Assembly: GCF_058153355.1 (NCBI RefSeq) | Contig: NZ_CM177019.1 | Length of the DNA: 64,000 bases | Strand: one strand, 5' to 3' | Part shown: in pieces, positions 1-64,000 of the stretch | Layout: every line of letters begins with the position of its first letter | How positions within the stretch are numbered: the stretch's first letter is position 1 | Position numbers and translations under genes: made by a program | Notes under the pieces: model-generated | The model's input: the letters and a program-made list of their open reading frames with translations, nothing else | What the model was told of the DNA's origin: nothing | Database searches by the model: none

Positions 1-486
1 CCTAACGGTTCGTGGAAGTGATAAGCCACAGTTTCGCTATCAACTTCACTGATCCCACCTTCCTGCGCCCGAATACACGAGGCGAAATAGCGGAAGTGGT
101 CAATCGCCAGCGGTACATCAGCAGCACTGGTTTCGCGAATGGGTTTGCCGTTATCCCAGGTTTCAGCCGTCGCTAAAAGTTCGAGGTTTTGCTCCATTCG
201 ATCGGCAATCTTAAACAGAATCGCCGCGCGATCCTGCACCGAAGTATGCGCCCATTTATCTTTCACTTTATGCGCAGCATCCAGCGCCAGATCGATATCT
301 CGTTTACCCGAAGACGCCACTTCGCACAGTAGCTGCCCGGTCACCGGCGTCAGGTTCTGGTAATACTCGCCGTCGGCGGGCGCGACCCATTCGCCGCCAA
401 TAAAGTTGTCATAGCGGGCTTTTAACTTGAGGGGGAAGCCATACTCGCCGGGCTTAATCTGTGCTGAAGGGGGATTGTTGGTCATG
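1..486 (-). CDS. aldB: aldehyde dehydrogenase B, N-terminal part (gene runs off window start)
   Basis: Reverse complement of 472-486 reads ATG ACC AAC AAT CCC (MTNNP), matching the AldB N-terminus; open frame continues to the window edge; not in the ORF track because it is truncated. Confidence 0.8.
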
Positions 487-685
487 ATCGTCTCCTTGCG
501 GTGTGAGGTATAACAAGGGTAGACGTGACTGGCGAAATCTTCGCCAGCTGGTGATAGCTTTACGACGGCTATCACGAATTTACGGGCAAGGATTACAGAG
601 ATAACTAAAACTCTCTCAAAAATCGCAAATTTTGAGAGAGTTGAAAAAATGGCTGACAATTAGCCAGCCATTGTGGGAATGATGA

Positions 686-1837
686 TTACATCGCCGCGCG
701 ATAAATCGCCACAATTTCTTCGTGAGTTGCCTGAATCGGGTTAGTAAAGCCGCAGGCATCTTTCAGGGCATTGGTCGCCAGTACCGCGAAATCTTCTTCT
801 TTCACGTTCAGGTCACGCAAGCCTGCCGGGATATTCACTTTCTTCGCCAGTTCACGGATGGCATTGATGCAGGCTTCTGCACCTTCCGCGTCGTTTTTAC
901 CTGTCACGTTAACACCCATCGCGGCAGCGCAGTCACGCAAACGTGCAGCAGCGACTTTACTGTTGAATACCTGAACGTGCGGCAGCAGAACGGCGTTACA
1001 TACACCGTGCGGCAGATTGTAGAAACCACCTAACTGGTGCGCCATCGCATGAACATAACCCAGAGACGCATTGTTGAACGCCATACCCGCGAGGAACTGA
1101 GCGTAAGCCATTGCTTCGCGCGCTTTCTCATTGCTGCCATCTTCAACGGCTAAGGGCAGGTTTTCGGCAATCATAGTCACCGCTTTCAGTGCGCAAGCGT
1201 CGGTGATCGGCGTGGCGGCAATAGACACATACGCCTCGATAGCGTGCGTTAAGGCATCCATACCCGTTGCAGCGGTCAGTGACTTCGGCATACCGATCAT
1301 CAGAGAGGAGTCATTGACAGAAAGCAGCGGAGTCACGTGCTTATCCACAATCGCCATTTTGATGTGACGTGCTTCGTCGGTGATGATGCAGAAACGGGTC
1401 ATTTCTGATGCCGTACCCGCCGTGGTGTTGATGGCGATCATCGGCAACTGCGGTTTTGCAGAGCGGTCAACGCCTTCATAATCGCGGATGTCACCGCCGT
1501 TGGCTGCAACCAGCGCAATACCTTTTGCGCAGTCGTGTGGAGAACCACCGCCTAAGGAAATCACGCTATCGCAATTATTTTCTTTAAGTAATTTCAAACC
1601 TGCAGCGACGTTTTCCGTGGTGGGGTTAGGTTGGGTGCCATCATAAATAACGCTAAAAATATTGCGTTCTTCCAGTGCTTTTTGCACATCACCCGCCATA
1701 CCCAATTTCGTTAACATATTGTCAGTGACAATTAAGGTACGGGTAAATCCATAATCTGCCATCATATTCATTGCATCATTCAATGAATCAGCGCCGATAA
1801 CATTCACGGAAGGAATAAAAAAGGTTGAAGCTGCCAT
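686..1837 (-). CDS. yiaY: iron-containing (group III) alcohol dehydrogenase
   Basis: 383-aa ORF with Fe-ADH hallmarks (GGGSPHD glycine-rich NAD motif, conserved His cluster); sits between aldB and selB as in E. coli. Confidence 0.9.
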
Positions 1838-2026
1838 AATACACTCCTGAAAGAGTAAAAAAGGGCCGGCAGCTTACTGAGGATTTTCATTTGAAAATAT
1901 GATCAACATTACCGTTTATTAAAATATTTTTAATAAAAAGCACGTTACATTCATCAAATAACGTGCTTCCTTAACATTAATAAGAACTTTGTATTAATTC
2001 ATATTTATTATGAATTAATCGCTCCC

Positions 2027-3871
2027 TTATTTTTCGGGAAATAATAATGCGTCGCGCAATAAATGATCATTTCCACGGCGACGCGTAAAGCCAATGCGGT
2101 CAAAATATTCCAGGATTTGAATTGCCAGCTTTCGGCCTACGCCTAAGCGATCGCGGAAATCCGCCGCGCAGGTTGAACCACATTCCTGATCGAGATCGCG
2201 GATCATATTGGCAAACTCGACAATCCGATCGTTACGGTAATAACGATCTTTAACGATCGCGGTAATTATCCCCTGTTGGGCCGCCTGGCGTAGCGTCAAA
2301 CGCATTGCCTGCTCGTCGGTTCCCGTCTCTTTTGCCAGGTCACGCACCCACCACGGCTCGTCACCAAACAGCGGCTCCGCTTTTTGCCAGATGGCCTGCT
2401 GCTCTTCGCTGAATCCCGCTTTATGATCCGGCAGATGCAGCCAACCGTGATGACTGAGGATGTCGCCGCTTTCGCGCATCTTTTCAATCAGCAACAGCAC
2501 CAGCGCTTCATCTTCCATTGGCAACGCCATGCGCCGCAGACGCTCGCGCCCAGGACCTGGTTCATCGCGATGTTGCTCATGATAAGTCGCTAATGTGTCG
2601 AGAATTTTCCGCTGCCAGCGAGCGGCAACCGGCGCATTCAACAAGCTATAACCAGCCTGAATATAGCCAGGCTGTTGCAGCAGTTCGCGCATCCCTTCGC
2701 CGTTGAGCTGGCGCGCCCAGGCGAAATCAGCAAGGTTAACCGCTCCGCGTTCCAGATGAATAGCTAACGCATCGGCATCGCTCTGCGCCTGTGCAAGAGA
2801 CGCCAGCCATTGCAGATATTCCGGCTTACGTTTACCGCGACGCGGCGGGTTAAGCATCACCACGCGCGCCCCCGCCAGCGTGTTGCGGGCCGAGATATCG
2901 CGTAGCACTAAGCGATCGTTATCTGCCAGCCACAGCGGCGTGTCGAACACCAACTCGGCAAGGTTATCTTCCAGCAGCGAAACGCGTCCCGTAACGTGGC
3001 TGGCGGCGTGGTGAATATGCAGCGGCTGCCACTGGGTCAACGGTGTATGAGTTTGAAGCTCGACTATCACCCGCGTAAACGGCTCCGGCGGCGCATCGGC
3101 AAGCAACCAGTCCCCACGGTTAATCTGTTCTTTTTCCGCATCACCCGCGATATTAAGCGCAATACGCTGCCCGGCATGAGCTGCATTTGTTGGCTGATTT
3201 TGCGCATGCAGCGCACGCACGCGCATCGGTTTATTTACACCAGTCAGCCAGAGTGAATCGCCTACCTTCACTTCCCCACTTAACGCCGTACCGGTGACGA
3301 CCAGCCCGGCACCTTTTACGGTAAAAGCACGGTCGATAGCGAGGCGGAAGCTATGTTGGCTGGCGTGTTCACGTTCTGGTAACTGAAGCAGATGCTCGCG
3401 CAGGGCATCAATTCCCCGGCCTTCGGTTGCTGCGGTGATAAACAGTTTTGCCTCAGCAAAACCGTATTCCCGCAGCACCTCCTTTACCTGGCGTTCAACC
3501 TCATCAACACGCGCTTCGTCCACGCGATCGGCTTTGGTCAGCGCCACTGTCAGCATCGGGTTACCGGTCAGCTGCAAAATCGCCAGATGCTCACGAGTCT
3601 GTGCCATCACGCCGTCATCGCACGCCACCACCAACAGCGCGTGATCGATACCCCCGACGCCCGCCAGCATGTTGGAAAGAAACTTTTCATGGCCGGGAAC
3701 GTCGATAAAACCCGGAACACGACCATCCGGCTGCGGCCAGTAGGCATAGCCGAGATCGATGGTCATGCCGCGCTTTTTTTCTTCCGGCAGACGGTCGGCA
3801 TTTACGCCAGTAATCGCCTGCAATAAGGTTGTTTTGCCGTGGTCAACGTGTCCGGCAGTCGCAATAATCAT
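2027..3871 (-). CDS. selB: selenocysteine-specific translation elongation factor SelB
   Basis: 614-aa ORF; N-terminal GTPase motifs [11 protein letters not shown] and DVPGHEKF; long C-terminal winged-helix extension; overlaps selA by 4 bp. Confidence 0.95.
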
Positions 3872-5259
3872 TTCAACAACATCTCCAAAAACCGTTGCTC
3901 ATCTTCAAGGCAGCGTAAATCCAGCCACAATCGTCCGTCATAAATACGACCAATCACCGGCACTGGCAATTCACGCCAGCGGGCGGCTAATGACTCAAGG
4001 TGGCTACCGCGTCCATCATGGGGTGTAAACGTTAATGCCGCGCTCGGCAGGCGATCAACCGGCAGCGAACCACTGCCAATCTGCGAAAGACATGGCATAA
4101 CCTGTACCGCGAACTCCGCGCCGTAATGTGCGGCAAGGGGGGCCTGTAAACGTTGTGCCTGGATTTGAATGACCTCTGCGCTGCGGGTAAGCAGACGCAG
4201 GGTCGGTAATTTTTCACTCAGCGCCTCAGGGTGTAAATAAAGACGCAACGTGGCTTCCAGCGCCGCGAGGGTCATTTTATCCGCGCGTAATGCACGCTTC
4301 AGTGGATGGCTTTGCAGGCGGGCGATCATCTCTTTTTTACCAACAATAATTCCTGCCTGCGGCCCGCCTAACAGCTTGTCGCCGGAGAAGCTCACCAGAC
4401 TGACGCCCGCCGCAATCAACTCCTGCGGCATTGGCTCTTTCGGCAAACCGTACTGGCTAAGATCAACCAGCGAGCCACTGCCTAAATCAGTTACTACGGG
4501 AACATCCAGCTCTTTGCCGAGCGCCACCAGTTCCGCTTCATCTATCGCTTTGGTGAATCCCTGAATGCTGTAGTTACTGGTATGTACTTTCATCAACAGC
4601 GCGGTATTTTCATTCACCGCCTGGCGATAATCATTAGCGTGCGTGCGATTGGTGGTCCCCACTTCGTGTAGGGTGCAGCCTGCCTGACGCATGACATCAG
4701 GAATACGAAACGCACCGCCAATCTCCACCAGTTCGCCGCGAGAAACCACAACCTCTTTCCCGCTGGCAGTGGCCGCCAACATCAACAAGACCGCCGCCGC
4801 ATTGTTATTAACGATACAGGCATCTTCCGCCCCCGTAATACGGCACAGCAGCTGCGCCAGCGCCCGATCGCGATGTCCGCGTCCGGCGTCATCCAGATCG
4901 TATTCGAGGGTTACTGGCGAACGCATAGCCTGCGCAACGGCTTCCACCGCGGCTTCCGCCTGTAAAGCTCGCCCAAGGTTGGTATGCAGCACGGTTCCCG
5001 TCAGGTTGATCACCGGACGCAGCGCGCTTTGCGCCTCTTTCGTCAACCGGGCATCAACTTCTTGCGCCCAGTTTTCACACCACGCGGGTAGCGTCTGGCT
5101 GTCACGAATCACTTCTCGCGCTTCGTCAAGCATCTGACGCAGCAACTCCACCACGCGGGTGTGACCATAGGTATCACGCAAAGAAAGGAAAGAGCTATCG
5201 CGCAATAAGCGATCAATAGCCGGAAGTTGACTATAGAGGGAACGCGTTTCGGTTGTCAT
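3868..5259 (-). CDS. selA: L-seryl-tRNA(Sec) selenium transferase SelA
   Basis: 463-aa ORF immediately upstream of and overlapping selB (ATGA), the classic selAB operon arrangement. Confidence 0.93.
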
Positions 5260-5356
5260 AGGAAACCTGGCTGATCAAGGCCCTCTCACACGGAGAAGGG
5301 CGTTTAACATAACCACGGATTGTAACGTGAGATGGGTCAGGAGGACATATCGCGCA

Positions 5357-5965
5357 TCAAGCCTTTGGCGGTTCGGTGCGGGCAAAACTTTCGCGGCTAA
5401 ACAGGTTTTCGACCAGTTTGACTAAGTGTGGGCGGTCGACACACCAGCCTGGCGCAACGCGGCGGAAATTGAGATATCCGACGGCACAGGCAATGGCGAT
5501 AGTCGCCAGATTGACCGTATCGGTTTTGAGCGTGCCATCGACCAGATATCCTTCCAGCACATCCAGACTGCGGTTGATTTTCTCCCGCTGGCGTAATAAT
5601 TCATCTTCAGACTGCTGCGGCGCCGGACGTGCCTGTTCACGCACCGACACCAGCCCGGCATCCATAATGCCATCCGCCAGCGCCTCAATTTTGCGCACCC
5701 GCAACGACTCCAGCGGATCGCGCGGCAACATCGCCGGAGCGACATTCATTAATTCAATATATTCAGCGATGATCGGCGAATCAAACCAACATTCGCCCTC
5801 TTCGGTCACCAGCACCGGCACTTTCCCTAACGGGTTAAATTGCGCCACGCCGTTGTCTGCGTTATAGGGCAGTTCATTAATAAATTCGAAAGTTATGCCC
5901 TTTTCTAACAACAGAATAGAAAGTTTGCGTACAAACGGGCTGGTGTAGCTACCGACGAGTTTCAT
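5357..5965 (-). CDS. yibF: glutathione S-transferase family protein YibF
   Basis: 202-aa ORF with GST N-terminal thioredoxin-like fold signature (SPFVRK...GKVPVL); conserved neighbour of selA. Confidence 0.9.
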
Positions 5966-6180
5966 GCCGAGTCCTTTGTGCGAGGAAAAATATCAGTATG
6001 GCCTGGTGATGGGAAAAAGGGCAGAAAATGTTGATGGTTTGTTACTTCCCAATAAATCACATATTTATCATGGTGATATAAATATTTTCCTAATTGTTCT
6101 TATCTGACAGATATCTCACTTAAGGCTTTCTTATAAATCTGTAGGGTTTGCACCATGAGTGCGGTAGCTATGAGGTTTAT

Positions 6181-8493
6181 ATGTCCTCAGAAGGATTACG
6201 TTTCACGCTGTCGGTGGCCGGTATCGTGGAGATGGCGACGGCGGTGGTGAGCTTCCGTCTGTACCAGCACCACTGCACGCCGTTCATCCTGGATGTGGAT
6301 ATCGCCAGCGGGCTGCCCGACCTGACGGCGGAGGATTTTCTGGAGAAGAGCGCGGTGCTGACGGTCTGGCAGGGTGATATCCCGCAGCGTTACGTCAGCG
6401 GTATCGTGACGGAGGTGCAGCTCGGTGAGAACAACGACTGGCAGATGCGTTATTCCCTGAGCATCAGCCCGCCGCTGTGGCGGGCAGGGTTACGGCAGAA
6501 CTTCCGTATCTTCCAGCAGCAGGACATTCAGACGATATCAGCACAGCTTCTGAGAGAGAACGGGGTGACGGCGTGGATGCCGCTGTTCTATGAGGCGCAC
6601 CCGGCGCGGGAGTTCTGCGTGCAGTACGGGGAGAGCGACCTGGCATTCCTGACCCGGCTGTGGGCGGAGGAAGGTATCTTCTTTTATGAGCGCTGCGGTC
6701 AGGAAGGGCCGGAGCAGAAGCTGGCGGTGTGTGATGACGTGGCGGGGCTGACGGGAATGGGGGCGCTGGCGTTTAACCCGAATACCACGACCGGGGGAAC
6801 GACGGAGTACATCAGTGAGTTTCGTTACCGTGCGCAGATAAGCGTGGCGTCGGTGGAGACGCAGGATTATACGTTCAAAACGCCGGGGTGGCCGGGGTAC
6901 TACAGCCATGACGGGGAGAGCCTGAACGGGCAGGGAACGCAGTACGAGATATTTGATTATCCGGGGCGTTTCAAGGATGAGCAGCATGGCCAGGATTTTG
7001 CGCGTTACCAGACGGAAGGGTGGCGGAACGGGGCGGAGACGGCGAGCGGGGTGTGTAACACGGCGCGGCTGTGGCCGGGAACGCGGTTCCGGCTGACGGG
7101 CCATCCCTCAGAGACGCTGAACCGGGAATGGCAGGTTGTGGGAAGCACACTGCGGGGAGAACAGCCGCAGGCGCTGCACGGGAGTCACGGTGAAGGGACG
7201 ACACTGAGCAATCAGTTTGAGGTGATACCGGCAGACAGGACGTGGCGTCACGCGCCGCTGCCGAAGCCGAAGGTGGACGGCCCGCAGAGTGCCATCGTGA
7301 CCGGGCCGAAGGGTGAGGAGATATTCTGCGACGAGCATGGCCGGGTACGGGTGAAGTTTCACTGGGACCGTTATCACGGGATGACGGAGGAGAGTTCGTG
7401 CTGGATACGGGTGTCGCAGGCATGGGCGGGACCGGGGTTCGGCAATCTGGCGATACCGCGTGTGGGTCAGGAAGTGATAGTGGACTTTCTGAACGGCGAC
7501 CCGGACCAGCCCATTGTGACGGGGCGGACCTACCATGAAGATAACCGTTCACCGGGGGATTTACCGGGCACGCGGACGCAGATGACCATCCGCTCGAAGA
7601 CCTATAAAGGAAGCGGCTTTAATGAACTGCGTTTCGAGGATGCGACGGACAGTGAGCAGGTGTATATCCACGCGCAGAAGAACATGGACACGGAGGTGCT
7701 TAACGACCGGACGACGGACGTGAAGCATGACCATACGGAGACCATCGGTAACGACCAGAAGATAAGGGTGGTGAAGGGGCAGACGGTTGAGGTCGGCACC
7801 AGAAAAGAAGGGGGTCACGACCAGAGTATCACGGTGGCGAACGACCGGCGCATAACGGTACGTAATGACCAGACGCTGAAGGTGACGAATGACCGGACGG
7901 TGAGCGTGAGTCACGATGACGGCCTGTATGTCAGAAACGACCGTAAAGTGACGGTGGAAGGGAAGCAGGAGCATAAGACGACGGGGAACCATATCAGCCT
8001 GGTGGAGGGAAAGCACAGTCTGGAGGTGAAGGGCGACCTGGCGGAGAAGGTGAGTGGCGCGCTGGGGATCAAGGTGGACGGGGATATCGTGCTGGAGAGC
8101 AGCAGCCGGATAAGCCTGAAAGTGGGCGGCTCGTTCGTGGTGATACACTCTGGCGGTGTGGATATTGCGGGGCCGAAGATAAACCTCAACGGGGGAGGCA
8201 GTCCGGGGACGCCAGTACAGACGTTACAACCGGTGGTACTGGAGGCGCTGGAGGATGAGAATGATGATGAGAACCCTGAAAAATATACTCTCCAGTTCCA
8301 TTTTACAGACGATGACGGGATACCGTATTCAGAGACACGCTACATTGCCTTCTTTGAGGACGGCACGCAGACGCGAGGGGAGACGGATGAAAATGGGTAT
8401 ACGGAAACATTCTCCACTGACAGCGAGCAGACAATCGAAGTCAGATTGTTGCATTTGAATATCGATATGATATGGGGAGGGATTAATGAATAG
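6181..8493 (+). CDS. vgrG: T6SS spike protein VgrG (copy 1) with C-terminal transthyretin-like extension
   Basis: N-terminus MSSEGLRFTLSV... typical of VgrG; GAGG RBS 5 nt upstream of the ATG at 6181 (the track ORF start at 6148 is an in-frame upstream ATG); gp27/gp5-like repeats; about 90 aa extension after the PKINLNGGGSPGTP end of the conserved core. Confidence 0.9.
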   Translation: MSSEGLRFTLSVAGIVEMATAVVSFRLYQHHCTPFILDVDIASGLPDLTAEDFLEKSAVLTVWQGDIPQRYVSGIVTEVQLGENNDWQMRYSLSISPPLWRAGLRQNFRIFQQQDIQTISAQLLRENGVTAWMPLFYEAHPAREFCVQYGESDLAFLTRLWAEEGIFFYERCGQEGPEQKLAVCDDVAGLTGMGALAFNPNTTTGGTTEYISEFRYRAQISVASVETQDYTFKTPGWPGYYSHDGESLNGQGTQYEIFDYPGRFKDEQHGQDFARYQTEGWRNGAETASGVCNTARLWPGTRFRLTGHPSETLNREWQVVGSTLRGEQPQALHGSHGEGTTLSNQFEVIPADRTWRHAPLPKPKVDGPQSAIVTGPKGEEIFCDEHGRVRVKFHWDRYHGMTEESSCWIRVSQAWAGPGFGNLAIPRVGQEVIVDFLNGDPDQPIVTGRTYHEDNRSPGDLPGTRTQMTIRSKTYKGSGFNELRFEDATDSEQVYIHAQKNMDTEVLNDRTTDVKHDHTETIGNDQKIRVVKGQTVEVGTRKEGGHDQSITVANDRRITVRNDQTLKVTNDRTVSVSHDDGLYVRNDRKVTVEGKQEHKTTGNHISLVEGKHSLEVKGDLAEKVSGALGIKVDGDIVLESSSRISLKVGGSFVVIHSGGVDIAGPKINLNGGGSPGTPVQTLQPVVLEALEDENDDENPEKYTLQFHFTDDDGIPYSETRYIAFFEDGTQTRGETDENGYTETFSTDSEQTIEVRLLHLNIDMIWGGINE

Positions 8494-8576
8494 AGAGTGA
8501 CCGCCTGTAATTGGCGTGTTTTTGCATAAATGGAACAGGGTTTTGTAGTGAAAACATATTGCTAAGGAGGATTTAT

Positions 8577-9422
8577 ATGGGAGATGGAAAGGGTAGTACG
8601 AGCGGAAAAAGCCAGAGCGGTGAACAGTGTGTAGTTTTAAAGGAGGGAAAAATTACTAATGATTTTAAAATAATGATGAGAGAGGCTCTGAAGGCGCTGA
8701 TGGCTGTATTGAAGAAAAGAGTAGAAGATCTTGGTGATAAATGGGGAGAGGAACAAAATCAGGAGTTTATAAATATATTTGGTATTGATGGAAATACTTA
8801 TATTAAATTAGAGTTCCCTTTCGGGGGGCGTAAGGTTATGTTTCCAGAGAATATAAAGGCAAGGGATTATATGAGAAATGGCGTTACTCGCCTGTATGAG
8901 ATATGTGGGGAATTATCTGTGGAAGGTGATTGTGTAGACGTTACTATTCATGACCATTTCCTCAAACGTGATGCCAATTGTAATCTTGTTCTTAATGACA
9001 AAGGGGGTAATGAATATGTTGACAAAGACGTAATCAGGCCCAAAACCGGTAACTTTGTGAATTGTACAGATAATGACGCTTATGCTGCCAATGTAACTTA
9101 CGATCAGATTTTGGGTGTAAAACCTGGAGGCTTTAAAAGTTTGGTAAGTATAACTATAGGACAAAGATTTATAGATAGGCCACCCACTGGGAAAAACTCT
9201 AAGGCATCGACACTCTGCCATGAACTATCTCACTTTATAAGGTACGGGGATTCATTTAAGTTTGGAGGCATGTGGACGGAAGATATGCCGGTAGATATAG
9301 AGTATAATACAGGTGACGAATATATTGTTCATGCCACTAAATTAAAAAATGATAAAAAATCAGAACTATTTCAGAATGCATATAATATCGAACGTTATTT
9401 CGAGATTCATGTACCATATTGA
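8577..9422 (+). CDS. hypothetical protein with HExxH zinc-metallopeptidase-like motif; candidate VgrG1 cargo effector
   Basis: ATG at 8577 preceded by AAGGAGG RBS; 281 aa; motif CHELSHF (HExxH) near the C-terminus followed by acidic NTGDEY; strongly AT-rich next to GC-rich vgrG; directly downstream of vgrG1. Confidence 0.6.
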   Translation: MGDGKGSTSGKSQSGEQCVVLKEGKITNDFKIMMREALKALMAVLKKRVEDLGDKWGEEQNQEFINIFGIDGNTYIKLEFPFGGRKVMFPENIKARDYMRNGVTRLYEICGELSVEGDCVDVTIHDHFLKRDANCNLVLNDKGGNEYVDKDVIRPKTGNFVNCTDNDAYAANVTYDQILGVKPGGFKSLVSITIGQRFIDRPPTGKNSKASTLCHELSHFIRYGDSFKFGGMWTEDMPVDIEYNTGDEYIVHATKLKNDKKSELFQNAYNIERYFEIHVPY

Positions 9423-9446
9423 TGCTTTTATTTGACGGGGGAGTAT

Positions 9447-10355
9447 ATGCTTGCTAGATGGATTGTTTTTATTGTTTTTTTTGCGCATCCAATATTTGCT
9501 TATGATATCTCTGGCGATTATGCTGTTCATTACAGATATGGGAAGTTATATTGGAATGGAGTAATGGACAAACTTGGTGTCTATCCTCGTGTAGAGCCGA
9601 CAAGGCTTAATTATTATGATTATTATGATGATCTTTCAGCCTATGCTGTTTTTCAATATTATACTATCAGTAAAAATGAGAGTCAGTATAATCAAGATAA
9701 AAATAAAATATATCTTCATCTTTCCGTGCATCAGAAAGAAAATATTGTAGCAGCTGCAGTGGTTTTATCGAATAAAAGCCAGGGATCTTATTTTGTTCAT
9801 CGACTAACTCTTCCTCTTGACGTTAACGGCGGGCCTTACTCTTCCTTGTGTAGTGGTGTGTTTATACCGATAATGGATAACATTCAGTTGGATTTTTTAA
9901 AAAAAACAAAATGTAGCTTTGGTGAATGGAAAAATAAATCCGTTTGGCACGAGATATTAACAGGGAAAGAGCTATCCTTTGATGTCATATTGAACGATTA
10001 TTATGCCTTTTTACCGGGCATTCATCGTTATAATATAGGAACGGTAGAATTTACAATAGTTAATCAAGAGTGGTTTACAGAACAATGTATATATGAGTAT
10101 TTTCTTTCTATTATGAACTGGCGGGCAGAAAGTGAGTGTACTAATCCTATAGATAAAATAAGATATGGTATAGAGGAGTGGCGGGTTTGGAGAATTTGTG
10201 GACCTTATCGTGGGTCAGGTCTATTTCAGGATTTTTTAGCACGCTTTGGCTATCATGGCGGTAATGATAATATATTCAAAATAAGATCAAATCAGGTTGT
10301 GGTTACTATTGATGGGGATAGGGCATCTCCTCCTTATTCGTTGAGGAATTATTAA
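9447..10355 (+). CDS. hypothetical secreted protein (N-terminal signal peptide); candidate immunity or partner of the upstream HExxH protein
   Basis: ATG at 9447 with GGGGGAG RBS; N-terminus MLARWIVFIVFFAHPIFA is a typical Sec signal peptide; Tyr/Trp-rich, AT-rich; starts 25 nt after the stop of the previous gene. Confidence 0.55.
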   Translation: MLARWIVFIVFFAHPIFAYDISGDYAVHYRYGKLYWNGVMDKLGVYPRVEPTRLNYYDYYDDLSAYAVFQYYTISKNESQYNQDKNKIYLHLSVHQKENIVAAAVVLSNKSQGSYFVHRLTLPLDVNGGPYSSLCSGVFIPIMDNIQLDFLKKTKCSFGEWKNKSVWHEILTGKELSFDVILNDYYAFLPGIHRYNIGTVEFTIVNQEWFTEQCIYEYFLSIMNWRAESECTNPIDKIRYGIEEWRVWRICGPYRGSGLFQDFLARFGYHGGNDNIFKIRSNQVVVTIDGDRASPPYSLRNY

Positions 10356-10510
10356 TGTTAACTTATTGTCATGGCTACAATTCGTTGGTTTTCCTGTTGA
10401 GATGATAATATATATGAGAAAAACAGGCAATGAACCAGTGAGAGAATATCAGAAGATACGGTCAACATCGGTTAATTACTTTTTCCTGTAGCGATACCAG
10501 GGAGGTCATC

Positions 10511-12712
10511 ATGTCATTAAAAGGGCTGCGCTTTACGCTGACGGTGGACGGACTGGTGCCGGAGACGTTTGCGGTGGTGGATTTCCGCCTCACGCAGGCA
10601 TACTCATCGCCGTTCGTCCTGGATGTGGACGTTGCCAGCGACTCGTTCCGCCAGACGGCGGAGAAGCTGCTGGAGAAGGGGGCCGTACTGACCATCTGGC
10701 AGGGTGGCACGGCGCTGCGTTATGTGAGCGGTGTGGTGTCGGGGTTCGGCATGAAGGAGCACAACGGCTGGCAGATGCAGTACCACCTTCAGATACGTCC
10801 GCCCCTGTGGCGCAGCGGGCTGCGCCAGAACTACCGAATCTTCCAGCAGCAGGACATTCAGGCCATCTCCGCCACGCTGTTAAACGAGGACGGAGTGACG
10901 CAGTGGACGCCGCGCTTTTATGAGAGCCACCCGGCACGGGAGTTCTGCGTCCAGTACGGTGAAAGCGACATGGCGTTTCTGACCCGGCTGTGGGCGGGGG
11001 AAGGCATCTTCTTTTATGACAGATACGCTGACGACAGCCCGGAGCAGACGCTCACGCTGTGCGATGATGTGGCGGGCCTGCCGGTGTACGGGGAGATACC
11101 GTTTAACCCGAACACCCGTGAGGTGACGACGGCGTGCATCAGCCTGTTCCGCTACCAGGCGCAGGTGCGGCCCTCGCAGGTGCGTTCAAAAGACCACACG
11201 TTTAAGGTGCCGGACTGGCCGGGTATTTACATTGAGGATGCTGAAAACCTCAACGGGCAACTGAAGCAGTACAAAATCCTGGACTGGCCGGGGCGCTACA
11301 AGGACGAGCAGCATGGTCAGGACTTTACCCGCTACCGGCTGGAAGGGCTGCGTAACAGTGCTGAAACCGCCACAGGTATCAGTAACTCCCCGGCGCTGTG
11401 GCCGGGACGGCGGTTCACCTTGACGGGGCATCCGGTACAGGGAGCGAACCCGAACCGTGAGTGGCAGGTGGTGAGCAGCACGCTGACGGGGAGCCAGCCG
11501 CAGGCGCTGCACGGGAGTCACGGTGAAGGGACGACACTGAGCAATCAGTTTGAGGTGATACCGGCAGACAGGACGTGGCGTCACGCGCCGCTGCCGAAGC
11601 CGAAGGTGGACGGCCCGCAGAGTGCCATCGTGACCGGGCCGAAGGGTGAGGAGATATTCTGCGACGAGCATGGCCGGGTACGGGTGAAGTTTCACTGGGA
11701 CCGTTATCACGGGATGACGGAGGAGAGTTCGTGCTGGATACGGGTGTCGCAGGCATGGGCGGGACCGGGGTTCGGCAATCTGGCGATACCGCGTGTGGGT
11801 CAGGAAGTGATAGTGGACTTTCTGAACGGCGACCCGGACCAGCCCATTGTGACGGGGCGGACCTACCATGAAGATAACCGTTCACCGGGGGATTTACCGG
11901 GCACGCGGACGCAGATGACCATCCGCTCGAAGACCTATAAAGGAAGCGGCTTTAATGAACTGCGTTTCGAGGATGCGACGGACAGTGAGCAGGTGTATAT
12001 CCACGCGCAGAAGAACATGGACACGGAGGTGCTTAACGACCGGACGACGGACGTGAAGCATGACCATACGGAGACCATCGGTAACGACCAGAAGATAAGG
12101 GTGGTGAAGGGGCAGACGGTTGAGGTCGGCACCAGAAAAGAAGGGGGTCACGACCAGAGTATCACGGTGGCGAACGACCGGCGCATAACGGTACGTAATG
12201 ACCAGACGCTGAAGGTGACGAATGACCGGACGGTGAGCGTGAGTCACGATGACGGCCTGTATGTCAGAAACGACCGTAAAGTGACGGTGGAAGGGAAGCA
12301 GGAGCATAAGACGACGGGGAACCATATCAGCCTGGTGGAGGGAAAGCACAGTCTGGAGGTGAAGGGCGACCTGGCGAGGAAGATTACCGGTGCGCTGGGA
12401 ATGAAGGTCCGGAATGAAATCGTACTGGAGAGTGGCGGTAAAATCACCCTAAAGGTGGGTGGTTCGTTTGTGGTCATCCATTCAGGGGGCGTGGACATCG
12501 TCGGGCCGAAAATCAATCTCAATAGCGGCGGTAGTCCGGGAACGCCGGTGCCGACGCTACGACCGGCGGTTTTGAAAGCGCTGGCAGATTATGACAATGG
12601 CGGACCTGGAACTGAAGGGGCGGAGCCACCACGGAAAAGTGTACAGGAAGCCTTTGATCCTCCCCAGCAGGATAAGGTACCGCCACAACGGCCGGGAAGA
12701 TTCTCACGATAA
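10511..12712 (+). CDS. vgrG: T6SS spike protein VgrG (copy 2) with short Pro-rich C-terminal tail
   Basis: 733-aa ORF, N-terminus MSLKGLRFTLTVDGL...; central about 0.88 kb is nucleotide-identical to vgrG1; GGAGG RBS upstream. Confidence 0.92.
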   Translation: MSLKGLRFTLTVDGLVPETFAVVDFRLTQAYSSPFVLDVDVASDSFRQTAEKLLEKGAVLTIWQGGTALRYVSGVVSGFGMKEHNGWQMQYHLQIRPPLWRSGLRQNYRIFQQQDIQAISATLLNEDGVTQWTPRFYESHPAREFCVQYGESDMAFLTRLWAGEGIFFYDRYADDSPEQTLTLCDDVAGLPVYGEIPFNPNTREVTTACISLFRYQAQVRPSQVRSKDHTFKVPDWPGIYIEDAENLNGQLKQYKILDWPGRYKDEQHGQDFTRYRLEGLRNSAETATGISNSPALWPGRRFTLTGHPVQGANPNREWQVVSSTLTGSQPQALHGSHGEGTTLSNQFEVIPADRTWRHAPLPKPKVDGPQSAIVTGPKGEEIFCDEHGRVRVKFHWDRYHGMTEESSCWIRVSQAWAGPGFGNLAIPRVGQEVIVDFLNGDPDQPIVTGRTYHEDNRSPGDLPGTRTQMTIRSKTYKGSGFNELRFEDATDSEQVYIHAQKNMDTEVLNDRTTDVKHDHTETIGNDQKIRVVKGQTVEVGTRKEGGHDQSITVANDRRITVRNDQTLKVTNDRTVSVSHDDGLYVRNDRKVTVEGKQEHKTTGNHISLVEGKHSLEVKGDLARKITGALGMKVRNEIVLESGGKITLKVGGSFVVIHSGGVDIVGPKINLNSGGSPGTPVPTLRPAVLKALADYDNGGPGTEGAEPPRKSVQEAFDPPQQDKVPPQRPGRFSR

Positions 12713-12721
12713 GGACTGAAC

Positions 12722-15211
12722 ATGAAAATCAGCCATCCCATCAGGGATAAAGAAGGCAAAGAGTTTCGCTCACTGGATGAGATAATGCGGCTTATTGACA
12801 AAGAAGCGCACGGAACCTGGCTGCTGGGTGGAAACGGGCTGTGGCACGGCGGGATACATATCAGTGACGTGTCTAATCCGTTATCAGCCCTGAAACCGGA
12901 TACCGCCGCTACCGGAGAACCGGTTCCTCTTCAGTTTATGGCCGATGGCACCATTGCGGCGTACCGGATAAATAATGATTACCTGAAAGGCCCCTACAAA
13001 GGGCAGCAACTCCGTTACAGCAGCACATTTGTTCTGGTGAAATCGCAGTGCCAGCCAGACCCGCAAAAAAAAGAAAGCTGGCTGGAATTTTACTGTCTCT
13101 ATATGCATCTGGCCCCGGTGAACGATTATCCCGGCTCCCCCTGCTATAAAGTTAAAACCGGGCATGGTGGCATATTGCTGCACCGATACATCCCGGGAAA
13201 GAACGGCCTTCCCGAGGGGCAGGAAAGCGGAGATCATGCCACGTACTGGATACCCCCGAAAATCAGCGGAAACAGGACACTTAATGCGGGAGATCGGTTT
13301 GTGTCATCCCGGACCGGACGTTTTTACGTGACCAATAACGGCCAGCCGGTCCTGACGACATTCGGACTGGTTCGCCTGCTGGAAGGCAATAAACCGGGGA
13401 ATGAGCAGTACTGGGTGACCCTGGATCCGGATCTGATGGAGTCAGATGGCGAAATACAGATGCTGATGCCTGAGTGGATGCAGAAGGCGAAGGCAAAAGG
13501 CATTTTTGACTCGGTACAGACGGTCGACGAAACGGAAGAGTGGAAAGTCAGTGCCGGAACACCGGTCGGATTTATGGGATGCGAGGATTATCCTGGCGAG
13601 GGAAGCGGTGAGATTGAGCGCGAGTGGTTCGTCCATCTGGAGGTTCTGAGTACAGACCCGAATATGCCAAAGTTCTTATCCAACCCGGCAGGCGTTAAGG
13701 GAGAAAAACGGACTGTTCTGGCACCAAAAGGGATAATTTTATACACCCGGCAGGCCGTTCCGGGACAGGAGGTATTTACCGCAACCGCAGCCACGCTGGG
13801 TGCTCAGCGCGTTCTTCCGCGGGAAGCCACGACACCAGTCACGGATGAATCGCAGCAGTGGTGGTTTAATATCACCGGAACCGGCTGGCTGCCACAAAAG
13901 GATGTTGAAGAGGCCGGACAGTATGATTTACTGAAGCTGGGTTTTCAACCGCTGGAGGAGAACAGCAGCGGTGACATGACGTACAGCCCGTACGAAGGAT
14001 GGGTGCCGGAAGCGTTTGACTCAATAAGCCGTGCCGCAGAACAGGGAGATGAGTGGCTGTATGAGCAGGTACCGCCCTTTTATCGTGAGCTGATGGCGGG
14101 TATGGATCAGGACGGTGATGGAAAAGTGACGGAGGAAGAGATCAGACAGGCGCTGATCGTGCGTGAACCACTGGTGAGAAATGTGGTGAATCATCTGATA
14201 GTTAAACACCACAGCGAATGGTACGGAGGGCGCTCGACAGGGCGGTGGGAAGGATTTTATAAAGATCTGGATACAGAGGAAGTGGCATACTGTGAGAAGT
14301 GGCAGCTGGATCTGGAGTGGATGAGCGGGGTATCTCCGTTTAATAGTGATGATGCTGTGTGGCATTTTCATCCGGTTGTGTTTTTGGACGCTATTAATTC
14401 CAAATCTGTGTGTGCTTGCAACAGAGATATAACATTAGATGAATTAAAAAAAGTTGCTCCTGCAGTAAGTGAAGGTCTTCTCAAAAGGTACCTCTACGAT
14501 ATAAATGCAGGGTTTATTCGGTTTGGTATGACCACTTGTAGAGAAAAAGCCCATTTTCTTGCTCAAATTATTCACGAGAGCGGTTATTTTAGATATACCA
14601 AAGAAATTAATGGTGAATCAGCTTCATATAGTCCGTGGTATGGCCGAGGCTTAATACAAGTTACAGGCGAAAGTAATTACACCGCCTATGGGGAATATAT
14701 CAATGAGGACGTAACATCTTCAGATTCCGCAAGAGATAAACTCATATCCTCCCCACATTGCGTATTATCTGCGTTTTGGTATTTCAATATATTCAAAAGA
14801 ATAAATGAAGATGCTAAAAATGATGATTTTAATAAAATTACAGTAGTGATTAATGGAGGGTATAATCATTATGATGAACGGTTGTCGATATTTAATAAAT
14901 TGGTTACCTCACTTGCTGCCGAGCATTTAAATCAGAAAGAAATGAACGACGATTTCTTGTTTGATGATAGTGACGTATATGATAATAAAGTATATGCTTT
15001 GGGATGGGGGATATGGCATGATCCTGATAGCTCCCGAAGAGGGACGATCAAGAGTAACGAAGAAGCATTAAAAGGTTATAGAAGGGCGAAAGAATTAATT
15101 GACCTGCATCCGTTTCCTCAGGAAGGGCGTGAGGGTGATAGAAAAGTATATGGAATAGAAAAAAGGAATATATCCACATTTGTAGAGAGACGAATAACTG
15201 AACTGGAGTAA
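12722..15211 (+). CDS. modular T6SS effector candidate: unknown N-terminal domain, EF-hand, C-terminal GH19 (chitinase/lysozyme-like) peptidoglycan hydrolase domain
   Basis: 829-aa ORF 9 nt after the vgrG2 stop; canonical EF-hand loop DQDGDGKVTEEE; C-terminal motifs AHFLAQIIHESG and YGRGLIQVTGESNY match GH19-family catalytic signatures; the C-terminal third is AT-rich compared with the N-terminal part. Confidence 0.75.
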   Translation: MKISHPIRDKEGKEFRSLDEIMRLIDKEAHGTWLLGGNGLWHGGIHISDVSNPLSALKPDTAATGEPVPLQFMADGTIAAYRINNDYLKGPYKGQQLRYSSTFVLVKSQCQPDPQKKESWLEFYCLYMHLAPVNDYPGSPCYKVKTGHGGILLHRYIPGKNGLPEGQESGDHATYWIPPKISGNRTLNAGDRFVSSRTGRFYVTNNGQPVLTTFGLVRLLEGNKPGNEQYWVTLDPDLMESDGEIQMLMPEWMQKAKAKGIFDSVQTVDETEEWKVSAGTPVGFMGCEDYPGEGSGEIEREWFVHLEVLSTDPNMPKFLSNPAGVKGEKRTVLAPKGIILYTRQAVPGQEVFTATAATLGAQRVLPREATTPVTDESQQWWFNITGTGWLPQKDVEEAGQYDLLKLGFQPLEENSSGDMTYSPYEGWVPEAFDSISRAAEQGDEWLYEQVPPFYRELMAGMDQDGDGKVTEEEIRQALIVREPLVRNVVNHLIVKHHSEWYGGRSTGRWEGFYKDLDTEEVAYCEKWQLDLEWMSGVSPFNSDDAVWHFHPVVFLDAINSKSVCACNRDITLDELKKVAPAVSEGLLKRYLYDINAGFIRFGMTTCREKAHFLAQIIHESGYFRYTKEINGESASYSPWYGRGLIQVTGESNYTAYGEYINEDVTSSDSARDKLISSPHCVLSAFWYFNIFKRINEDAKNDDFNKITVVINGGYNHYDERLSIFNKLVTSLAAEHLNQKEMNDDFLFDDSDVYDNKVYALGWGIWHDPDSSRRGTIKSNEEALKGYRRAKELIDLHPFPQEGREGDRKVYGIEKRNISTFVERRITELE

Positions 15212-15216
15212 TTGAT

Positions 15217-15627
15217 ATGAAAGTTAATTTATTGGTTTTACTGTTTTGTTTGGTGCCTTGTTGTTTATTGGCTAAACAACAAACAACGGTAGGCTGTTTT
15301 AGCGCTGGGAAAACAAATTTAAAGTTTGTTGAAATATCGTCTGGCGATATTTTTTTAGGTTATGTGATTTATGAGAAATCCTCAAAATTTATACCTCTTG
15401 CGTTTATAAATAAATTAGAAGTGACTTTCGATGACAGGCCTTCTGAATTTTCTTATGCATGGAGCGAGGTTGTAAATGGAAAAATTAATGGGTTGTATGT
15501 TGTTTCCACACAAGGTGCAAGATTTAATTTGTTTCATTATAAATCAATAAGTGGGAAAACAACTGAGTTTGAAGAAAATATTGAGGCATATAATGATGAT
15601 GGTACTGATTGCAAATGGACTGGATGA
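15217..15627 (+). CDS. putative periplasmic immunity protein for the GH19-type effector
   Basis: 136-aa ORF starting 6 nt after the effector stop; N-terminal signal peptide MKVNLLVLLFCLVPCCLLA; AT-rich like the toxin domain. Confidence 0.6.
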   Translation: MKVNLLVLLFCLVPCCLLAKQQTTVGCFSAGKTNLKFVEISSGDIFLGYVIYEKSSKFIPLAFINKLEVTFDDRPSEFSYAWSEVVNGKINGLYVVSTQGARFNLFHYKSISGKTTEFEENIEAYNDDGTDCKWTG

Positions 15628-15789
15628 CCATTGTGCAGTTTTTTATGAAATCGATGCTGTGTTATTAAAATAATAATGCGACTAGGTTGAATTTGTTTAT
15701 TATTAATTTAAATGTTTTATGATTTTAAGTTAGACATGAATAACTGACTGGAAAATTATTTTTGAGGGATATCGTACAGGCAGGCAGGG

Positions 15790-17070
15790 AAAGATCACGT
15801 AACGCTGCTTTTTTGTACTATACAATTCGCATTTTATGTTTGAAAATTGAGATATTCCTCATTACCTGAAGCTGTTTTTTATTGCTTATACATGATCAAA
15901 TACTCCTTACATAATTAAGGAGAACAAAATGGTACTTAAAAAATTGATGGAACATATTTCTATTATCCCCGATTACAGACAAGCCTGGAAAGTGGAACAT
16001 AAATTATCGGATATTCTACTGTTGACTATTTGCGCCGTTATTTCGGGTGCAGAAGGCTGGGAAGATATAGAGGATTTTGGGGAAACACATCTCGATTTTT
16101 TGAAGCAATATGGTGATTTTGAAAATGGTATTCCTGTTCACGATACCATTGTCAGAGTTGTATCCTGTATCAGTCCTGCAAAATTTCACGAGTGCTTTAT
16201 TAACTGGATGCGTGACTGCCATTCTTCAGATGATAAAGGCGTCATTGCAATTGATGGAAAAACGCTCCGGCACTCTTATGACAAGAGTCGCCGCAGGGGA
16301 GCGATTCATGTCATTAGTGCGTTCTCAACAATGCACAGTCTGGTCATCGGACAGATCAAGACGGATGAGAAATCCAATGAGATTACAGCTATCCCAGAAC
16401 TTCTTAACATGCTGGATATTAAAGGAAAAATCATCACAACTGATGCGATGGGTTGCCAGAAAGATATTGCAGAGAAGATACAAAAACAGGGAGGTGATTA
16501 TTTATTCGCGGTAAAAGGAAACCAGGGGCGGCTAAATAAAGCCTTTGAGGAAAAATTTCCGCTGAAAGAATTAAATAATCCAGATCATGACAGTTAAGCG
16601 ATTAGTGAAAAGAGTCACGGCAGAGAAAAAATCCGTCTTCATATTGTTTGCGATGTCCCTGATGAACTTATTGATTTCACGTTTGAATGGAAAGGTCTGA
16701 AGAAATTATGCGTGGCAGTCTCCTTTCGGTTAATAATAGCAGAACAAAAGAAAGAGCCAGAAATGACGGTCAGATATTATATCAGTTCTGCTGATTTAAC
16801 CGCAGAGAAGTTCGCCACAGCAATCCGAAACCACTGGCACGTGGAGAATAAGCTGCACTGGCGTCTGGACGTGGTAATGAATGAAGACGACTGCAAAATA
16901 AGAAGAGGAAACGCCGCAGAATTATTTTCAGGGATACGGCACATCGCTATTAATATTTTAACGAATGATAAGGTATTCAAGGCAGGGTTAAGACGTAAGA
17001 TGCGAAAAGCAGCCATGGACAGAAACTATCTCGCGTCAGTCCTTGCGGGGAGCGGGCTTTCGTAATCTTG
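15790..17070 (+). mobile_element. H-repeat (H-rpt) element, ISAs1 family, nearly full length
   Basis: Encodes the H-repeat-associated transposase-like protein; its 5' end, including about 140 bp upstream of the ATG, recurs at 19865-20290 and in degenerate form at 21975-22635; element boundaries are approximate. Confidence 0.75.
15929..17065 (+). pseudogene. ISAs1-family (H-repeat-associated) transposase, interrupted by a single in-frame TAA
   Basis: ORFs 15929-16597 and 16712-17065 are in the same frame (669 and 114 nt offsets are multiples of 3) and separated only by TAA at 16598-16600; combined length about 378 codons, the size of intact H-rpt proteins. Confidence 0.75.
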
Positions 17071-17075
17071 CCCTG

Positions 17076-19492
17076 GAGGTGATACCGGCGGACAGGACGT
17101 GGCGTCACGCGCCCCTGCCGAAGCCGAAGGTGGACGGCCCGCAGAGTGCCATCGTGACCGGGCCGAAGGGCGAGGAGATATTCTGCGACGAGCATGGCCG
17201 GGTACGGGTGAAGTTTCACTGGGACCGTTATCACGGGATGACGGAGGAGAGTTCATGCTGGATACGGGCGTCGCAGGCATGGGCGGGACCGGGGTTCGGC
17301 AATCTGGCGATACCGCGTGTGGGTCAGGAAGTGATAGTGGACTTTCTGAACGGCGACCCGGACCAGCCCATTGTGACGGGGCGGACATACCATGAGGACA
17401 ACCGTTCACCGGGGGATTTACCGGGCACGCGGACGCAGATGACCATCCGCTCGAAGACCTATAAAGGAAGCGGCTTTAATGAACTGCGTTTCGAGGATGC
17501 GACGGACAGTGAGCAGGTGTATATCCACGCGCAGAAGAACATGGACACGGAGGTGCTTAACGACCGGACGACGGACGTGAAGCATGACCATACGGAGACC
17601 ATCGGTAACGACCAGAAGATAAGGGTGGTGAAGGGGCAGACGGTTGAGGTCGGCACCAGAAAAGAAGGGGGTCACGACCAGAGTATCACGGTGGCGAACG
17701 ACCGGCGCATAACGGTACGTAATGACCAGACGCTGAAGGTGACGAATGACCGGACGGTGAGCGTGAGTCACGATGACGGCCTGTATGTCAGAAACGACCG
17801 TAAAGTGACGGTGGAAGGGAAGCAGGAGCATAAGACGACGGGGAACCATATCAGTCTGGTGGAGGGAACGCACAGTCTGGAGGTGAAGGGCGACCTGGCG
17901 AGGAAGATTACCGGTGCGCTGGGAATGAAGGTCCGGGATGAAATCGTACTGGAGAGTGGTGGTAAAATCACCCTGAAGTGGGTGGCTCGTTTGTGGTCGT
18001 TCATTCTGGTGGTGTGGATATTGTCGGACCGAAAATAAATCTGAATTGCGGGCGCAGTCCGGGGACGCCGATAAATACACTACAACCGGCAGTTATGGAC
18101 GCTCTGGCTGACGAGCAGTATGACAGAGGGAATGCTGGCGGCGGGAATGACGGAGAGCCTAGTGATGAGGATGAATCAGAAGGTGGAGAAGAAGACAAGG
18201 ACGATTCAGATGAACTGGTAATTCCTGTATACGCAAAATCTTGTCTGAAGGAGAAAGGCTGCACTGATGCTGGTACGACCATGGAGCCATCGAAACATTT
18301 TGGTGATATGGCTCTATTTGCCCAGCCAGTGGAGGATGACTGTTGCGGCTATGGTACACACTATCATGACGATGAAGTGGAGCAACTTGCGCAGTCAGCA
18401 AAAAAAACCTCAGGAGCGAACTCACTGACGGGGGAAATGACAGTTGCGTCAGCGGGTGTTGCGGTTCCACTAGCGGCGGAACAGTCTGCGGGAGTTTTAA
18501 CTCGCGTATGGGGAACATTAGGGGCATGGGGTGGAGAAGGTTTTTTAAGTGTATCAAAAACGGTGCCAGCCCTTGGTGTCCTAGTATCAGCACTATATCC
18601 AATACCTGCCGGTGAAGGTAGTGATAAAGTTCCTGGACGGGATGAACAGTGGCTCGAAAATGAGCTACGTCGTAAAGCGCAATCTGGAGAGACGGCAGCT
18701 ACGCGGGCGCGCTTTCTCTTTCAGCGGAATACTGCTGGTGAATTGAGGACATACGGATACCACACACCCGCAGGTTCGGAACTTGAAGGTGTTCGGGTAG
18801 CATTGATGGAGTGGAATAAGGAATTTTCCCGTTATGAATTTTCACCTGTGTCTGATTCGGGACCAAAAATATTTTGGACGCCTGCAAAGCCAGAAGGTTC
18901 AGAGCAGCCCATACACACCGGAACTCCTGTCGAACCAGTTGATCTACCTGATATTTATGTTAATCCGATACCCGATGAAAAAACAGATATCACCACGCCG
19001 CCTTCTCCAATGCCGGAGGAGCGAAATTTTAATGACTGGATACTTGTCTTTCCTGACGGTGCGGAATTAACACCAATATATGTGTATCTGAAAACTGCAA
19101 GGGATGTAGCGGGAACAGTAACAGGTAAGGGGGAGGTGTTAGCAGGTACAGGAAGATGGCTGTCGCAGGCGGGGAAAAGCTTAGGAGTGCCAATTCCACA
19201 ACAGGTCGCAAATAAACTTCGGAGTAAGTCATTTAACAATTTTGATGAATTCATGGCAGCTTTCTGGACTGCTGTAGGTGAATGTCCAGAACTATTGAGC
19301 CAATTTAATAAAGCTAACCAAACGTTGATAAAGCGTGGACGCGCACCTTATACTATATCAAGACAAAGAGTTGGGGGGCGAGGTACATTTGAAATTCATC
19401 ATATTGACGAAATCCAATATGGGGGAGAAGTCTATGATATTGATAATCTTAGAGTAAACACACCTAAAAACCACATACGATTGCATAAATAA
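17076..19492 (+). pseudogene. 5'-truncated, frameshifted vgrG (copy 3) fused to colicin E9-like HNH DNase toxin domain
   Basis: vgrG homology begins abruptly at about 17076, right after the H-rpt end, so the N-terminal half is missing; a 1-nt deletion near 17977 (ctgaagtgggtgg here, ctaaaggtgggtgg in vgrG2) splits the reading frame; C-terminal domain ...GRGTFEIHHIDEIQYGGEVYDIDNLRVNTPKNHIRLHK matches the colicin E9/E7 DNase HNH motif. Confidence 0.8.
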
Positions 19493-19505
19493 AAAGGAGG
19501 TAGTA

Positions 19506-19778
19506 ATGGAGTTTAAAAATAATCTAGAAGATTATACGGAAGATGAATTTATCGAACTTCTAAATAATTTTTTTGAACCACCTGAGGAATTGCATGGCGA
19601 TAAGTTGTCGAAGTTTATTGATGATCTTGTAAGTCATTTTATTAGAATCACTCAGCACCCAGATGGTAGTGATTTGATATTCTATCCATCTGAAGATAGA
19701 GAAGATAGTCCCCAAGGGATTGTTGATGAGTTAAAACGATGGCGAGCATCGCAGGGGCTAGGATGCTTTAAAATATAA
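19506..19778 (+). CDS. colicin DNase-type immunity protein (Im9/Im7-like)
   Basis: 90-aa ORF 14 nt after the DNase stop with GGAGG RBS; MEFKNNLEDYTEDEFIELL...HPDGSDLIFYP...DSPQGIV...RWRASQG aligns with the Im9 family (DYTE.EF, HP.GSDLI.YP, DSP.GIV). Confidence 0.85.
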   Translation: MEFKNNLEDYTEDEFIELLNNFFEPPEELHGDKLSKFIDDLVSHFIRITQHPDGSDLIFYPSEDREDSPQGIVDELKRWRASQGLGCFKI

Positions 19779-19864
19779 TGAAAATAAATACTCATCATAT
19801 TTTATTAAAATGATTGGTGTTTTTGTTATTAACCTTAAACCACTTCCTGAGAAGGTGGTACAGG

Positions 19865-20295
19865 GAAAGATCACCAGAAGTACACTTTTTGTACTAAATA
19901 ATTCGCATTTTATGTTCAATAATTGAGATATTCCTCATTACCTGAGGCTGTTTTTTATTGCTTATACATGATCAAATACTCCTTACATAATTAAGGAGAA
20001 CAAAATGGAACTTAAAAAATTGATGGAACATATTTCTGTTATTCCTGATTACAGACAAGCCTGGAAAGTGGAACATAAATTGTCGGATATTCTACTTTTG
20101 ACTATTTGCTCCGTCATTTCTGGTACAGAAGGCTGGCAAGATATAGAGAATTTTGGGGAAACACATCTCGATTTTTTGAAGCGACATGGTGATTTTTGAA
20201 ATGGTATTCCTGTTCACATACCATTGCCAGAGTTGTATCCTGTATCAGCCCTGCAAAATTTCATGAGTGCTTTATTAAAAGGAAACCAGGGGCGG
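19865..20295 (+). mobile_element. H-repeat 5' fragment (includes truncated 64-codon transposase ORF 20005-20199)
   Basis: Near-identical to 15790-16210 of the full H-rpt; the ORF ends prematurely (GDF then stop); joined through a short internal H-rpt piece (GNQGRL) to effector-derived sequence. Confidence 0.75.
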
Positions 20296-21465
20296 CTTAA
20301 TATCACCGGAACCGGCTGGCTGCCACAAAAGGATGTTGAAGAGGCCGGACAGTATGATTTACTGAAGCTGGGTTTTCAACCGCTGGAGGAGAACAGCAGC
20401 GGTGACATGACGTACAGCCCGTACGAAGGATGGGTGCCGGAAGCGTTTGACTCAATAAGCCGTGCCGCAGAACAGGGAGATGAGTGGCTGTATGAGCAGG
20501 TACCGCCCTTTTATCGTGAGCTGATGGCGGGTATGGATCAGGACGGTGATGGAAAAGTGACGGAGGAAGAGATCAGACAGGCGCTGACCGTGCGTGAACC
20601 ACTGGTGAGAAATGTGGTGAATCGTCTGACAGTCAGACACCACAGCGAGTGGTACGGCGGTCGCTCGACGGGACGCTGGGAAGGGTTTTATAAAGATCTG
20701 GACACCGAGGAAGTGGCATACTGTGAAAAGTGGCAGCTGGATCTGGAGTGGATGAGCGGGGTGTCTCCGTTTAATAGTGATGATGCTGTGTGGCATTTTC
20801 ATCCGGTTGTGTTTTTGAATGCTATTAATAATAGCAATTACCCAAAAACTCCTGTGAATAATGAACTTATTCCATTGGAATTTTTACGATTTTATAACGG
20901 AGATACCATTGATGATGCAGACTATGAAAATGCTGCAAGGACACTACAATGCGAAGTGGCTGCAATTAAAGCTGTTGCAAAAACTGAAACTGGTAGTTCC
21001 GGTAGCTATTTTAAATTTGAACAAGAAGATGATTACGTCCCCTCAATTCTTTTTGAAAGACATCATTTCCATCGATATACGAATGGTGTGTATGATTCTC
21101 AACCTGATATTTCCAACAGCCGTTCTGGCGGTTATGGAACACGATCGGAGCAATATCAAAAATTACTTCGTGCATATGTTTTAGATAAGCAAGCTGCGCT
21201 TAAATCGGCATCGTGGGGTAAATTTCAGATATTGGCTTCAAATTACCAAGCTACCGGGTACTCTTCGCCCGAAGAGTTTATAATATCGATTTCAGAGTTA
21301 GAGAAAAACCATCTGGCGGCATTCATTAACTTCATAAAATCTAATCCTGTATTATTGCGTGCTATTAGAGATAAAGATTGGCTTAACTTTGCTCTATGTT
21401 ATAATGGGCAAAGTCAGCGAGGATATGATGACAGAATAAGGGCTAATTATGAGCAATATAGATAG
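20224..21465 (+). CDS. orphan, N-terminally truncated effector module: conserved EF-hand middle region plus alternative C-terminal N-acetylmuramidase (DUF3380-like) domain
   Basis: Residues from NITGTGWLPQKDVEEAG through HPVVFL are about 95% identical at nucleotide level to 13865-14395 of the 829-aa effector, then diverge into a C-terminus with ILFERHHFHRYT, SWGKFQILASNY and LCYNGQSQ motifs typical of the DUF3380 muramidase family; the first 20 codons derive from H-rpt sequence in another frame. Confidence 0.7.
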   Translation: MPELYPVSALQNFMSALLKGNQGRLNITGTGWLPQKDVEEAGQYDLLKLGFQPLEENSSGDMTYSPYEGWVPEAFDSISRAAEQGDEWLYEQVPPFYRELMAGMDQDGDGKVTEEEIRQALTVREPLVRNVVNRLTVRHHSEWYGGRSTGRWEGFYKDLDTEEVAYCEKWQLDLEWMSGVSPFNSDDAVWHFHPVVFLNAINNSNYPKTPVNNELIPLEFLRFYNGDTIDDADYENAARTLQCEVAAIKAVAKTETGSSGSYFKFEQEDDYVPSILFERHHFHRYTNGVYDSQPDISNSRSGGYGTRSEQYQKLLRAYVLDKQAALKSASWGKFQILASNYQATGYSSPEEFIISISELEKNHLAAFINFIKSNPVLLRAIRDKDWLNFALCYNGQSQRGYDDRIRANYEQYR

Positions 21466-21898
21466 AGCATTAATTTTTATTTTTTTATCTGGAATTCCCT
21501 GGACTCTACACGCAGGAAATAATTATTTTTTATGTAATACATCCAAAGGAACTTTGTCATTAACAAGTTTTGGTGAAACGTTGATTTATGAAATGAATAG
21601 TCAGCATGGGAATAAATTTCAATTCATTTCAGATGGACCAATGTATTCAGGATTTTTTTATAATCATTACTCCAGATTTCAAACGGATTACTTTAGCGTT
21701 AGTTTTATTCAAAGTGGATATAAGTACTCCGTGTTTAGCAATTACGACAACGGTAGTAACATGCGAGGGGTTAGTGTCATTGATATGAAAACAAAAAAAG
21801 AATACGTTTATAATTGCAAAGATTATAAAGTGGACAGGCTTTATAATCTGAAAAAAAAGCTTAAATGTGATATTAATAATGTACTAAGTTGTCAGTAA
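21449..21898 (+). CDS. putative periplasmic immunity protein for the orphan muramidase domain
   Basis: 149-aa ORF overlapping the toxin stop by 17 nt; N-terminal signal peptide (MSNIDRALIFIFLSGIPWTLHA); AT-rich. Confidence 0.55.
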   Translation: MSNIDRALIFIFLSGIPWTLHAGNNYFLCNTSKGTLSLTSFGETLIYEMNSQHGNKFQFISDGPMYSGFFYNHYSRFQTDYFSVSFIQSGYKYSVFSNYDNGSNMRGVSVIDMKTKKEYVYNCKDYKVDRLYNLKKKLKCDINNVLSCQ

Positions 21899-21904
21899 AT
21901 TGTA

Positions 21905-22640
21905 TCTTACAACGTTCGGGCGGTACGATTTACTGAAGCTGGCTTTTCATAGGCTGGAGGAAAACAGCAAGGGTAATAAAGGTAAAGACCATATAACGCC
22001 GATTTTTTGCACTAAACAATTAGCACTAAATGTCCAATAATCAAGATATCCCTTATTATTTAATAAGTGTTTTCATAGCTTATATATATTCAGACACTCC
22101 TTACATAAACAAGGAGAAAAAATGGAACTTAAAAAATTAATGGAGCATATTTCTACTGTCCCGATTACAGACAAGTCTGGAAAGTAGAGTATAAATTATC
22201 AGATATCCTAGTGCTGATTATTTTCGCCATCCTTTCCGGAGCTGAAGGATGGGAAGATATAGAGGATTCTGGTGAGACTCATCTCGATTTGTTGAAGCAA
22301 TATGGTGATTTTTAATATGGTATTCCTATTCACGATATCATTGCCAGAGTTGTGTCCTGTATCAGTCCTGGAAAATTTCACGAGTTCTTTATTAGCTGGA
22401 TGTGTGACTGTCATTCTTCAGATAATAAAACCATCATCGCAATAGATGGAAAAGCACTCCAGCACTTTTTTGATTAGCATCGTCGCAGAGGAACAATTCA
22501 TAATCATTGCGATCTCGACGATGTATAGTCTGATCCTGCGGCAGAACAAGACGGATAAAAAATCTAATGAGAGCACACTCATCAAGAACTTCTCAACCTA
22601 ATGAATATTAAAGAAAAATCATCGCAGCCAATGAAGTAAT
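21905..22640 (+). mobile_element. degenerate third module remnant: effector middle-region fragment plus decayed H-repeat 5' portion
   Basis: 21920-21975 resembles the effector YDLLKLGFQPLEENS coding sequence; 22124-22635 is a diverged H-rpt 5' part with several in-frame stops. Confidence 0.6.
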
Positions 22641-22697
22641 ATGCAAAAATAATTAGTCCTTACAAGGAGCAAAGTTCCATAATCTCCCCCGCCCCCC

Positions 22698-23834
22698 TCA
22701 ATGATCCAAATAAAGATAATGCATCCAACTGGTCATTCTTAGCAGCACTTTCCGCATCACCGAAACATGGCTGAAATGGTCGGAGTAAACCGCCACCTGG
22801 GCGTAGATACCGTCGGGTAAGGCATCAATATCAGCGTTAGGGTCCAGTTCGATGGTTCCCAGCACACCGTCCGTGCCGGGCACGACGGTTAATGATTGCA
22901 GTACCCCTTGCGCCTGATACGAACCACCAGGCACCACCGGCAAGATGCTGGTCAGTTTGCCGTGGAATACCTGCCCAGGTAGCGCGTTAAACACCACTTC
23001 CGCATCATCGCCGGGTTTCAGACGTAACAGCGAGTTCTGCCGAAATTGGGCGACAATTTGCCGTTTTTGCTCGGGGATGAAAACCATCACCGGACGTAGC
23101 GGCAAGGCAGCTGCGTATGTACCTGGGCGGATCAGTACCTGAGTAACGTAGCCATTGCTTGGTGCGCGAATGACAGTCTGCTCAAGGTTATATTTTGCTT
23201 CGGTAAGTTGCGCTCTTAAGCTCACAATCTGCGATTGCTCGCCGTTAACCATACTGTCGAGCTGACTCTGGATCTGCGCCTGCTCCGCCACCGAGCCTTT
23301 CACCAGCGCGTCCTGCGCGAGGAAGTTTTGCCGCGCATCGTCGATGTCACGTTCCGAGAACGGATTCACTGCCGCCTGGCTGCCTTTCAGGTAACGTTGA
23401 TAATTTTTAAACAAGCGGTCACGCTCCGCTGAAACCTGGGTGGTGTTGGCCTGCGCTTCAGTGAGCTGCGCGCGCAGCGTCTTTATATTATGCGTCGCCG
23501 TCATCAGGTCAGCCTGAAGCCTGTCAACTCGCACCTGGTAACGAACCGGGTCGAGTTTAAAAAGCACCTCGCCCTTTTGAATAAGCTGATTATTCTTGTC
23601 AGTGACTTCAGTAACAATTCCCGTCACCTGTGGCGTGATGGGGATCGCTATCACTGCCTTTTGCGCGGTAAAAGTGTAAGGGTGGTTGTAGTTCATCAAC
23701 AAAATCAAACCACTCACCAGAAACACGCCTCCCAGCGCCGCCGTCGCCAGCGTCCACTGATTTACCGGAATGCGGAAGATTTTAAAGACCGCCCACGCCA
23801 GCGCCACGTAAGTTAAAACAATCAATAGATCCAT
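22698..23834 (-). CDS. yibH: HlyD-family membrane fusion / inner membrane protein YibH
   Basis: 378-aa ORF with N-terminal TM helix, coiled-coil middle and beta-barrel C-terminus typical of HlyD/EmrA-like proteins. Confidence 0.85.
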
Positions 23835-23836
23835 AT

Positions 23837-24199
23837 TTAGATCTCCGGGAACGTGGAATAGTCAGTCTTTTTCTCGGCGGCGAGTTGATGCTCCAGCCGG
23901 GAAATTCGGTCAGAAAGTGCGGCGATTTCCGGGTCAGTCGCTTTCTCCTGCGACGCAACATGTGACTGCATACCCCAGCCACGCTCCGGTTGATAGAGCG
24001 TCGCCCAGATCCACAGGAACGGCCAGATAACATGCAGAGTAAACAGGCTCACCCAGCCCGCCGTATGAATAGCGTCGGCATGGGGGTGATTGCGCTTTTT
24101 GGCAATCAGATAAGGGATGTCATGTATCGCGATGATTCCATAAAAAATCACCAGAAAGACGAAGATCAGCACTCCCAACGCGAAATAGTTTAGAAACAT
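23837..24199 (-). CDS. yibI: small inner membrane protein YibI (DUF3302)
   Basis: 120-aa ORF with hydrophobic N-terminal segment, 2 nt upstream of yibH (operon). Confidence 0.8.
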
Positions 24200-24415
24200 A
24201 TCTGCCTCGGATTCACGTTTATCGGTGTTGTTTTTTGGCTGGCAGCCAGAAGGGAGTCAGGCTGATATTTTGACAATAATTCGGGTTCGCGATTCTCGCC
24301 ATAACACCAAAGAATAATTTTTAGAGGTGATGAGTTGCTTAGTTACATAACGATTTTATGACGAAGGCATAACATGCTGCAGATCACATCAGGTGAACGC
24401 CGTAAGAAAATATCT

Positions 24416-24592
24416 TGTGATTCAGATCACAAAGATTCAACAAACTAACAAAACAAAAATGTGACATTACTCACATTTAAATGCCATTTTTAGCGAAAAT
24501 CGCCGTCTTGTTGCTTTTTTACACAAGTATTTTGTGATGCACATCACGTCAATTACCTCTCTACCCCCTATATTTATGTGATCTATATCACA
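24416..24592 (+). promoter_or_regulatory. mtlA promoter region with four TGTGA-N6-TCACA (CRP-type) palindromes
   Basis: Palindromes at 24416-24431 (TGTGAttcagaTCACA), 24460-24475 (TGTGAcattacTCACA), 24533-24548 (TGTGAtgcacaTCACg) and 24577-24592 (TGTGAtctataTCACA), upstream of mtlA. Confidence 0.7.
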
Positions 24593-24735
24593 CAAAAAGC
24601 CGTCGACTGGACAGTTAACCGATTCAGTGCCAGATTTCGCACTATCAACAAGGTCCGGCTACCTCTGCCGCCACATTAACAAAAAACCTCGGGCTTCCAG
24701 CCTGCGCGACAGCAAACATAAGAAGGGGTGTTTTT

Positions 24736-26649
24736 ATGTCATCCGATATTAAGATCAAAGTGCAAAGCTTTGGTCGTTTCCTCAGCAACATGGTGATGCC
24801 AAATATCGGCGCGTTTATCGCGTGGGGTATCATCACCGCGTTATTTATTCCAACAGGGTGGTTACCGAACGAAACGCTGGCGAAGCTGGTCGGGCCGATG
24901 ATCACTTATCTCCTGCCGCTGCTGATCGGTTATACCGGTGGTAAGCTGGTAGGCGGCGAACGTGGCGGCGTAGTCGGTGCCATCACCACCATGGGCGTTA
25001 TCGTCGGCGCAGATATGCCGATGTTCCTCGGTTCTATGATTGCAGGTCCGCTGGGCGGCTGGTGCATTAAGCACTTCGACCGCTGGGTAGACGGTAAGAT
25101 CAAATCCGGTTTTGAGATGCTGGTGAATAACTTCTCCGCTGGCATCATCGGGATGATCCTCGCTATTCTGGCGTTCCTCGGCATTGGCCCAATTGTTGAA
25201 GCCCTGTCCAAAATGCTGGCTGCGGGCGTTAACTTCATGGTTGTCCATGACATGCTGCCGCTGGCGTCTATCTTTGTTGAACCGGCGAAAATCCTGTTCC
25301 TCAACAACGCCATTAACCACGGTATCTTCTCGCCGCTGGGTATTCAGCAGTCCCATGAACTGGGTAAATCCATCTTCTTCCTGATTGAAGCTAACCCAGG
25401 TCCGGGTATGGGTGTTCTGCTGGCGTACATGTTCTTTGGCCGTGGTAGCGCTAAACAGTCTGCGGGCGGTGCGGCAATCATTCACTTCCTGGGGGGTATC
25501 CACGAAATCTACTTCCCGTATGTGCTGATGAATCCGCGTCTGATCCTGGCCGTTATCCTCGGTGGTATGACTGGCGTATTCACGCTGACTATCCTGGGCG
25601 GTGGTCTGGTTTCACCGGCATCTCCGGGTTCTATCCTTGCTGTACTGGCAATGACACCAAAAGGTGCTTACTTCGCTAACATCGCGGGTGTGTGTGCGGC
25701 GATGGCAGTCTCCTTCGTTGTCTCTGCTATTTTGCTGAAAACCAGCAAAGTGAAAGAAGAAGATGACATTGAAGCAGCAACGCGTCGTATGCAGGACATG
25801 AAAGCTGAATCTAAAGGTGCATCTCCGCTGTCTGCTGGCGATGTGACTAACGACCTGAGCCACGTCCGTAAAATCATCGTTGCCTGTGATGCCGGTATGG
25901 GTTCCAGTGCGATGGGCGCAGGTGTGCTGCGTAAGAAAATTCAGGATGCAGGTCTGTCGCAGATTTCTGTTACTAACAGCGCGATCAACAACCTGCCGCC
26001 AGATGTGGACCTGGTCATCACTCACCGTGACCTGACCGAACGCGCTATGCGCCAGGTTCCGCAGGCACAGCATATTTCGCTGACCAACTTCCTCGACAGC
26101 GGCCTGTACACCAGCCTGACCGAACGTCTGGTTGCTGCCCAGCGCCATACTGAAAACGAAGTAAAAGTGAAAGACAGTCTGAAAGACAGCTTTGACGATT
26201 CCAGTGCTAACCTGTTCAAACTGGGCGCGGAGAACATCTTCCTTGGTCGCAAAGCGGCAACCAAAGAAGAAGCGATTCGTTTTGCTGGCGAGCAGCTGGT
26301 GAAAGGCGGTTACGTTGAGCCGGAATACGTTCAGGCGATGCTGGATCGTGAAAAACTGACCCCGACCTATCTGGGTGAGTCTATCGCGGTGCCGCACGGT
26401 ACGGTTGAAGCGAAAGACCGCGTACTGAAAACGGGCGTGGTGTTCTGCCAGTACCCGGAAGGCGTGCGCTTCGGTGAAGAAGAAGATGACATTGCCCGCC
26501 TGGTGATTGGTATTGCTGCCCGTAACAACGAGCACATTCAGGTGATCACCAGCCTGACCAATGCACTGGATGATGAGTCCGTCATCGAGCGTCTGGCGCA
26601 CACCACCAGCGTGGATGAAGTGCTGGAACTGCTGGCAGGTCGTAAGTAA
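24736..26649 (+). CDS. mtlA: PTS mannitol-specific EIICBA component
   Basis: 637-aa ORF; membrane EIIC domain followed by EIIB and EIIA domains; precedes mtlD and mtlR. Confidence 0.95.
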   Translation: MSSDIKIKVQSFGRFLSNMVMPNIGAFIAWGIITALFIPTGWLPNETLAKLVGPMITYLLPLLIGYTGGKLVGGERGGVVGAITTMGVIVGADMPMFLGSMIAGPLGGWCIKHFDRWVDGKIKSGFEMLVNNFSAGIIGMILAILAFLGIGPIVEALSKMLAAGVNFMVVHDMLPLASIFVEPAKILFLNNAINHGIFSPLGIQQSHELGKSIFFLIEANPGPGMGVLLAYMFFGRGSAKQSAGGAAIIHFLGGIHEIYFPYVLMNPRLILAVILGGMTGVFTLTILGGGLVSPASPGSILAVLAMTPKGAYFANIAGVCAAMAVSFVVSAILLKTSKVKEEDDIEAATRRMQDMKAESKGASPLSAGDVTNDLSHVRKIIVACDAGMGSSAMGAGVLRKKIQDAGLSQISVTNSAINNLPPDVDLVITHRDLTERAMRQVPQAQHISLTNFLDSGLYTSLTERLVAAQRHTENEVKVKDSLKDSFDDSSANLFKLGAENIFLGRKAATKEEAIRFAGEQLVKGGYVEPEYVQAMLDREKLTPTYLGESIAVPHGTVEAKDRVLKTGVVFCQYPEGVRFGEEEDDIARLVIGIAARNNEHIQVITSLTNALDDESVIERLAHTTSVDEVLELLAGRK

Positions 26650-26990
<341 letters not shown>

Positions 26991-27012
26991 AACATTGATG
27001 AAGGTTAATACT

Positions 27013-28161
27013 ATGAAAGCATTACATTTTGGCGCAGGTAATATCGGTCGTGGCTTTATCGGTAAACTGCTGGCAGACGCAGGTATCCAACTGACGTTTG
27101 CCGATGTCAATCAGGTGGTACTTGATGCCCTGAATGCCCGTCATAGCTATCAGGTTCATGTGGTCGGTGAAACCGAGCAGGTAGATACCGTTTCTGGCGT
27201 CAATGCTGTCAGCAGCATTGGTGATGATGTCGTTGAGCTGATTGCTCAGGTTGATTTAGTCACTACCGCCGTGGGCCCGGTTGTGCTGGAACGTATTGCT
27301 CCGGCAATCGCCAAAGGGCTGGTGAAACGTAAAGAACAAGGTAATGAATCCCCGCTGAACATTATCGCCTGTGAAAACATGGTACGCGGCACCACGCAGC
27401 TGAAAGGCCATGTGATGAACGCCCTGCCAGAAGACGCCAAAGCGTGGGTAGAAGAACACGTTGGCTTTGTGGACTCTGCCGTTGACCGCATCGTACCGCC
27501 TTCCGCTTCGGCAACGAACGATCCGCTGGAAGTGACAGTCGAAACCTTCAGCGAATGGATTGTCGATAAAACTCAGTTCAAAGGTGCACTGCCGAACATC
27601 CCAGGCATGGAGTTAACCGACAACCTGATGGCATTTGTTGAGCGTAAACTCTTCACCCTGAATACAGGTCATGCTATAACCGCGTACCTCGGAAAACTGG
27701 CGGGTCATCAGACCATTCGTGACGCGATTCTCGACGCGAAAATCCGCGCGGTGGTAAAAGGTGCGATGGAAGAAAGCGGCGCTGTACTGATTAAGCGTTA
27801 CGGTTTTGACGCGGACAAACATGCGGCGTACATCCAGAAAATCCTTGGTCGTTTTGAAAACCCGTATCTGAAAGACGATGTAGAGCGCGTAGGCCGTCAG
27901 CCGCTGCGTAAACTGAGTGCTGGCGACCGTCTGATCAAGCCACTGCTCGGAACGCTGGAATATGGTCTGCCACATAAAAACCTGATTGAAGGTATTGCCG
28001 CTGCAATGCACTTCCGCAGTGAAGATGATCCGCAGGCTCAGGAACTGGCAGCACTGATTGCCGACAAAGGCCCGCAAGCCGCACTGGCGCAGATTTCTGG
28101 CCTTGATGCTAACAGCGAGGTTGTATCCGAGGCGGTAACCGCTTATAAAGCAATGCAATAA
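27013..28161 (+). CDS. mtlD: mannitol-1-phosphate 5-dehydrogenase
   Basis: Starts [15 protein letters not shown] (Rossmann motif) at ATG 27013; the longer track ORF begins inside the REP cluster and is not the real start. Confidence 0.95.
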
Positions 28162-28748
28162 TGGTGGACCAGGCGCAGGACTCCCTGCGCCCGAATAACA
28201 GATTGTCAGATATGCAGGCAACAATGGAACAAACCCAGGCCTTTGAAAACCGTGTGCTTGAGCGTCTGAATGCTGGCAAAACCGTGCGAAGCTTTCTGAT
28301 TACCGCCGTCGAGCTTTTGACCGAGGCGGTAAATCTTCTGGTGCTTCAGGTATTCCGCAAAGACGATTACGCGGTGAAGTATGCTGTAGAACCGTTACTC
28401 GACGGCGATGGCCCGCTGGGCGATCTTTCTGTGCGTTTAAAACTCATTTACGGGTTGGGTGTCATTAACCGCCATGAATATGAAGATGCGGAACTGCTGA
28501 TGGCATTGCGTGAAGAACTAAATCACGACGGCAATGAGTACGCCTTTACCGACGATGAAATTCTTGGCCCCTTTGGTGAGCTGCACTGTGTGGCGGCGTT
28601 ACCACCGCCGCCACAGTTTGAACCCGCAGACTCCAGTTTGTATGCAATGCAAATTCAGCGTTACCAACAGGCTGTGCGATCAACAATGGTCCTTTCACTG
28701 ACAGAGCTGATTTCCAAAATCAGCTTAAAAAAAGCCTTTCAAAAGTAA
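28161..28748 (+). CDS. mtlR: mannitol operon repressor MtlR
   Basis: 195-aa ORF immediately after mtlD. Confidence 0.9.
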   Translation: MVDQAQDSLRPNNRLSDMQATMEQTQAFENRVLERLNAGKTVRSFLITAVELLTEAVNLLVLQVFRKDDYAVKYAVEPLLDGDGPLGDLSVRLKLIYGLGVINRHEYEDAELLMALREELNHDGNEYAFTDDEILGPFGELHCVAALPPPPQFEPADSSLYAMQIQRYQQAVRSTMVLSLTELISKISLKKAFQK

Positions 28749-28758
28749 GTACTTTCGC

Positions 28759-28968
28759 TTACTTCTCCTCTACCTGTTTCGGCCGATAAAGCCGACGATA
28801 ATACTCCAGACGTTGTAGATATAACGGCACGCTTTCATCAGGTATTCCGGACGGAATCGCATTGCGGGGAGGAAGTTTTTTCAGATACTCCCGGAACGCC
28901 TGGCTCGATGCCATGAAATCTACAGCTTTATCGATAAGAAGCGGAACGTTTTCACCTAATTTGCCCAT
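28759..28968 (-). CDS. yibT: small protein YibT
   Basis: 69-aa ORF convergent with mtlR. Confidence 0.75.
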
Positions 28969-29251
28969 GATGATATCTCCGTATTACCCCGCGCCGGGAA
29001 TGCGCGGCCGCCAATTTTAGTTTAGATCCCGGTATAAATGACATTAAGGAAAACGTGCTCAATCCTCAATAATGATCCTCTTCTGTTGTCTATCTTTTTT
29101 CTTTAAATTTCCTAACTAATCAATAGATTGGGTGATTTTCAAACACATTAATGGTTACAATCTGGAACTATTACAATGCCATCTGTTGTGAACAAAGCAC
29201 CTGGTCGCGCATACTAGAGGCTATAAATTTATCTCTATCAGAAGTCATCAC

Positions 29252-29614
29252 ATGAAAGAAGTCGAAAAAAACGAAATCAAACGTCTCAGCGATCGCCTGG
29301 ACGCTATCCGCCATCAGCAGGCTGACCTGTCACTTGTTGAAGCCGCAGATAAATATGCCGAACTGGAAAAAGAAAAAGCCACGCTGGAAGCCGAAATTGC
29401 TCGCCTGCGTGAAGTTCACAGTCAGAAACTCAGTAAAGAAGCGCAAAAACTGATGAAAATGCCCTTCCAGCGCGCGATTACCAAAAAAGAGCAGGCTGAT
29501 ATGGGCAAGCTGAAGAAAAGTGTTCGCGGACTGGTAGTTGTGCATCCGATGACCGCGCTGGGCCGCGAAATGGGCCTGCAAGAGATGACCGGATTCTCTA
29601 AGACCGCATTTTAA
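29252..29614 (+). CDS. yibL: YibL (DUF2810 family, ribosome-associated)
   Basis: 120-aa ORF, highly charged, conserved position upstream of the lld operon. Confidence 0.85.
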
Positions 29615-30187
29615 GTACCTGTCTCACCGCTGTAATCACAGCCTCTCACGATTTACTCGCTCCTGCTGGCACATGCAGGAGCCTGATACCAGATATCGGA
29701 TATCTTTAACATTCTTATCACTATTGCTTCCATCTCACCGGCTCTTTGAAGCGCATATTACAGGCTAAATTCTGAAATTATGGTATGGAATAAAAAAGTG
29801 ATATATAAGCGATAACAATGAATTAATGCACATTAATGCCTGTAACAGCCATTAATTATTTATATTTATCGCTCAGAATCACACACTTCCCAAGAAAACA
29901 TCACCATGCTGAATATTAATATTTCTCCTGGTCGGTGTTTTCATCCGGTGAAACATTTGACATTGATTGACATCGATCATTAAAATCCGCGCGATTAATA
30001 TTATTGGCTACAATCTGAAATTGTCTGACATTTAATGTCATATTCGCACTACCAATTAATACAACAATTAATAGAAAAAGTCTCTTATAAATTTATATAA
30101 CGTATATTTTCCACTCGAATCATTCATAAAAAGGATGATTACGCCGTAACAGTTAACGTATCGGGATCATGAAAAGGAATTCACCCT

Positions 30188-30871
30188 ATGAGCATCAAAA
30201 AAGCACTATTAAGCATGTTGATAACATTGCCACTCTGGGTATTGACTGGGTGTGACTATATTGAGAAAGCGAATCTGATCGACGATCTTGCCAAACAGCA
30301 AGAATTGCAAAAAAGTAAAATAGAGATTCTTGAAAAACAACAAGAACAATATAAAAGAAAAATAGAAATTATTGAAAATCAACAAATTAATATTGCAAAC
30401 ACCACTAAAGTGCTGGCGGGTGTAGTAAAGACGGTCAAAGACAAACAGAACGAATTTGTCTTCACCGAATTTAACCCAGCACAAACAAAATACTTCATTT
30501 TAAACAATGGCTCGGTTGGTTTGGCAGGCCGGGTGCTGTCTATTGATGCAGTTGAAAATGGTAGCGTTATTCGTATTTCGCTGGTCAACCTATTAAGCGT
30601 TCCCGTATCAAATATTGGCTTTCAAGCCACATGGGGCAGTGAAAGACCCACCGATACCAAAGCGCTGTCGAAGTGGCAACAATTACTTTTCAACACCACC
30701 ATGAACTCCACCCTGCAATTAATGCCTGGTCAATGGCAAGACATTAACCTGACATTAAAAGGCGTTTCACCTAATAACCTGAAGTATCTGAAATTGTCCA
30801 TCAATATGGCCAATCTCCAGTTCGACACTGTTCAACCTGCTGAAACTCAGCAGCGGAAAAACAAAAAATAA
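30188..30871 (+). CDS. putative lipoprotein
   Basis: 227 aa; signal peptide with lipobox LTGC (Cys22); coiled-coil-like Q/E/K-rich region; immediately upstream of the adhesin gene. Confidence 0.7.
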   Translation: MSIKKALLSMLITLPLWVLTGCDYIEKANLIDDLAKQQELQKSKIEILEKQQEQYKRKIEIIENQQINIANTTKVLAGVVKTVKDKQNEFVFTEFNPAQTKYFILNNGSVGLAGRVLSIDAVENGSVIRISLVNLLSVPVSNIGFQATWGSERPTDTKALSKWQQLLFNTTMNSTLQLMPGQWQDINLTLKGVSPNNLKYLKLSINMANLQFDTVQPAETQQRKNKK

Positions 30872-30914
30872 ATGCAGCTTCTGCGCTTATATCAAGGAAT
30901 AGAGAACATCAATA

Positions 30915-45091: not shown

Positions 45092-46636
45092 ATGTCGGTT
45101 TCTAAAAAACCTATGGTACTGGTGATTCTGGATGGCTATGGCTATCGCGAAGAACAGCAGGATAACGCCATTTTTAGTGCTAAAACCCCGGTAATGGATG
45201 CACTGTGGGCCAATCGTCCGCATACCCTGATCGACGCTTCCGGTCTGGAAGTCGGTCTGCCTGACCGTCAAATGGGTAACTCCGAAGTAGGCCACGTTAA
45301 CCTGGGTGCCGGCCGCATCGTGTATCAGGACCTGACTCGTCTGGACGTTGAAATCAAAGATCGCGCTTTCTTCGCTAATCCGGTGCTGACTGGTGCGGTA
45401 GATAAAGCGAAAAACGCAGGCAAAGCAGTACACATTATGGGTCTGCTCTCCGCAGGTGGTGTACACAGCCACGAAGATCACATCATGGCGATGGTAGAAC
45501 TGGCAGCGGAACGCGGCGCAGAAAAAATCTACCTGCACGCATTCCTTGACGGTCGCGACACCCCGCCGCGCAGTGCTGAATCCTCGCTGAAAAAATTCGA
45601 AGAGAAATTTGCCGCGCTGGGCAAAGGCCGCGTAGCGTCCATCATTGGTCGTTACTACGCAATGGACCGCGACAATCGTTGGGATCGCGTTGAAAAAGCG
45701 TATGACCTGCTGACGCTGGCGCAGGGCGAATTCCAGGCCGACACCGCTGTTGCCGGTTTGCAGGCTGCTTATGCTCGCGACGAAAACGACGAATTCGTGA
45801 AAGCGACCGTTATCCGTGCTGAAGGCCAGCCAGACGCGGCAATGGAAGATGGCGATGCGCTGATTTTCATGAACTTCCGTGCTGACCGCGCGCGTGAAAT
45901 CACTCGTGCTTTCGTGAACGCTGATTTCGACGGCTTCGCGCGTAAGAAAGTGGTTAACATCGATTTCGTGATGCTGACCGAATACGCCGCTGATATCAAA
46001 ACTGCGGTTGCTTACCCGCCAGCTTCTCTGGTTAACACCTTCGGCGAGTGGATGGCGAAAAACGACAAAACTCAACTGCGTATTTCCGAAACCGAAAAAT
46101 ATGCCCACGTTACTTTCTTCTTCAACGGTGGCGTAGAAGAGTCGTTCAAAGGCGAAGATCGCATTCTGATCAACTCACCAAAAGTGGCTACCTACGATCT
46201 GCAACCGGAAATGAGCTCCGCAGAGCTGACCGAAAAACTGGTTGCGGCAATCAAGAGCGGCAAATACGACACCATTATCTGTAACTATCCGAACGGCGAC
46301 ATGGTTGGTCACACCGGGGTGATGGAAGCGGCGGTTAAAGCGGTTGAAGCGCTGGATCACTGCGTGGAAGAAGTCGCGAAAGCGGTTGAGTCCGTGGGTG
46401 GACAACTGCTGATCACCGCTGACCACGGTAACGCTGAACAGATGCGCGATCCGGCAACGGGTCAGGCACACACGGCACACACCAACCTGCCTGTTCCGCT
46501 GATTTACGTTGGCGATAAGAACGTGAAAGCGGTTGAAGGCGGCAAACTTTCTGACATCGCGCCAACCATGTTGTCGCTGATGGGTATGGAAATCCCGCAA
46601 GAGATGACTGGTAAGCCGCTGTTCATCGTGGAATAA
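45092..46636 (+). CDS. gpmM: 2,3-bisphosphoglycerate-independent phosphoglycerate mutase
   Basis: Starts [19 protein letters not shown] at ATG 45092; the track ORF is N-terminally over-extended. Confidence 0.95.
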
Positions 46637-46669
46637 TCCCTCCCCATGAGGGGAAAGGCGATTAATACC

Positions 46670-47929
46670 ATGACACGGGCCGTGAAACCGCGCAGGTTTG
46701 CAATCAGGCCCATCATCTACGCCAGCGTTCTTAGCGCTGGCGTATTGTTGTGCGCCTTTTCCGCCCACGCGGATGATCGCGACCAACTCAAATCTATTCA
46801 GGCCGATATCGCCGCGAAAGAGCGCGCGGTACGCCAAAAGCAACAACAACGCGCAAGCCTGCTCGCACAATTGAAAAAGCAGGAAGAAGCGATCTCTGAA
46901 GCCACTCGAAAGCTGCGCGAAACGCAAAACACACTCAATCAACTGAATAAACAGATTGATGAGATGAACGCGTCGATTGCCAAACTGGAGCAGCAAAAAG
47001 CCGCTCAGGAACGCAGCCTCGCCGCGCAACTGGATGCCGCGTTTCGTCAGGGCGAGCATACCGGTATTCAGCTGATTCTCAGCGGTGAAGAAAGCCAGCG
47101 TGGTCAGCGTTTACAGGCTTATTTCGGTTATCTCAACCAGGCGCGACAAGAAACCATTACTCAGTTGAAACAAACGCGTGAAGAAGTCGCTATGCAACGC
47201 GCCGAGCTGGAAGAGAAACAGAGCGAGCAACAAACACTGTTATATGAGCAGCGCGCCCAACAGGCGAAGCTGACCCAGGCGCTTAACGAGCGTAAAAAGA
47301 CGCTGGCTGGGCTAGAGTCTTCCATCCAGCAAGGTCAACAACAGTTGAGCGAGCTGCGCGCCAACGAATCTCGTCTGCGTAACAGCATTGCCCGTGCGGA
47401 AGCGGCGGCGAAAGCGCGTGCTGAACGTGAGGCGCGCGAAGCCCAGGCGGTTCGCGACCGTCAGAAAGAAGCGACGCGCAAAGGCACCACCTACAAACCG
47501 ACCGAAAGCGAAAAATCGCTGATGTCCCGAACTGGTGGCCTGGGCGCGCCGCGTGGTCAGGCATTCTGGCCGGTTCGCGGGCCGACGCTGCATCGTTATG
47601 GCGAGCAGCTACAGGGTGAGCTGCGCTGGAAAGGGATGGTGATTGGTGCTTCTGAAGGTACTGAAGTTAAAGCGATTGCCGACGGTCGGGTGATTCTGGC
47701 TGACTGGCTGCAAGGCTACGGTCTGGTGGTGGTGGTTGAGCATGGTAAAGGCGACATGAGTCTTTACGGCTATAATCAAAGCGCGCTGGTGAGCGTTGGT
47801 TCGCAGGTTCGTGCGGGCCAGCCAATTGCACTGGTGGGCAGCAGTGGTGGTCAGGGCAGACCTTCACTCTATTTTGAGATTCGTCGCCAGGGTCAGGCCG
47901 TCAATCCACAGCCGTGGTTGGGAAGATAA
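46670..47929 (+). CDS. envC: murein hydrolase activator EnvC (coiled-coil plus degenerate LytM/M23 domain)
   Basis: Starts MTRAVKPRRFAIRP with signal peptide; long Q/E/A-rich coiled coil; C-terminal M23-like domain. Confidence 0.93.
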   Translation: MTRAVKPRRFAIRPIIYASVLSAGVLLCAFSAHADDRDQLKSIQADIAAKERAVRQKQQQRASLLAQLKKQEEAISEATRKLRETQNTLNQLNKQIDEMNASIAKLEQQKAAQERSLAAQLDAAFRQGEHTGIQLILSGEESQRGQRLQAYFGYLNQARQETITQLKQTREEVAMQRAELEEKQSEQQTLLYEQRAQQAKLTQALNERKKTLAGLESSIQQGQQQLSELRANESRLRNSIARAEAAAKARAEREAREAQAVRDRQKEATRKGTTYKPTESEKSLMSRTGGLGAPRGQAFWPVRGPTLHRYGEQLQGELRWKGMVIGASEGTEVKAIADGRVILADWLQGYGLVVVVEHGKGDMSLYGYNQSALVSVGSQVRAGQPIALVGSSGGQGRPSLYFEIRRQGQAVNPQPWLGR

Positions 47930-47932
47930 GTT

Positions 47933-48892
47933 TTGTTTCCATTTCGTCGTAACGTTCTTGCATTTGCCGCTCTGTTGGCGCTCTCCTCCCCCGTACTTGC
48001 TGGCAAACTTGCCATCGTCATTGATGATTTTGGGTATCGCCCGCACAACGAAAACCAGGTGCTGGCGATGCCCTCCGCTATCTCCGTCGCTGTATTACCC
48101 GATTCACCGCACGCCAGAGAGATGGCGACCAAAGCGCATAACAGCGGTCACGAAGTGTTGATTCATCTGCCAATGGCACCGTTGAGTAAACAGCCGCTGG
48201 AGAAAAATACGCTGCGCCCGGAGATGAGCAGCGACGAAATTGAGCGCATTATTCGTAGTGCGGTCAATAACGTGCCCTATGCCGTGGGGATCAACAACCA
48301 CATGGGTAGCAAGATGACCTCTAACCTGTTTGGTATGCAGAAAGTGATGCAGGCACTGGCGCGTTACAATCTTTACTTCCTCGACAGCGTAACCATCGGT
48401 AATACCCAGGCGATGCGCGCCGCGCAAGGCACTGGCGTGAAGGTTATTAAACGGAAGGTGTTCCTCGACGATTCACAGAACGAAGCAGACATCCGTGTGC
48501 AGTTTAATCGTGCAATTGACCTGGCGCGTCGCAACGGTTCGACCATTGCCATTGGGCATCCTCACCCTTCAACGGTACGCGTGTTGCAACAGATGGTTTA
48601 TAACCTGCCGCCAGACATTACACTGGTGAAAGCCAGCAGCTTGCTGAATGAACCGCAGGTTGATACTTCTACACCGCCGAAAAACGCTGTGCCTGATGCA
48701 CCGCATAATCCGTTCCGTGGCGTGAAACTGTGTAAACCGAAGAAACCGCTGGAACCGGTTTATGCTAATCGCTTCTTTGAAGTATTAAGCGAAAGCATCA
48801 GCCAGAGCACGCTGATCGTTTACTTCCAGCATCAGTGGCAAGGCTGGGGCAAGCAGCCCGAAGCGGCAAAACTTAACGCTAGCGCAAATTAA
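47933..48892 (+). CDS. yibQ: divergent polysaccharide deacetylase family protein YibQ
   Basis: 319-aa ORF with signal peptide, directly after envC. Confidence 0.85.
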
Positions 48893-49913
48893 AGGCGCTA
48901 CGCGTAATGCGATGGTGCGACCGCGTTTTGTCGCGCCATTGCCATAAGCGGAAAGACCACAGTAACGCCTGATAACCCACCTTTATGCTGCGTACATTGG
49001 AAATCAGGCGCTTATACATACCGGAAGTAAATATCTCAGCAATCATCCGTTGGCGGGTAATAATATCTGGCTCTTTACGTACCGCATGGCAAACACGTAA
49101 TGCTTCGTAAGTTATTTGTTGATGAAATTCCGGGTGAATCACTATTCTGTCTGCGTAATCGCGATTTAACTTTTCCAACAGTCGGGTAATCTTAATATAG
49201 TGGCGTTGATAATTAAGGTTTTTATTTCCCTGTCTATTCAATCGGCTCACTGACGTATTATGCAAATAATATTTATATAACGATTGCTCGGTATATCGCA
49301 CGCGTTGCGCGTTAAACATAAATTCTGTTGTCCAGACAATATCTTGATGATGTAATCCGGCAATAAATTTAATGTTATTTTTAACAATGACATCACGACG
49401 ATAAATGCCCATCCAGACAACATGAGTCCAACGACGGGAAGAAAGCCCCATTCGCAGCCAGTCCGGGCCGGTTAATACGCCGGTTGAGCGAAGGCGATCG
49501 CTGGGGATGGATTGCCAGGTTTCTCCCGTTTCACGAAAACACCAGTCAGCATTGCACTGCGCCACGTCAAGGTCATCATCTAACGCCATGGTCATCAGCG
49601 TTTCGTACATGGTGGGATAGACCTCATCGTCAGCATCGACAAAAGCGACATATTTGCCCGTCGCTGCCTCGATCCCACGATTACGCGCTACCGATGCGCC
49701 AGAATTCGCCTGATGCAACAAACGAACATGCGGATAGTTTTCCGCGTAATGCTTTGCTATTTCAACAGAATTATCCGTTGAACCATCGTTAATAATAATG
49801 ATTTCCAGAGCAGTCCAGGTTTGCGTAATTAAAGATTCCATACAAGTGCGGAAATCATCGCCCGCATTATATAACGGGATAATAACACTGAGTTTATTGG
49901 TGCTGTTCATCAT
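48879..49913 (-). CDS. waaH: family 2 glycosyltransferase WaaH (YibD)
   Basis: 344-aa ORF with GT2 signature [10 protein letters not shown]...INDGSTD...DADD. Confidence 0.88.
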
Positions 49914-50173
49914 AAATACCGACGACCTCTGAAGTTATCCTGATGTTTTACAGGCTTTGTATTAAGAAACCATTAAGCCTGTGAGATATTATTTTTACAG
50001 GTGAGAGAGTCACTTCAGGGTAGAGAGATAATGAGAGCAGCTATATAAGAGATCAGCACAATTACGAACTCTTTATTACACTGACAGGATTTTACATATT
50101 TAACAGATTATCCTCAGATAAAAGGGCTGGTATTTTGGATTTTCAGATTGTAGACCAAGTGCGCTTTGTTTAT

Positions 50174-51377
<1,204 letters not shown>

Positions 51378-51602
51378 AAATCGCGGAAGGGATGAAACAA
51401 CAGCGCCTGACGGCGCTGTGTCTGGCATGCCTGCAATCCGGGAGACTGGACCAGGAAAAAACTTGCAGGCCGTAACAGTATCTACCAAATTGTGCAGATT
51501 TAATATTTTGCAGGAACCGCGTAGGCATGATAAGCGTAGCGCATCAGGCAATTTTGTGTTTGCCATCAGCTTCAAGGGCTGGTATTCCAGCCCTTGTTCG
51601 TG

Positions 51603-52628
51603 TTAATCCCAGCTCAGAATAACTTTCCCGGACTGGCCCGAACGCATGGCATCAAAGCCTTTCTGGAAATCATCGATAGAGAAACGATGGGTAATGATCG
51701 GCGAGAGATCGAGGCCAGACTGAATCAGCGCCGCCATCTTGTACCAGGTTTCAAACATCTCACGACCGTAAATACCTTTAATGAACAAGCCTTTAAAGAT
51801 CACTTTGGTCCAGTCGATAGACATATCAGACGGCGGAATACCCAACATCGCAATGCGACCGCCGTGGTTCATGGTGTCGAGCATGGTACGAAACGCTGGC
51901 GGCGCACCGGACATTTCCAGACCGACATCAAAGCCTTCGGTCATGCCTAACTCCGCCATCACGTCATTGAGATTTTCTTTGGCGACGTTAACCGCACGGG
52001 TGATACCCATTTTACGCGCCAGCTCAAGGCGGTATTCATTAACATCCGTGATCACCACGTTGCGTGCACCGACGTGTTTCGCCACCGCCGCAGCCATAAT
52101 ACCTATCGGACCTGCACCAGAAACCAGCACATCTTCGCCCACCAGATCAAACGACAGCGCGGTATGCACGGCGTTACCGAAGGGATCAAAAATGGAAGCC
52201 AGGTCGTCGGAGATATTGTCGGGGATTTTGAAGGCGTTGAACGCCGGAATCACCAGATATTCTGCGAAGCAGCCCGGACGGTAAACACCGACACCGATCG
52301 TGTTGCGGCACAAATGGGTACGGCCACCACGACAGTTGCGGCAATGACCACAAGTGATATGGCCTTCGCCAGAAACGCGATCGCCGATCTTGAAGCCTTT
52401 CACTTCCTGACCGATGCCAACCACCTCACCGACATATTCATGGCCTACAACCATCGGTACTGGGATGGTTTTTTGCGACCACTCATCCCAGTTATAGATG
52501 TGAACGTCAGTCCCGCAGATGGCTGTTTTACGGATTTTAATCAGCAGATCGTTATGTCCGAGTTCCGGTTCAGGAACGTCGGTCATCCAGATGCCCTCTT
52601 CCGCTTTCAGTTTGGATAACGCTTTCAT
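51603..52628 (-). CDS. tdh: L-threonine 3-dehydrogenase
   Basis: 341-aa zinc-dependent MDR-family dehydrogenase. Confidence 0.95.
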
Positions 52629-52641
52629 CTCACATCCTCAC

Positions 52642-53838
52642 TCAGGCGATTACGCCCAGTTGTTTACCAATACGCGTGAACGCTTCTACCGCACGCGTAA
52701 TTTGCTCAGGGGTATGCGCCGCAGACATCTGGGTACGAATACGCGCCTGACCTTTCGGAACGACCGGATAGAAGAAACCGGTGACGTAAATGCCCTCTTT
52801 TTGCAGTTCACGTGCAAATTTTTGCGCCACTACAGCATCGCCAAGCATGACCGGAATAATGGCGTGATCGGCACCCGCCAGAGTAAAGCCCGCCGCCGAC
52901 ATTTGCTCACGGAACTGACGCGCGTTCGCCCACAGACGGTCACGAAGCTCGCTACCCGCTTCAACCATCTCCAGCACTTTGATGGAAGCGGCAACAATGG
53001 CCGGTGCCAACGAGTTGGAGAACAGGTACGGACGAGAACGCTGGCGCAGCCACTCAACCACTTCTTTGCGCGCCGCGGTATAACCACCAGAAGCCCCGCC
53101 CAGCGCTTTACCGAGCGTGCCGGTGATAATATCGACCCGGCCCATCACATCGCAGTATTCATGGGAACCACGACCATTTTCACCGACAAAACCAACGGCG
53201 TGGGAGTCGTCTACCATCACCAGGGCATCGTATTTATCTGCCAGATCGCAAACACCTTTCAGGTTGGCAATCACGCCGTCCATCGAGAACACACCATCGG
53301 TGGCAATCAGCACATGACGCGCACCGGCTTCACGCGCTTCTTTCAGACGAGCTTCAAGCTCCTGCATATCGTTGTTGGCATAGCGATAGCGTTTAGCTTT
53401 GCACAGACGCACACCATCAATAATAGACGCGTGGTTCAGTGCGTCGGAGATAATGGCGTCTTCCGCGCCCAACAGCGTTTCGAACAGGCCACCGTTAGCA
53501 TCAAAGCAGGAAGAGTAGAGAATCGCATCTTCCATCCCCAGGAAGGCCGCCAGTTTTTGTTCAAGCTCTTTATGGCTGTCCTGAGTGCCGCAAATAAAAC
53601 GCACCGAAGCCATGCCGAAACCGTGAGAATCCATTCCCGCCTTTGCCGCCGCAATCAGATCCGGATGATTCGCCAGTCCGAGATAGTTATTGGCACAAAA
53701 GTTAATGACGTGGCTTCCATCAGCCACCGTGATGTCTGCTTGCTGTGCAGACGTAATAATGCGCTCTTCTTTAAACAACCCTTCCGCCCTTGCGGTTTCC
53801 AGATCGTTGGTTAACTGCTGATAAAATTCTCCACGCAT
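52642..53838 (-). CDS. kbl: 2-amino-3-ketobutyrate CoA ligase (glycine C-acetyltransferase)
   Basis: 398-aa PLP-dependent aminotransferase class II ORF, upstream of tdh in the kbl-tdh operon. Confidence 0.95.
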
Positions 53839-54051
53839 TGCGATTCTCCAGACAGGGCAAATTCCAGCACATATTACCCAAACTTATAGGTTGCGACGAG
53901 ATGACGCGTTAACACTTCTGCAAAATTCAGGATAAATAACGTCCATCAATCTCACTTTTGGCGAATGGCTGAAGCGAACGCCGTGTAGTGATATGATGGA
54001 AGCATTCGTGTCTGAGATTGTCTCTGACTCCATAATTCGAAGGTTACAGTT

Positions 54052-54984
54052 ATGATCATCGTTACCGGCGGCGCGGGCTTTATCGGCAGCAACATCGTTA
54101 AGGCCCTGAATGATAAAGGCATCACCGATATTCTGGTGGTGGACAACCTGAAAGACGGCACCAAGTTTGTGAACCTGGTGGATCTGAATATCGCGGACTA
54201 TATGGATAAGGAAGACTTCCTGATCCAGATTATGGCTGGCGAAGAGTTCGGCGATGTCGAAGCGATTTTCCACGAAGGCGCGTGCTCTTCCACCACCGAG
54301 TGGGATGGCAAGTATATGATGGATAACAACTATCAATACTCCAAAGAGCTGCTGCACTACTGTCTGGAACGCGAAATCCCGTTCCTGTATGCCTCTTCCG
54401 CGGCCACTTACGGCGGTCGCACCTCCGACTTTATTGAATCCCGCGAGTACGAAAAACCGTTGAACGTCTACGGTTACTCAAAATTCCTGTTTGATGAATA
54501 TGTTCGCCAAATCCTGCCAGAAGCGAACTCGCAGATTGTTGGCTTCCGCTATTTCAACGTTTATGGACCGCGTGAAGGCCATAAAGGCAGCATGGCGAGC
54601 GTCGCTTTCCATCTCAACACCCAGCTCAACAATGGTGAATCGCCGAAACTGTTCGAAGGTAGCGAGAACTTTAAACGCGACTTCGTCTACGTGGGTGATG
54701 TGGCAGATGTGAATCTGTGGTTCCTGGAAAATGGCGTATCCGGCATCTTCAACCTCGGTACCGGTCGTGCAGAATCCTTCCAGGCAGTAGCGGATGCTAC
54801 GCTTGCTTATCACAAGAAAGGCCAGATCGAATACATTCCGTTCCCGGATAAACTTAAAGGCCGCTATCAGGCGTTCACTCAGGCGGATCTGACGAATCTG
54901 CGCGCGGCGGGTTACGATAAACCGTTCAAAACCGTTGCCGAAGGCGTAACGGAATATATGGCCTGGCTGAATCGCGACGCATAA
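54052..54984 (+). CDS. hldD: ADP-L-glycero-D-manno-heptose 6-epimerase
   Basis: 310-aa ORF starting [16 protein letters not shown] (Rossmann). Confidence 0.95.
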
Positions 54985-54993
54985 GAGCTCTGC

Positions 54994-56040
54994 ATGAAAA
55001 TACTGGTGATCGGCCCGTCTTGGGTTGGCGACATGATGATGTCGCAAAGTCTCTATCGCACGCTCCAGGCGCGCTATCCCCAGGCGATAATCGACGTGAT
55101 GGCACCGGCATGGTGCCGTCCGTTATTATCGCGGATGCCGGAAGTTAACGAAGCTATCCCTATGCCTCTCGGTCACGGAGCGCTGGAAATCGGCGAACGC
55201 CGCAAACTGGGTCATAGTCTGCGTGAAAAGCGCTACGACCGCGCCTACGTCTTACCCAACTCCTTCAAGTCCGCATTAGTGCCTTTCTTCGCGGGTATTC
55301 CTCATCGCACCGGCTGGCGCGGCGAGATGCGCTACGGTTTACTTAACGATGTACGCGTGCTCGATAAAGAAGCCTGGCCGCTAATGGTGGAACGCTATGT
55401 CGCGCTAGCCTATGACAAAGGCATTATGCGTACCGCACAAGATCTGCCGCAGCCATTGTTATGGCCGCAGTTGCAGGTGAGCGAAGGTGAAAAATCATAT
55501 ACCTGTAATCAATTTTCGCTCTCATCAGAACGTCCGATGATTGGCTTTTGCCCCGGAGCGGAGTTTGGTCCGGCAAAACGCTGGCCACACTACCACTATG
55601 CGGAGCTGGCAAAGCAGCTGATTGATGAAGGTTATCAGGTGGTTCTGTTTGGCTCGGCGAAAGATCATGAAGCGGGCAATGAGATTCTTGCCGCTTTGAA
55701 TACCGAGCAGCAGGCATGGTGCCGGAACCTGGCGGGGGAAACACAGCTTGATCAAGCGGTTATCCTGATTGCAGCCTGTAAAGCCATTGTCACTAACGAT
55801 TCTGGCCTGATGCACGTTGCGGCGGCGCTCAATCGTCCTTTGGTTGCCCTGTATGGTCCGAGTAGCCCGGACTTCACACCGCCACTATCCCATAAAGCGC
55901 GCGTGATCCGCCTGATTACCGGCTATCACAAAGTGCGTAAAGGTGATGCTGCGGAGGGTTATCACCAGAGCTTGATCGACATTACTCCCCAGCGCGTACT
56001 GGAAGAACTCAACGCGCTATTGTTACAAGAGGAAGCCTGA
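54994..56040 (+). CDS. waaF: ADP-heptose:LPS heptosyltransferase II
   Basis: 348-aa GT9-family ORF. Confidence 0.93.
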   Translation: MKILVIGPSWVGDMMMSQSLYRTLQARYPQAIIDVMAPAWCRPLLSRMPEVNEAIPMPLGHGALEIGERRKLGHSLREKRYDRAYVLPNSFKSALVPFFAGIPHRTGWRGEMRYGLLNDVRVLDKEAWPLMVERYVALAYDKGIMRTAQDLPQPLLWPQLQVSEGEKSYTCNQFSLSSERPMIGFCPGAEFGPAKRWPHYHYAELAKQLIDEGYQVVLFGSAKDHEAGNEILAALNTEQQAWCRNLAGETQLDQAVILIAACKAIVTNDSGLMHVAAALNRPLVALYGPSSPDFTPPLSHKARVIRLITGYHKVRKGDAAEGYHQSLIDITPQRVLEELNALLLQEEA

Positions 56041-56043
56041 CGG

Positions 56044-57024
56044 ATGCGGGTTTTGATCGTTAAAACATCGTCGATGGGCGATGTTCTCCATACGTTGCCC
56101 GCACTCACTGATGCCCAGCAGGCAATCCCGGGGATTAAGTTTGACTGGGTGGTGGAAGAAGGGTTCGCACAAATTCCTTCCTGGCACGCCGCCGTTGAGC
56201 GAGTTATTCCTGTGGCAATACGTCGCTGGCGTAAAGCCTGGTTCTCGGCCCCCATAAAAGCTGAACGGAAAGCGTTTCGTGAAGCGCTACAAGCAGAGAA
56301 CTATGACGCAATTATCGACGCTCAGGGGCTGGTAAAAAGCGCGGCGCTGGTGACGCGTCTGGCGCATGGCGTAAAGCATGGAATGGACTGGCAAACCGCT
56401 CGCGAACCTTTAGCCAGCCTGTTTTACAATCGTAAACATCATATTGCAAAACAGCAGCACGCCGTAGAACGCACCCGCGAACTGTTTGCCAAAAGTCTGG
56501 GCTATAGCAAACCGCAGACTCAGGGCGATTATGCTATTGCGCAGCATTTCCTGACGAACCTGCCAACAGATGCTGGCGAATATGCCGTATTTCTTCATGC
56601 AACAACCCGTGATGATAAACACTGGCCGGAAGCACACTGGCGAGAGTTGATTGGTTTACTGGCAGATTCAGGGATTCGCATTAAACTTCCGTGGGGCGCG
56701 CCGCATGAAGAAGAGCGGGCAAAAAGACTGGCGGAAGGATTTGCTTATGTTGAAGTATTGCCGAAGATGAGTCTGGAAGGCGTTGCCCGCGTGCTGGCCG
56801 GGGCTAAATTTGTGGTGTCGGTGGATACGGGGTTAAGCCATTTAACGGCGGCACTGGATAGACCCAATATCACGGTTTATGGACCTACTGATCCGGGATT
56901 AATTGGTGGGTATGGGAAGAATCAGATGGTTTGTAGGGCTCCGGGGAATGAGTTGTCTCAATTGACAGCAAATGCTGTTAAGCAATTCATTGAAGAAAAC
57001 GCTGAAAAAGCTGCCATGATTTAA
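56044..57024 (+). CDS. waaC: ADP-heptose:LPS heptosyltransferase I
   Basis: 326-aa GT9-family ORF. Confidence 0.93.
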   Translation: MRVLIVKTSSMGDVLHTLPALTDAQQAIPGIKFDWVVEEGFAQIPSWHAAVERVIPVAIRRWRKAWFSAPIKAERKAFREALQAENYDAIIDAQGLVKSAALVTRLAHGVKHGMDWQTAREPLASLFYNRKHHIAKQQHAVERTRELFAKSLGYSKPQTQGDYAIAQHFLTNLPTDAGEYAVFLHATTRDDKHWPEAHWRELIGLLADSGIRIKLPWGAPHEEERAKRLAEGFAYVEVLPKMSLEGVARVLAGAKFVVSVDTGLSHLTAALDRPNITVYGPTDPGLIGGYGKNQMVCRAPGNELSQLTANAVKQFIEENAEKAAMI

Positions 57025-57056
57025 ATTACAACTCTTTAATAGATAATTTTGAAATA

Positions 57057-57084
57057 AAATCAGCTTCCTTGCTGATTTTATTTC
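57057..57084. terminator. putative bidirectional rho-independent terminator between convergent waaC and waaL
   Basis: Hairpin aaaatcagc-ttcctt-gctgatttt flanked by A-run on one side and T-run on the other. Confidence 0.6.
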
Positions 57085-57093
57085 ACATATTCA

Positions 57094-58347
57094 TTACTTA
57101 TCTAATAAACATTGGTCCGATTGTGCTTTAAAATAAGCACAAAGCAATATTATGGTGACAAACACAGCAGTCGGAACCGGTTTAGAAAAGAGTATTACAT
57201 CACTTAGGCCTACTACCAGTAGTGAAAAAAGCAAGATTAAAATATAAGGTTCTTTAGCAGTTCTTAAGGCATATATGAATATTGCTGAAAAGGCTAAAAT
57301 TGTTAATACTACTCCAGGAATACCACGCGTTGATAACGTATCTATGAGATCGTTATGCAAATGAGAATCTACAAAGGGTAAAGCGCCACTTAATCTAGGC
57401 TCTTTCTCTTCTAGTTCATGTATTTTTTCCGCGCGTTTTTCCAGTGATTGTCCTATTGGAGAATATGTTTTTAAACCAACTTCATACATTGCCAGACGGG
57501 CACCGACTGAAGTTCTGGTGTTATCATGCGAATAATTAACTAAATCCCTATTTAAGTCATTCATTCTCGTAAGTAATGTATCTTTAAAAGAAAATACACC
57601 TGCTAATAATGCAATCGCAATAAAACAATATAACTTATAATTAATTCGCTTATTAATATAACTATCCATTACGATTAATAGTAACGCAAAGAATGGAAAC
57701 ACTAATATGGCTGCACGCGTTTCAGTTACTATAACAGCACATAAGCTAAGCATGAAGTTAATTGTATATAATGTTGTTTTATGTCTAAAGTCGGATTTTA
57801 AAATGAGAATTGATGCCAGTAAAGAAGGGAAAAGGATGATGTAGCCTGCTGTTGTAGCGTGGGAAGCTGATAATGCAACACGGTCGACGTTTAAATAGAA
57901 ATGTTGCCACATGGCATGCGCAAAAAAAAGTAACTGCGTTGCCAGGGATGCGAACAGAATTAGTTTCCCAAATTTTATTTTGGTTCTCATCTCATCTTTA
58001 GCAAAAAGAACTAAGAAAATAAAAGCACTACACAAGGCAATTTTTCCAGTTTCCATTGGGCCACGATATGCATTGGTATAAACCGAGCCTGAAACTTTAT
58101 AATGTGAATACCAGATGATATTAACGATACCCAAAAGACATAATGAGATGAAAATTAACAACGTAGGATTATTAGTTATTGTTTTTTTTGGTGTCGCTAG
58201 AAAATATAATGCAGATATAATTCCAGCTGCATGAAGAAACTTTGTTGCAACATCATCCCACAAAGACAAAGTCATTAAAGACAACATACATAATATGAGA
58301 GTTAAAGACTTGACACCAGAGTTAATTTCATTCCAACAAAACGACAT
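57094..58347 (-). CDS. waaL: O-antigen ligase WaaL
   Basis: 417-aa polytopic membrane protein, convergent with waaC; exact start codon uncertain. Confidence 0.85.
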   Translation of the reverse strand: MSFCWNEINSGVKSLTLILCMLSLMTLSLWDDVATKFLHAAGIISALYFLATPKKTITNNPTLLIFISLCLLGIVNIIWYSHYKVSGSVYTNAYRGPMETGKIALCSAFIFLVLFAKDEMRTKIKFGKLILFASLATQLLFFAHAMWQHFYLNVDRVALSASHATTAGYIILFPSLLASILILKSDFRHKTTLYTINFMLSLCAVIVTETRAAILVFPFFALLLIVMDSYINKRINYKLYCFIAIALLAGVFSFKDTLLTRMNDLNRDLVNYSHDNTRTSVGARLAMYEVGLKTYSPIGQSLEKRAEKIHELEEKEPRLSGALPFVDSHLHNDLIDTLSTRGIPGVVLTILAFSAIFIYALRTAKEPYILILLFSLLVVGLSDVILFSKPVPTAVFVTIILLCAYFKAQSDQCLLDK

Positions 58348-58392
58348 ATAATTTCAACCTATGCTACGAGGATGGGTTATTTAATGGAAGAC

Positions 58393-59376
58393 CTAACGTT
58401 TATTCTTTTTTCTATTTACCAGTCTTACCATCCTCCAGAGAATATAGTTTTTTGATGCTAATATTTTTGCTCGCCTCTTATCTCTCTTGCCAAGAAGATT
58501 ACAATCTTTCAATTCTTTTTCATTGCTTTCAACTAATTGATTTAATAATTCAAAATCGCCATTAAGTAGAACATTCCATAAATAACGAGTTTTATGATAA
58601 GTTCTATTTTTACTCAATAATGTATGAATTTCTTCTTTCCGGTTACCTTTGTATAACTGCATCACAGAAGAGTAGATTCTTTCGTGCGCAAATGACTCAT
58701 GTCGATAATGAGTGATGGTTCTACATGAGTTCATTAAGGAATTTTCTCTATAGTTATGCTTATACATATAATATGGAACCGCATACATATCGCATGTAAT
58801 TAGCAGTCGATAGATAAAATCCAGATCTTCTCCTAGTCTTAAATCTTCATCAAAAAAAAGATTATTATCTTCCAGGAGTTGTTTTCTTATAAACAAGCAC
58901 CCTATATGGAATCTGACCTTTTTATAAAAAAAGTCGAAAAGTAAAGACCCTTCATTAAACTCTGTATTTATAGGTGAGTAAGTAACACCATTTTTTATAT
59001 GATGGCCATAAAGCCCACAATAAATCGCATCCCCTCCCGTCTCATGTTGTCTGGAATACATCTTCAGCAGATAGTTAGGATCTATCTCATCATCATCATC
59101 CATAAAACATATAAACTGTCCTTGCGCCTTGCGGATACCTGTATTCCTGGCAGACGAAACACCGCCATTTTCTTTATTGATAATAATTAATTGCGAGTGG
59201 GTTAACCCATACTCTCTCAAAACGTTTGATGTGTTATCTTTAGAACCATCATTAACAATAACAATTTCAAAATTTGGGTAAGTTTGTTTTTCTAATTTCG
59301 TTAGAGTTTCAGTAATGTAATCAGATGAATTATACGTCGGTATTATTATGGATACTAAAGGGTAATCATTGCTCAT
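58393..59376 (-). CDS. waaV: family 2 glycosyltransferase of the outer core (WaaV-like)
   Basis: 327-aa ORF with GT2 motif VSIIIPTYNSS...VNDGSKD...DDDD; position after waaL as in R1-type core loci. Confidence 0.65.
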   Translation of the reverse strand: MSNDYPLVSIIIPTYNSSDYITETLTKLEKQTYPNFEIVIVNDGSKDNTSNVLREYGLTHSQLIIINKENGGVSSARNTGIRKAQGQFICFMDDDDEIDPNYLLKMYSRQHETGGDAIYCGLYGHHIKNGVTYSPINTEFNEGSLLFDFFYKKVRFHIGCLFIRKQLLEDNNLFFDEDLRLGEDLDFIYRLLITCDMYAVPYYMYKHNYRENSLMNSCRTITHYRHESFAHERIYSSVMQLYKGNRKEEIHTLLSKNRTYHKTRYLWNVLLNGDFELLNQLVESNEKELKDCNLLGKRDKRRAKILASKNYILWRMVRLVNRKKNKR

Positions 59377-59454
59377 CGTGTTCTCTTGCCTGAACTAATA
59401 AAATATGATAGTACTCATCCTTAATTATTATTGTAACTCAGACATCCATGATTT

Positions 59455-60483
59455 TTATTGCCCAAATAGTTTTCTTTTATACTTATTTAATTTGAATTTA
59501 ATGAAGTAAATGAAAGCGTTAAACGTATCACCATTTTTCTTTGCATGTTGGTATTTCACTTGATACTGCTTTTCATTCGTGGCTGGAATAAACGCCACAT
59601 CATTCCAGCAAGAAGCCTGATAAGCCTCATTAAAATACTTCTGGCAGGGATAATTTGTCCAGTCGTTCCAGGGCTTCGTTACGCCAACATAATGAATCAG
59701 CTTAGTATCATCGGTAATGGTCTTTTTATAATCTTCATTGCTTTTATTTTTTAACTCATAGTCAATGCCATAAAAGCAATCATAATCGCCGCTAATAAAA
59801 ATACAATGACCAAAGAACAGAATATTTAAAATATCCTGATCAAGGCATTTATATTTCGTGTGCTGCGGGTCACTTGCCAGCATAGCAATGGCTTTGTTCA
59901 TAAAATCATTTTTCGACCATGCTTCAAGCTGCAGATATACTACACCAGCGTTGAAATAATTCCCTGGAAGTCCCTCTATAGCCAGACGCTTCGCTGGTTT
60001 TTCCTGCATAAAAGGCACATCTTTAATAACAGCTGCAAACTTATCGCCGTCAAAATTAATATCAAGCAATCCAGCTAATGAGCCTTTACAGATGACATCA
60101 GCATCGATATATAACAGATTTTCAATAGTTTCACTCAGATACTGGAACGCAACTAAACGGAAGAATGTTGCATAAGACCACTGTTTCAGGCTGGGGAAGA
60201 TATCAATAAAGGCACTGGAGACTTTATAAATTCTTACTTCAACGTTAGCATTTTTGCTGGTAAAAGCGTTAACACGTTGTAGATAATCTTCATCAATGTA
60301 GTCGGTAAAGAGATGAAACTTAACCGCAAGGTCCGGGTTATGCATAACAACTGATTGCATAGATACTGCCGCACCAAATAAAAAATTACGGTCAATACCG
60401 TAAGCGATATTTAACACACGATCGGTGTTAGCAATTTCCCCAGAGACAGCGACTTCAGTAATACTCTCAGCTAATAAATCCAT
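59455..60483 (-). CDS. waaW: GT8-family LPS glycosyltransferase (WaaW-like)
   Basis: 342-aa ORF paralogous to the two GT8 ORFs at 61211-62206 and 62223-63239 (shared NIAYGID.NFL and DxD-containing regions). Confidence 0.65.
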   Translation of the reverse strand: MDLLAESITEVAVSGEIANTDRVLNIAYGIDRNFLFGAAVSMQSVVMHNPDLAVKFHLFTDYIDEDYLQRVNAFTSKNANVEVRIYKVSSAFIDIFPSLKQWSYATFFRLVAFQYLSETIENLLYIDADVICKGSLAGLLDINFDGDKFAAVIKDVPFMQEKPAKRLAIEGLPGNYFNAGVVYLQLEAWSKNDFMNKAIAMLASDPQHTKYKCLDQDILNILFFGHCIFISGDYDCFYGIDYELKNKSNEDYKKTITDDTKLIHYVGVTKPWNDWTNYPCQKYFNEAYQASCWNDVAFIPATNEKQYQVKYQHAKKNGDTFNAFIYFIKFKLNKYKRKLFGQ

Positions 60484-60508
60484 GTTGGTTCCGTTTTGAC
60501 TGTGTGGT

Positions 60509-61201
60509 TTACGCTTTGCCTTTTAATTTTTTAATAAATTTGCGTAGTTTGGTTCTGTAGATTACTGAATAGTAGCCATAATCTTTTATTTCGTTGGCAA
60601 TACCCAGGTGACGTTCCATGGCCAGACGATCACGGGCTTTCCGCTCTGCCGTACAGCTTTTACCGGATAGGTCAATTATCCTGACACCATCTTTACTAAC
60701 GATAAAGTTACCCCGGTGTGGGTCGCCCGATAGCATATTTAAGGCATGCAATTTTTCCATTGAAGCCTTAATTTCTGCTTTAACATTTTCTGGAATAATC
60801 GGCATATCATTGAGCTCTACGCCCTCGACATACTCGATAAGCATGATAAAAACACTGGCATAGTTGAAAATTTTACGCTCAGCCAGAAAATAAAAATCAT
60901 TAGGAAAAGTAAGACCTGCACTTCTGACACGATCGGTTTCAACGATCAAATTCTGATAGTAGTCACCTTTTACAAAAGATTTTAAAAAACGTTCATTCCT
61001 TTTCGTTTTCGGGGCAAAGACTTTAAAAACATAGCGACCATATTTCGTATCAATCAACGATACTTTGGTATCATCAATATTACGTAATACTTTTACTGTT
61101 TTAAAATTATAGGCCAGTATTTCATCAAAGATTTCTTTATATTTATTATCGTTATCTTTGTAATAAAATGAGAAGCCGCGATAGCGTATACTTGTAATCA
61201 T
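60509..61201 (-). CDS. waaY: LPS core heptose(II) kinase WaaY
   Basis: 230-aa kinase-like ORF. Confidence 0.85.
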   Translation of the reverse strand: MITSIRYRGFSFYYKDNDNKYKEIFDEILAYNFKTVKVLRNIDDTKVSLIDTKYGRYVFKVFAPKTKRNERFLKSFVKGDYYQNLIVETDRVRSAGLTFPNDFYFLAERKIFNYASVFIMLIEYVEGVELNDMPIIPENVKAEIKASMEKLHALNMLSGDPHRGNFIVSKDGVRIIDLSGKSCTAERKARDRLAMERHLGIANEIKDYGYYSVIYRTKLRKFIKKLKGKA

Positions 61202-61210
61202 AAGAGTAAT

Positions 61211-62206
61211 TTATTTCTTAAGCTTGTACTTAATTAATGAAGTTATACCTTTAATATACTCACCATGGGCAAACAGATGCTTATATTGTTTCTGCATTTC
61301 TGCAACAGTCCGCGCCTCTTTAAGAGGATATTTCTTCCAGGGAGATTGTTCACGCGCGATATTAAAGTATGATACAGACGGATATCCAGCCCAGCTATGC
61401 CATGGTTTAGTTATCCCTGTATAGTGAATCAATACTGTTTTATCGGTAATGGTTTGCTGATACTTTCGATGACTACGATCATGAAGTTCGTTTTTCAGGG
61501 TATAAATAGTATCAAAATCCTTCGCGAGGTAGATATTATTCATATTAAATGCGATATTCAACGCATCCTGATCTAAATATTTAAGAGAGCCATATTTAGT
61601 TTCCCCTCGTAAAAGCGTGAGTAAATACGGTGTCAAATTTGCTTCATGCCATTTTTTAAGATTGACATAGATAACGCCTGCATTGAAATAACGTCCATTC
61701 ATTTCGGGAATGTTAAGACGTTTTGCACATGCCGCCTGAGTACTATCATTGTCAGGAATAACCGCAGCAAACTCATCTTTAAATATAATTTTTGTGAGAG
61801 GTTTCAGACTTCCTTTACAAACGACATCGGCATCCAGATACAGCAGTGTGGAAATACTTTCACTCAGATATTCAAAGGACAATACCCTGAAGTATGTCGC
61901 GTACGACCAAAACTGTGACGTCGGCAGATCAGCAAAGTATTTTGGGTCAATTAAATATACAATAATTGAGGTATTAAATTGTTTTGCTGTTTCATTAAAT
62001 GACTTTAAATAATCATCATCCACATAATCAGTGAAAACATGAAAGACAAAATTAATATCTGAATTATTAATCAAAACGGAAGAAATTGAAACGCCAGCAC
62101 CATACAAAAAATTCTTATCGATACCGTAGGAAACATTTAGCTCTGGGACGTTTTCTTTTTTATTATCTGCTAAATACGAAAACCGTTCTTTTATAAATTC
62201 ATTCAT
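61211..62206 (-). CDS. waaT: GT8-family LPS glycosyltransferase (WaaT-like)
   Basis: 331-aa GT8 ORF; the specific name is inferred from the order O-T-Y-W-V-L. Confidence 0.65.
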   Translation of the reverse strand: MNEFIKERFSYLADNKKENVPELNVSYGIDKNFLYGAGVSISSVLINNSDINFVFHVFTDYVDDDYLKSFNETAKQFNTSIIVYLIDPKYFADLPTSQFWSYATYFRVLSFEYLSESISTLLYLDADVVCKGSLKPLTKIIFKDEFAAVIPDNDSTQAACAKRLNIPEMNGRYFNAGVIYVNLKKWHEANLTPYLLTLLRGETKYGSLKYLDQDALNIAFNMNNIYLAKDFDTIYTLKNELHDRSHRKYQQTITDKTVLIHYTGITKPWHSWAGYPSVSYFNIAREQSPWKKYPLKEARTVAEMQKQYKHLFAHGEYIKGITSLIKYKLKK

Positions 62207-62222
62207 TTAAATTTTCTCAATG

Positions 62223-63239
62223 TCATTTTATTATCTTTAAATAAAAATAATAAATATAATTCATTATCCCGTTAATTGGTTTATTTTGTTTAAAATTATG
62301 CTTAGCGCAATAACGAGCATAATTTGAGTTAATTGGCCGCATTAACGGTTCATTTTTCCATGGCGATGCTTCTTTGGCTTTGATAAATGGCTGCGCGCTT
62401 GGATAACCGGCCCAGTAATGCCAGGGTTTTGTCGGGCCGACATAATGAATTAATACGGTTTCATCATTAATTGGACAAATAAATGATTTTTTTAATTCAT
62501 AATTTAAACTAAATTGCGTATTGTATTTAGCATCAATGAATTTAACTTTCCCTAACAGGATAAGATTTAGTATATCTTGATCCATATAGGTTAAACGGGA
62601 AACTACGGCTTTATCAGCAAGCATCGACATCGCTTTAGCAGAAACGGACTCCTGCGCCCACGCAAGTGTATTAATTAACAGGACACCTGAATTAAAGTAA
62701 CCCTTTTCAAGTTCATTACACTGCAGACTTTGAGCCCGTAACGACCACCAGTTAGCATCGCGTTCAGTAACAACAGCAGCAACGTTATTGGCAAGATCCA
62801 TTGTTATCAGCGGTTTTAAGGTTCCCTGACAGGCGATATCAGCATCCAGGTACAGGATCTTATCTTGTTGATCAATAAAGTAATCTGCAATTACAAAACG
62901 GAAATACATGGCAATAGACCAATTTTTGGTCGTCGGTAATACCTTAAGCCGTTCACAATTTACCAGATGGATCTGGATACAGGTATGATAGCTTTTCGCC
63001 AATTGGGATAAACGCTGGATATCGGCGTCAGGGATATCATCAATAAAAACGTGGAAGACAAAACTCACGTCGTTGTTATGTAACAAAACTGACGTGATTG
63101 AAACACCACAACCAAAAAGAAAGTTCTGATCAATGCCATAAGCAACATGGAATGATGATGCCACTGACGCCTCTGGCCTTTCATCGAAGATGATTGTCTT
63201 ATTGATCATCTCTTGTGGATTAAAATAGTGGGCACTCAT
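62223..63239 (-). CDS. waaO: GT8-family LPS alpha-1,3-glucosyltransferase (WaaO/WaaI-like)
   Basis: 338-aa GT8 ORF adjacent to waaP. Confidence 0.7.
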   Translation of the reverse strand: MSAHYFNPQEMINKTIIFDERPEASVASSFHVAYGIDQNFLFGCGVSITSVLLHNNDVSFVFHVFIDDIPDADIQRLSQLAKSYHTCIQIHLVNCERLKVLPTTKNWSIAMYFRFVIADYFIDQQDKILYLDADIACQGTLKPLITMDLANNVAAVVTERDANWWSLRAQSLQCNELEKGYFNSGVLLINTLAWAQESVSAKAMSMLADKAVVSRLTYMDQDILNLILLGKVKFIDAKYNTQFSLNYELKKSFICPINDETVLIHYVGPTKPWHYWAGYPSAQPFIKAKEASPWKNEPLMRPINSNYARYCAKHNFKQNKPINGIMNYIYYFYLKIIK

Positions 63240-63254
63240 ATTTCTCTCCGGAAA

Positions 63255-64000
63255 TTACAACGATTTTCTAATCGTTCTTTCCCTGATTTTTGTGGCTTTT
63301 GCTTCTGCTTGCGACAGCAGCCCTTGTTCCTGCTTGAGAATGTCTTTAAGCGGGGCAGCAAAATACACCTTCATGAACCGCCAGATATCCCGCTGAGTCA
63401 GGCCAATATTCATCGAAGAAAAATAAAGCCCAATAAGATCTTTATCGCGCCAACGACGTGGAACGCGCGTGCGAAGCTGCGCCCGGTGCAGGTCAATTAC
63501 TGAAATTTTTAACTCCTCTTCCTTACCGGAAAAAGGCAAGTGCAGCAGGAAATGACAGATATAACAGTCACGGTGGTTAATGCCCGCAGCATGCATATCG
63601 CGCACCATCATCGCGACACGCTTAATAATCATACGCTTTACGCGAACATCTGGAGGGTTAGTCGCCCAGTCAGCACAGTAATCTTCCAGACTGATGGTTG
63701 GTGTCAGATCTTCGGTTATAATAAACGAGGTTCTGGTCAGCGGATTAATGCCTTTTTCGCCGAATGCCACCCCATACATAGTATCAACGCCGACATCCCG
63801 CAGTCGATGAATCGCATTCCATTCGCGGTCTGCACCTAATACTGGCATCCGCAATGAGAGTAAATTTTTGATTATCTCTTTCAGGGTCGTGCCGCGATGC
63901 CATTTGAGAAAATAGCTTTTGCCCGCCATTTCAAAGCGCAGAGTGCGGCGAGTTTCCAGTTCACGAAATACCTCACCCTGCAAGGTTTTAACTTCCTCAA
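63255..64000 (-). CDS. waaP: LPS core heptose(I) kinase WaaP (C-terminal part; start lies beyond window end)
   Basis: Open frame continues to the window edge; the translated part matches WaaP minus about 23 N-terminal residues. Confidence 0.9.

Follow-up and report, generated by a model that had tools for sequence, protein, structure and literature searches.

The element under study lies in a 64,000-nucleotide stretch of DNA (the window, to whose numbering all positions refer), within a T6SS cargo island which is set between yibF and yibH, at the rhsA hot spot of E. coli, and consists of decayed tandem units of the order vgrG, effector, immunity gene and H-rpt. All features of the island lie on the plus strand. 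Its left border, placed by alignment to strain 142, is at about 6149. The first spike gene, vgrG-A (6148-8493; 589 bits with the VgrG model TIGR03361), stands just past yibF and is followed by an M35-type metallopeptidase effector (8511-10355), which by comparison with strain N96 is split by an in-frame TGA at 9420-9422; in N96 the same effector is a single 594-aa CDS with TTA in place of the TGA. Next come a full-length vgrG-B (10511-12712, 733 aa; Pfam Phage_GPD, Phage_base_V and Gp5_trimer_C) and effector 1 (12722-15211, 829 aa), which combines a conserved N-terminal part (about 560 aa, including an EF-hand) with a C-terminus that weakly resembles GH19/chitinase, and whose N96 orthologue carries the RefSeq name 'chitinase'. 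Putative immunity gene 1 (15217-15627, 136 aa) is assigned by position only, family searches having given no match. Beyond it lies a full-length H-rpt (copy 1, 15785-17075) and then a vgrG fragment (vgrG', 17076-18123), which by alignment starts at the equivalent of vgrG-B position 11552 (codon 348), is 96% identical to vgrG-B over 1,037 nt and is frameshifted by a 1-nt deletion at about 17977. The S-type pyocin and colicin/pyocin DNase part that follows (17978-19492; Pfam Pyocin_S and Col-Pyo_DNase) belongs to the same formerly fused VgrG gene: adding back one nucleotide restores a single open frame, and intact 1,151-aa VgrG-PyocinS-DNase fusions occur at other loci. An intact colicin/pyocin immunity gene of 90 aa (19506-19778; PF01320, E 1.5e-32) and H-rpt copy 2 (19861-20278) lead to an orphan, 5'-truncated effector with an N-acetylmuramidase C-terminus (20287-21465; alignment and Pfam), in which 20287-20829 is 96% identical to 13856-14398 of effector 1 before the two diverge into muramidase and chitinase-like ends. 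This is the arrangement of an orphan array, a full-length effector followed by a 5'-truncated paralogue sharing its sequence up to the divergence of the toxin domains. The island closes with putative immunity gene 2 (21449-21898, 149 aa, intact), again assigned by position only and without a family match, a 53-nt effector fragment (21917-21969) which aligns at 85% to the equivalent of 13915-13967, H-rpt copy 3 (21980-22626), whose left end begins 10 nt past that fragment, and the core-genome right border yibH (22698-23834, minus strand; annotation and genome comparison).

Copy 1 is an ordinary broken specimen of the well-known E. coli insertion sequence H-rpt/ISEc1, of the ISAs1 family. The full-length element of 1,291 bp was delimited by homology limits, inverted repeats and flanks: in about 5,000 genomes, the homology to thousands of copies located elsewhere breaks off exactly at its ends, 15785 and 17075, and its terminal inverted repeats are imperfect (left CAGGGAAAGATCACG; right end ...CGTAATCTTGCCCTG, compared as CAGGGCAAGATTACG). 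Both size and repeats are those expected of the ISAs1 family (about 1.2-1.3 kb), and at the DNA level the copy is 98% identical to copies annotated ISEc1. The first-pass annotation had described the ORF at 15929-17065 as an H-rpt/ISAs1 transposase complete except for one nonsense codon, and this proved correct, as the ORF scored 410 bits, with its stop read as Tyr, against a cut-off of 70 for the ISAs1 family transposase model NCBIfam NF033564, matched Pfam DDE_Tnp_1_assoc and DDE_Tnp_1, and contained exactly one internal stop in its 378 codons on translation. That stop is a TAA at codon 223 (16595-16597); it had been placed 3 nt too far to the right, at 16598-16600, which is the next codon, GCG. 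The alignment with intact copies that the annotation proposed confirmed the nonsense codon, TAC (Tyr223) being present in 16/16 other full copies and in 27 partial or full copies of the fetched loci. It also set the element ends, and the junctions estimated at 15790, 17070, 19865, 20295 and about 21975 each lay within 5 nt of those we measured (15785, 17075, 19861, about 20294/20295 and 21980).

The catalytic residues D109 and D172, assigned by motif, precede the stop and E306 follows it, and the TAA is thus predicted to remove the third catalytic residue, a glutamate; because of this loss copy 1 should be unable to transpose, and with a stop between D172 and E306 it lacks the intact transposase of an autonomous element. 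The TAA is one of four private substitutions of copy 1 within 44 nt (16585, 16597, 16600 and 16628; clustering p ~0.01), and a survey of E. coli genomes with a 201-nt query found this patch to be unique among about 20,900 H-rpt copies. Since the TAA is unique and sits inside such a cluster, it may be a consensus error. The broader suspicion, that the TAA and its neighbouring substitutions are an artefact of the consensus or that the whole downstream module was misplaced by collapse of H-rpt/vgrG repeats, would fit the clustered patch, the absence of the exact 222-aa truncated product from a 15-billion-protein collection by exact look-up and the abundance of 92-98% identical repeats in the region. 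We nevertheless hold it to be very unlikely: the changes are substitutions and not homopolymer indels, RefSeq routinely flags H-rpt copies as damaged ('internal stop' or 'frameshifted'), and the joint at 17075/17076 connects non-homologous sequences, so that repeat collapse cannot produce it. A candidate RBS-sequestering hairpin at 15903-15922 of copy 1 folds, but with z = -1.35 it is not significant.

No target-site duplication surrounds copy 1, whose flanks (...ACAGGCAGG and GAGGTGATA...) differ. Perfect duplications of 9-10 bp were found at 4 of 13 other full H-rpt copies, and imperfectly at a fifth, and transposition of H-rpt is therefore real; the duplication missing at copy 1 was therefore lost via exchange of a flank or deletion, which leaves its family membership unaffected. 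We also considered a target shared with rhsB insertions, since BLAST alignments extended about 12 nt past the right repeat, but the flanks (GAGGTGATACC vs GCAGGTAACCG) show the extension to be due to chance.

The 5' segments repeated downstream are derived from H-rpt, as the first-pass annotation had supposed. Copy 2 comprises positions 1-419 of the element (H positions), 15785-16203 aligning with 19861-20278 at 91.6% identity over 419 nt (E 3e-171), and copy 3 comprises H positions 2-654, 15786-16438 aligning with 21980-22626 at 80.4% over 654 nt (E 3e-166), both similarities being far above chance. Besides an in-frame TGA (20197-20199) and the loss of one nucleotide, copy 2 has undergone two microhomology deletions: a 308-nt internal deletion at a TAA microhomology left a remnant of H positions 728-754 (20276-20302), and this remnant passes into effector sequence at about 20294/20295 (H position ~746), fusing H-rpt to the 5'-truncated muramidase effector. 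A translational fusion was considered as well; the reading frames of copy 2 and the orphan effector agree in the window bar one TGA, but in N96 they differ by 1 nt, and we regard the agreement as coincidence. Copy 3 is degenerate, is annotated in RefSeq as incomplete, frameshifted and containing an internal stop, and has a right end that is also found in Rhs-type loci; it is an old relic beside yibH and begins no module.

Comparison with related genomes showed that three of them, N96 and two MFDS strains, carry the same island minus a segment of 4,076 bp; they align to window positions 5998-16203 and resume at 19861 onward. The segment is bracketed by H-rpt 5' repeats and contains the 5'-truncated, frameshifted VgrG-pyocin DNase gene with its immunity gene, and the single H-rpt fragment of the three strains is copy-1-like over positions 1-406 and then has the deletion junction of copy 2. 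As the segment is flanked by directly oriented H-rpt sequences, and past H-rpt transposition is evident from target duplications elsewhere, it could be imagined to have moved as a composite transposon between its two H-rpt copies. This is highly improbable, since copy 2 has lost the right inverted repeat along with two thirds of the element, the unit has neither two functional ends nor a target duplication around it, and the deletion junction of copy 2 is older, being present without the module in the N96/MFDS strains and at the rhsC site. A single event between copies 1 and 2, whether deletion or insertion, was likewise rejected as the sole link to the N96 type, because it would force the crossover into the last 13 nt of homology; the N96 and window types are not interconvertible by one simple crossover, and the real history must therefore contain more steps than those modelled here.

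The module itself is rare, but was found elsewhere. In N96 the ybfA-ybgA interval, which is the rhsC hot spot, aligns contiguously to window 17076-20816 at 98.1%, and the VgrG-pyocin module is also present at yncG in strain ET350 (92%), so that it occurs at three Rhs hot spots in three strains with an H-rpt left end behind each. In 10/10 cases among the matches listed, the gene preceding that of the exact 90-aa immunity protein encodes an intact 1,151-aa VgrG-PyocinS-DNase and lies at the rhsC site, which suggests that the module normally resides at the rhsC hot spot. The junction of immunity gene, short spacer and H-rpt left end is constant across strains and all three hot spots, while the sequence to the right of H-rpt differs between them. 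Because the left junction is conserved while the right side varies, the H-rpt 5' fragments probably make better sense as trailing ends of upstream modules than as starts of downstream ones. The first-pass annotation had the 5' end heading each downstream module and thereby defining the boundaries; its recurrence at 19861 and 21980 and the presence of H-rpt sequence at every inter-module boundary hold, whereas the pieces probably trail upstream modules, copy 3 starts none, and neither the boundary of the orphan effector nor that of vgrG' was made by the 5' ends.

Copy 1 is a mosaic. Relative to the locus-resident type of H-rpt it has 1 vs 11 differences on the two sides of H position ~600, and relative to the rhsE/rhsC type 21 vs 2 (Fisher p = 2e-6 for two lineages around this position), and over its last 300 nt it matches ydcC-type copies without a difference (100%). 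On this comparison copy 1 is a recombinant, with its 5' part from the locus-resident lineage and its 3' part from the rhsC/rhsE hot-spot lineage. At 17075/17076 its right inverted repeat meets vgrG codon 348 without any intervening sequence. This junction occurred in none of 5,426 complete E. coli genomes, an exact 24-mer spanning it had no match in GTDB representative genomes or metagenome contigs, and no donor or sibling with H-rpt at vgrG codon 348 was found in any of these three collections. The joint could alternatively have arisen in situ, if an H-rpt behind immunity gene 1 attacked a neighbouring full-length vgrG-pyocin gene intramolecularly; such an IS-mediated adjacent deletion would remove the spacer and the first 347 vgrG codons, giving the codon-348 junction without inter-locus recombination through H-rpt. 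The precise joint between right repeat and internal vgrG sequence, the lack of a target duplication and the conserved left flank all agree with it, and H-rpt is known directly upstream of a full vgrG, at 59 nt in L014 (in ET350 a PAAR gene lies between). We consider it somewhat unlikely, however, as it leaves the two-lineage mosaic of copy 1 unexplained, still needs an earlier event to bring an rhsC-type module to the rhsA site, and has an undeleted intermediate which was seen at the rhsA locus in no relative.

We think it probable instead that H-rpt both provided portable homology and marked the end-point of deletions, and that inter-locus recombination placed the truncated vgrG-pyocin module at the rhsA site. 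In this proposed history, H-rpt would have reached a vgrG-pyocin gene by transposition into it or by a deletion ending there, and RecA-type recombination would afterwards have brought the truncated module to the rhsA locus, with the left crossover inside H-rpt at H positions ~270-726, an interval with few informative sites in which only positions 455 and 591 favour a crossover past 419, and the right crossover in the common H-rpt-fragment/orphan-effector sequence at window 20264-20588. Two microhomology deletions would have shortened copy 2 and also taken the 5' part of the next effector, leaving the muramidase orphan. Only rightward deletions are expected to survive, since leftward ones would cost the active upstream module its immunity gene, and the persistence of H-rpt 5' ends would follow from this. 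Having presumably lost transposition through the TAA, copy 1 would now work only as a homology patch. Copy 1 and the two older fragments are recombination and deletion scars between toxin-immunity modules. The suggestion of the first-pass annotation that H-rpt insertion or recombination generated the orphan array is upheld for at least one module, the 4,076-bp polymorphism, which is bounded by 5' repeats and has a recombinant copy 1 at its edge; it fails in that the orphan effector was cut by a microhomology deletion within H-rpt and vgrG' begins at a precise inverted-repeat end.

Across E. coli, the first 300 nt of H-rpt are matched at 24,384 places, the last 300 nt at 17,555. Much of this 5' excess could stem from a few old fixed relics and not from many events, and selection for upstream immunity genes would be its simple explanation. 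One may ask whether the 5' fragments are instead kept as useful co-oriented linkers, serving toxin-immunity modules as a 3' homology arm and perhaps a promoter. All H-rpt pieces in 28 fetched loci are co-oriented with the cargo genes, at three separate hot spots an H-rpt left end comes after the pyocin module, 5' ends exceed 3' ends species-wide, and the H-rpt leader contains a sigma-70-like site (copy 1, 15887-15915; copy 2, 19963-19991). Yet this site fits only 9/12 consensus positions, the region has no excess of promoter-like sites (21 vs 15.9 +/- 4.3 expected), the fragments are decaying (stops, frameshifts, 80-92% identity), and selection against losing upstream immunity genes predicts co-orientation and polarity equally well; we therefore regard maintenance as useful linkers as unlikely.

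The first-pass annotation also pointed out that H-rpt is here associated with a VgrG cargo array; this association is not special to the window. Intact transposase genes adjoin vgrG, PAAR, Rhs or T6SS genes in 9/10 sampled places, and the link of H-rpt to VgrG/Rhs islands is species-wide and already published: a recent report links ISAs1 members primarily to chromosomal hcp/vgrG/PAAR orphan islands, P = 1.2e-30 (ISME Commun 2026, PMC13098142). Our literature search pairing ISAs1 with H-repeat found nothing, and that pairing H-rpt with Rhs returned incidental mentions only. A more general role, in which T6SS cargo cassettes of E. coli would have H-rpt as their standard 3' linker, its left end lying 80-160 bp behind the immunity gene and always co-oriented, is a tentative idea that we rate as fairly unlikely. 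If it were true, H-rpt and the conserved 5' sequence of vgrG, effector or Rhs genes would form two homology arms making cassettes mobile among at least three hot spots, rhsA, rhsC and rhsE, and the leader of the kept 5' fragment might drive downstream orphan immunity genes. Alone, copy 1 carries little weight, being one strain's dead copy of an insertion sequence that has long been known; as a worked example, it gives junction-level support for H-rpt as portable homology that shuffles T6SS toxin-immunity modules between loci.

The closest known counterparts are the H-rpt (Hinc repeat)/ISEc1 copies of the K-12 Rhs elements, namely ydcC, yhhI, ybfD and others, of the ISAs1 family; the history of the element was traced in the papers of Hill and co-workers. 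Like these, the window copy is a 1,291-bp element with a 378-aa DDE transposase and equally imperfect inverted repeats, and lies co-oriented downstream of toxin-immunity genes at an Rhs hot spot, defective or truncated copies being common. It differs from them in its private stop at Tyr223, in its right inverted repeat fused to an internal vgrG site, and in its neighbours, which are VgrG cargo of non-Rhs type, an evolved VgrG-pyocin together with peptidoglycan hydrolase effectors, with no Rhs core. A further parallel is the case for which Xiang, Hobbs and Reeves in 1994 reportedly described H-rpt at the joint of the two halves of the O-antigen (rfb) cluster of Salmonella group D2 and read it as a recombination substrate; H-rpt there too reportedly lies between gene blocks of different origin, while locus and cargo differ.

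The layout of the island resembles the Rhs C-terminal displacement arrays of Jackson et al. 2009 (PMC2935791), in that 5'-truncated paralogues, here keeping 543 bp at 96%, stand behind a full-length effector. Of the genes beside the orphans, the pyocin immunity gene is intact, and so is putative immunity gene 2 (149 aa), for which there was no family match. By analogy with those arrays, the layout would allow toxin switching by recombination. Unlike them, the window has non-Rhs effectors, one of its orphans is a truncated VgrG fusion, and its genes are truncated where an IS ends or where a deletion lies inside one; H-rpt and transposases go unmentioned in that paper. Finally, the window is one instance of the ISAs1-enriched orphan T6SS islands (PMC13098142), and to the association given in that report it adds the anatomy of the junctions, namely a mosaic H-rpt copy, an inverted repeat fused to vgrG and microhomology deletions.

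The window is E. coli DNA, and its type VI secretion cargo island is bordered on the left by yibF (ending near 6149) and on the right by yibH (22698-23834, minus strand), with yibI and mtlA beyond. This interval is the rhsA hot spot of K-12, and in strain 142 it carries an Rhs element with a full H-rpt (the insertion sequence ISEc1, ISAs1 family). In the window it begins with vgrG-A (6148-8493), an M35-type effector split by a stop (8511-10355), vgrG-B (10511-12712), an 829-aa effector with an EF-hand in its conserved part and a weakly GH19-like C-terminus (12722-15211), and a 136-aa putative immunity ORF, immunity gene 1 (15217-15627). Full-length H-rpt copy 1 (15785-17075) follows, then a vgrG' fragment fused to an S-type pyocin/colicin DNase ORF (17076-19492), the pyocin immunity gene (PF01320; 19506-19778), H-rpt copy 2 (19861-20302), a 5'-truncated orphan effector with an N-acetylmuramidase C-terminus (20287-21465), a 149-aa ORF as putative immunity gene 2 (21449-21898), a 53-nt effector fragment (21917-21969) and H-rpt copy 3 (21980-22626). 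The M35-type effector has an in-frame TGA at 9420-9422 against TTA in the single 594-aa CDS of strain N96, so that the island's first cargo gene is probably also a pseudogene; a 6-nt deletion lies near 9482, beyond the TGA. Downstream of mtlA, a REP/BIME-like unit of ~135 bp (families D9 and D11, 96-98% identity) is tandemly duplicated at 26681-26945, where N96 apparently has one copy fewer, and 30915-35630 holds an intact, internally repetitive 1,571-aa ORF, 67-80% identical to a strain 142 gene listed in RefSeq as a frameshifted YadA-like protein.

Translation of 15929-17065 gave a 378-codon ORF with a single internal stop, which bears out the first-pass annotation of an H-rpt ORF complete apart from one nonsense codon; the TAA, placed there at 16598-16600, lies 3 nt further left, at codon 223 (16595-16597). 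Pfam DDE_Tnp_1_assoc and DDE_Tnp_1 were matched by the two halves of the ORF, and a translation with Tyr in place of the stop reached 410 bits against NF033564, the NCBIfam model for ISAs1 family transposases (cut-off 70 bits). Codon 223 is TAC in the intact H-rpt of strain 142 at the same chromosomal site, in 16/16 other full-length copies and in all 27 copies spanning this stretch in the fetched loci. By the DDE_Tnp_1 motif pattern, the predicted catalytic residues are D109, D172 and E306, and since the stop precedes E306, the 222-aa product would lack the catalytic glutamate. The nonsense change, a C-to-A at 16597, belongs to a group of four substitutions inside 44 nt that are private to copy 1 (16585, 16597, 16600 and 16628); the top match to 16500-16700 among ~20,900 places in E. 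coli genomes (98.0%) differs at exactly these four. Such clustering is improbable under random placement (p about 0.01), and the patch at 16585-16628 may stem from a mutation affecting several bases at once, from conversion by an unsampled copy or from an error in the local consensus.

A flanked H-rpt query matched ~25,800 places in 5,342 of the 5,426 complete E. coli genomes. Homology to other copies ends at 15785 and 17075, which gives an element of 1,291 bp with imperfect inverted repeats at its ends. Perfect 9-10-bp direct duplications surround 4 of 13 other full copies and an imperfect one surrounds a fifth; H-rpt has therefore transposed in the past. Around copy 1 no target duplication was found (left flank ...ACAGGCAGG, right flank GAGGTGATA...). 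In the inner left inverted repeat, at positions 14-25 of the element (H positions; 15798-15809 vs 19874-19885), block variants CGTAACGCTGC and CAGAAGTAC/TTCAC segregate among copies and may mark two ISEc1 sublineages. A 7-bp stem, CTCCTTA...TAAGGAG (15903-15922 and 19979-19998), able to pair the transposase Shine-Dalgarno, is kept in 3/3 copies, and the fold at 15903-15922 was not significant against shuffles (z = -1.35). At the rhsC site of strain N9 (L008, 4954-6243), one H-rpt is nested in another and bounded by a perfect 10-bp duplication of the target, CTTTTTGTAC; the ybfD-type copy that comes next lacks 313 internal nt (H positions 912-1224), and N96 (L005) has the same deletion. In many strains the distal end of the VgrG-pyocin island holds a group II intron reverse transcriptase/maturase gene, immediately upstream of the ybfD H-rpt (L005 and L019-L026, rhsC site).

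The proposed recurrence of the H-rpt 5' end downstream held on alignment: 19861-20278 corresponds to H positions 1-419 (91.6%, E 3e-171) and 21980-22626 to H positions 2-654 (80.4%, E 3e-166). Copy 2 has lost H positions 420-727 between TAA microhomologies, and a remnant of 19-27 nt, from H position 728 on, runs into effector sequence at about 20294/20295, the two merging within an imperfect 16-nt similarity (CAGGGGCGGCTAAATA vs CAGTGGTGGTTTAATA). Its left junction, 19860/19861, joins the pyocin-immunity spacer to the left inverted repeat and recurs at the rhsC site of N96 and, in a somewhat diverged form, in strain ET350. At 21969-21980 the effector fragment is followed after 10 nt by the left end of copy 3, an old relic, because its right end and yibH-side flank also occur in Rhs-type versions of the locus.

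Strains N96, MFDS1022581 and MFDS1019527 carry the same island, aligned to 5998-16203 and then on from 19861, and share junction 15784/15785 (immunity gene 1 spacer to left inverted repeat). They are without 4,076 bp of the window island, comprising the rest of copy 1, vgrG'-pyocin, its immunity gene, the spacer and one H-rpt 5' repeat; their single H-rpt fragment is copy-1-like to H position 406 and then has the exact copy 2 deletion junction. The segment 17076-20816 aligns without interruption to the N96 ybfA-ybgA locus (98.1%), where a full vgrG-pyocin, the immunity gene, the same truncated H-rpt as copy 2 and an orphan with another C-terminus stand in this order. In ET350 the pyocin module (92%) sits at the rhsE hot spot, at yncG, and a full H-rpt comes after it. 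The VgrG-pyocin module is rare, and occurs at three hot spots, each time with the same short spacer and then the H-rpt left end.

With substitutions private to the window copy removed, copy 1 differs from the locus-resident type (strain 142) once before H position ~600 and 11 times after it, and from the rhsE/rhsC-site type (L014, L008) 21 times before and twice after (Fisher's exact p = 2e-6); its final 300 nt match ydcC-annotated copies at 100%. Judged by this sequence pattern, copy 1 is a recombinant of the two types, with the lineage switch somewhere in H positions ~270-726. Over its whole length the window orphan belongs to the N96 yibH-locus type, which places the right crossover between 20264 and 20588. 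One crossover from copy 1 to copy 2 cannot interconvert the window and N96-type islands, since only the final 13 nt of homology could accommodate it. The simplest model would be a double crossover or gene conversion, with an N96-like island as recipient and, as donor, an rhsC-type locus whose vgrG-pyocin bore H-rpt at codon 348. At junction 17075/17076 the right inverted repeat meets internal vgrG precisely and without duplication, an arrangement found in 0/5,426 complete genomes and in none of the GTDB representative genomes or metagenome contigs; the main alternative is that this junction arose by an in-situ adjacent deletion by H-rpt.

The start of vgrG' corresponds to vgrG-B 11552, codon 348. 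The fragment carries a 1-nt deletion at about 17977 (CTGAA-GTGGG) that is absent from vgrG-A, vgrG-B, N96 and ET350, and restoring the base gives one open frame across the pyocin and DNase domains. For the identical 90-aa immunity protein, 10 matches were listed, all in the kdp-ybfA...ybgA-phr interval, the K-12 rhsC hot spot, and in most of them the gene upstream is an intact 1,151-aa VgrG-PyocinS-DNase. The similarity of vgrG' is in three parts, near-identical to vgrG-A, vgrG-B and rhsC-site vgrG equally at 17076-17886, vgrG-B-like only at 17887-17977 and rhsC-site-gene-like only from 17986, and the vgrG' fragment is thus itself mosaic. The deletion sits exactly at the switch from vgrG-B-like to rhsC-site-like sequence, as if it were the trace of imprecise recombination.

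In the fetched loci, every piece of H-rpt has the same orientation as the cargo genes, and among complete E. coli genomes the element's first 300 nt matched 24,384 places against 17,555 for the last 300 nt. Rightward deletions from H-rpt would cost the following vgrG or effector its 5' end and be tolerated, while leftward deletions would remove the immunity gene of an active upstream module and be selected against. This asymmetry would pair H-rpt 5' ends with 5'-truncated downstream genes, with no fragment function required; a few old fixed relics may lie behind part of the numerical 5' excess.

The repeats predict further rearrangements. Exchange between the 543-bp effector repeats at 13856-14398 and 20287-20829 (96%) would cost the island 6,431 bp and give the effector the muramidase C-terminus, paired with immunity gene 2; a crossover between vgrG-B and vgrG' right of 17977 would rebuild an in-frame VgrG-pyocin; and one between H-rpt copy 1 and copy 2 would eliminate the pyocin module.

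The presence of H-rpt beside Rhs elements is classical. Jackson et al. 2009 (PMC2935791) described VgrG genes upstream of Rhs genes and did not mention H-rpt. The first-pass annotation had regarded H-rpt with VgrG cargo as a notable link; this association is general and already published, since 9/10 sampled places of intact ISEc1 transposase adjoin vgrG, PAAR, Rhs or T6SS core genes, and a 2026 survey (PMC13098142) states that chromosomal ISAs1 elements are 'primarily linked to orphan islands' (P = 1.2e-30). Specific to the window are the TAA allele, the unique junction of inverted repeat and vgrG, and a recombination that can be traced.

Follow-up and report, generated by a model that had tools for sequence, protein, structure and literature searches.

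[quoted passage not shown] The pair VgrG-NucSe1/SARI_02602 belongs to the SPI-21 type VI secretion system (T6SS) of Salmonella enterica subsp. arizonae, in which a colicin/pyocin immunity gene lies directly behind the toxin gene. Pyocin_S-HNH modules are widespread on VgrG, Hcp and PAAR proteins (PMC9602870; PMC9040868), Pyocin_S being the inner-membrane translocation domain of nuclease bacteriocins (PMC9040868). Hcp-ET3/ET4 (Usp-like) and effectors linked to PAAR or MIX (e.g. VPA1263) share a module made of a Cys-rich segment, Pyocin_S and an HNH DNase, and these too have cognate or duplicated immunity genes, while in pyocins such as S2 and AP41 the Pyocin_S domain likewise precedes the nuclease and the immunity gene follows the toxin gene immediately. 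Displaced effector genes are familiar as well. A model of effector displacement and orphan immunity exists for the T6SS arrays of Vibrio cholerae (PMC5361080), orphan immunity genes are known in E. coli (PMC6730261), and orphan Rhs-CT/immunity modules consist of a 5'-truncated core downstream of an active full-length gene, with the immunity gene kept and H-rpt/ISAs1 elements at the flanks (PMC5361080).

The cassette at positions 17076-19778 of the stretch analysed here (the window: 64,000 nucleotides of contig NZ_CM177019.1, assembly GCF_058153355.1; Table 1) is an orphan (displaced) effector/immunity cassette of a T6SS vgrG island, textbook-like rather than of a new kind. Its vgrG copy (vgrG3) is a pseudogene derived from specialised (evolved) VgrG effectors, not a functional member of that group, and the cassette as a whole is very probably a displaced, dead specialised-VgrG effector accompanied by an immunity gene that probably still works. 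It shares domain order and immunity gene with the Salmonella locus, whose island also holds an M23/EF-hand/endolysin effector resembling the neighbouring 829-aa gene of the window. However, VgrG-NucSe1 is a different allele, absent among the listed close relatives of the window toxin (in which no match from beyond E. coli exceeds 57% identity), and it is intact and within a T6SS core cluster, whereas vgrG3 is an orphan, truncated and with its frame shifted, that lies in a vgrG island at an rhs locus. The modules on Hcp, PAAR or MIX carriers are 35-53% identical to the window module, which has VgrG as its carrier. Colicins E9 and E7 with Im9 and Im7 are clear homologues of the DNase domain and immunity protein, with the HNH residues conserved, but colicin genes are plasmid-borne whereas those of the window are chromosomal, and where colicins and pyocins depend on receptor-binding and Tol/Ton translocation domains, the intact allele would rely on delivery by the T6SS spike. 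That a VgrG should be fused to a colicin-type DNase, which the initial annotation singled out as notable in itself, is thus overstated in view of SARI_02603 and the many related modules. The arrangement matches that of the orphan Rhs-CT modules, except that the core is VgrG rather than Rhs.

Table 1. Features of the displaced cassette and its borders (positions in the window).
Feature	Position	Strand	Evidence or remark
H-rpt / ISAs1 (ISEc1-like) element, copy A	15785..17075	+	right end adjoins vgrG3
vgrG3 fragment	17076..17977	+	codons 347-647 of intact 1151-aa allele; gp5-like / DUF2345 part of VgrG core
1-nt (G) deletion	17977..17978	+	breaks vgrG frame; alignments to related alleles
End of VgrG core, acidic linker, Cys-rich conserved segment, Gly-rich hydrophobic segment	17978..18667	+	aa 1-230 of ORF 17978-19492
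Pyocin_S domain	18668..19087	+	PF06958, 2-139/139, E=7.6e-32, aa 231-370
Colicin/pyocin HNH DNase domain and stop codon	19112..19492	+	PF21431 (Col-Pyo_DNase), 1-124/124, E=4e-49
Sigma-70-like promoter match, TTGATA-18-TATACT	19325..19354	+	consensus match only, 10 of 12 positions
Shine-Dalgarno AAGGAGG of immunity gene	19494..19500	+	sequence reading
Colicin/pyocin DNase immunity gene, intact, 90 aa	19506..19778	+	PF01320 (Colicin_Pyocin), 1-82/82, E=1.7e-32
H-rpt remnant, copy B	19861..20278	+	left end and about 270 nt of transposase gene; internal deletion

The island holds three vgrG copies and is found at the rhsA position (yibF...yibH) in an E. coli-type chromosome, with the vgrG3 fragment lying downstream of the unit formed by vgrG2, its effector and its immunity gene; the neighbouring effector and immunity ORFs match no NCBIfam family. 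Two H-rpt left ends delimit the cassette, a unit of 4.1 kb that is bracketed by a 419-nt direct repeat of H-rpt sequence (left copy at 15785-16203, the right copy being copy B), and copy B is fused to a truncated effector gene. In E. coli MFDS1022581 the island is collinear with that of the window except for the 4.1-kb unit, which is missing; the H-rpt/ISAs1 border of the cassette goes together with a presence/absence polymorphism between strains. The transposase ORF of copy A (15929-17065) is dead, an in-frame stop at codon 223 (16595-16597) replacing Y223 of the intact 378-aa ISEc1 transposase. The right end of copy A, ...TCGTAATCTTGCCCTG (also read as ...CGTAATCTTGCCCTG), is common to the loci L003 and L004 and to other ISEc1 copies, and homology to vgrG begins directly after it. 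The initial annotation had vgrG3 losing its 5' half at this junction: the truncation does lie exactly there, but a simple loss is improbable, the fragment being an H-rpt-attached displaced cassette. The unit combines a core fragment that lacks its 5' part, and that has a full-length homologue further upstream in the island, with a toxin tip and an immunity gene of its own. It thereby offers a clean example of how displaced effector tips pile up in vgrG islands at E. coli rhs loci while their immunity genes are kept, although its importance beyond annotation is small.

Related genomes were searched for an intact vgrG-DNase allele, and other E. coli do have one. At the kdp-ybfA locus (e.g. CP169399.1, AP025747.1), a different chromosomal site, the gene has its full length of 1151 aa with the frame unbroken, is 98-99.5% identical to the window in nucleotide sequence over 17076-19800, and is followed by an identical immunity protein and by the same H-rpt remnant and truncated effector as in the window; in L008 the array at the ybfA locus is collinear with window positions 17076-20816, at 98%. 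Ten long contigs encode the identical immunity protein; in eight of them the 1151-aa ORF is intact, in every case at the kdp-ybfA locus. These intact alleles differ among themselves by 0-1 nt. From this allele the window copy differs by the absence of codons 1-346, a 1-nt deletion, four private amino-acid changes and a conversion tract derived from vgrG2. The ancestor of the cassette was a 1151-aa specialised VgrG comprising spike, linker, Pyocin_S translocation domain and colicin E9-type HNH DNase, followed by its cognate Im-type immunity gene. The T6SS spike would have carried the DNase into a neighbouring cell, where the Pyocin_S domain presumably aided inner-membrane crossing before DNA was degraded, the producer being shielded by its own immunity protein.

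The immunity gene is untouched. It encodes a full-length protein of the four-helix Im type (~85-90 aa), as the initial annotation had proposed, that aligns over its full length with Im7, Im2, Im9 and Im8 at E values from 1e-19 to 4e-25, Im7 being the best (E=4e-25), and it begins, 14 nt after the toxin stop codon, with an ATG that has a strong ribosome-binding site of its own (AAGGAGG). The best candidate promoter of the region falls within the last part of the DNase reading frame, 150 nt ahead of the immunity gene, whose expression it could serve. The collection lists the exact protein in 152 blocks, and an identical copy (100% at the amino-acid level) stands behind intact 1151-aa VgrG-DNase genes in eight loci, a gene association that points to cognate pairing with a live toxin. 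The protein would most likely shield its host from E. coli strains armed with the live toxin. Since the live version circulates in the species, the orphan immunity gene could shape which strains coexist.

The view of the initial annotation that the immunity gene was retained for protection against kin is plausible, and so is selection for keeping it, given a live toxin within the species; but the lack of private substitutions in this gene, where the toxin's rate would predict ~1.3, is not significant (probability about 0.28). It is possible, if rather doubtful, that the cassette is neutral wreckage, a recent by-product of recombination in which the immunity gene is intact for lack of time to decay and brings no selected benefit. 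The divergence of only about 0.5% from the intact alleles is what one would expect of such a remnant, as is the unremarkable substitution count, and the flanking H-rpt copies are themselves decayed. However, a benefit is available, since many E. coli assemblies contain the live toxin together with the identical immunity protein; the translation signals of the immunity gene are intact, and retention of orphan immunity genes recurs in T6SS loci (PMC5361080, PMC6730261). A displaced cassette with a probably working immunity gene is the more likely reading.

The vgrG3 fragment has neither a start codon nor the N-terminal half, and against the NCBIfam profile TIGR03361 (513 positions) it matches positions 337-513 only, whereas the whole core, gp27-like and gp5-like parts together, is present in the L001/L006 allele. 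The fragment is 98% identical to L001, L006 and L008, and 93-96% identical to vgrG1 and vgrG2 over ~1040 nt. At its 3' end the sequence is CTGAA-GTGGG, against CTGAAGGTGGG in 12 related loci; one G is missing near 17977, as had been noticed from the window alone, and the toxin that is fused in frame to the VgrG C-terminus in nine related loci is here out of frame. Over the last ~100 nt before this point (17876-17977) the fragment agrees with vgrG2 of the window itself (0-3 mismatches per 50 nt) and not with the DNase allele (8-19), whereas from 17978 on the DNase allele is matched (0-2 per 50 nt) and vgrG2 is not (9-17). Judged by these mismatch profiles, 17876-17977 is a gene-conversion tract copied from the island's vgrG2, and because the deletion coincides with the switch between the two types of sequence, that is, with a breakpoint of the tract, it probably arose in recombination between vgrG copies. 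Since codons 1-346, the start codon and the promoter context are gone, the frame is broken and four amino-acid changes are private to this copy, the toxin gene is undeliverable. The frameshift site and the H-rpt/vgrG3 junction were not found in exact-DNA scans of metagenome contigs and species-representative genomes, and among 5426 complete E. coli genomes not one carries the DNase module at the window locus or with the same deletion.

Perhaps the fragment is instead a silent cassette for effector switching, from which recombination with vgrG1 or vgrG2 makes a new live VgrG-DNase, much as orphan Rhs tips are activated by recombination (cited in PMC5361080). The extent of its homology to vgrG1 and vgrG2 would allow this, the conversion tract indicates that the copies do exchange sequence, and all catalytic residues of the DNase as well as the Pyocin_S domain are intact. 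We nevertheless consider it unlikely, because the frameshift sits at the very 3' end of the homology, so that any crossover in the 900-nt shared core keeps it, and only about 70-110 nt of ~80% identity lie downstream. In this the fragment differs from orphan Rhs modules, as its frameshift would block simple recombinational reactivation; one of the four private changes, moreover, is R426M at an immunity-contact position. A related view, which we regard as decidedly improbable, is that the three vgrG copies make up a functioning system of sequence exchange to which the cassette belongs, the ongoing transfer being read from the vgrG2 conversion tract. Further conversion or a +1 slip could then put the Pyocin_S-DNase tip on vgrG1 or vgrG2, and the frameshift at the homology boundary would be a lock against uncontrolled expression of a silent toxin. 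If this were true, switching of the orphan Rhs type would extend to VgrG-fused effectors.

It is also improbable, to much the same degree, that the deletion is a sequencing or assembly error and that the vgrG3-DNase frame truly runs on from 17076. A single G in a GG run is concerned and no independent assembly has the same frameshift, but two Gs in a row do not form the kind of homopolymer in which errors typically occur, and a real mosaic breakpoint falls on the very same spot. Repairing the frame would still leave a gene that starts at codon 347 beside the H-rpt end and lacks a start codon, and since this truncation alone inactivates it, the conclusion that the toxin is undeliverable would not change. 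Programmed frameshifting at 17977 was considered separately and rejected, as the intact alleles simply contain an additional G and the fragment lacks a start codon.

The toxin ORF downstream of the break (17978-19492) remains open over 504 codons. Relatives fused to VgrG, Hcp or PAAR share its Cys-rich motif, VYAKSCLKEKGCTDAG...DDCCGYG. A full-length Pyocin_S domain, overlooked in the initial annotation, follows the VgrG part and stands immediately upstream of the DNase, which begins at aa 379. The proposed likeness of the DNase to colicins E9 and E7 was borne out by the alignments, the E9 DNase matching over residues 3-132 (E=5.5e-38). Residue by residue, R5, D51, R96, E100, H102, H103, N118, H127 and H131 of E9 are all conserved, so that the HNH catalytic and metal-binding set (H102, H103, N118, H127 and H131, with R96 and E100) is complete. 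Compared with the intact alleles the toxin part has seven private substitutions, four non-synonymous and three synonymous; the former give G24C and G26R in the first 230 residues and E377V and R426M in the DNase-domain part, R426 aligning with E9 R54. A contrast between relaxed selection on the toxin and purifying selection on the immunity gene, which has no such change, was considered and set aside, the counts being too small.

That this ORF is translated from 17978, or from an ATG at 18095 or 18281, as a stand-alone Pyocin_S-DNase acting as a cargo effector or addiction module is highly improbable: while the reading frame is open with its catalytic residues in place and databases list many 'S-type pyocin domain-containing proteins' of ~440-490 aa, no Shine-Dalgarno sequence precedes any candidate start, the Pyocin_S-HNH part alone is not secreted in a related effector (PMC9602870), and the listed proteins look like annotation artefacts. 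We infer that the ORF goes untranslated; exact-protein look-ups from the three possible starts returned no match. The starts of the database proteins (P0001/P0004) fall within a stretch that, in relatives (P0056, P0037), runs on uninterrupted from VgrG, and the single continuous 1151-aa VgrG-Pyocin_S-DNase ORF of L001 is itself divided by RefSeq into a 'pseudogene' and an 'S-type pyocin domain-containing protein', which together suggest that the 'stand-alone' entries are split annotations. In RefSeq the intact gene thus appears as a tssI pseudogene plus WP_249822543.1, next to the immunity protein WP_000394623.1, and because of such splitting, surveys based on annotation under-count specialised VgrGs.

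The window is of E. coli chromosomal type (aldB-yiaY-selAB-yibF, in its first 6 kb, match E. coli genomes at 98-98.6%), and a vgrG island occupies the place that rhsA holds in K-12, between yibF and yibH.

Features of the vgrG island and its borders
Feature	Coordinates	Strand	Position and remarks
yibF	5357-5965	minus	left border of island
vgrG1	6148-8493		first member
Two ORFs (303 and 307 aa)	8511-10355		between vgrG1 and vgrG2
vgrG2	10511-12712		vgrG island
829-aa putative effector	12722-15211		after vgrG2; EF-hand and weak GH19 match
136-aa putative immunity gene	15217-15627		3' of 829-aa effector gene
H-rpt/ISAs1 element	15785-17075		directly 5' of vgrG3 fragment
DNase cassette	17076-19778		after H-rpt/ISAs1 element
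H-rpt remnant	19861-20278		fused to truncated effector gene
Truncated effector, N-acetylmuramidase tip	20224-21465		fused to H-rpt remnant 19861-20278
149-aa ORF	21449-21898		3' of truncated effector
Third H-rpt remnant, heavily decayed	22200-22600		directly adjoins yibH
yibH	22698-23834	minus	right border of island

The DNase cassette (vgrG3 fragment, toxin ORF and immunity gene) is the remains of an evolved VgrG. Its vgrG homology begins right after the H-rpt terminal sequence ...TCGTAATCTTGCCCTG, which also ends other ISEc1 copies, and of the 513 positions in the VgrG model TIGR03361 only 337-513 are covered, so that the loss of the 5' part at the H-rpt junction, proposed in the initial annotation, is borne out. 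The 1-nt deletion that it placed near 17977 is equally evident in an alignment with 12 related loci, where one G is missing between 17977 and 17978 (CTGAA-GTGGG versus CTGAAGGTGGG). At this site opens the 504-codon toxin ORF (17978-19492), for which no Shine-Dalgarno sequence was found 5' of GTG 17978, ATG 18095 or ATG 18281. The predicted colicin E9/E7-like extension is indeed identified as Col-Pyo_DNase (aa 379-504, E=4e-49). Over its final 135 residues the ORF aligns with the colicin E9 DNase (E=5.5e-38) and keeps nine of nine E9 residues (R5, D51, R96, E100, H102, H103, N118, H127 and H131). The initial annotation had overlooked Pyocin_S, a domain that spans aa 231-370 (E=7.6e-32). The downstream ORF (19506-19778), preceded by AAGGAGG, encodes a complete colicin/pyocin immunity protein (PF01320, E=1.7e-32; Im7, E=4e-25), as expected of an intact Im9-like gene. 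With the truncation, deletion, DNase and immunity gene confirmed, every element of the initial observation stands, and its structural interpretation as a decayed VgrG-DNase with an intact immunity gene is supported. The interval between the VgrG core and Pyocin_S (18200-18620) has a Cys-rich motif (VYAKSCLKEKGCTDAG...DDCCGYG) and a hydrophobic segment rich in Gly, Ala and Val. Relatives in several genera, whether fused to VgrG, Hcp or PAAR, have conserved the two, which may belong to the translocation region.

A search of related genomes for an intact vgrG-DNase allele was successful. The DNase module occurs in 4 of 5426 complete E. coli genomes, and in MFDS1022581 it belongs to one unbroken ORF of 1151 codons, which begins at the VgrG start and ends in ...RLHK. 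An exact-protein look-up in a large assembly collection returned the identical immunity protein in 152 blocks; in 8 of the 10 long contigs listed it is preceded by an intact 1151-aa gene (Phage_GPD, Phage_base_V, Gp5, Pyocin_S, Col-Pyo_DNase), with all 8 located at kdp-ybfA. Breaks of another kind affect two further loci: an internal rearrangement in one, an IS insertion in the other. Since intact genes accompany the identical immunity protein in these contigs, live toxin is in circulation in E. coli. RefSeq (PGAP) splits the MFDS1022581 gene (L001:6963-10418, from NZ_CP169399.1) into a tssI pseudogene ('missing C-terminus') and a 403-aa 'S-type pyocin domain-containing protein', and does likewise in other RefSeq hits carrying the continuous ORF. 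Many database proteins of the latter name, of about 440-490 aa, begin inside sequence that is VgrG-continuous in relatives, and are thus probably the same annotation artefact.

How did the window copy arise? From 17876 to 17977 it shows 0-3 mismatches per 50 nt to the island's vgrG2 and 8-19 to the DNase allele, whereas from 17978 onward it shows 0-2 to the DNase allele and 9-17 to vgrG2. The deletion thus sits on a gene-conversion breakpoint, and its probable origin is the conversion itself, not a separate mutation during decay. The rhsA-position island of MFDS1022581 is 98% collinear with the window but lacks a 4.1-kb unit (the rest of H-rpt, the vgrG3 fragment, DNase and immunity gene), which in the window has a copy of the H-rpt left end on either side (direct repeat, 419 nt); recombination between H-rpt copies could have produced this polymorphism, as insertion or as deletion. 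The adjacent transposase gene (15929-17065) has its full length of 1137 nt and a premature in-frame stop at codon 223 (Y to stop), hence this H-rpt element is itself inactive. Window 17076-20816 is 98% collinear with the array that AP025747.1 has at the ybfA locus, and the collinearity extends to the H-rpt remnant and truncated effector 3' of the immunity gene, indicating that the vgrG 3' half, DNase, immunity gene and H-rpt remnant travel together between rhs-type loci. The architecture equals that of orphan Rhs tips, and the effector-displacement model for T6SS immunity arrays (PMC5361080) fits the cassette; at one compared locus, H-rpt is likewise directly followed by a 5'-truncated rhs core.

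By homology and by analogy with the tested relative VgrG-NucSe1 (PMC12992299), the T6SS spike of the intact allele would carry the DNase, its HNH domain would degrade target DNA and the immunity protein would guard the producer. Pyocin_S is an inner-membrane translocation domain required for pyocin G import, and 97.6% of the T6SS effectors that have a colicin DNase domain contain it (PMC9040868). The window's toxin cannot be delivered. Reactivation by recombination with vgrG1 or vgrG2 is conceivable because the fragment is 93-96% identical to both over about 1 kb, but it is hindered by the frameshift at the 3' edge of this homology. The toxin ORF has 7 private substitutions relative to 9 other alleles, 3 synonymous and 4 non-synonymous (G24C, G26R, E377V, R426M); R426 aligns with E9 R54, which is alanine in chain 2vlp_B of the colicin E9 DNase alignment. 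Across the 1515 nt of this ORF, intact alleles are 0-1 nt apart. Private changes are absent from the immunity gene, but since only about 1.3 are expected at the toxin's rate, this is not evidence of selection. The likeliest function left to the cassette, still putative, is immunity against conspecific attackers; the proposed 'kin protection' is plausible. The region's best promoter-like site by consensus match (TTGATA-18-TATACT, 19325-19354) precedes the immunity gene by 150 nt, a position comparable to that of the immunity-gene promoter within the colicin gene of colicin E operons.

That a VgrG-fused colicin-type DNase is in itself notable, as the initial annotation held, is not supported. 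SARI_02603, a VgrG with pyocin/HNH extension and downstream immunity gene like the intact E. coli allele, was described in 2009 (PMC2907695), and its antibacterial activity has been shown (VgrG-NucSe1; PMC12992299). VgrG, Hcp and PAAR carriers commonly bear Pyocin_S-HNH modules (PMC9602870; for E. coli Hcp-ET3/4, PMC6730261); orphan immunity genes are also reported in E. coli (PMC6730261). This kind of system is well established; the particular DNase allele is uncommon, its best relatives outside E. coli being at most 57% identical.

A second orphan cassette (20224-21898) follows. In its truncated effector, 13856-14398 of the 829-aa effector gene recurs; there is an EF-hand, and the tip differs, being an N-acetylmuramidase (PF11860, E=3.7e-44). 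Where the effector is fused to the H-rpt remnant, the transposase peptide KGNQGRLN is used again. The 149-aa ORF, whose N-terminus is signal-peptide-like, is the cassette's likely immunity gene. The 829-aa putative VgrG2-linked effector combines an EF-hand (E=9e-4) with no more than a faint match to GH19 chitinase/lysozyme. It resembles the M23/EF-hand/endolysin effector SARI_02625 of Salmonella SPI-21 (PMC12992299); the 136-aa ORF has a signal peptide. No NCBIfam family was found for 12722-15627, nor for the 303- and 307-aa ORFs, for which annotations in related E. coli islands read hypothetical or, in a single strain, M35 metalloendopeptidase. Presumably they serve vgrG1 as cargo effector and partner; the C-terminal extension of vgrG1 is unlike that of the DNase allele. 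In MFDS1022581, a partial ISAs1 transposase is annotated at the position of the third H-rpt remnant, and yibH is additionally interrupted by an IS21-family element. Elsewhere in the window, two 326-aa ORFs (35882-36862 and 50397-51377), each opposed on the other strand by a 184-aa ORF, probably represent a single insertion sequence present twice.

Follow-up and report, generated by a model that had tools for sequence, protein, structure and literature searches.

Orphan toxin-immunity modules are a known feature of CdiA loci, and the boundary between the constant and variable parts of Rhs and CdiA proteins is marked by the motifs PxxxxDPxGL or VENN. The swapping of such orphans in the two families explains how strains change their competitive identity. 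For Rhs proteins the modules were reported by Koskiniemi et al. (2014), as cited in PMC5361080 and PMC12288458. [quoted passage not shown] 2017, PMC5361080). WHIX, the VgrG-loading domain of a class of T6SS cargo effectors, was described in 2025 (Fridman et al. 2025, PLoS Biol, PMC12135965), and the class comprises, according to its describers, 4,434 unique proteins, mostly peptidoglycan hydrolases, with N-acetylmuramidase and chitinase-like domains among the C-termini listed. Orphan cassettes and toxin swapping, known for Rhs and CdiA, are not reported for WHIX effectors: the main text of PMC12135965 does not contain the word “recombination”, and “orphan” is used there for effectors located away from T6SS genes rather than for 5′-truncated copies or C-terminal cassettes. 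The orphan proteins WP_001361050 and WP_241957727 are absent from its dataset.

We analyzed a 64,000-nucleotide stretch (the window) of contig NZ_CM177019.1, from an Escherichia genome; all features given below lie on the plus strand. The locus contains an orphan WHIX cassette, probably a former resident of the effector locus that has been displaced downstream and is able to recombine with the full-length gene. That full-length gene (12722–15211) encodes an 829-aa WHIX-class cargo effector with a GH19/chitinase-like lysozyme C-terminus, and the spike gene vgrG2 (10511–12712; NCBIfam TIGR03361, E = 3.4e-176) ends 10 bp before its start. The WHxxxH motif of WHIX region 1 (WHGGIH, aa 41–46, at 12842–12859) occupies the same position as WHSGIH, aa 41–46, in the archetype Va01435, and W41, H42, and H46 are invariant in the WHIX family alignment (A3). 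BLASTP matched the effector to the archetype over aa 1–310 (E = 2e-27) and aa 527–766 (E = 2e-18), and the end of WHIX in Va01435 (F476) pairs with V552. The gene has, as in the described class, the motif, a bipartite domain homologous to the archetype, a vgrG neighbor, and a separate, peptidoglycan-targeting C-terminal toxin followed by a signal-peptide gene. An ortholog, WP_000703217.1, is present in the supplements of the WHIX paper (tree and C-terminus files, PMC12135965), and in the tree it adjoins an E. coli WHIX-muramidase protein, WP_244073897.1. Pfam gave only a weak GH19 match for the C-terminus (E = 0.074), and the GH19 assignment is made because matches to the GH19-type endolysins 9ms7 (E = 4.8e-15) and 4ok7 (E = 1.5e-11) in the PDB back it. 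From the gene context beside vgrG2, secretion is predicted to be T6SS- and VgrG-dependent through WHIX, and we infer that the C-terminal tail of vgrG2, with the final residues ...PGRFSR, is similar to the WHIX-binding tail of A. jandaei VgrG4 (PMC12135965). The following gene (15217–15627, 136 aa) is, by its position and signal-like N-terminus, a putative immunity gene for the GH19 domain and is kept together with the effector in four related loci (L001, L002, L012, and L094). Classification of the N-terminal domain as a degenerate M23 peptidase (from WHGGIH, YMHLA, and VHLEV) was rejected, since these are WHIX motifs according to the literature; the PIX class of Enterobacterales effectors and a Pantoea T6SS paper (PMC9796082) as the source for the family were likewise rejected, as neither the literature on PIX nor that paper describes the WHIX effector family.

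The original prediction had placed downstream of this gene a second copy of its conserved region, joined to a muramidase C-terminus, followed by a signal-peptide gene and preceded by H-rpt-derived sequence, and each of these elements was recovered. On precise alignment, copy A (13866–14398) and copy B (20297–20829) share 533 bp of homology, in which 18 positions differ and one tract of 291 bp is identical; the BLASTN match is gapless and slightly longer (13856–14398 with 20287–20829, 96.1% over 543 bp), its first 10 bp being junction microhomology. Both copies comprise codons 382–559 (C-terminal part of WHIX region 2, with an EF-hand loop), and they are direct repeats in the same reading phase with a period of 6,431 bp, as the predicted deletion of about 6.4 kb requires. 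The repeat stops at codon 559, 7 codons past the WHIX end, and in the alignment family-wide conservation ends at W547-H548-x-H550-P551..F554, collapsing after F554 (boundary motif WHxHPVxF). The shared region belongs to the WHIX secretion domain itself, of which it forms the C-terminal part; it is not a separate linker.

The orphan frame (20224–21465) is open throughout, with an in-frame ATG at 20263, and PGAP annotates the equivalent ORF as WP_354001005.1 in another E. coli. Past copy B it encodes an N-acetylmuramidase toxin domain (20830–21465), with ORF aa 244–412 matching Pfam PF11860 (Muramidase) at E = 3.7e-44 over HMM positions 1–174 of 175. Alignments with the PF11860 endolysins 7q4s (E = 3.9e-30), 5nm7 (E = 8.7e-25), and 7rum span the whole catalytic domain, with E-values between 3.9e-30 and 3.3e-24. 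In 7q4s and 5nm7 the V-E-S motif supplies a Glu, which we take from the AP3gp15 literature to be catalytic, and the orphan keeps it within T-E-T. Unlike these endolysins, the orphan domain, a predicted toxin, is joined to a WHIX fragment in place of a peptidoglycan-binding domain and has a candidate immunity gene as its partner. The latter (21449–21898, 149 aa, with a hydrophobic signal-like N-terminus) overlaps the toxin stop by 17 nt, and it is 70% identical to the gene after a full-length WHIX-muramidase effector in Enterobacter, where the same 17-nt overlap occurs; it is thus a candidate for the cognate, periplasmic immunity gene. Neither Pfam nor NCBIfam returned a family for it, and NCBIfam returned none for the full-length effector, the orphan, or the other immunity gene. 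The same arrangement occurs in independent assemblies, including the complete genomes NZ_CP169399.1 and NZ_CP169309.1, and so is not an assembly artefact of the window.

The claim that the orphan lacks the VgrG-loading N-domain held, with a refinement. Homology to the full-length gene begins at codon 382, the sequence upstream is H-rpt-derived, and WHIX codons 1–381, with the WHxxxH half, are missing, but the C-terminal WHIX part, codons 382–559, is retained. Judged from its sequence, the orphan is a fragment of a WHIX family member and presumably not a functional one, keeping part of the loading domain and lacking the WHxxxH half. Because codons 1–381 are missing, and given the published role of WHIX, we infer that it would not be loaded on VgrG and would be undeliverable as it stands.

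As had been proposed, the arrangement follows the logic of Rhs and CdiA. It is a real orphan toxin-immunity cassette, a downstream, 5′-truncated, same-orientation copy with a stretch of constant region up to the constant/variable boundary, a different toxin (PF11860 versus the GH19-like domain), and its own adjacent immunity candidate; as in the Rhs elements of E. coli, H-rpt copies are interspersed. Unlike in those systems, a cargo-loading domain (WHIX) takes the place of Rhs/YD repeats or of a filamentous haemagglutinin stalk as the constant part; the effector is a cargo protein of its own instead of a PAAR-, VgrG-, or two-partner-secreted fusion; WHxHPVxF marks the boundary, as against PxxxxDPxGL or VENN; and the WHIX toxins are predicted to act in the periplasm. 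The layout extends the orphan-cassette principle to cargo effectors that stand alone and whose constant part caps VgrG. In V. cholerae, too, a new module displaces the resident at a cargo-effector locus, older genes remain downstream in age order, and homology-facilitated illegitimate recombination is the proposed mechanism (PMC5361080). The arrays there consist of orphan immunity genes, whereas here a complete toxin domain and 533 bp of recombinogenic homology are retained, so that the displaced toxin can be re-joined.

Patterns of H-rpt sequence bear on how the orphan arose. One complete element of the ISAs1 family (H-rpt1, 15785–17075, 1,291 bp) has a transposase split into two ORFs (NF033564, E = 2.6e-80 and 2.3e-29) and 14-bp terminal inverted repeats, CAGGGAAAGATCAC / CAGGGCAAGATTAC, at 15785 and 17062–17075, with no target-site duplication in its flanks. 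The copies at 19861 and 21980 are 3′-truncated fragments. The first, on the 5′ side of the orphan (19861–20296), retains its left end intact; 418 bp of the element (19861–20278), with 91.9% identity to the left-hand 420 bp of H-rpt1, are followed by a 24-bp piece matching 16514–16537; a short ORF within it matches the NCBIfam ISAs1 transposase, and it meets WHIX codon 382 at a TTAAT microhomology. In L001, the H-rpt is of the H-rpt1 type nearly up to the junction. The other fragment (21980–22623) is 81% identical to H-rpt1 and adjoins yibH; in E. coli K-12 the yibF–yibH site is the rhsA locus.

SNP patterns and the locus in the sister species E. whittamii suggest that the orphan was formerly the resident C-terminus of the locus and was displaced downstream. 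At each of the 21 sites that discriminate A from B, copy B of L001, L002, and L012 has the same allele as the full-length muramidase lineage, and E. whittamii has the WHIX-muramidase arrangement together with an older WHIX remnant and H-rpt. Displacement would have occurred as a GH19 toxin-immunity module, bringing an H-rpt with it, joined the 5′ part of the gene, through a homologous junction on the left and an illegitimate one, at TTAAT, on the right. Arrays of the L001 type could have been derived from the window type by H-rpt × H-rpt deletion, or the reverse.

Once both copies were present, a direct in-frame repeat of 533 bp makes conversion and deletion possible. RecA-type recombination between the copies would either convert sequence from one to the other or remove 6,431 bp and thereby restore a full-length WHIX-muramidase effector of 770 aa with its immunity gene. 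The in-silico recombinant of copies A and B is in frame, has this length and deletion, and is identical at 740 of 749 positions (98.8%) to P0005, a protein that occurs in nature; the contig encoding it (L003) follows the window colinearly over 12744–14398 and then over 20287–26679. The predicted recombinant junction was found in nature: draft E. coli assemblies (L003 and L093) have a full-length chimera at this locus, a state seen only in draft or Logan assemblies, in which the 291-bp exact repeat could be mis-resolved. Both diverge from the window upstream of codon 8 and are therefore not the simple deletion product of its array. A near-isogenic pair has one strain in the orphan state (L092, GCA_002319525.1) and one in the full-length WHIX-muramidase state (L093, GCA_022833325.1), with 1 SNP in 11,170 bp from codon 382 onward; copy A of the former sits on a separate contig. 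Mosaics of the two sequences also occur: copy B of L094 has an A-type tract at 14193–14254 within B-type sequence, copy B of the window is A-type at 13897 and 13948, and L095 is a mosaic of A- and B-type sequence. These patches mark gene conversion between the copies. The natural chimera, the near-isogenic pair, and the conversion mosaics, all of them comparative data, suggest that recombination with the full-length gene may yield a functional chimera. The boundary motif, the strain pair, and the mosaics are concrete material for testing the process. A deletion-type swap also loses the GH19 immunity gene, and recombinants would be exposed to killing by parental siblings.

Decay of the cassette in related strains raises the alternative that it is an inert relic, a transient fossil of effector displacement with no part in making new effectors, whose immunity gene at most protects against kin firing the WHIX-muramidase. 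The orphan ORF is frameshifted in most strains carrying it. In L001 and L012 a frameshift in the WHIX fragment is accompanied by two in the immunity gene, so that toxin and immunity are both pseudogenised, and in L002 the WHIX fragment is frameshifted and the muramidase domain is hit by IS66, with the immunity gene 100% intact. These lesions indicate that the cassette is not generally maintained by selection; dN/dS of the orphan is uninformative, with 0–1 synonymous and 2–4 non-synonymous changes per comparison. A strong promoter-like site (TTGGCT-16-TATAAT with TG, 21378–21405) just 5′ of the immunity start would also fit a relic valued for immunity, a picture that matches the one put forward for immunity arrays in V. 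cholerae (PMC5361080). A scan of the region for promoters and terminators found sites no commoner than in shuffled sequence, and claims on expression are therefore kept as hints. We regard the inert relic as unlikely, since both cassette genes are intact in the window and in frame with the full-length gene, the conversion tracts reflect exchange between the copies, the near-isogenic pair indicates that the locus has changed state on a clonal time scale, and retention of immunity is not universal, the gene being broken in L001 and L012. Since the orphan is decaying in several strains, its description as a substrate for toxin swapping holds as to capacity but not as to maintained function.

A second alternative is that the orphan is the latter of two complete tandem vgrG–WHIX modules, which lost its vgrG and the 5′ part of WHIX through H-rpt insertion and subsequent deletion. 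Both window orphans are bounded 5′ by an H-rpt with an intact left end, the truncated vgrG described below starts exactly where the right inverted repeat of the complete H-rpt1, which lacks a target-site duplication, ends, and 5′ deletions of WHIX-muramidase genes are real, since in L095 and L096 codon ~128 is joined beside yibF. This origin is nonetheless doubtful, as the junction of the muramidase orphan falls within the H-rpt, at TTAAT and following an internal deletion, and not at an element end, two complete tandem WHIX modules were present at the locus in none of the genomes examined, and E. whittamii, L003, and L093 each have a single WHIX-muramidase gene there. Finally, a stand-alone gene, with a 400–413-aa ORF expressed from the H-rpt promoter region and acting as a cargo effector via its retained WHIX part or as a cytoplasmic or autolytic muramidase, would fit the open frame with its ATG, the PGAP call, promoter-like hexamers at 19963–19991, and the remark by the Pantoea study authors that secretion of orphan toxins as cargo might occur (PMC9796082), but is highly improbable, with no signal peptide, no recognisable ribosome-binding site before either start, frameshifts in most carriers, and loss of WHIX region 1 and the first half of region 2, which in the published model help form the cavity capping the VgrG tail (PMC12135965).

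Beyond the displaced, recombination-competent cassette favored here, 5′-truncated WHIX copies, mostly with the same boundary end, were found downstream of full-length effectors in further loci (L004–L010, L015, L016, L020, and L061). Similar copies occur in Citrobacter, Lelliottia, Siccibacter, and Aeromonas, and in metagenome contigs. It is possible, and we suggest it only tentatively, that WHIX effectors form a general cassette-switching system, anchored at WHxHPVxF, with downstream arrays storing displaced cassettes, H-rpt/ISAs1 elements serving as portable homology in Escherichia for WHIX and vgrG genes alike, and switching on a clonal time scale. If this holds, WHIX loci would offer a natural and tractable setting in which to follow the turnover of T6SS effectors. 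There is also a warning for annotation, in that genes called “EF-hand domain-containing protein” and short “N-acetylmuramidase” genes beside H-rpt fragments are cassette pieces.

The window array contains two further remnants. One is a second orphan (17076–19492), a 5′-truncated vgrG fused to an HNH/colicin-type DNase C-terminus (NF047924, E = 4.7e-65), which begins exactly at the right inverted repeat of H-rpt1, is 96% identical in its vgrG part to vgrG2 11552–12585, and has a frameshift near 17990; it is followed by an ORF (19506–19778) for a colicin/pyocin-type immunity protein, with PF01320 matching the gene at the identical position in L092. The other, at 21917–21969, is 85% identical to 13915–13967 and represents a third, older WHIX fragment (about codons 399–416), which in E. 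whittamii (L013, 7418–7550) is 133 bp long.

The cassette analyzed here is an orphan toxin-immunity cassette of the WHIX class of T6SS cargo effectors, and it extends to that class a principle, orphan cassettes and their swapping, that is already well established for Rhs and CdiA. The full-length effector gene (12722-15211, 829 aa) starts 10 bp after vgrG2, and its 275 relatives in the protein database have about 560 N-terminal residues in common and differ in their C-termini, which are GH19-like, PF11860, GH108, M23+GH24, CHAP, or pesticin-like. This family is the WHIX class (Fridman et al. 2025, PMC12135965), whose defining feature is a bipartite domain bearing a WHxxxH motif; the domain alone suffices for secretion, and by prediction it caps the adjacent VgrG at its C-terminal tail. 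In the window effector WHGGIH occupies residues 41-46, alignments with the archetype Va01435 (sequence from the supplementary model of PMC12135965) have E=2e-27 and 2e-18, and an ortholog, WP_000703217.1, appears in the tree and C-terminus files of the same paper.

Within the window, BLASTN aligned 13856-14398 with 20287-20829 over 543 gapless bp at 96.1% identity. The first 10 bp are junction microhomology and not true homology, leaving a homologous stretch of 533 bp (13866-14398, GH19-linked copy A; 20297-20829, muramidase-linked copy B) with 18 mismatches, a longest identical tract of 291 bp, the same codon phase, and a period of 6,431 bp, and thus the shared region of the original prediction is present. 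The repeat stops at codon 559; the WHIX end of Va01435 (F476, ...WHYWPF) pairs with V552 (...WHFHPV), and when 20 family members representing eight C-terminus types are aligned, conservation extends to W547-H548-x-H550-P551..F554 and collapses beyond. The repeat thus stops at the constant/variable boundary, as the shared part does in other polymorphic toxins. Because the collapse of conservation and the archetype's WHIX end sit near the repeat end, the shared segment is identified as the C-terminal part of the loading domain; it is conserved, as first described, but is not a separate middle region. The orphan had been said to lack the VgrG-loading N-domain; WHIX region 1 and the first half of region 2 are indeed missing, and the C-terminal part is retained. 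WHIX region 2 contains a canonical EF-hand loop (DQDGDGKVTEEE; 14099-14140, effector aa ~460-473), found again in the orphan, and its residues D466, G467, and E473 are invariant across the 20 family members; EF-hands are not mentioned in PMC12135965, and the loop accounts for the PGAP name "EF-hand domain-containing protein" given to orphan fragments. A 244-residue chain of the same name, PDB 8xcl_A, matches the GH19-like C-terminus (E=1.6e-9) and may represent part of a WHIX effector. The C-terminal tail of vgrG2 (12680-12712) ends in ...QRPGRFSR and resembles the A. jandaei VgrG4 tail (K..KVSFSGR), reported to occupy the WHIX cavity (PMC12135965).

From the repeat, ORF 20224-21465 runs on into an end-to-end match with PF11860 (N-acetylmuramidase, E=3.7e-44), bearing out the muramidase assignment, and this C-terminus also matches the phage endolysin structures 7q4s, 5nm7, and 7rum (best E=3.9e-30), with the Glu of the endolysin V-E-S motif kept in alignment with the solved endolysins. 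The adjoining gene expected to encode a signal-peptide immunity protein (21449-21898) does begin with a signal-like hydrophobic segment and overlaps the toxin stop by 17 nt. An Enterobacter full-length WHIX-muramidase effector is followed, with the same 17-nt overlap, by a gene 70% identical to it, and because of this conserved pairing 21449-21898 is considered the candidate cognate immunity gene. The 5′ end of the orphan derives from H-rpt, as anticipated: its flank at 19861-20278 is the left 418 bp of an H-rpt/ISAs1 element, followed by a 24-bp piece from deeper inside the element that joins WHIX codon 382 at TTAAT microhomology.

Colinearity with annotated E. coli chromosomes places this T6SS "vgrG island" between yibF and yibH/yibI/mtlA. 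It begins with vgrG1 and a split M35-like gene (8511-10355), continues with vgrG2, the WHIX-GH19 effector, and a signal-peptide gene (15217-15627), and then contains a complete H-rpt of 1,291 bp with recognisable inverted repeats (15785-17075). Exactly at the right inverted repeat starts a vgrG′ orphan (17076-19778), comprising a 5′-truncated vgrG, an HNH/colicin-type DNase domain, and a colicin/pyocin-type immunity gene. Its vgrG part (1,033 bp) is 96% identical to vgrG2 11552-12585 and 94% to vgrG1, and a frameshift near 17990 divides the vgrG′-DNase orphan into ORFs 17043-18038 and 17978-19492; if it recombined with vgrG2 beyond the frameshift, a VgrG-DNase fusion would form and the WHIX-GH19 module would be lost. 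Next come an H-rpt fragment (19861-20296), the muramidase orphan and, directly after its immunity gene, a 53-bp remnant of a further WHIX fragment (21917-21969), abutted by a third H-rpt fragment (21980-22623) and then yibH. This older remnant, 133 bp long in Escherichia whittamii (L013 7418-7550), implies that the locus has seen cassette displacement at least twice. No target-site duplication was found at the complete H-rpt of the window or at that of E. whittamii (L013 7548-8845), which argues that the two flanks of each stem from different contexts, and H-rpt may be portable homology joining toxin cassettes, a role it also has in Rhs elements. In E. whittamii the WHIX sequence at which H-rpt is inserted (CAGGGAGATGAG) is similar to the left inverted repeat of H-rpt itself (CAGGGAAAGATCAC). 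Downstream of vgrG1, the gene with the HExxH motif HELSH is two ORFs in the window and in strain MFDS1022581 and is annotated in strain N96 as a single 594-aa M35 family metalloendopeptidase, so the second ORF is probably not an immunity gene.

Among 5,426 complete E. coli genomes the effector occurred in three, all with the muramidase orphan and none with the vgrG′-DNase module; many more array-type loci were found among draft assemblies and cryptic-clade Escherichia. The recombinant form that had been predicted was found only in draft or Logan contigs: L003 (Logan DRR244934) and L093 (GCA_022833325.1) carry a full-length WHIX-muramidase gene at the same site, followed by the same immunity gene, WHIX remnant, H-rpt fragment, and yibH, and the in-silico recombinant of the window (2,313 nt, 770 aa) is identical to the L003 protein at 740 of 749 positions. 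Upstream of codon 8 both contigs diverge from the window. L092 (GCA_002319525.1) shares the window's order of DNase, immunity gene, H-rpt fragment, and orphan, and from codon 382 on it and L093 are separated by a single SNP in 11,170 bp, a stretch over which other strain pairs differ by 2–9%. In a further state, on at least nine contigs (e.g. L095 9879-12365, L096 5545-7909), yibF is joined directly to a WHIX-muramidase gene that lacks codons 1 to ~127; vgrG genes are absent there and the immunity gene is intact. The order in E. whittamii is vgrG, a broken WHIX-muramidase gene, immunity gene, WHIX remnant, and the complete H-rpt, its transposase intact. In the array of L012 (E. coli M863) the GH19 immunity gene and the H-rpt fragment are separated by a fragment of a group II intron maturase (PF08388, 9267-9565).

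Copies A and B are separated by 19 fixed differences clustered in 14193-14389, with 13866-14192 nearly identical. At all discriminating sites, copy B of L001, L002, and L012 agrees with the full-length muramidase lineage; copy B of the window matches copy A at 13897 and 13948, that of L094 has an A-type patch (14193-14254) within B-type sequence, and L095 is also a mosaic. Such patterns are signatures of gene conversion between full-length gene and orphan. The orphan most likely arose by sequential displacement of the resident gene's tail, because the modules run from GH19 in use to muramidase orphan to older remnant, the orphan carries B-type alleles, and the E. whittamii arrangement fits. 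An incoming segment of WHIX 3′ part, GH19 domain, immunity gene, and H-rpt would have replaced the resident gene's 5′ part up to codon 382, by a homologous left crossover and an illegitimate right junction, with the resident tail, toxin, and immunity gene staying behind downstream; the same model has been put forward both for Rhs elements and for V. cholerae T6SS modules (PMC5361080). Once in place, the direct repeat permits gene conversion, as observed in the mosaics, and also deletion restoring full-length WHIX-muramidase. The L092/L093 pair is consistent with such a deletion or with a change in the opposite direction. Deletion would also take out the GH19 immunity gene and the DNase orphan, and because of the former loss a fresh recombinant would, we infer, be sensitive to parental siblings.

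Without the WHxxxH half of WHIX, the orphan should not be delivered alone if the published WHIX-VgrG model applies. Promoter-like sites were not enriched in the region; one strong promoter-like match lies directly upstream of the immunity start. The window cassette is intact. In L001 and L012 the WHIX fragment of the orphan has lost 1 bp and the immunity gene carries two such deletions, and the orphan of L002 has the same WHIX frameshift and an IS66 in the muramidase domain, its immunity gene being intact; these lesions show that the cassette is not generally maintained across strains.

Similar arrangements occur elsewhere. In L004-L010, a set of metagenome-derived T6SS clusters, one or two further copies of the WHIX 3′ part lie downstream of the full-length effector, with 82–98% nucleotide identity. 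In the contigs that include the full-length gene (L004, L005, L008) these copies end at residue 552-557. Pesticin-like, CHAP, or unknown domains come after them, together with small genes. A survey of one genome per species found 5′-truncated WHIX copies after the full-length effector in Citrobacter sedlakii, Lelliottia, Siccibacter colletis, and Aeromonas simiae and none in about 30 Pseudomonas loci. The parallel with Rhs and CdiA originally drawn for a VgrG-associated cargo effector is upheld in layout by a repeat ending at the constant/variable boundary, a different toxin, and its own candidate immunity gene. Displacement of cargo effectors is established in V. cholerae (PMC5361080). The word "recombination" is absent from the main text of PMC12135965, where "orphan" denotes only effectors encoded away from T6SS genes, and, judged by title and abstract, none of the seven publications mentioning WHIX in the library searched has cassette arrays as its topic. 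The natural strain pairs and mosaics make WHIX toxin swapping testable.

Elsewhere in the window are two 1.3-kb IS110-family copies (35675-36971 and 50190-51485), 97% identical, each encoding a 326-aa transposase (NF033542, E about 1e-75). Tandem repeats of ~250 bp with 85–91% identity (32229-32996) lie within a 1,571-aa ORF (30915-35630) that carries the annotation YadA-like adhesin in relatives, and their copy number varies among strains.

Follow-up and report, generated by a model that had tools for sequence, protein, structure and literature searches.

Orphan toxin-immunity modules are described downstream of polymorphic toxin genes, both as Rhs/CDI orphans and in the vgrG/paar-island arrays of T6SS (Koskiniemi et al. 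2014, cited in PMC12992299; PMC9796082). The region analysed here, which lies at the right edge of a T6SS cargo island in an Escherichia chromosome, is similar to these modules in that a full effector and a true orphan precede it and in that it begins with a piece of the conserved recombination region, and the neighbouring orphan is found fused to a full N-terminus in another genome. It differs from them in carrying neither a toxin domain nor an immunity gene, being cut off by an insertion sequence (IS) after 58 bp. A second point of comparison is SARI_02625 of Salmonella arizonae SPI-21, an EF-hand-containing T6SS peptidoglycan-hydrolase effector in which the EF-hand is combined with M23 and endolysin domains (PMC12992299). 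The EF-hand effector family from which the short effector piece (the stub) derives resembles SARI_02625, a likeness of shared architecture and not of aligned sequences, whereas the stub itself is a 20-codon piece with 17% divergence that lacks a start codon and any domain.

For the IS that follows the stub, the closest described elements are K-12 H-rptB, which was taken as the reference (1291 bp, termini CAGGGAAAGATCA...TAATCTTGCCCTG, carrying yhhI), and ISEc1. As in these elements, the sequence is colinear from the first base, the N-terminus matches PF13808 and both termini are recognisable in degenerate form, that on the right being a probable assignment; unlike them, it is only 80-86% identical, has most likely lost approximately 570-600 bp of the interior with most of the DDE domain, and contains four frameshifts and at least two stops. 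A shorter version of the same remnant is known in K-12 as yibU (b4652), which consists of H-rpt positions 428-654 (K-12 L002 9946-10175 aligns with the yibU segment of the window). yibU occupies the same place directly after the yibH stop, has the same H-rpt end point, carries the same two 1-bp deletions (H-rpt positions 604 and 640) and is followed by the same tail at 97% identity; by position, end point and shared derived lesions, the corresponding segment examined here is therefore its orthologue. On the other hand, K-12 keeps positions 428-654 only, whereas positions 1-654 are kept here together with the left inverted repeat and the upstream effector stub, and the neighbouring cargo is an rhsA array in K-12 and a vgrG/effector array here. 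In three RefSeq genomes, the orthologous stretch is called an ISAs1-family transposase pseudogene by PGAP. Two things make up the region: an ISAs1 pseudogene that had already been annotated and represents the long form of yibU, and a 58-bp scrap of effector sequence.

The best explanation overall, in which we place considerable confidence, is that the region represents a non-functional fossil (effector scrap plus internally deleted H-rpt) that was left at the island edge by IS insertion and deletion. Taken alone, the fossil matters little. It is useful as an evolutionary marker of the island edge: the right boundary of the variable yibF-yibH toxin island is fixed by it, the rhsA island of K-12 and the vgrG/effector island are seen to have both ends in common, and, together with three sequences described below (L086, N96 and L005), it illustrates how C-terminus/immunity modules are exchanged while an old edge persists.

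Layout and boundaries of the yibF-yibH island

The window, i.e., the whole stretch of 64,000 nucleotides that was analysed (NCBI RefSeq assembly GCF_058153355.1, contig NZ_CM177019.1), contains the cargo island between selA-yibF and yibH-yibI-mtlADR. The yibF/yibH site is the rhsA site in K-12. The features of the island and of its right edge are collected in Table 1.

Table 1. Coordinates in the window of the island features and of the fossil at its right edge.
Feature	Coordinates	Strand	Basis or remarks
vgrG	6148-8493		ORF listing + Pfam
M35-like effector	8511-10355		ORF listing + Pfam
Second vgrG	10511-12712		ORF listing + Pfam
Effector E1, 829 aa	12722-15211		EF-hand at aa 455-478; homologues named GH19/chitinase
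Immunity gene with signal peptide	15217-15627		ORF listing + Pfam
H-rpt copy 1, full length, 1291 bp	15785-17075	+	96.9% to K-12 H-rptB
5'-truncated vgrG fused to S-pyocin/colicin DNase	17076-19492
Colicin-type immunity gene of the DNase fusion	19506-19778
H-rpt copy 2	19861-20302	+	Element positions 1-419 plus 27 bp of positions 728-754; joined to the orphan effector
Orphan effector fragment	20287-21465	+	Mid-region 20287-20829, then PF11860 muramidase C-terminal domain
Predicted immunity gene of the muramidase module	21449-21898	+	Signal-peptide-like N-terminus; last intact gene before the fossil
Effector stub	21917-21974	+	58 bp, similar to codons 398-417 of ORF 12722-15211
Decayed H-rpt left part	21979-22630	+	Element positions 1 to ~654
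yibU-orthologous sub-segment	22403-22630	+	H-rpt positions 428-654
Probable H-rpt right end, decayed	22631-22692	+	22655-22690 similar to H-rpt positions 1254-1289
Final island bases, C run	22693-22696
yibH, HlyD-family protein, right chromosomal flank	22698-23834	-

By scanning genomes for YibH, four loci (L006-L009) were recovered from E. whittamii and three other Escherichia lineages. All of them are empty sites with a yibF-yibH spacer of only approximately 31 bp, and they align with the window up to position 6003 and resume at 22697; consequently, the island can be delimited to approximately 6004-22696, a length of 16.7 kb. Two of the three non-whittamii empty-site lineages are labelled E. 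coli. Homology to K-12 extends to 6149 on the left side of the window and begins again at 22403 on the right. The K-12 and window islands have approximately 146 bp in common at the left end (6004-6149, upstream of vgrG/rhsA) and 294 bp at the right end. A composite-transposon model was considered and dropped because a comparison of the left end (5995-6147) with the H-rpt gave no signal above shuffled sequences (score 12 versus 11.4).

Several differences were seen among related genomes. The M35-family metalloendopeptidase-like effector (8511-10355) is split into two ORFs in the window and in MFDS1022581 and is a single 594-aa ORF in N96. In the flanks (4010-6149 and 22403-24955), the core genes are only approximately 97% identical to those of K-12, and the segment 22403-23000 is approximately 94% identical to that of many other E. 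coli. An exact match to the window is absent among complete E. coli genomes, the best being N96 at approximately 98-99%.

The effector stub and the decayed H-rpt element

By comparing 21800-22760 with the window using BLASTN, the segment 21917-21969 (53 bp) was found to be 84.9% identical to 13915-13967 and equally to 20346-20398 (E 3e-11), and local alignment lengthened this match to the full 58 bp at approximately 83% identity. The local score of 38 compares with 8.2 +/- 1.3 in shuffled sequences, none of 1000 shuffles reaching 38 (z ~23). The stub encodes the in-frame peptide GRYDLLKLAFHRLEENSKG, which corresponds to GQYDLLKLGFQPLEENSSG in effector E1, and it originates from the conserved region just upstream of the EF-hand in the E1-type effector family. 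Its divergence exceeds that between the two other mid-region copies of the window, which are 96% identical. Both a start codon and a toxin domain are absent from it.

With respect to the structure of an orphan module, the 5' homology to the upstream full-length effector is present in the stub (58 bp in frame), no toxin segment follows it, only H-rpt lying between the stub and yibH, and no cognate immunity gene was found, the ORFs within 21900-22697 being H-rpt pseudogene fragments or short antisense ORFs only. The gap between the stub and the left end of the H-rpt is 4 bp. In addition, the sequences that directly precede H-rpt copy 1 (15700-15784) and copy 2 (19779-19860) gave only chance-level local alignments with the effector mid-region, which implies that the H-rpt is not a fixed part of the module. 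For the same reason, the idea that the H-rpt has a preferred target in, or travels together with, an effector flank was abandoned. An exact search of JGI metagenome contigs with a 27-mer spanning the junction of the stub and the left repeat returned no match.

These results bear on the original prediction, in which the region was described as a heavily degraded module remnant consisting of an effector middle region at 21920-21975 and a decayed H-rpt 5' portion. The comparison of 21800-22760 with the window gave significant matches to both proposed sources, the effector and the H-rpt, and the likeness to the effector mid-region holds, with limits of 21917-21974. The term module remnant, by comparison, claims too much, because 58 bp of the homology region are present alone, without toxin domain or immunity gene, and the H-rpt, which had been counted as part of the module, is an IS in its own right.

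It is possible, although we consider it the less probable course, that a third orphan module was once complete, was displaced to the island edge and gradually wore away, the stub being what remains of its 5' end and the H-rpt a module-associated repeat. The full effector, the orphan and the stub stand in tandem with divergence rising along this order, a full-length effector in another assembly (L086, described below) shows that the orphan can be, or once was, a primary effector, and good documentation exists of displacement arrays in Rhs, CDI and T6SS islands (PMC12992299; PMC9796082). Against this, toxin or immunity sequence has left no trace in the fossil, the H-rpt copies elsewhere in the island lack an effector flank, as shown above, and both junctions of the fossil fall at IS ends (4 bp on the left and approximately 5 bp on the right), which points to discrete IS-mediated events. 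Therefore, insertion of the IS followed by deletion is preferred in what follows.

The H-rpt part of the fossil was aligned with the other copies by BLASTN. The segment 21980-22626 matched 15786-16438 of copy 1 at 80.4% over 654 bp (E 5e-167) and H-rptB positions 2-654 at 80.4% (E 1e-168), colinear from the left terminus of the element, and 22004-22394 matched 19886-20277 of copy 2 at 80.7% (E 3e-100). Homology in copy 1 had been expected to start at 15929; it begins at 15785, which is the IS left end upstream of the ORF. The identity to H-rptB is 80% for the fossil, compared to 96.9% for copy 1 and 93% for positions 1-419 of copy 2 (19861-20278), and the fossil is the most diverged copy in the window for both the H-rpt and the effector mid-region.

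The transposase pseudo-ORF of the fossil starts at 22122 and is interrupted by four frameshifting 1- or 2-bp deletions (H-rpt positions 183, 525, 604 and 640) and at least two in-frame stops, as anticipated for a decayed H-rpt 5' portion with multiple stops. The differences from H-rptB are distributed over codon positions 1:2:3 as 29:21:39, and the untranslated leader differs at 36 of 142 positions (25%). In copy 1, the corresponding distribution is 2:5:19, a pattern that bespeaks evolution under purifying selection. The even spread over codon positions, together with the frameshifts and stops, indicates that the fossil decayed neutrally, and most of its divergence would have accrued as unconstrained DNA. 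All of the lesions are common to the window, N96, MFDS1022581 and Escherichia sp. MOD1-EC7003, which are 99.2-99.4% identical here. The fossil translation matches PF13808 with 93 bits, only after manual correction of the frame. Of the two domains of the transposase (PF13808 DDE_Tnp_1_assoc and PF01609 DDE_Tnp_1), PF13808 alone was recovered, the DDE region being mostly deleted. Judged from these lesions, the fossil is a pseudogene, a dead H-rpt/ISAs1-family copy that is unable to encode a transposase.

Both termini are recognisable and degenerate. The left inverted repeat reads AAGGTAAAGACCA compared to CAGGGAAAGATCA in the reference (termini of the family begin with CAGGG), and the right end reads ...TAATCTCCCCCGC compared to ...TAATCTTGCCCTG, an assignment that rests on 25 of 36 matches. 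This right end was found in a 67-bp tail (22631-22697) that separates the H-rpt homology from yibH, and the predicted direct abutment of the remnant on yibH was accordingly not observed. Within the tail, 22655-22690 aligns without gaps to H-rpt positions 1254-1289 with a score of 14, compared to 6.6 +/- 1.2 in shuffled sequences (2 of 5000 reach 14). No competing match was found elsewhere in the H-rpt element, and the reverse strand scores 8. Although the match is short (25/36), the tail is probably the decayed right end of the fossil H-rpt, with the terminus at approximately 22692. This means that the element was most likely deleted internally, by approximately 570-600 bp, and not truncated at its 3' end. 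The H-rpt element is flanked by the effector stub on the left and by the chromosomal backbone on the right, and the original right flank is gone.

Relationship to yibU and distribution in E. coli

The K-12 and window remnants are 91.8% identical over 231 bp (8.2% diverged), while the adjacent yibH is 96.6% identical (3.4% diverged). The remnant thus diverges approximately 2.4 times faster than yibH, which fits unconstrained DNA. The right-hand (yibU) part is matched in 5401 of 5426 complete E. coli genomes, and among the matches listed, the partial ones start at 22403 in every case. In contrast, the stub with H-rpt positions 1-427 is present at 99% identity or more in only 3 of the 5426 genomes, the next-best matches to the long form (86% or less) being other ISAs1/ISEc1/ISEc5 elements. 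The muramidase module is as rare in E. coli as the long-form fossil. Intermediates, i.e., a longer stub, a 5' H-rpt without the stub or, at the same site, an H-rpt whose 3' part is intact, were found neither in the 5426 complete E. coli genomes nor in JGI metagenomes. The start of yibU (H-rpt position 428) lies close to the break in copy 2 (position 419), and a shared breakpoint hotspot at approximately 419-428 was considered; the junction sequences differ, and the proximity is treated as coincidence.

The divergence of the fossil from active H-rpts is patchy, with 92% identity at positions 301-420 and 72-77% at positions 481-660. Differences from ISEc1 amount to 37 of 283 (13%) in the 5' coding part and 52 of 227 (23%) in the yibU part (Fisher p=0.005). 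This gap is not predicted by a single uniform decay history and therefore counts against the best explanation, and it gives some plausibility to a later acquisition of the 5' part or to gene conversion in patches. It also favours a scheme in which the short K-12-type fragment is ancestral and the stub with H-rpt positions 1-427 was added by recombination with a decayed H-rpt inside an incoming effector gene, a scheme with which the rarity of the long form (three genomes) agrees. We regard it as unlikely. The 5' part is itself old and dead, being 14-17% diverged with differences of 9:10:16 over the codon positions, a frameshift and a stop; the level of divergence changes near H-rpt position 480 and not at 427; a second, independently decayed H-rpt donor would be needed; and the rarity is explained equally well by a species-wide sweep of the rhsA-type replacement.

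A very improbable explanation is that the fossil has been kept because it is useful, either as a homology anchor for cargo swaps or as a promoter, terminator or small RNA for yibH or the immunity gene. The K-12/window breakpoint does lie inside the fossil, at 22403, both island types have the right end (294 bp) and the left end (approximately 146 bp) in common, and H-rpt copies are clearly recombination substrates elsewhere in the island. However, a single identical breakpoint is found among the E. coli matches listed, which argues for a single event and not for recurrent use, and the fossil outpaces yibH in its evolution, as described above. Moreover, an Rfam search of the fossil at a permissive E-value returned only sub-threshold matches (RsaA with 27.9 bits against a gathering score of 50, and sR35), and a scan for promoters and terminators gave fewer promoter-like sites than in shuffled sequences and no terminator. 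The lack of these signals, combined with faster evolution than that of the coding neighbour, leads us to judge the fossil inert, with no apparent function today.

Recent insertion of a divergent ISAs1-family lineage that was soon truncated, which is conceivable in that identity to the nearest intact elements of E. coli (ISEc1) is no more than 83-86%, so that a separate lineage could be involved, is largely refuted by the even spread of substitutions over codon positions, the many frameshifts and stops, the lesions common to K-12 yibU, the presence of the fragment in nearly all genomes (5401/5426) and the absence of intact relatives above 86% from the 5426 genomes.

Proposed history of the island edge and turnover of its modules

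Returning to the preferred reading, a fossil formed by IS insertion and deletion, the following history may be proposed. First, at the distal end of the ancestral island, an effector gene or an orphan copy would have received an H-rpt in its mid-region by transposition, which is suggested by the intact IS end 4 bp from the stub. A deletion adjacent to the IS would then have taken away all DNA from the IS right end to the island edge beside the yibH stop codon, as the position of the probable IS right end approximately 5 bp from the island/backbone junction suggests. The IS is thus bordered by sequences that are unrelated to each other, the stub lying 4 bp from its left end and the backbone meeting its probable right end. 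The IS would subsequently have undergone internal deletion, which is probable in view of the tail, and gathered frameshifts and stops, which are seen directly in the fossil. Finally, the upstream DNA may have been replaced repeatedly. In most E. coli, the rhsA array now reaches H-rpt position 428, leaving yibU, and in the rare lineage of the window, the effector/immunity modules reach 21916, where the muramidase module and then the GH19 module would have been brought in. We infer the order of insertion, adjacent deletion and upstream replacement from the arrangement of the sequences.

Such an IS insertion with adjacent deletion appears to explain the junctions better than gradual erosion. Of the proposal that the oldest copy is eroding at the island edge, the age and the place are in keeping with the data, in that the fossil is the most diverged copy and lies at the distal edge, and the erosion is not, since the junctions fit insertion and deletion. 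Similarly, the proposed successive displacement agrees with the turnover of modules upstream of the fixed fossil in L086, N96 and MFDS1022581 (see below), and the stub itself may have been either a displaced orphan or the primary effector of the island.

More tentatively, and with somewhat less than even confidence, we suggest that the long-form fossil represents the ancestral right edge of the E. coli rhsA locus, i.e., that an island with a VgrG-linked, H-rpt-disrupted EF-hand peptidoglycan-hydrolase effector occupied yibF/yibH and that, between the same two ends, its cargo later gave way to the rhsA array of K-12 and most E. coli. If this is true, K-12 yibU is all that remains of a vgrG-effector island since lost, and the island boundary was set by H-rpt ends and not by toxin homology alone.

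The E1-type family is polymorphic in Enterobacteriaceae and combines a conserved N-terminal region of approximately 560 aa with varied peptidoglycan-hydrolase C-termini (GH19, PF11860, PF05838, M23 with PF00959, CHAP and PF16754). By type, the C-termini of family members are M23 with lysozyme, GH19, muramidase, CHAP or pesticin-like. Within the window, a mid-region stretch of 543 bp is common to E1 (13856-14398, plus strand, containing the EF-hand) and the orphan (20287-20829), with 96% identity. In a contig of Logan assembly DRR244934 (L086), positions 70-2740 encode P0005, a 749-aa full-length effector with the E1-type N-terminus, the mid-region and the muramidase C-terminus, which is the non-orphan counterpart of the orphan effector in the window. 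It is followed in order by the immunity gene that follows the orphan in the window, the same 58-bp stub, the same H-rpt remnant and yibH, and L086 thus has the arrangement that the window would have if all DNA between its two mid-region repeats were taken out. In N96 and MFDS1022581, the arrangement is that of the window with 16204-19860 missing, a segment bounded by H-rpt copies 1 and 2. At position 11033 of a contig from Escherichia sp. MOD1-EC7003 (L005), the H-rpt right end is joined to the end of the orphan mid-region, at the equivalent of window 20803, and the contig ends inside the IS. The junctions in L086, N96/MFDS1022581 and L005 establish the mid-region, as well as the H-rpt copies, as sites of rearrangement. 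The fossil downstream of these points is constant in the compared genomes. The comparison of genomes shows module exchange by homologous recombination at the 543-bp mid-region and at the H-rpt copies. Over essentially all of H-rpt positions 1-419, the site pattern in N96 is copy-1-like, a pattern from which the direction of the event between copies 1 and 2 is not readable.

Several details of these junctions were also observed. At the L005 junction, another IS terminus coincides with a module breakpoint. The module at 16204-19860 contains the 3' part of H-rpt copy 1, and the start of the 5'-truncated vgrG behind it falls exactly on the IS right end (17075/17076). The vgrG/S-type pyocin/colicin DNase fusion is spread over two overlapping ORFs (17043-18038 and 17978-19492) whose frames differ, as though by a frameshift. 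The fragment of H-rpt copy 2 might supply a start codon or a promoter to the orphan effector. At 20224-20302, the orphan ORF runs in frame through the 27 bp of H-rpt transposase coding sequence, and the H-rpt and the orphan are joined at a short microhomology, GGCGGCT.AATA.

What the first reader, a model, noticed from the sequence alone, without database searches (positions are those of the whole stretch)
24380..24600. Cluster of four near-perfect TGTGA-N6-TCACA palindromes upstream of mtlA
Four CRP-type palindromes within about 180 bp, three of them perfect in both half-sites, is an unusual density and fits the known multi-CRP-site architecture of the mannitol promoter. It is a useful internal control for regulatory-site detection.
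Basis: partly seen in the sequence, partly recalled or inferred. Interest (0 to 1): 0.3.

Follow-up and report, generated by a model that had tools for sequence, protein, structure and literature searches.

The report
Known CRP-site array of mannitol operon
The four palindromes are real and are four of the five well-studied cAMP-CRP binding sites in front of the E. coli mannitol operon, whose exact spacing both switches the operon on and lets the DNA-blind repressor MtlR dock, so this is a good positive control and not a discovery.

Summary
Observation confirmed. Window 24416-24592 holds three perfect TGTGA-N6-TCACA palindromes, the only three in the 64 kb (0.05 expected by chance), plus a one-mismatch copy at 24533-24548. 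They lie 144-320 bp upstream of mtlA (24736-26649) in the yibI-mtlA spacer, which is 98% identical to E. coli K-12.

These are CRP2-CRP5 of the published five-site mtlADR operator.

With the start site placed at 24643, all five centres fall on the published -262.5, -219.5, -175.5, -102.5 and -58.5 (spacings 43/44/73/44). A -35 TGGACA, a TGn-CAGATT -10 and a Cra box then sit where they should.

A 2026 paper shows that CRP pairs 43-46 bp apart anchor MtlR, which has no DNA-binding domain.

My own checks agree:
- A PWM ranks the five sites 1st, 2nd, 3rd, 5th and 9th in the window.
- The 43/44/73/44 geometry is identical in nine of eleven other Enterobacterales loci, and the 44/73/44 part in all eleven, while spacers and linkers diverge.
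- In a truncated scan of 100,044 species' genomes, 14 of 15 perfect pairs 44 bp apart lie directly upstream of mtlA.

Verdict: already known, low interest.

The parts
24373..24388 (.). CRP1: weak site CATGCTGCAGATCACA (perfect right half, 7 of 10 consensus bases), centre -262.5.
   Evidence: PWM 11.2 bits, rank 9 in the window and the local best. It lies 43 bp from CRP2, as published, and the repeat finder puts it in family D2. The right half TCACA is kept at the same 43-bp distance in 9 of 11 other Enterobacterales loci. It is reported as poorly occupied and dispensable in K-12.
24416..24431 (.). CRP2: perfect palindrome TGTGATTCAGATCACA, centre -219.5.
   Evidence: Exact match, PWM 12.5 bits, half-sites 100% conserved across 12 loci. 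Reported as essential for activation in K-12.
24460..24475 (.). CRP3: perfect palindrome TGTGACATTACTCACA, centre -175.5, 44 bp from CRP2.
   Evidence: Exact match, PWM 19.4 bits, half-sites 97-100% conserved. The CRP2-CRP3 pair recruits MtlR in K-12 EMSA.
24533..24548 (.). CRP4: TGTGATGCACATCACG (1 mismatch), centre -102.5, 73 bp from CRP3.
   Evidence: 16.9 bits. The 73-bp gap is invariant in all 11 other Enterobacterales loci. Reported as essential for activation.
24577..24592 (.). CRP5: perfect palindrome TGTGATCTATATCACA, centre -58.5, 44 bp from CRP4. The promoter-proximal, class-I-like site.
   Evidence: Exact match. It has the highest PWM score in the window, 21.2 bits. Reported as essential, and the CRP4-CRP5 pair recruits MtlR.
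24510..24526 (.). Conserved T-tract block TGTTGCTTTTTTACACA inside the 73-bp CRP3-CRP4 gap (-133 to -117). Role unknown; candidates are an intrinsic bend or a site for Fis or another nucleoid protein.
   Evidence: TTTTT at 24515-24519 is kept in at least 12 of 13 aligned sequences, and the surrounding TGTTnnTTTTTTTACAC is kept in 12 of 13. No published assignment was found in the papers I read.
24608..24613 (+). -35 hexamer TGGACA of the mtlA promoter (-35 to -30).
   Evidence: 5 of 6 match to TTGACA. CTGGACAG is kept in at least 12 of 13 sequences. The position follows from the TSS inferred from the published site centres.
24615..24628 (-). Cra (FruR) operator ACTGAATCGGTTAA, lying between -35 and -10 (-28 to -15).
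   Evidence: Exact match to RSTGAAWCSNTHHW, one of 3 in the window against 0.59 expected. Cra is reported to bind and repress mtlA by ChIP-exo and in the refs cited.
24628..24636 (+). Extended -10 region TGcCAGATT (-15 to -7). The hexamer is weak (3 of 6), as expected for an activator-dependent promoter.
   Evidence: GTGC and AGATT are kept in at least 12 of 13 sequences. The spacer to the -35 is 17 bp. The generic promoter scan does not call it because the hexamer is too weak.
24643..24735 (+). Inferred transcription start (24643) and 93-nt 5' UTR with conserved blocks and the Shine-Dalgarno AAGGGGT (24723-24729).
   Evidence: TSS = CRP5 centre + 58.5. UTR mean pairwise identity is 0.77 across genera. 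The TSS was not measured here.
24736..26649 (+). mtlA, the mannitol PTS enzyme IICBA (637 aa). Its dephosphorylated IIB domain sequesters MtlR.
   Evidence: NF011663, 1324 bits. Cys384 and His554 are present. Two substitutions against K-12.
27013..28161 (+). mtlD, mannitol-1-phosphate 5-dehydrogenase.
   Evidence: NF002648, 875 bits over residues 46-427 of the longer ORF. The start codon ATGAAAGCA is at 27013.
28161..28748 (+). mtlR, a repressor without a DNA-binding domain that docks on paired CRP dimers.
   Evidence: MltR family model, 257 bits. Two substitutions against K-12 (T8S, Q105H). The reported CRP-contact residues R167 and L178 are kept.

Best explanation
This is the operator-promoter of the E. 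coli mannitol operon mtlADR, a class III CRP-dependent promoter with five cAMP-CRP sites centred at -262.5, -219.5, -175.5, -102.5 and -58.5. The array does two jobs.

(1) Activation. When cAMP is high, CRP dimers occupy CRP2-CRP5. CRP5 at -58.5 acts like a class I site and helps RNA polymerase bind a weak promoter (-35 TGGACA, -10 TGcCAGATT). The upstream sites are also required, probably for architectural reasons.

(2) Repression. Two CRP dimers 43-46 bp apart (CRP2-CRP3 and CRP4-CRP5; CRP1-CRP2 as a weaker alternative) present a geometry that an MtlR dimer bridges. MtlR has no DNA-binding domain and uses CRP as its anchor. It masks the CRP surfaces that contact RNA polymerase.

Mannitol transport dephosphorylates the IIB domain of MtlA, which pulls MtlR to the membrane and relieves repression. 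Dephosphorylated HPr (glucose present) competes MtlR off MtlA and restores repression. Cra adds a conventional operator between -35 and -10.

Shown here: the sites, their scores, their exact geometry, their conservation, the promoter elements and the intact mtlA/mtlD/mtlR genes. Taken from the literature for K-12: CRP binding, which sites are required, the MtlR supershift and its spacing dependence, and the S1-mapped start site on which the published site coordinates rest. Inferred: the start-site position in this window (24643), and that this strain behaves like K-12, since every consensus half-site base and every spacing is identical.
For: - Three perfect and one near-perfect CRP palindromes against 0.05 expected.
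- PWM ranks 1, 2, 3, 5 and 9 in 64 kb. Five sites in 230 bp against at most 2 in 300 shuffles.
- The region is 98% identical to the K-12 yibI-mtlA spacer, with 0 of 50 half-site positions changed.
- The site centres reproduce the published coordinates exactly with one free parameter, the TSS. That same TSS puts TGGACA at -35..-30 and CAGATT at -12..-7.
- Nine of eleven other Enterobacterales loci (Pseudescherichia, Enterobacter, Superficieibacter, Citrobacter, Pluralibacter and others) keep 43/44/73/44 exactly. The other two (Enterobacter cloacae, Klebsiella sp.) keep 44/73/44.
- Half-sites are 91% identical across these loci, against 42% for N6 spacers and 51% for linkers. Between CRP1 and the start site the only indels are a 7-column gap in one locus (Klebsiella sp. 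L040, just after CRP1) and a 1-column gap in two loci (L040, L035) next to the -10.
- In a truncated genome scan, 14 of 15 perfect pairs at 44 bp sit directly upstream of an mtlA homologue. No pair at another spacing does, except a third site in Actinobacillus that also has a 44-bp pair.
- Literature: five CRP sites and the spacing-dependent MtlR supershift; the MtlR R167/L178 interface, both residues kept here; the yibI-mtlA spacer as the second most abundant clone in CRP genomic SELEX; Cra ChIP-exo at mtlA and an exact Cra box here.
Against: - No binding or expression data exist for this particular strain. Everything functional is transferred from K-12.
- The MtlR-on-CRP mechanism rests on one recent paper (2026). 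An earlier study from the same laboratory failed to detect an MtlR-CRP interaction.
- The PWM was built from sites recalled from memory and gives the perfect CRP2 only 12.5 bits, so its absolute scores are rough.
- The loci used for conservation were selected for having a perfect pair, which inflates conservation of two of the five sites.
- The generic sigma-70 scan does not call the promoter. The TSS is inferred and not measured.
- CRP1 is reported as hardly occupied.
Confidence: 0.92

Rival explanations
1. The sites are only CRP activator sites. MtlR represses through some other, still unidentified DNA-binding partner, and the 44-bp spacing is incidental or serves CRP-CRP cooperativity or DNA wrapping alone.
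For: An earlier study could not detect a direct MtlR-CRP interaction, and a plasmid carrying the four-site malK promoter did not titrate repression. The AlphaFold-based interface is a model.
Against: The 2026 EMSAs show an MtlR supershift only when two CRP dimers are bound 43-46 bp apart. Changing malK from 34 to 44 bp, or mtl CRP3-4 from 73 to 44 bp, creates binding. The R167E and L178A mutants lose both supershift and repression. The malK result is explained by its 34-bp spacing. In my scan, pairs with 44-bp spacing are almost exclusive to mtlA.
Confidence: 0.07
2. The distal sites (CRP1-CRP3) mainly serve the divergent yibIH genes (24199 leftwards) and not mtlA, so the array is two adjacent regulatory regions.
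For: The spacer is shared by divergent genes, and the SELEX authors note that both yibI and mtlA lie downstream of the CRP-binding sequence. CRP1 lies 181 bp from the yibI start codon.
Against: Chromosomal mutation of CRP2 abolishes mtl expression and growth on mannitol, and mutation of CRP3 reduces it. No sigma-70-like promoter is called on the minus strand between 24200 and 24400. Sequence conservation across genera stops just upstream of CRP1, whereas the distance of the distal sites to the mtlA promoter is invariant. A secondary effect on yibIH is not excluded.
Confidence: 0.05
3. The palindromes are chance matches, or copies of a repeated or mobile element or of a recent local duplication, with no protein-binding role.
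For: CRP2 and CRP4 share an extended 5' flank, 83% identical over 23 nt, which could hint at an old duplication of a two-site unit.
Against: Chance expectation is 0.05 for the window, and shuffles never give more than 2 sites per 230 bp. The linkers between sites share no similarity. Half-sites are conserved at 91% while N6 spacers and linkers have diverged to 42-51% across genera. That is the signature of selection on a binding motif and not of a recent repeat.
Confidence: 0.01

Closest known systems
E. coli K-12 mtlADR operator-promoter (five cAMP-CRP sites; Ramseier & Saier 1995; Lee et al., Nucleic Acids Res 2026, PMC13421365)
   Same: Same locus, same flanking genes, 98% identity. All 50 consensus half-site bases, all four spacings (43/44/73/44), the -35, the -10 and the Cra box are identical.
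   Different: There are 18 substitutions in 541 bp. Six of them fall in the N6 spacers of CRP1, CRP3, CRP4 and CRP5, and none in half-sites. MtlR has T8S and Q105H, MtlA has A473E and E476V. The mtlA-mtlD spacer is 134 bp longer.
malEp-malKp divergent promoter region (three to four adjacent CRP sites)
   Same: A multi-CRP class III architecture in a sugar-uptake operon. It served as the comparison probe in the 2026 study.
   Different: Adjacent sites are 34 bp apart and do not recruit MtlR unless lengthened to 44 bp. Activation there also needs MalT (established knowledge, not tested here).
CytR-CRP repression complex at deoP2, cdd and similar promoters
   Same: A repressor sits between two DNA-bound CRP dimers and turns the activator into part of a repression complex (anti-activation), as discussed.
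   Different: CytR is a LacI-family protein that also binds DNA itself, and the tandem CRP sites are about 52-53 bp apart (established knowledge). MtlR has no DNA-binding domain and reads only the 43-46 bp geometry.
mtl operators of other Gammaproteobacteria (Salmonella, Vibrio cholerae; here also Actinobacillus and Orbaceae)
   Same: Adjacent CRP sites 43-44 bp apart upstream of mtlA. In my scan, Actinobacillus sp. has perfect sites spaced 40 and 44 bp, and an Orbaceae genome has one 44-bp pair.
   Different: There are fewer sites (2-3), they lie closer to the start codon, and there is no 73-bp gap. In some Vibrio lineages MtlR no longer fits the CRP pair.

Membership tests
cAMP-CRP binding site | 22-bp two-fold symmetric site with core TGTGA-N6-TCACA | tested here: met
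   Three perfect cores, one with 1 mismatch and one with 7 of 10 bases.
cAMP-CRP binding site | Weight-matrix score in the range of validated sites and above the genomic background | tested here: met
   Scores are 21.2, 19.4, 16.9, 12.5 and 11.2 bits against a training-set median of 13.8. Ranks are 1, 2, 3, 5 and 9 in 64 kb. Only 6% of shuffled windows reach 16.9 anywhere. The matrix was recalled from memory, so it is approximate.
cAMP-CRP binding site | Half-sites conserved in orthologous regions while the N6 spacer is free to vary | tested here: met
   Half-sites are 91% identical against 42% for N6 across 12 loci. The caveat is that loci were selected for one perfect pair.
cAMP-CRP binding site | Physical binding of cAMP-CRP | not testable with these tools
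   Reported for K-12 by EMSA and genomic SELEX. The half-sites here are identical to K-12.
Class III CRP-dependent promoter | Two or more CRP sites upstream of a weak sigma-70 promoter, with the proximal site at a class I or class II position | tested here: met
   The proximal site is at -58.5. The -10 matches 3 of 6 and is preceded by a TGn, and the -35 matches 5 of 6. The TSS is inferred from published coordinates. The classification is stated.
MtlR-recruiting CRP pair (mtl operator type) | Adjacent CRP sites 43-46 bp centre to centre | tested here: met
   Spacings are 43 (CRP1-2), 44 (CRP2-3) and 44 (CRP4-5). CRP3-4 is 73 bp, which does not recruit.
MtlR-recruiting CRP pair (mtl operator type) | A cognate MtlR encoded in the operon with the CRP-contact residues R167 and L178 | tested here: met
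   mtlR lies at 28161-28748, matches the MltR family at 257 bits, and has both residues.
MtlR-recruiting CRP pair (mtl operator type) | Formation of the ternary MtlR-CRP-DNA complex | not testable with these tools
   Shown for K-12, Salmonella and V. cholerae by EMSA. Not shown for this strain.
Cra (FruR) operator | Match to RSTGAAWCSNTHHW overlapping core promoter elements | tested here: met
   Exact match at 24615-24628 on the minus strand, -28 to -15. In-vivo Cra binding at mtlA is reported.

The most novel reading that the evidence does not exclude
The operator may hold more than the published parts list. Three features go beyond what the papers I read assign. The 73-bp CRP3-CRP4 gap is invariant in length in all 11 other Enterobacterales loci I examined. 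It contains a conserved T7 tract (TGTTnnTTTTTTTACAC, -133 to -117). The supposedly dispensable CRP1 half-site is kept at exactly 43 bp in 9 of the 11. Together these could mark an undescribed architectural element, either an intrinsic bend or a site for a further protein, that phases the two CRP pairs onto one face of the helix (73 bp is 6.95 turns). That would explain why the far-upstream sites are indispensable, a question the 2026 paper leaves open.
Probability: 0.25. Interest if true: 0.35.

Novelty: already known. Interest (0 to 1): 0.12.

Why it matters
As a discovery it does not matter, because the mtl operator has been dissected since 1995 and its logic was largely solved in 2026. It matters as a calibration point. 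A sequence-only reader found a real, experimentally validated regulatory array at the right coordinates and named it correctly. A crude PWM, a shuffle test and a phylogenetic footprint all recover it. The case also shows what such a reader misses: the weak fifth site, and the fact that the information lies in the spacing (43-46 bp pairs as a docking geometry for a repressor with no DNA-binding domain) and not in the density of sites. The small additions made here are cheap leads for anyone studying how the distal sites activate transcription. They are the invariant 43/44/73/44 geometry across Enterobacterales, the near-exclusive association of 44-bp perfect pairs with mtlA, and a conserved T-tract in the long gap.

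Tried and rejected
- Rfam at gathering thresholds over the whole window gave no match, so there is no known RNA element in the mtlA leader or elsewhere.
- The generic sigma-70 promoter scan did not call the mtlA promoter. It called only an irrelevant minus-strand match inside the mtlA start and a weak terminator-like hairpin at 24614-24600 that overlaps the -35. I treat both as noise.
- I looked for a fifth site at TGCAGATCACATCAGG (24378-24393). That would be 38 bp from CRP2 and scores poorly, so I rejected it in favour of 24373-24388, which is the local PWM maximum and matches the published 43-bp spacing and the '7 of 10' count.
- I considered FNR (TTGAT-N4-ATCAA) and CRP-S (TGCGA-N6-TCGCA) readings. 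The half-sites are canonical TGTGA/TCACA, so both were rejected by inspection.
- By eye, I tried to read the conserved T-tract as a Fis site (GNNYRNNWNNYRNNC), a CytR octamer, an IHF site or a divergent -10. None fits consistently across the aligned genera, so it stays unexplained.
- The supplementary primer tables of the 2026 paper, which would have pinned the TSS coordinate directly, are not held. Figge et al. 1994 is not held either.
- The recurrent 57-58 bp perfect pair in Enterobacter, Superficieibacter, Yersinia and Serratia was checked in one locus, Superficieibacter. There it lies between an MFS transporter and a KduD-like dehydrogenase and is unrelated to mtl.

Full report
**1. The observation**

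An exact search for TGTGA-N6-TCACA finds three matches in the whole 64-kb window: 24416-24431, 24460-24475 and 24577-24592. Dinucleotide shuffles expect 0.05, and none of 100 shuffles reaches three. Allowing mismatches adds 24533-24548 (TGTGATGCACATCACG, one mismatch); every other match in the window has one or two mismatches and lies elsewhere. The four sites span 177 bp.

**2. Where we are**

- The 637-aa ORF at 24736-26649 is the mannitol PTS permease MtlA (1324 bits).
- It is followed by mtlD (start 27013) and mtlR (28161-28748).
- Upstream, on the other strand, lie a 120-aa ORF and an HlyD-like ORF, which are yibI and yibH in K-12.
- The spacer 24200-24740 is found in 5402 of 5426 complete E. 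coli genomes and is 98% identical to K-12 MG1655.
- The closest genome (99.6%) has the same gene order, from the Rhs element through mtlADR to lldPRD.

So this is the E. coli yibI-mtlA intergenic region.

**3. What is known about it**

The library holds a July 2026 Nucleic Acids Research paper (PMC13421365) that summarises and extends the older work.

- The mtl operator has five CRP sites (Ramseier & Saier 1995), centred at -262.5, -219.5, -175.5, -102.5 and -58.5 from an S1-mapped start site. The spacings are therefore 43, 44, 73 and 44 bp.
- CRP is essential for activation, and Cra and Fis repress.
- The 73-bp pair does not recruit it, and neither does malK (34 bp). Resetting either of those to 44 bp creates binding.
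- CRP1 has 7 of 10 consensus bases, is poorly occupied and is dispensable. CRP2, CRP4 and CRP5 are essential, and CRP3 contributes.
- MtlR R167 and L178 contact CRP.
- Dephosphorylated MtlA sequesters MtlR, and HPr competes for it.
- Independently, the yibI-mtlA spacer was the second most abundant clone in CRP genomic SELEX (PMC3105977), and Cra ChIP-exo places Cra on the mtlA promoter (PMC5888115).

**4. Mapping that knowledge onto the window**

The four palindromes have centres 24423.5, 24467.5, 24540.5 and 24584.5, giving spacings of 44, 73 and 44 bp. They are therefore CRP2-CRP5. CRP1 should lie 43 bp upstream of CRP2, at 24373-24388. The sequence there is CATGCTGCAGATCACA: a perfect right half and two of five in the left half, so 7 of 10 as published.

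Setting the start site at 24643 (CRP5 centre + 58.5) makes all five centres equal the published values. Without any further adjustment it also puts TGGACA at -35..-30, TGc-CAGATT at -15..-7 with a 17-bp spacer, and the start codon at +94.

An exact match to the Cra consensus RSTGAAWCSNTHHW lies on the minus strand at 24615-24628, between the -35 and the -10 (three matches in the window against 0.59 expected).

The generic promoter scan misses this promoter because its -10 is only 3 of 6. That fits an activator-dependent promoter.

**5. Independent quantitative checks**

I built a 22-bp weight matrix from 24 classical CRP sites, excluding mtl. The sites were recalled from memory, so the matrix is approximate.

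| Site | Score (bits) | Rank in the window |
|---|---|---|
| CRP5 | 21.2 | 1 |
| CRP3 | 19.4 | 2 |
| CRP4 | 16.9 | 3 |
| CRP2 | 12.5 | 5 |
| CRP1 | 11.2 | 9 (local maximum) |

In 300 shuffles of the window, the largest number of sites of at least 11 bits within 230 bp was 2 (in 19 shuffles), against 5 observed. The repeat finder, which knows nothing about CRP, recovers the same family, including CRP1 at a 43-bp offset. It finds no similarity between the linkers.

**6. Related sequences**

I scanned one genome for each of 100,044 species for two perfect CRP palindromes 30-60 bp apart.

- Of 15 pairs at 44 bp, 14 lie directly upstream of an mtlA homologue. The exception is a Bacteroidetes MAG.
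- No pair at any other spacing lies next to mtlA, apart from a third site in Actinobacillus, which also has a 44-bp pair.
- One locus of the recurrent 57-58 bp pair seen in Enterobacter, Superficieibacter, Yersinia and Serratia was checked. In Superficieibacter it belongs to an MFS transporter/KduD-like locus.

I then ran the PWM on 480 bp upstream of each mtlA.

- Nine of eleven other Enterobacterales loci give exactly 43/44/73/44. These are Pseudescherichia vulneris, three unnamed Enterobacter species, an Enterobacter MAG, Superficieibacter electus, a Citrobacter species, Pluralibacter gergoviae and an Enterobacterales-like MAG.
- The remaining two, Enterobacter cloacae and a Klebsiella species, give 44/73/44 with no CRP1 above threshold.
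- Actinobacillus has three sites at 40 and 44 bp, and an Orbaceae genome has two sites at 44 bp.

In the alignment, the stretch from CRP1 to the start site has only two indels. One is a 7-column gap in the Klebsiella locus just after CRP1. The other is a 1-column gap in two loci (L040 and L035) next to the -10. Mean pairwise identity is 0.91 for half-sites, 0.42 for N6 spacers, 0.51 for linkers, 0.71 for -50..-1 and 0.77 for the 5' UTR. The caveat is that the loci were selected for one perfect pair, which inflates two of the five sites. The other sites and all the spacings were not selected.

**7. This strain against K-12**

- None of the 50 consensus half-site positions differs.
- Six of the 30 N6 positions differ, against five of 140 linker positions (Fisher p = 0.005).
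- MtlR differs at T8S and Q105H and keeps R167 and L178. MtlA differs at A473E and E476V and keeps Cys384 and His554.

Nothing suggests altered regulation.

**8. Mechanism**

The best-supported account is the published one. cAMP-CRP on CRP2-CRP5 activates a weak promoter, and CRP5 works like a class I site. Pairs 44 bp apart are bridged by an MtlR dimer that blocks the surfaces CRP uses to contact RNA polymerase. Mannitol transport removes MtlR to the membrane through dephospho-MtlA, and glucose returns it through dephospho-HPr. Cra blocks the core promoter. The anatomy and the conservation are shown here. Binding and regulation are transferred from K-12.

Rivals:
- MtlR acts through another partner. 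This was the older view, and it is contradicted by the spacing-swap and interface-mutant experiments.
- The distal sites serve yibIH. This is not excluded as a side effect, but CRP2 is essential for mtl and no leftward promoter is apparent.
- Chance or a repeat element. Excluded.

**9. What is not fully explained**

- The 73-bp gap is invariant in length and holds a conserved T7 tract (TGTTnnTTTTTTTACAC, 24510-24526).
- Short blocks AAATA (24408-24412) and ACAAA (24440-24444) are conserved in the linkers.
- CRP1, reported as dispensable, keeps its TCACA half at 43 bp in most genera.
- 73 bp is 6.95 helical turns and 44 bp is 4.19, so the two pairs are in phase.

This fits the paper's untested suggestion of a phase-dependent architectural role for the distal sites. 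It is only a lead.

**10. Verdict**

The finding is real, correctly interpreted and already known. It is a good positive control. Interest is low (0.12) and the novelty category is 'already known'.

Noticed in passing
window 35678-36971 and 50194-51485: Two copies (90-97% identical over the repeat segments) of a roughly 1.3-kb IS110-family element. Each encodes a 326-aa 'IS110 family RNA-guided transposase' (NF033542, about 254 bits) preceded by about 200 nt of non-coding leader. That leader is where IS621-type elements carry their bridge RNA (the bridge-RNA point is from memory). No Rfam family matched.
   Followed up: partly
window 26650-27012 (mtlA-mtlD intergenic): The spacer is 363 bp against 229 bp in K-12. 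A 135-bp unit containing a REP/BIME-like palindrome (GCCGGATAAGGCGTTTACGCCGCATCCGGC) is tandemly duplicated (26719-26810 and 26854-26945, 96% identical). A third, weaker copy lies at 36957-37048, next to the first IS110 element.
   Followed up: partly
window 24373-24592 against K-12: Substitutions between this strain and K-12 are concentrated in the N6 spacers of the CRP sites (6 of 30 positions) compared with the linkers (5 of 140) and the half-sites (0 of 50); Fisher p = 0.005. Across genera the N6 positions are also the least conserved class (42% identity).
   Followed up: partly
window 24510-24526, 24440-24444 and 24408-24412: Conserved non-CRP blocks inside the operator: a T7 tract within TGTTnnTTTTTTTACAC in the 73-bp gap, ACAAA between CRP2 and CRP3, and AAATA just 5' of CRP2. 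The papers I read assign them no function.
   Followed up: partly
window 24643-24735 (mtlA 5' UTR): The 93-nt leader is 77% identical across Enterobacterales, with conserved blocks GGCT...CTGCCG, TTAAC and CTCGGGC. The predicted fold contains small hairpins at CGGC/GCCG and at GGGCTT/AGCCTG (-23.6 kcal/mol for 108 nt, no shuffle control run). There is no Rfam match.
   Followed up: no
window 6148-21465: An Rhs region with three copies of a 300-nt core-end repeat (7219, 11552 and 17076; 98-100% identical) and several orphan toxin/immunity-like ORFs. This resembles the rhs/yibA/yibG region of the closest E. coli genome.
   Followed up: no
window 30188-35630: A 227-aa ORF followed by a 1571-aa YadA-like trimeric autotransporter adhesin with internal repeats of about 250 nt. 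They lie between yibL and lldP and are absent from K-12 at this position, but present in the closest E. coli genome.
   Followed up: partly
window 59514-62960: Four CRP-like PWM hits of 10.8-14.3 bits (the best is 61790-61811, TTTTGTGAGAGGTTTCAGACTT) fall in a run of minus-strand ORFs. I did not identify these genes, which may be the LPS-core (waa) cluster. The hits are probably compositional and were not examined.
   Followed up: no
L019, L024, L027, L041, L086 (Enterobacter, Superficieibacter, Yersinia, Serratia): A recurrent pair of perfect CRP palindromes 57-58 bp apart. In Superficieibacter it lies between a divergent MFS sugar-acid transporter and a KduD-like dehydrogenase. It is another conserved two-CRP-site architecture, unrelated to mtl.
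   Followed up: partly

Follow-up and report, generated by a model that had tools for sequence, protein, structure and literature searches.

A waa locus of Escherichia coli assigned to the R1 lipopolysaccharide core type by transferase identity, ligase allele and core-type primers

The window, by which we mean the whole 64,000-nucleotide stretch of DNA analyzed here, ends inside an operon for the lipopolysaccharide (LPS) core, and its gene order raises the question of which core type the strain carries. Between positions 57094 and 64000, the ORF listing gives seven minus-strand ORFs arranged back to back with gaps of 9–78 bp. Together with Pfam and NCBIfam, it bears out the order that had been proposed from the letters alone: waaL, GT2, GT8, waaY, GT8, GT8, waaP. 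Five glycosyltransferases had been counted in that proposal, but the window encodes four (WaaV, WaaW, WaaT, and WaaO), while the fifth, WaaG, lies beyond its end. The features of the region are:

56044..57024, plus strand: waaC, heptosyltransferase I; ends the rfaD-waaF-waaC operon and is convergent with waaL; 99.4% amino acid identity to RfaC of EC42405 and EcN
57050..57085, no strand assigned: hairpin with a 15-bp stem lying between waaC and waaL, whose stop codons face each other (terminator scan)
57094..58347, minus strand: waaL, 417 aa, R1-type O-antigen ligase; Pfam Wzy_C 2e-17
58393..59376, minus strand: waaV, 327 aa, GT2 beta-1,3-glucosyltransferase, R1-defining; Pfam Glycos_transf_2 4e-39
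59455..60483, minus strand: waaW, 342 aa, GT8; Pfam Glyco_transf_8 plus 8C 1e-71
60509..61201, minus strand: waaY, 230 aa, heptose II kinase; Pfam WaaY 1e-129; NCBIfam RfaY 401 bits (cut-off 248)
61211..62206, minus strand: waaT, 331 aa, GT8 UDP-galactose:(glucosyl)LPS alpha-1,2-galactosyltransferase; Pfam Glyco_transf_8 plus 8C 4e-72
62223..63239, minus strand: waaO, 338 aa, GT8 UDP-glucose:(glucosyl)LPS alpha-1,3-glucosyltransferase; Pfam Glyco_transf_8 plus 8C 3e-80; NCBIfam PRK15171 611 bits (cut-off 461)
63255..64000, minus strand: waaP, heptose I kinase, 3′ 248 codons with the 5′ end beyond the window; Pfam Kdo/WaaP kinase 3e-75; NCBIfam RfaP 450 bits (cut-off 170)

Exact copies in large protein clusters and near-identity to annotated chromosomes indicate that the seven ORFs are real genes. 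For the five proteins checked (WaaL, WaaV, WaaW, WaaT, and WaaO), the exact sequences occur in clusters of 1,900–8,200 members, whose source names are generic (“glycosyltransferase family 2 protein,” never “WaaV”), and a 9-kb stretch shows 98.6–99.4% nucleotide identity to annotated E. coli chromosomes. All six complete waa genes of the window, waaL to waaO, are full length and intact. The G+C content of this block is 31–39%, compared with about 52% in the flanks, which is usual for the outer-core cassette. The hairpin at 57050..57085 is terminator-like and might function as such; terminator-like sites occur in this region at chance level. A promoter scan of the region also remained at chance level (30 sites, 28 expected), and we claim no internal promoter.

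Gene order is not sufficient to distinguish R1 from R4, because the R4 locus shows the same order with waaX replacing waaV. The two types are instead separated by the identity of the transferase next to waaL (GT2 or GT25) and by the WaaL allele. In NCBIfam, RfaY, RfaP, and the third GT8 (waaO) score above curated cut-offs, and WaaW and WaaT match the WaaO/WaaI model below its cut-off, but no model names WaaV, WaaW, WaaT, or the R1 WaaL. This resource is therefore unable to type the locus, and the typing is based on reference loci and primers.

The core-type PCR suggested as a check in the sequence-only reading was performed in silico with five published primer pairs (Trofimova et al. 2025; PMC13293308), using a script that assigned the correct type to each of five reference loci (R1, R4, R3, R2, and K-12). 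The R1 pair (waaV/waaW) is the only one that matches the window, with 0 mismatches at both the R1-F site within waaV (58776–58794) and the R1R4-R site within waaW (59595–59614). None of the seven other core-type primers, including R4-F and those for R2, R3, and K-12, has a site in the window with up to 4 mismatches allowed, so that an R1 product alone is obtained. The amplicon measures 839 bp instead of the expected 842 bp due to a 3-bp indel between waaV and waaW, which the window has in common with EC42405 (also 839 bp).

For the protein comparison, EC42405 (typed R1 in Table S1 of PMC13293308) and EcN_Sk (typed R1 by our in-silico PCR) served as R1 references, and E06, strain 167, O157:H7 Z1813, and MG1655 as references for R4, R2, R3, and K-12, respectively. 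The decisive question was whether the transferase adjoining waaL is closer to WaaX or WaaD than to WaaV. It is 100% identical to WaaV of EC42405 and 99.1% to that of EcN_Sk on the amino acid level, and neither blastp nor tblastn detects any similarity to WaaX (R4, GT25), WaaD (R3), WaaK (R2), or WaaU (K-12). WaaL matches R1 WaaL at 100% identity, a value obtained from EC42405 alone since waaL of EcN_Sk is frameshifted, compared with 35.5% to R4 WaaL and 30% to K-12 WaaL; the R2 and R3 ligases give no match by blastp/tblastn.

The R1 backbone set waaO-waaT-waaY-waaW is present in the R1 order, and each of its proteins is 97.9–100% identical to the R1 counterpart. WaaW, the identity of which is also backed by a RefSeq product name in an annotated chromosome, shows 100% (EC42405) and 98.8% (EcN_Sk) identity to R1 and 92.4% to R4. 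WaaY is 99.6% identical to R1 and R4 WaaY and 52–54% to the K-12, R2, and R3 alleles. WaaT reaches 99.1% (EC42405) and 99.4% (EcN_Sk), a range that also covers R4, and stays at or below 45% against WaaJ from the other types. For WaaO, the values are 99.7% (EC42405), 97.9% (EcN_Sk), 96.2% (R4), and 51–55% (K-12/R2 WaaO and R3 WaaI). A tblastn search of the whole 64-kb window with WaaX, WaaD, WaaK, WaaU, WaaZ, WaaB, R2/R3 WaaL, and K-12 WaaS returned nothing, and the GT8-type WaaS of R2 gave a single 30% paralogue match, onto waaT.

Judged by these comparisons, the locus represents, with a probability of about 96%, the distal portion of an E. coli waaQ operon (waaQ-G-P-O-T-Y-W-V-L) of the R1 core type. 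The proposal of R1 rather than K-12 is upheld by the sole R1 amplicon, by WaaV (99–100%), and by WaaL (100% to R1), and the accompanying statement that waaU/waaZ adjoin waaL in K-12 is correct for MG1655.

R1 is the commonest of the five known E. coli core types, with published shares of 35.4% for R1 and 12.3% for R4 among typed genomes (PMC13293308). In agreement with these shares, a waaC-waaL-waaV-waaW query is matched over 80% or more of its length in 1,832 of the 5,426 complete E. coli genomes (33.8%). In a second band of genomes, 42% of the query is covered and the GT25 gene is present (R4); the remainder match waaC only. An R1-type locus such as this one is already known and ordinary, and we report nothing new in it.

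The R1 core and a UpaG-like adhesin had also been read together as a hint at an extraintestinal pathogenic (B2-like) strain. R1 does predominate among such pathogens: it accounts for 93% of NMEC, 70% of APEC, and 60% of UPEC (PMC13293308), and several B2 strains, EcN among them, match the locus at 98.6%. The combination, however, is uninformative. Among commensals (36.9%) and ETEC (66%), too, no core type is more frequent than R1, and the same study concludes that core type has no strong link to pathotype, EHEC excepted (PMC13293308). Moreover, the closest waa locus is that of the bovine phylogroup-E strain EC42405, and the housekeeping flanks are closest to phylogroup-A ST10 and a “cryptic” strain (98.6%). 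The adhesin itself is a positional orthologue of UpaG/EhaG, encoded at the site common to UpaG (B2) and EhaG (O157), to which it is 70% and 73% identical, respectively, and thus about equally related, and it is present in O157 and in strains from pig, dog, and duck. We therefore regard a pathotype signature as improbable, and the window offers no evidence of an ExPEC background.

Nor does the window give a phylogroup: the closest flanks, from phylogroup A ST10, the “cryptic” strain, and phylogroup E, are all at about 98–98.7%, and none of the complete genomes exceeds 98.7%. A search with 22 kb of flank yielded a mean identity of about 92% to E. coli. Another Escherichia species, which this value could suggest, was rejected based on a per-gene identity to E. 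coli of 94–99%; the low mean is explained by the variable adhesin. Cassette genes show 98.3–100% nucleotide identity to both B2 EcN and phylogroup-E EC42405, but for the adjacent housekeeping genes yibQ, waaH, tdh, kbl, rfaD, and waaF, identity to EcN, O157, and E06 is only about 96%. The outer-core cassette (waaL to waaO) may thus have been gained by recent homologous replacement rather than by vertical descent, in a poorly sampled lineage, but we offer this tentatively and consider it somewhat doubtful.

A hybrid or atypical core, in which a second determinant outside the window (e.g., R1 plus R4) or a lesion in waaG or waaQ makes the LPS other than plain R1, has precedents in R2/K-12 hybrids and in the R1/R4 hybrid ECOR46 (PMC13293308), and the window covers 64 kb of the genome and stops inside waaP. 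The missing part of the operon is supplied by a public contig (L010) that matches window positions 51456–64000 at 100% identity across 12,545 bp. Here, waaP (265 aa), waaG (374 aa), and waaQ (352 aa, 100% identical to EC42405) are all intact and are followed by waaA-coaD-mutM. Neither a second waaL nor waaX or another marker is found across the 64-kb window, and hybrids are rare exceptions among 4,549 genomes, about 1% of which are untypable (PMC13293308). Such a core is accordingly very unlikely.

Upstream of the operon, this contig carries the ops motif GGCGGTAG (ops/JUMPStart element) in the same context as in K-12, which implies antitermination dependent on RfaH, as elsewhere in E. coli. 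The plain R1 operon would be read from a promoter that, together with this element, is located upstream of waaQ and outside the window. For the enzymatic steps, we infer from genetic and chemical work published on R1 strains (PMC3526765; bioRxiv 10.1101/2022.09.06.506728), applied to proteins that are 98–100% identical, the following assembly. WaaG would place Glc I onto Hep II, followed by addition of Glc II (alpha-1,3) by WaaO, Gal I (alpha-1,2) by WaaT, and Gal II (alpha-1,2) by WaaW. WaaV would attach a beta-1,3-linked glucose onto Glc II as a side branch, and the inner-core heptoses Hep I and Hep II would receive phosphate from the kinases WaaP and WaaY. WaaL, the ligase specific to R1, is then expected to join O-antigen to the beta-glucose that WaaV adds; when the 327-aa waaV is frameshifted, O-antigen bands are lost (PMC12548472). 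Since its six complete waa genes are intact, we predict that the strain builds a full R1 core to which O-antigen can be attached, a structure deduced from the genes.

Core type sets the O-antigen attachment site and the binding target of core-directed antibodies and vaccines. It also decides adsorption of LPS-dependent phages, such as phiX174-like phages and several coliphages that need the sugars added by WaaV or WaaW. For the window, the outcome is a plain strain label, R1, the type of about a third of E. coli, and no new question is opened.

Among the known core loci, R4 (E06) has the same architecture, with waaL on the strand of the waaQ operon, an identical order of waaL, one glycosyltransferase, waaW, waaY, waaT, waaO, and waaP, a WaaW of 92% amino acid identity, and WaaY, WaaT, WaaO, and WaaP at 96–99.6%. 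Nevertheless, an R4-type locus, in which waaX (beta-galactosyltransferase) and an R4-specific ligase lie side by side, is ruled out for practical purposes by primer search, protein matrix, and tblastn alike: next to waaL, the window has a GT2 gene of 327 aa (waaV) where R4 has the GT25 gene waaX of 257 aa, blastp/tblastn reveal no similarity to WaaX, the R4-F primer is absent at 4 mismatches allowed, and WaaL is a mere 35.5% identical to that of R4.

The K-12, R2, and R3 loci share with the window the site between rfaD-waaF-waaC and waaA-coaD as well as waaQ, waaG, waaP, waaY, and a GT8 gene of the waaO/waaI type. In contrast to R1 and R4, their waaL is co-oriented with waaC; in MG1655, waaL is on the opposite strand, followed by waaU, waaZ, waaY, waaJ, waaO, waaB, waaS, and waaP. 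They differ further in carrying waaU/waaZ/waaJ/waaB/waaS (K-12), waaK/waaZ/waaJ/waaB (R2), or waaD/waaJ/waaI (R3), and their shared outer-core proteins are 30–55% identical to those of the window.

The prototype of the R1 core locus is F470, and the type also occurs in E. coli C, Nissle 1917, and Shigella sonnei. Compared with the R1 loci of EC42405 and EcN_Sk, genes, order, strands, R1 primer sites, and the low-G+C waaC-waaP cassette are all alike. WaaL, WaaV, and WaaW are 100% identical to those of EC42405, and the proteins compared with EcN_Sk range from 97.9% to 99.6%. Flanking housekeeping genes have diverged from EcN by about 4%, whereas the cassette has done so by 0–1.7%. Relative to the nominal 842-bp amplicon, the waaV-waaW spacer is 3 bp shorter here. 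The remaining differences from R1 are allelic only: across 9 kb, EC42405 diverges by 0.6% at the nucleotide level and B2 strains by 1.4%.

The outer-core locus at 57094-64000 consists of seven contiguous ORFs, all on the minus strand and separated by spacers of 9-78 bp (ORF listing). Domain assignments from Pfam and NCBIfam are included below.

The waa locus and its border
56044-57024, plus strand: waaC, convergent with waaL
57050-57085: hairpin with a 15-bp stem, between waaC and waaL
57094-58347, minus strand: waaL, 417 aa, O-antigen ligase (Wzy_C)
58393-59376, minus strand: waaV, 327 aa, GT2
59455-60483, minus strand: waaW, 342 aa, GT8
60509-61201, minus strand: waaY, 230 aa, WaaY kinase
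61211-62206, minus strand: waaT, 331 aa, GT8
62223-63239, minus strand: waaO, 338 aa, GT8
63255 to the window end, minus strand: waaP, partial, WaaP kinase

Gene order and coordinates of the sequence-only reading were thus correct by ORF listing, Pfam and NCBIfam, but of its five glycosyltransferases the window holds four, WaaG lying beyond the window end. In RefSeq, two R1 references, EC42405 (bovine, typed R1 in a published table) and the Nissle-derived EcN_Sk (typed R1 by in-silico PCR), are annotated with rfaD-rfaF-rfaC on one strand and, on the opposite strand, the ligase, GT2, GT8, rfaY, GT8, waaO, rfaP, waaG and rfaQ, followed by waaA-coaD. The G+C content of the cassette (the waaL to waaO block) is 31-39%, compared with ∼52% in the flanks; low G+C is a customary signature of outer-core clusters. 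At 53839-54051 there is no htrL/yibB, the gene that separates kbl from rfaD in K-12 and O157:H7; the R1, R4 and R2 reference loci lack it too.

The proposed alternative to an R1 core was that the gene next to waaL matches waaX (R4) or waaD (R3) better than waaV. We compared the proteins with reference loci of each core type, gathered by a "spread" search across genomes and by accession. The set comprised EC42405 and EcN_Sk (R1), E06 (R4), O157:H7 Z1813 (R3), strain 167 (R2) and MG1655 (K-12). WaaV is 100% identical to its EC42405 and 99.1% to its EcN_Sk counterpart, and no protein from the R4, R3, R2 or K-12 loci matches it at E≤1e-3. WaaL is 100% identical to EC42405 but only 35.5% to R4 and 30% to K-12. 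The remaining proteins are also close to EC42405 and EcN_Sk (WaaW, 100% and 98.8%; WaaT, 99.1% and 99.4%; WaaO, 99.7% and 97.9%; WaaY, 99.6% to both), yet WaaW also shares 92.4% with R4, and WaaT, WaaO and WaaY share 96-99.6% with R4 compared with 30-55% with their paralogues in K-12, R2 and R3. Gene order alone is insufficient to tell R1 from R4; the identity of the GT2 versus GT25 gene, the latter adjoining waaL in the R4 reference E06, and the ligase allele separate them. In the reverse test, every reference protein was searched by tblastn against all 64 kb: WaaX, WaaD, WaaK, WaaU, WaaZ and WaaB had no match in the window, nor had K-12 WaaS, R2 WaaL or R3 WaaL, while the GT8-type WaaS of the R2 strain produced no more than a paralogue-level match to waaT, at 30%. 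With WaaV matched and both WaaX and WaaD unmatched, the outcome that would speak against R1 was looked for and not found.

Core-type PCR, run in silico, gave the same answer. Trofimova et al. 2025 (PMC13293308) described nine oligonucleotides with which all five core types can be told apart, in silico as well as in vitro. R1-F (waaV, 58776-58794) and R1R4-R (waaW, 59595-59614) both match perfectly (0 mismatches) and point towards one another, predicting an 839 bp product compared with 842 bp nominal; the 3-bp shortfall is an intergenic indel also present in EC42405. None of the remaining seven primers has a site in the window, even at up to 4 mismatches, leaving the R1 pair as the sole match. 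With the same script, each reference locus (R1, R4, R3, R2 and K-12) yielded exactly its expected amplicon, which validates both the references and the method. Taken together, the gene order is confirmed and the R1 reading is supported with high confidence.

From the family literature, we infer that Glc I would be placed by WaaG, Glc II by WaaO, Gal I by WaaT and Gal II by WaaW; WaaV would then add the β-1,3-glucose branch on Glc II, a step that should need prior WaaW action. This β-glucose is the O-antigen attachment site (PMC3526765; bioRxiv 10.1101/2022.09.06.506728), and in a smooth strain whose core genes are of R1 type, frameshifts in the 327-aa waaV led to loss of O-antigen bands (PMC12548472). 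By NCBIfam assignment, WaaP and WaaY are the putative Hep I and Hep II kinases. RefSeq and NCBIfam label WaaO a "3-alpha-galactosyltransferase", which stems from a Salmonella-style model name; WaaO of R1 is described as a glucosyltransferase (bioRxiv 10.1101/2022.09.06.506728).

A public contig reached through the exact WaaT sequence, L010 (Logan assembly of SRR28786219), is 100% identical to 51456-64000 over 12,545 bp, with zero mismatches. It runs on past the window end, and its waaP (265 aa), waaG (374 aa) and waaQ (352 aa; 100% identity to EC42405) are all intact, so the strain has the full waaQGPOTYWVL operon. Upstream of waaQ, this contig contains the ops motif GGCGGTAG in a JUMPStart context identical to K-12. 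In the EcN_Sk reference locus, RefSeq annotates waaL (8095-9347 of that locus sequence) and rfaQ (16169-17226 of it) as frameshifted pseudogenes, perhaps a genuine variant, perhaps a fault of the assembly; here waaL is intact in the window and waaQ in the identical contig.

The sequence-only reading also linked the R1 core and a UpaG-like adhesin to extraintestinal pathogens. R1 does predominate in NMEC, APEC and UPEC, but commensals (36.9%) and ETEC likewise have R1 as their commonest type, and the published conclusion is that pathotype and core type are not strongly associated, EHEC with R3 excepted (PMC13293308); the link is hence uninformative. The nearest waa locus belongs to bovine EC42405 (phylogroup E, O153:H51, ST3042), and R1 is rare in phylogroup E (2.3%). 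The window reveals neither phylogroup nor pathotype.

Other elements in the window
6148-8493 and 10511-12712: two full vgrG copies, vgrG island
12722-15211: 829-aa ORF, vgrG island; a weak EF-hand match below threshold, nothing else
15929-16597: ISAs1-like transposase fragment, vgrG island
17043-18038: truncated vgrG, vgrG island, overlapping the next ORF
17978-19492: ORF with S-pyocin and colicin-DNase domains, vgrG island
20224-21465: EF-hand/N-acetylmuramidase ORF, vgrG island
30915-35630: adhesin, YadA-type trimeric autotransporter, 1571 aa, with ESPR signal, YadA head, stalk and anchor domains
35675-36971 and 50190-51485: two IS621-family (IS110-like) elements, same orientation

The adhesin gene sits in the yibL-lldP interval, the position that UpaG occupies in EcN and EhaG in O157:H7. 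Over the alignment union it shares 70% identity with UpaG, 73% with EhaG and 85% with the allele of EC42405. At the UpaG/EhaG locus this is a separate allele; given the shared site and the similar identities to both, it is a ubiquitous positional orthologue and no UPEC marker (cf. PMC7247748). Upstream, a 227-aa gene (30188-30871) holds the position of the RefSeq-annotated DUF3251 gene of EC42405 and O157; it has no Pfam family at E≤0.001, and its reading frame is intact in the window, whereas EC42405 and EcN_Sk both carry frameshifted copies.

The two IS621-family copies are 97.2% identical to each other and ∼96% to annotated IS621 copies, and either encodes a 326-aa DEDD transposase. Copy 1 lies between the adhesin gene and lldP, copy 2 between waaH and tdh, and housekeeping genes spanning ∼13 kb lie between the two. 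EC42405 lacks an element at either site, and the waaH-tdh site is also empty in EcN, E06, O157 and strain 167 (R2). The short-read contig L010 breaks off inside the right end of copy 2. The yibF-yibH interval (6148-21465) carries an orphan type VI secretion vgrG island where K-12 and EC42405 have rhs elements.

At the nucleotide level, the cassette genes (57094-63239) share 98.3-100% identity with EcN and EC42405, whereas six flanking genes (47933-56040) are only ∼96% identical to EcN, O157 and E06. The best matches of the housekeeping flanks, phylogroup-A ST10 strains and a "cryptic"-typed strain, reach just 98.5-98.7%, and for lldP-waaH none of the 5,426 complete E. coli genomes exceeds 98.7%; the strain's lineage is poorly represented among them. 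The contrast between cassette and flanks is consistent with the known recombinational movement of core cassettes between lineages and points to no new phenomenon.

The 9-kb stretch 55000-64000 has a partial match in 5,424 of these 5,426 genomes and a match to 80% or more of its length in 1,825, best in EC42405 (99.4%), then in many strains at 98.6%, EcN_Sk among them. waaC-waaL-waaV-waaW is covered to at least 80% in 1,832 (33.8%); a second band, ∼13% of sampled rows, matches 42% of this query and has the GT25 gene, and in other genomes the waaC part is matched alone. These counts reproduce the published frequencies of R1 (35.4%) and R4 (12.3%; PMC13293308). The locus is therefore already known: it represents the commonest known core type and is structurally nothing unusual.
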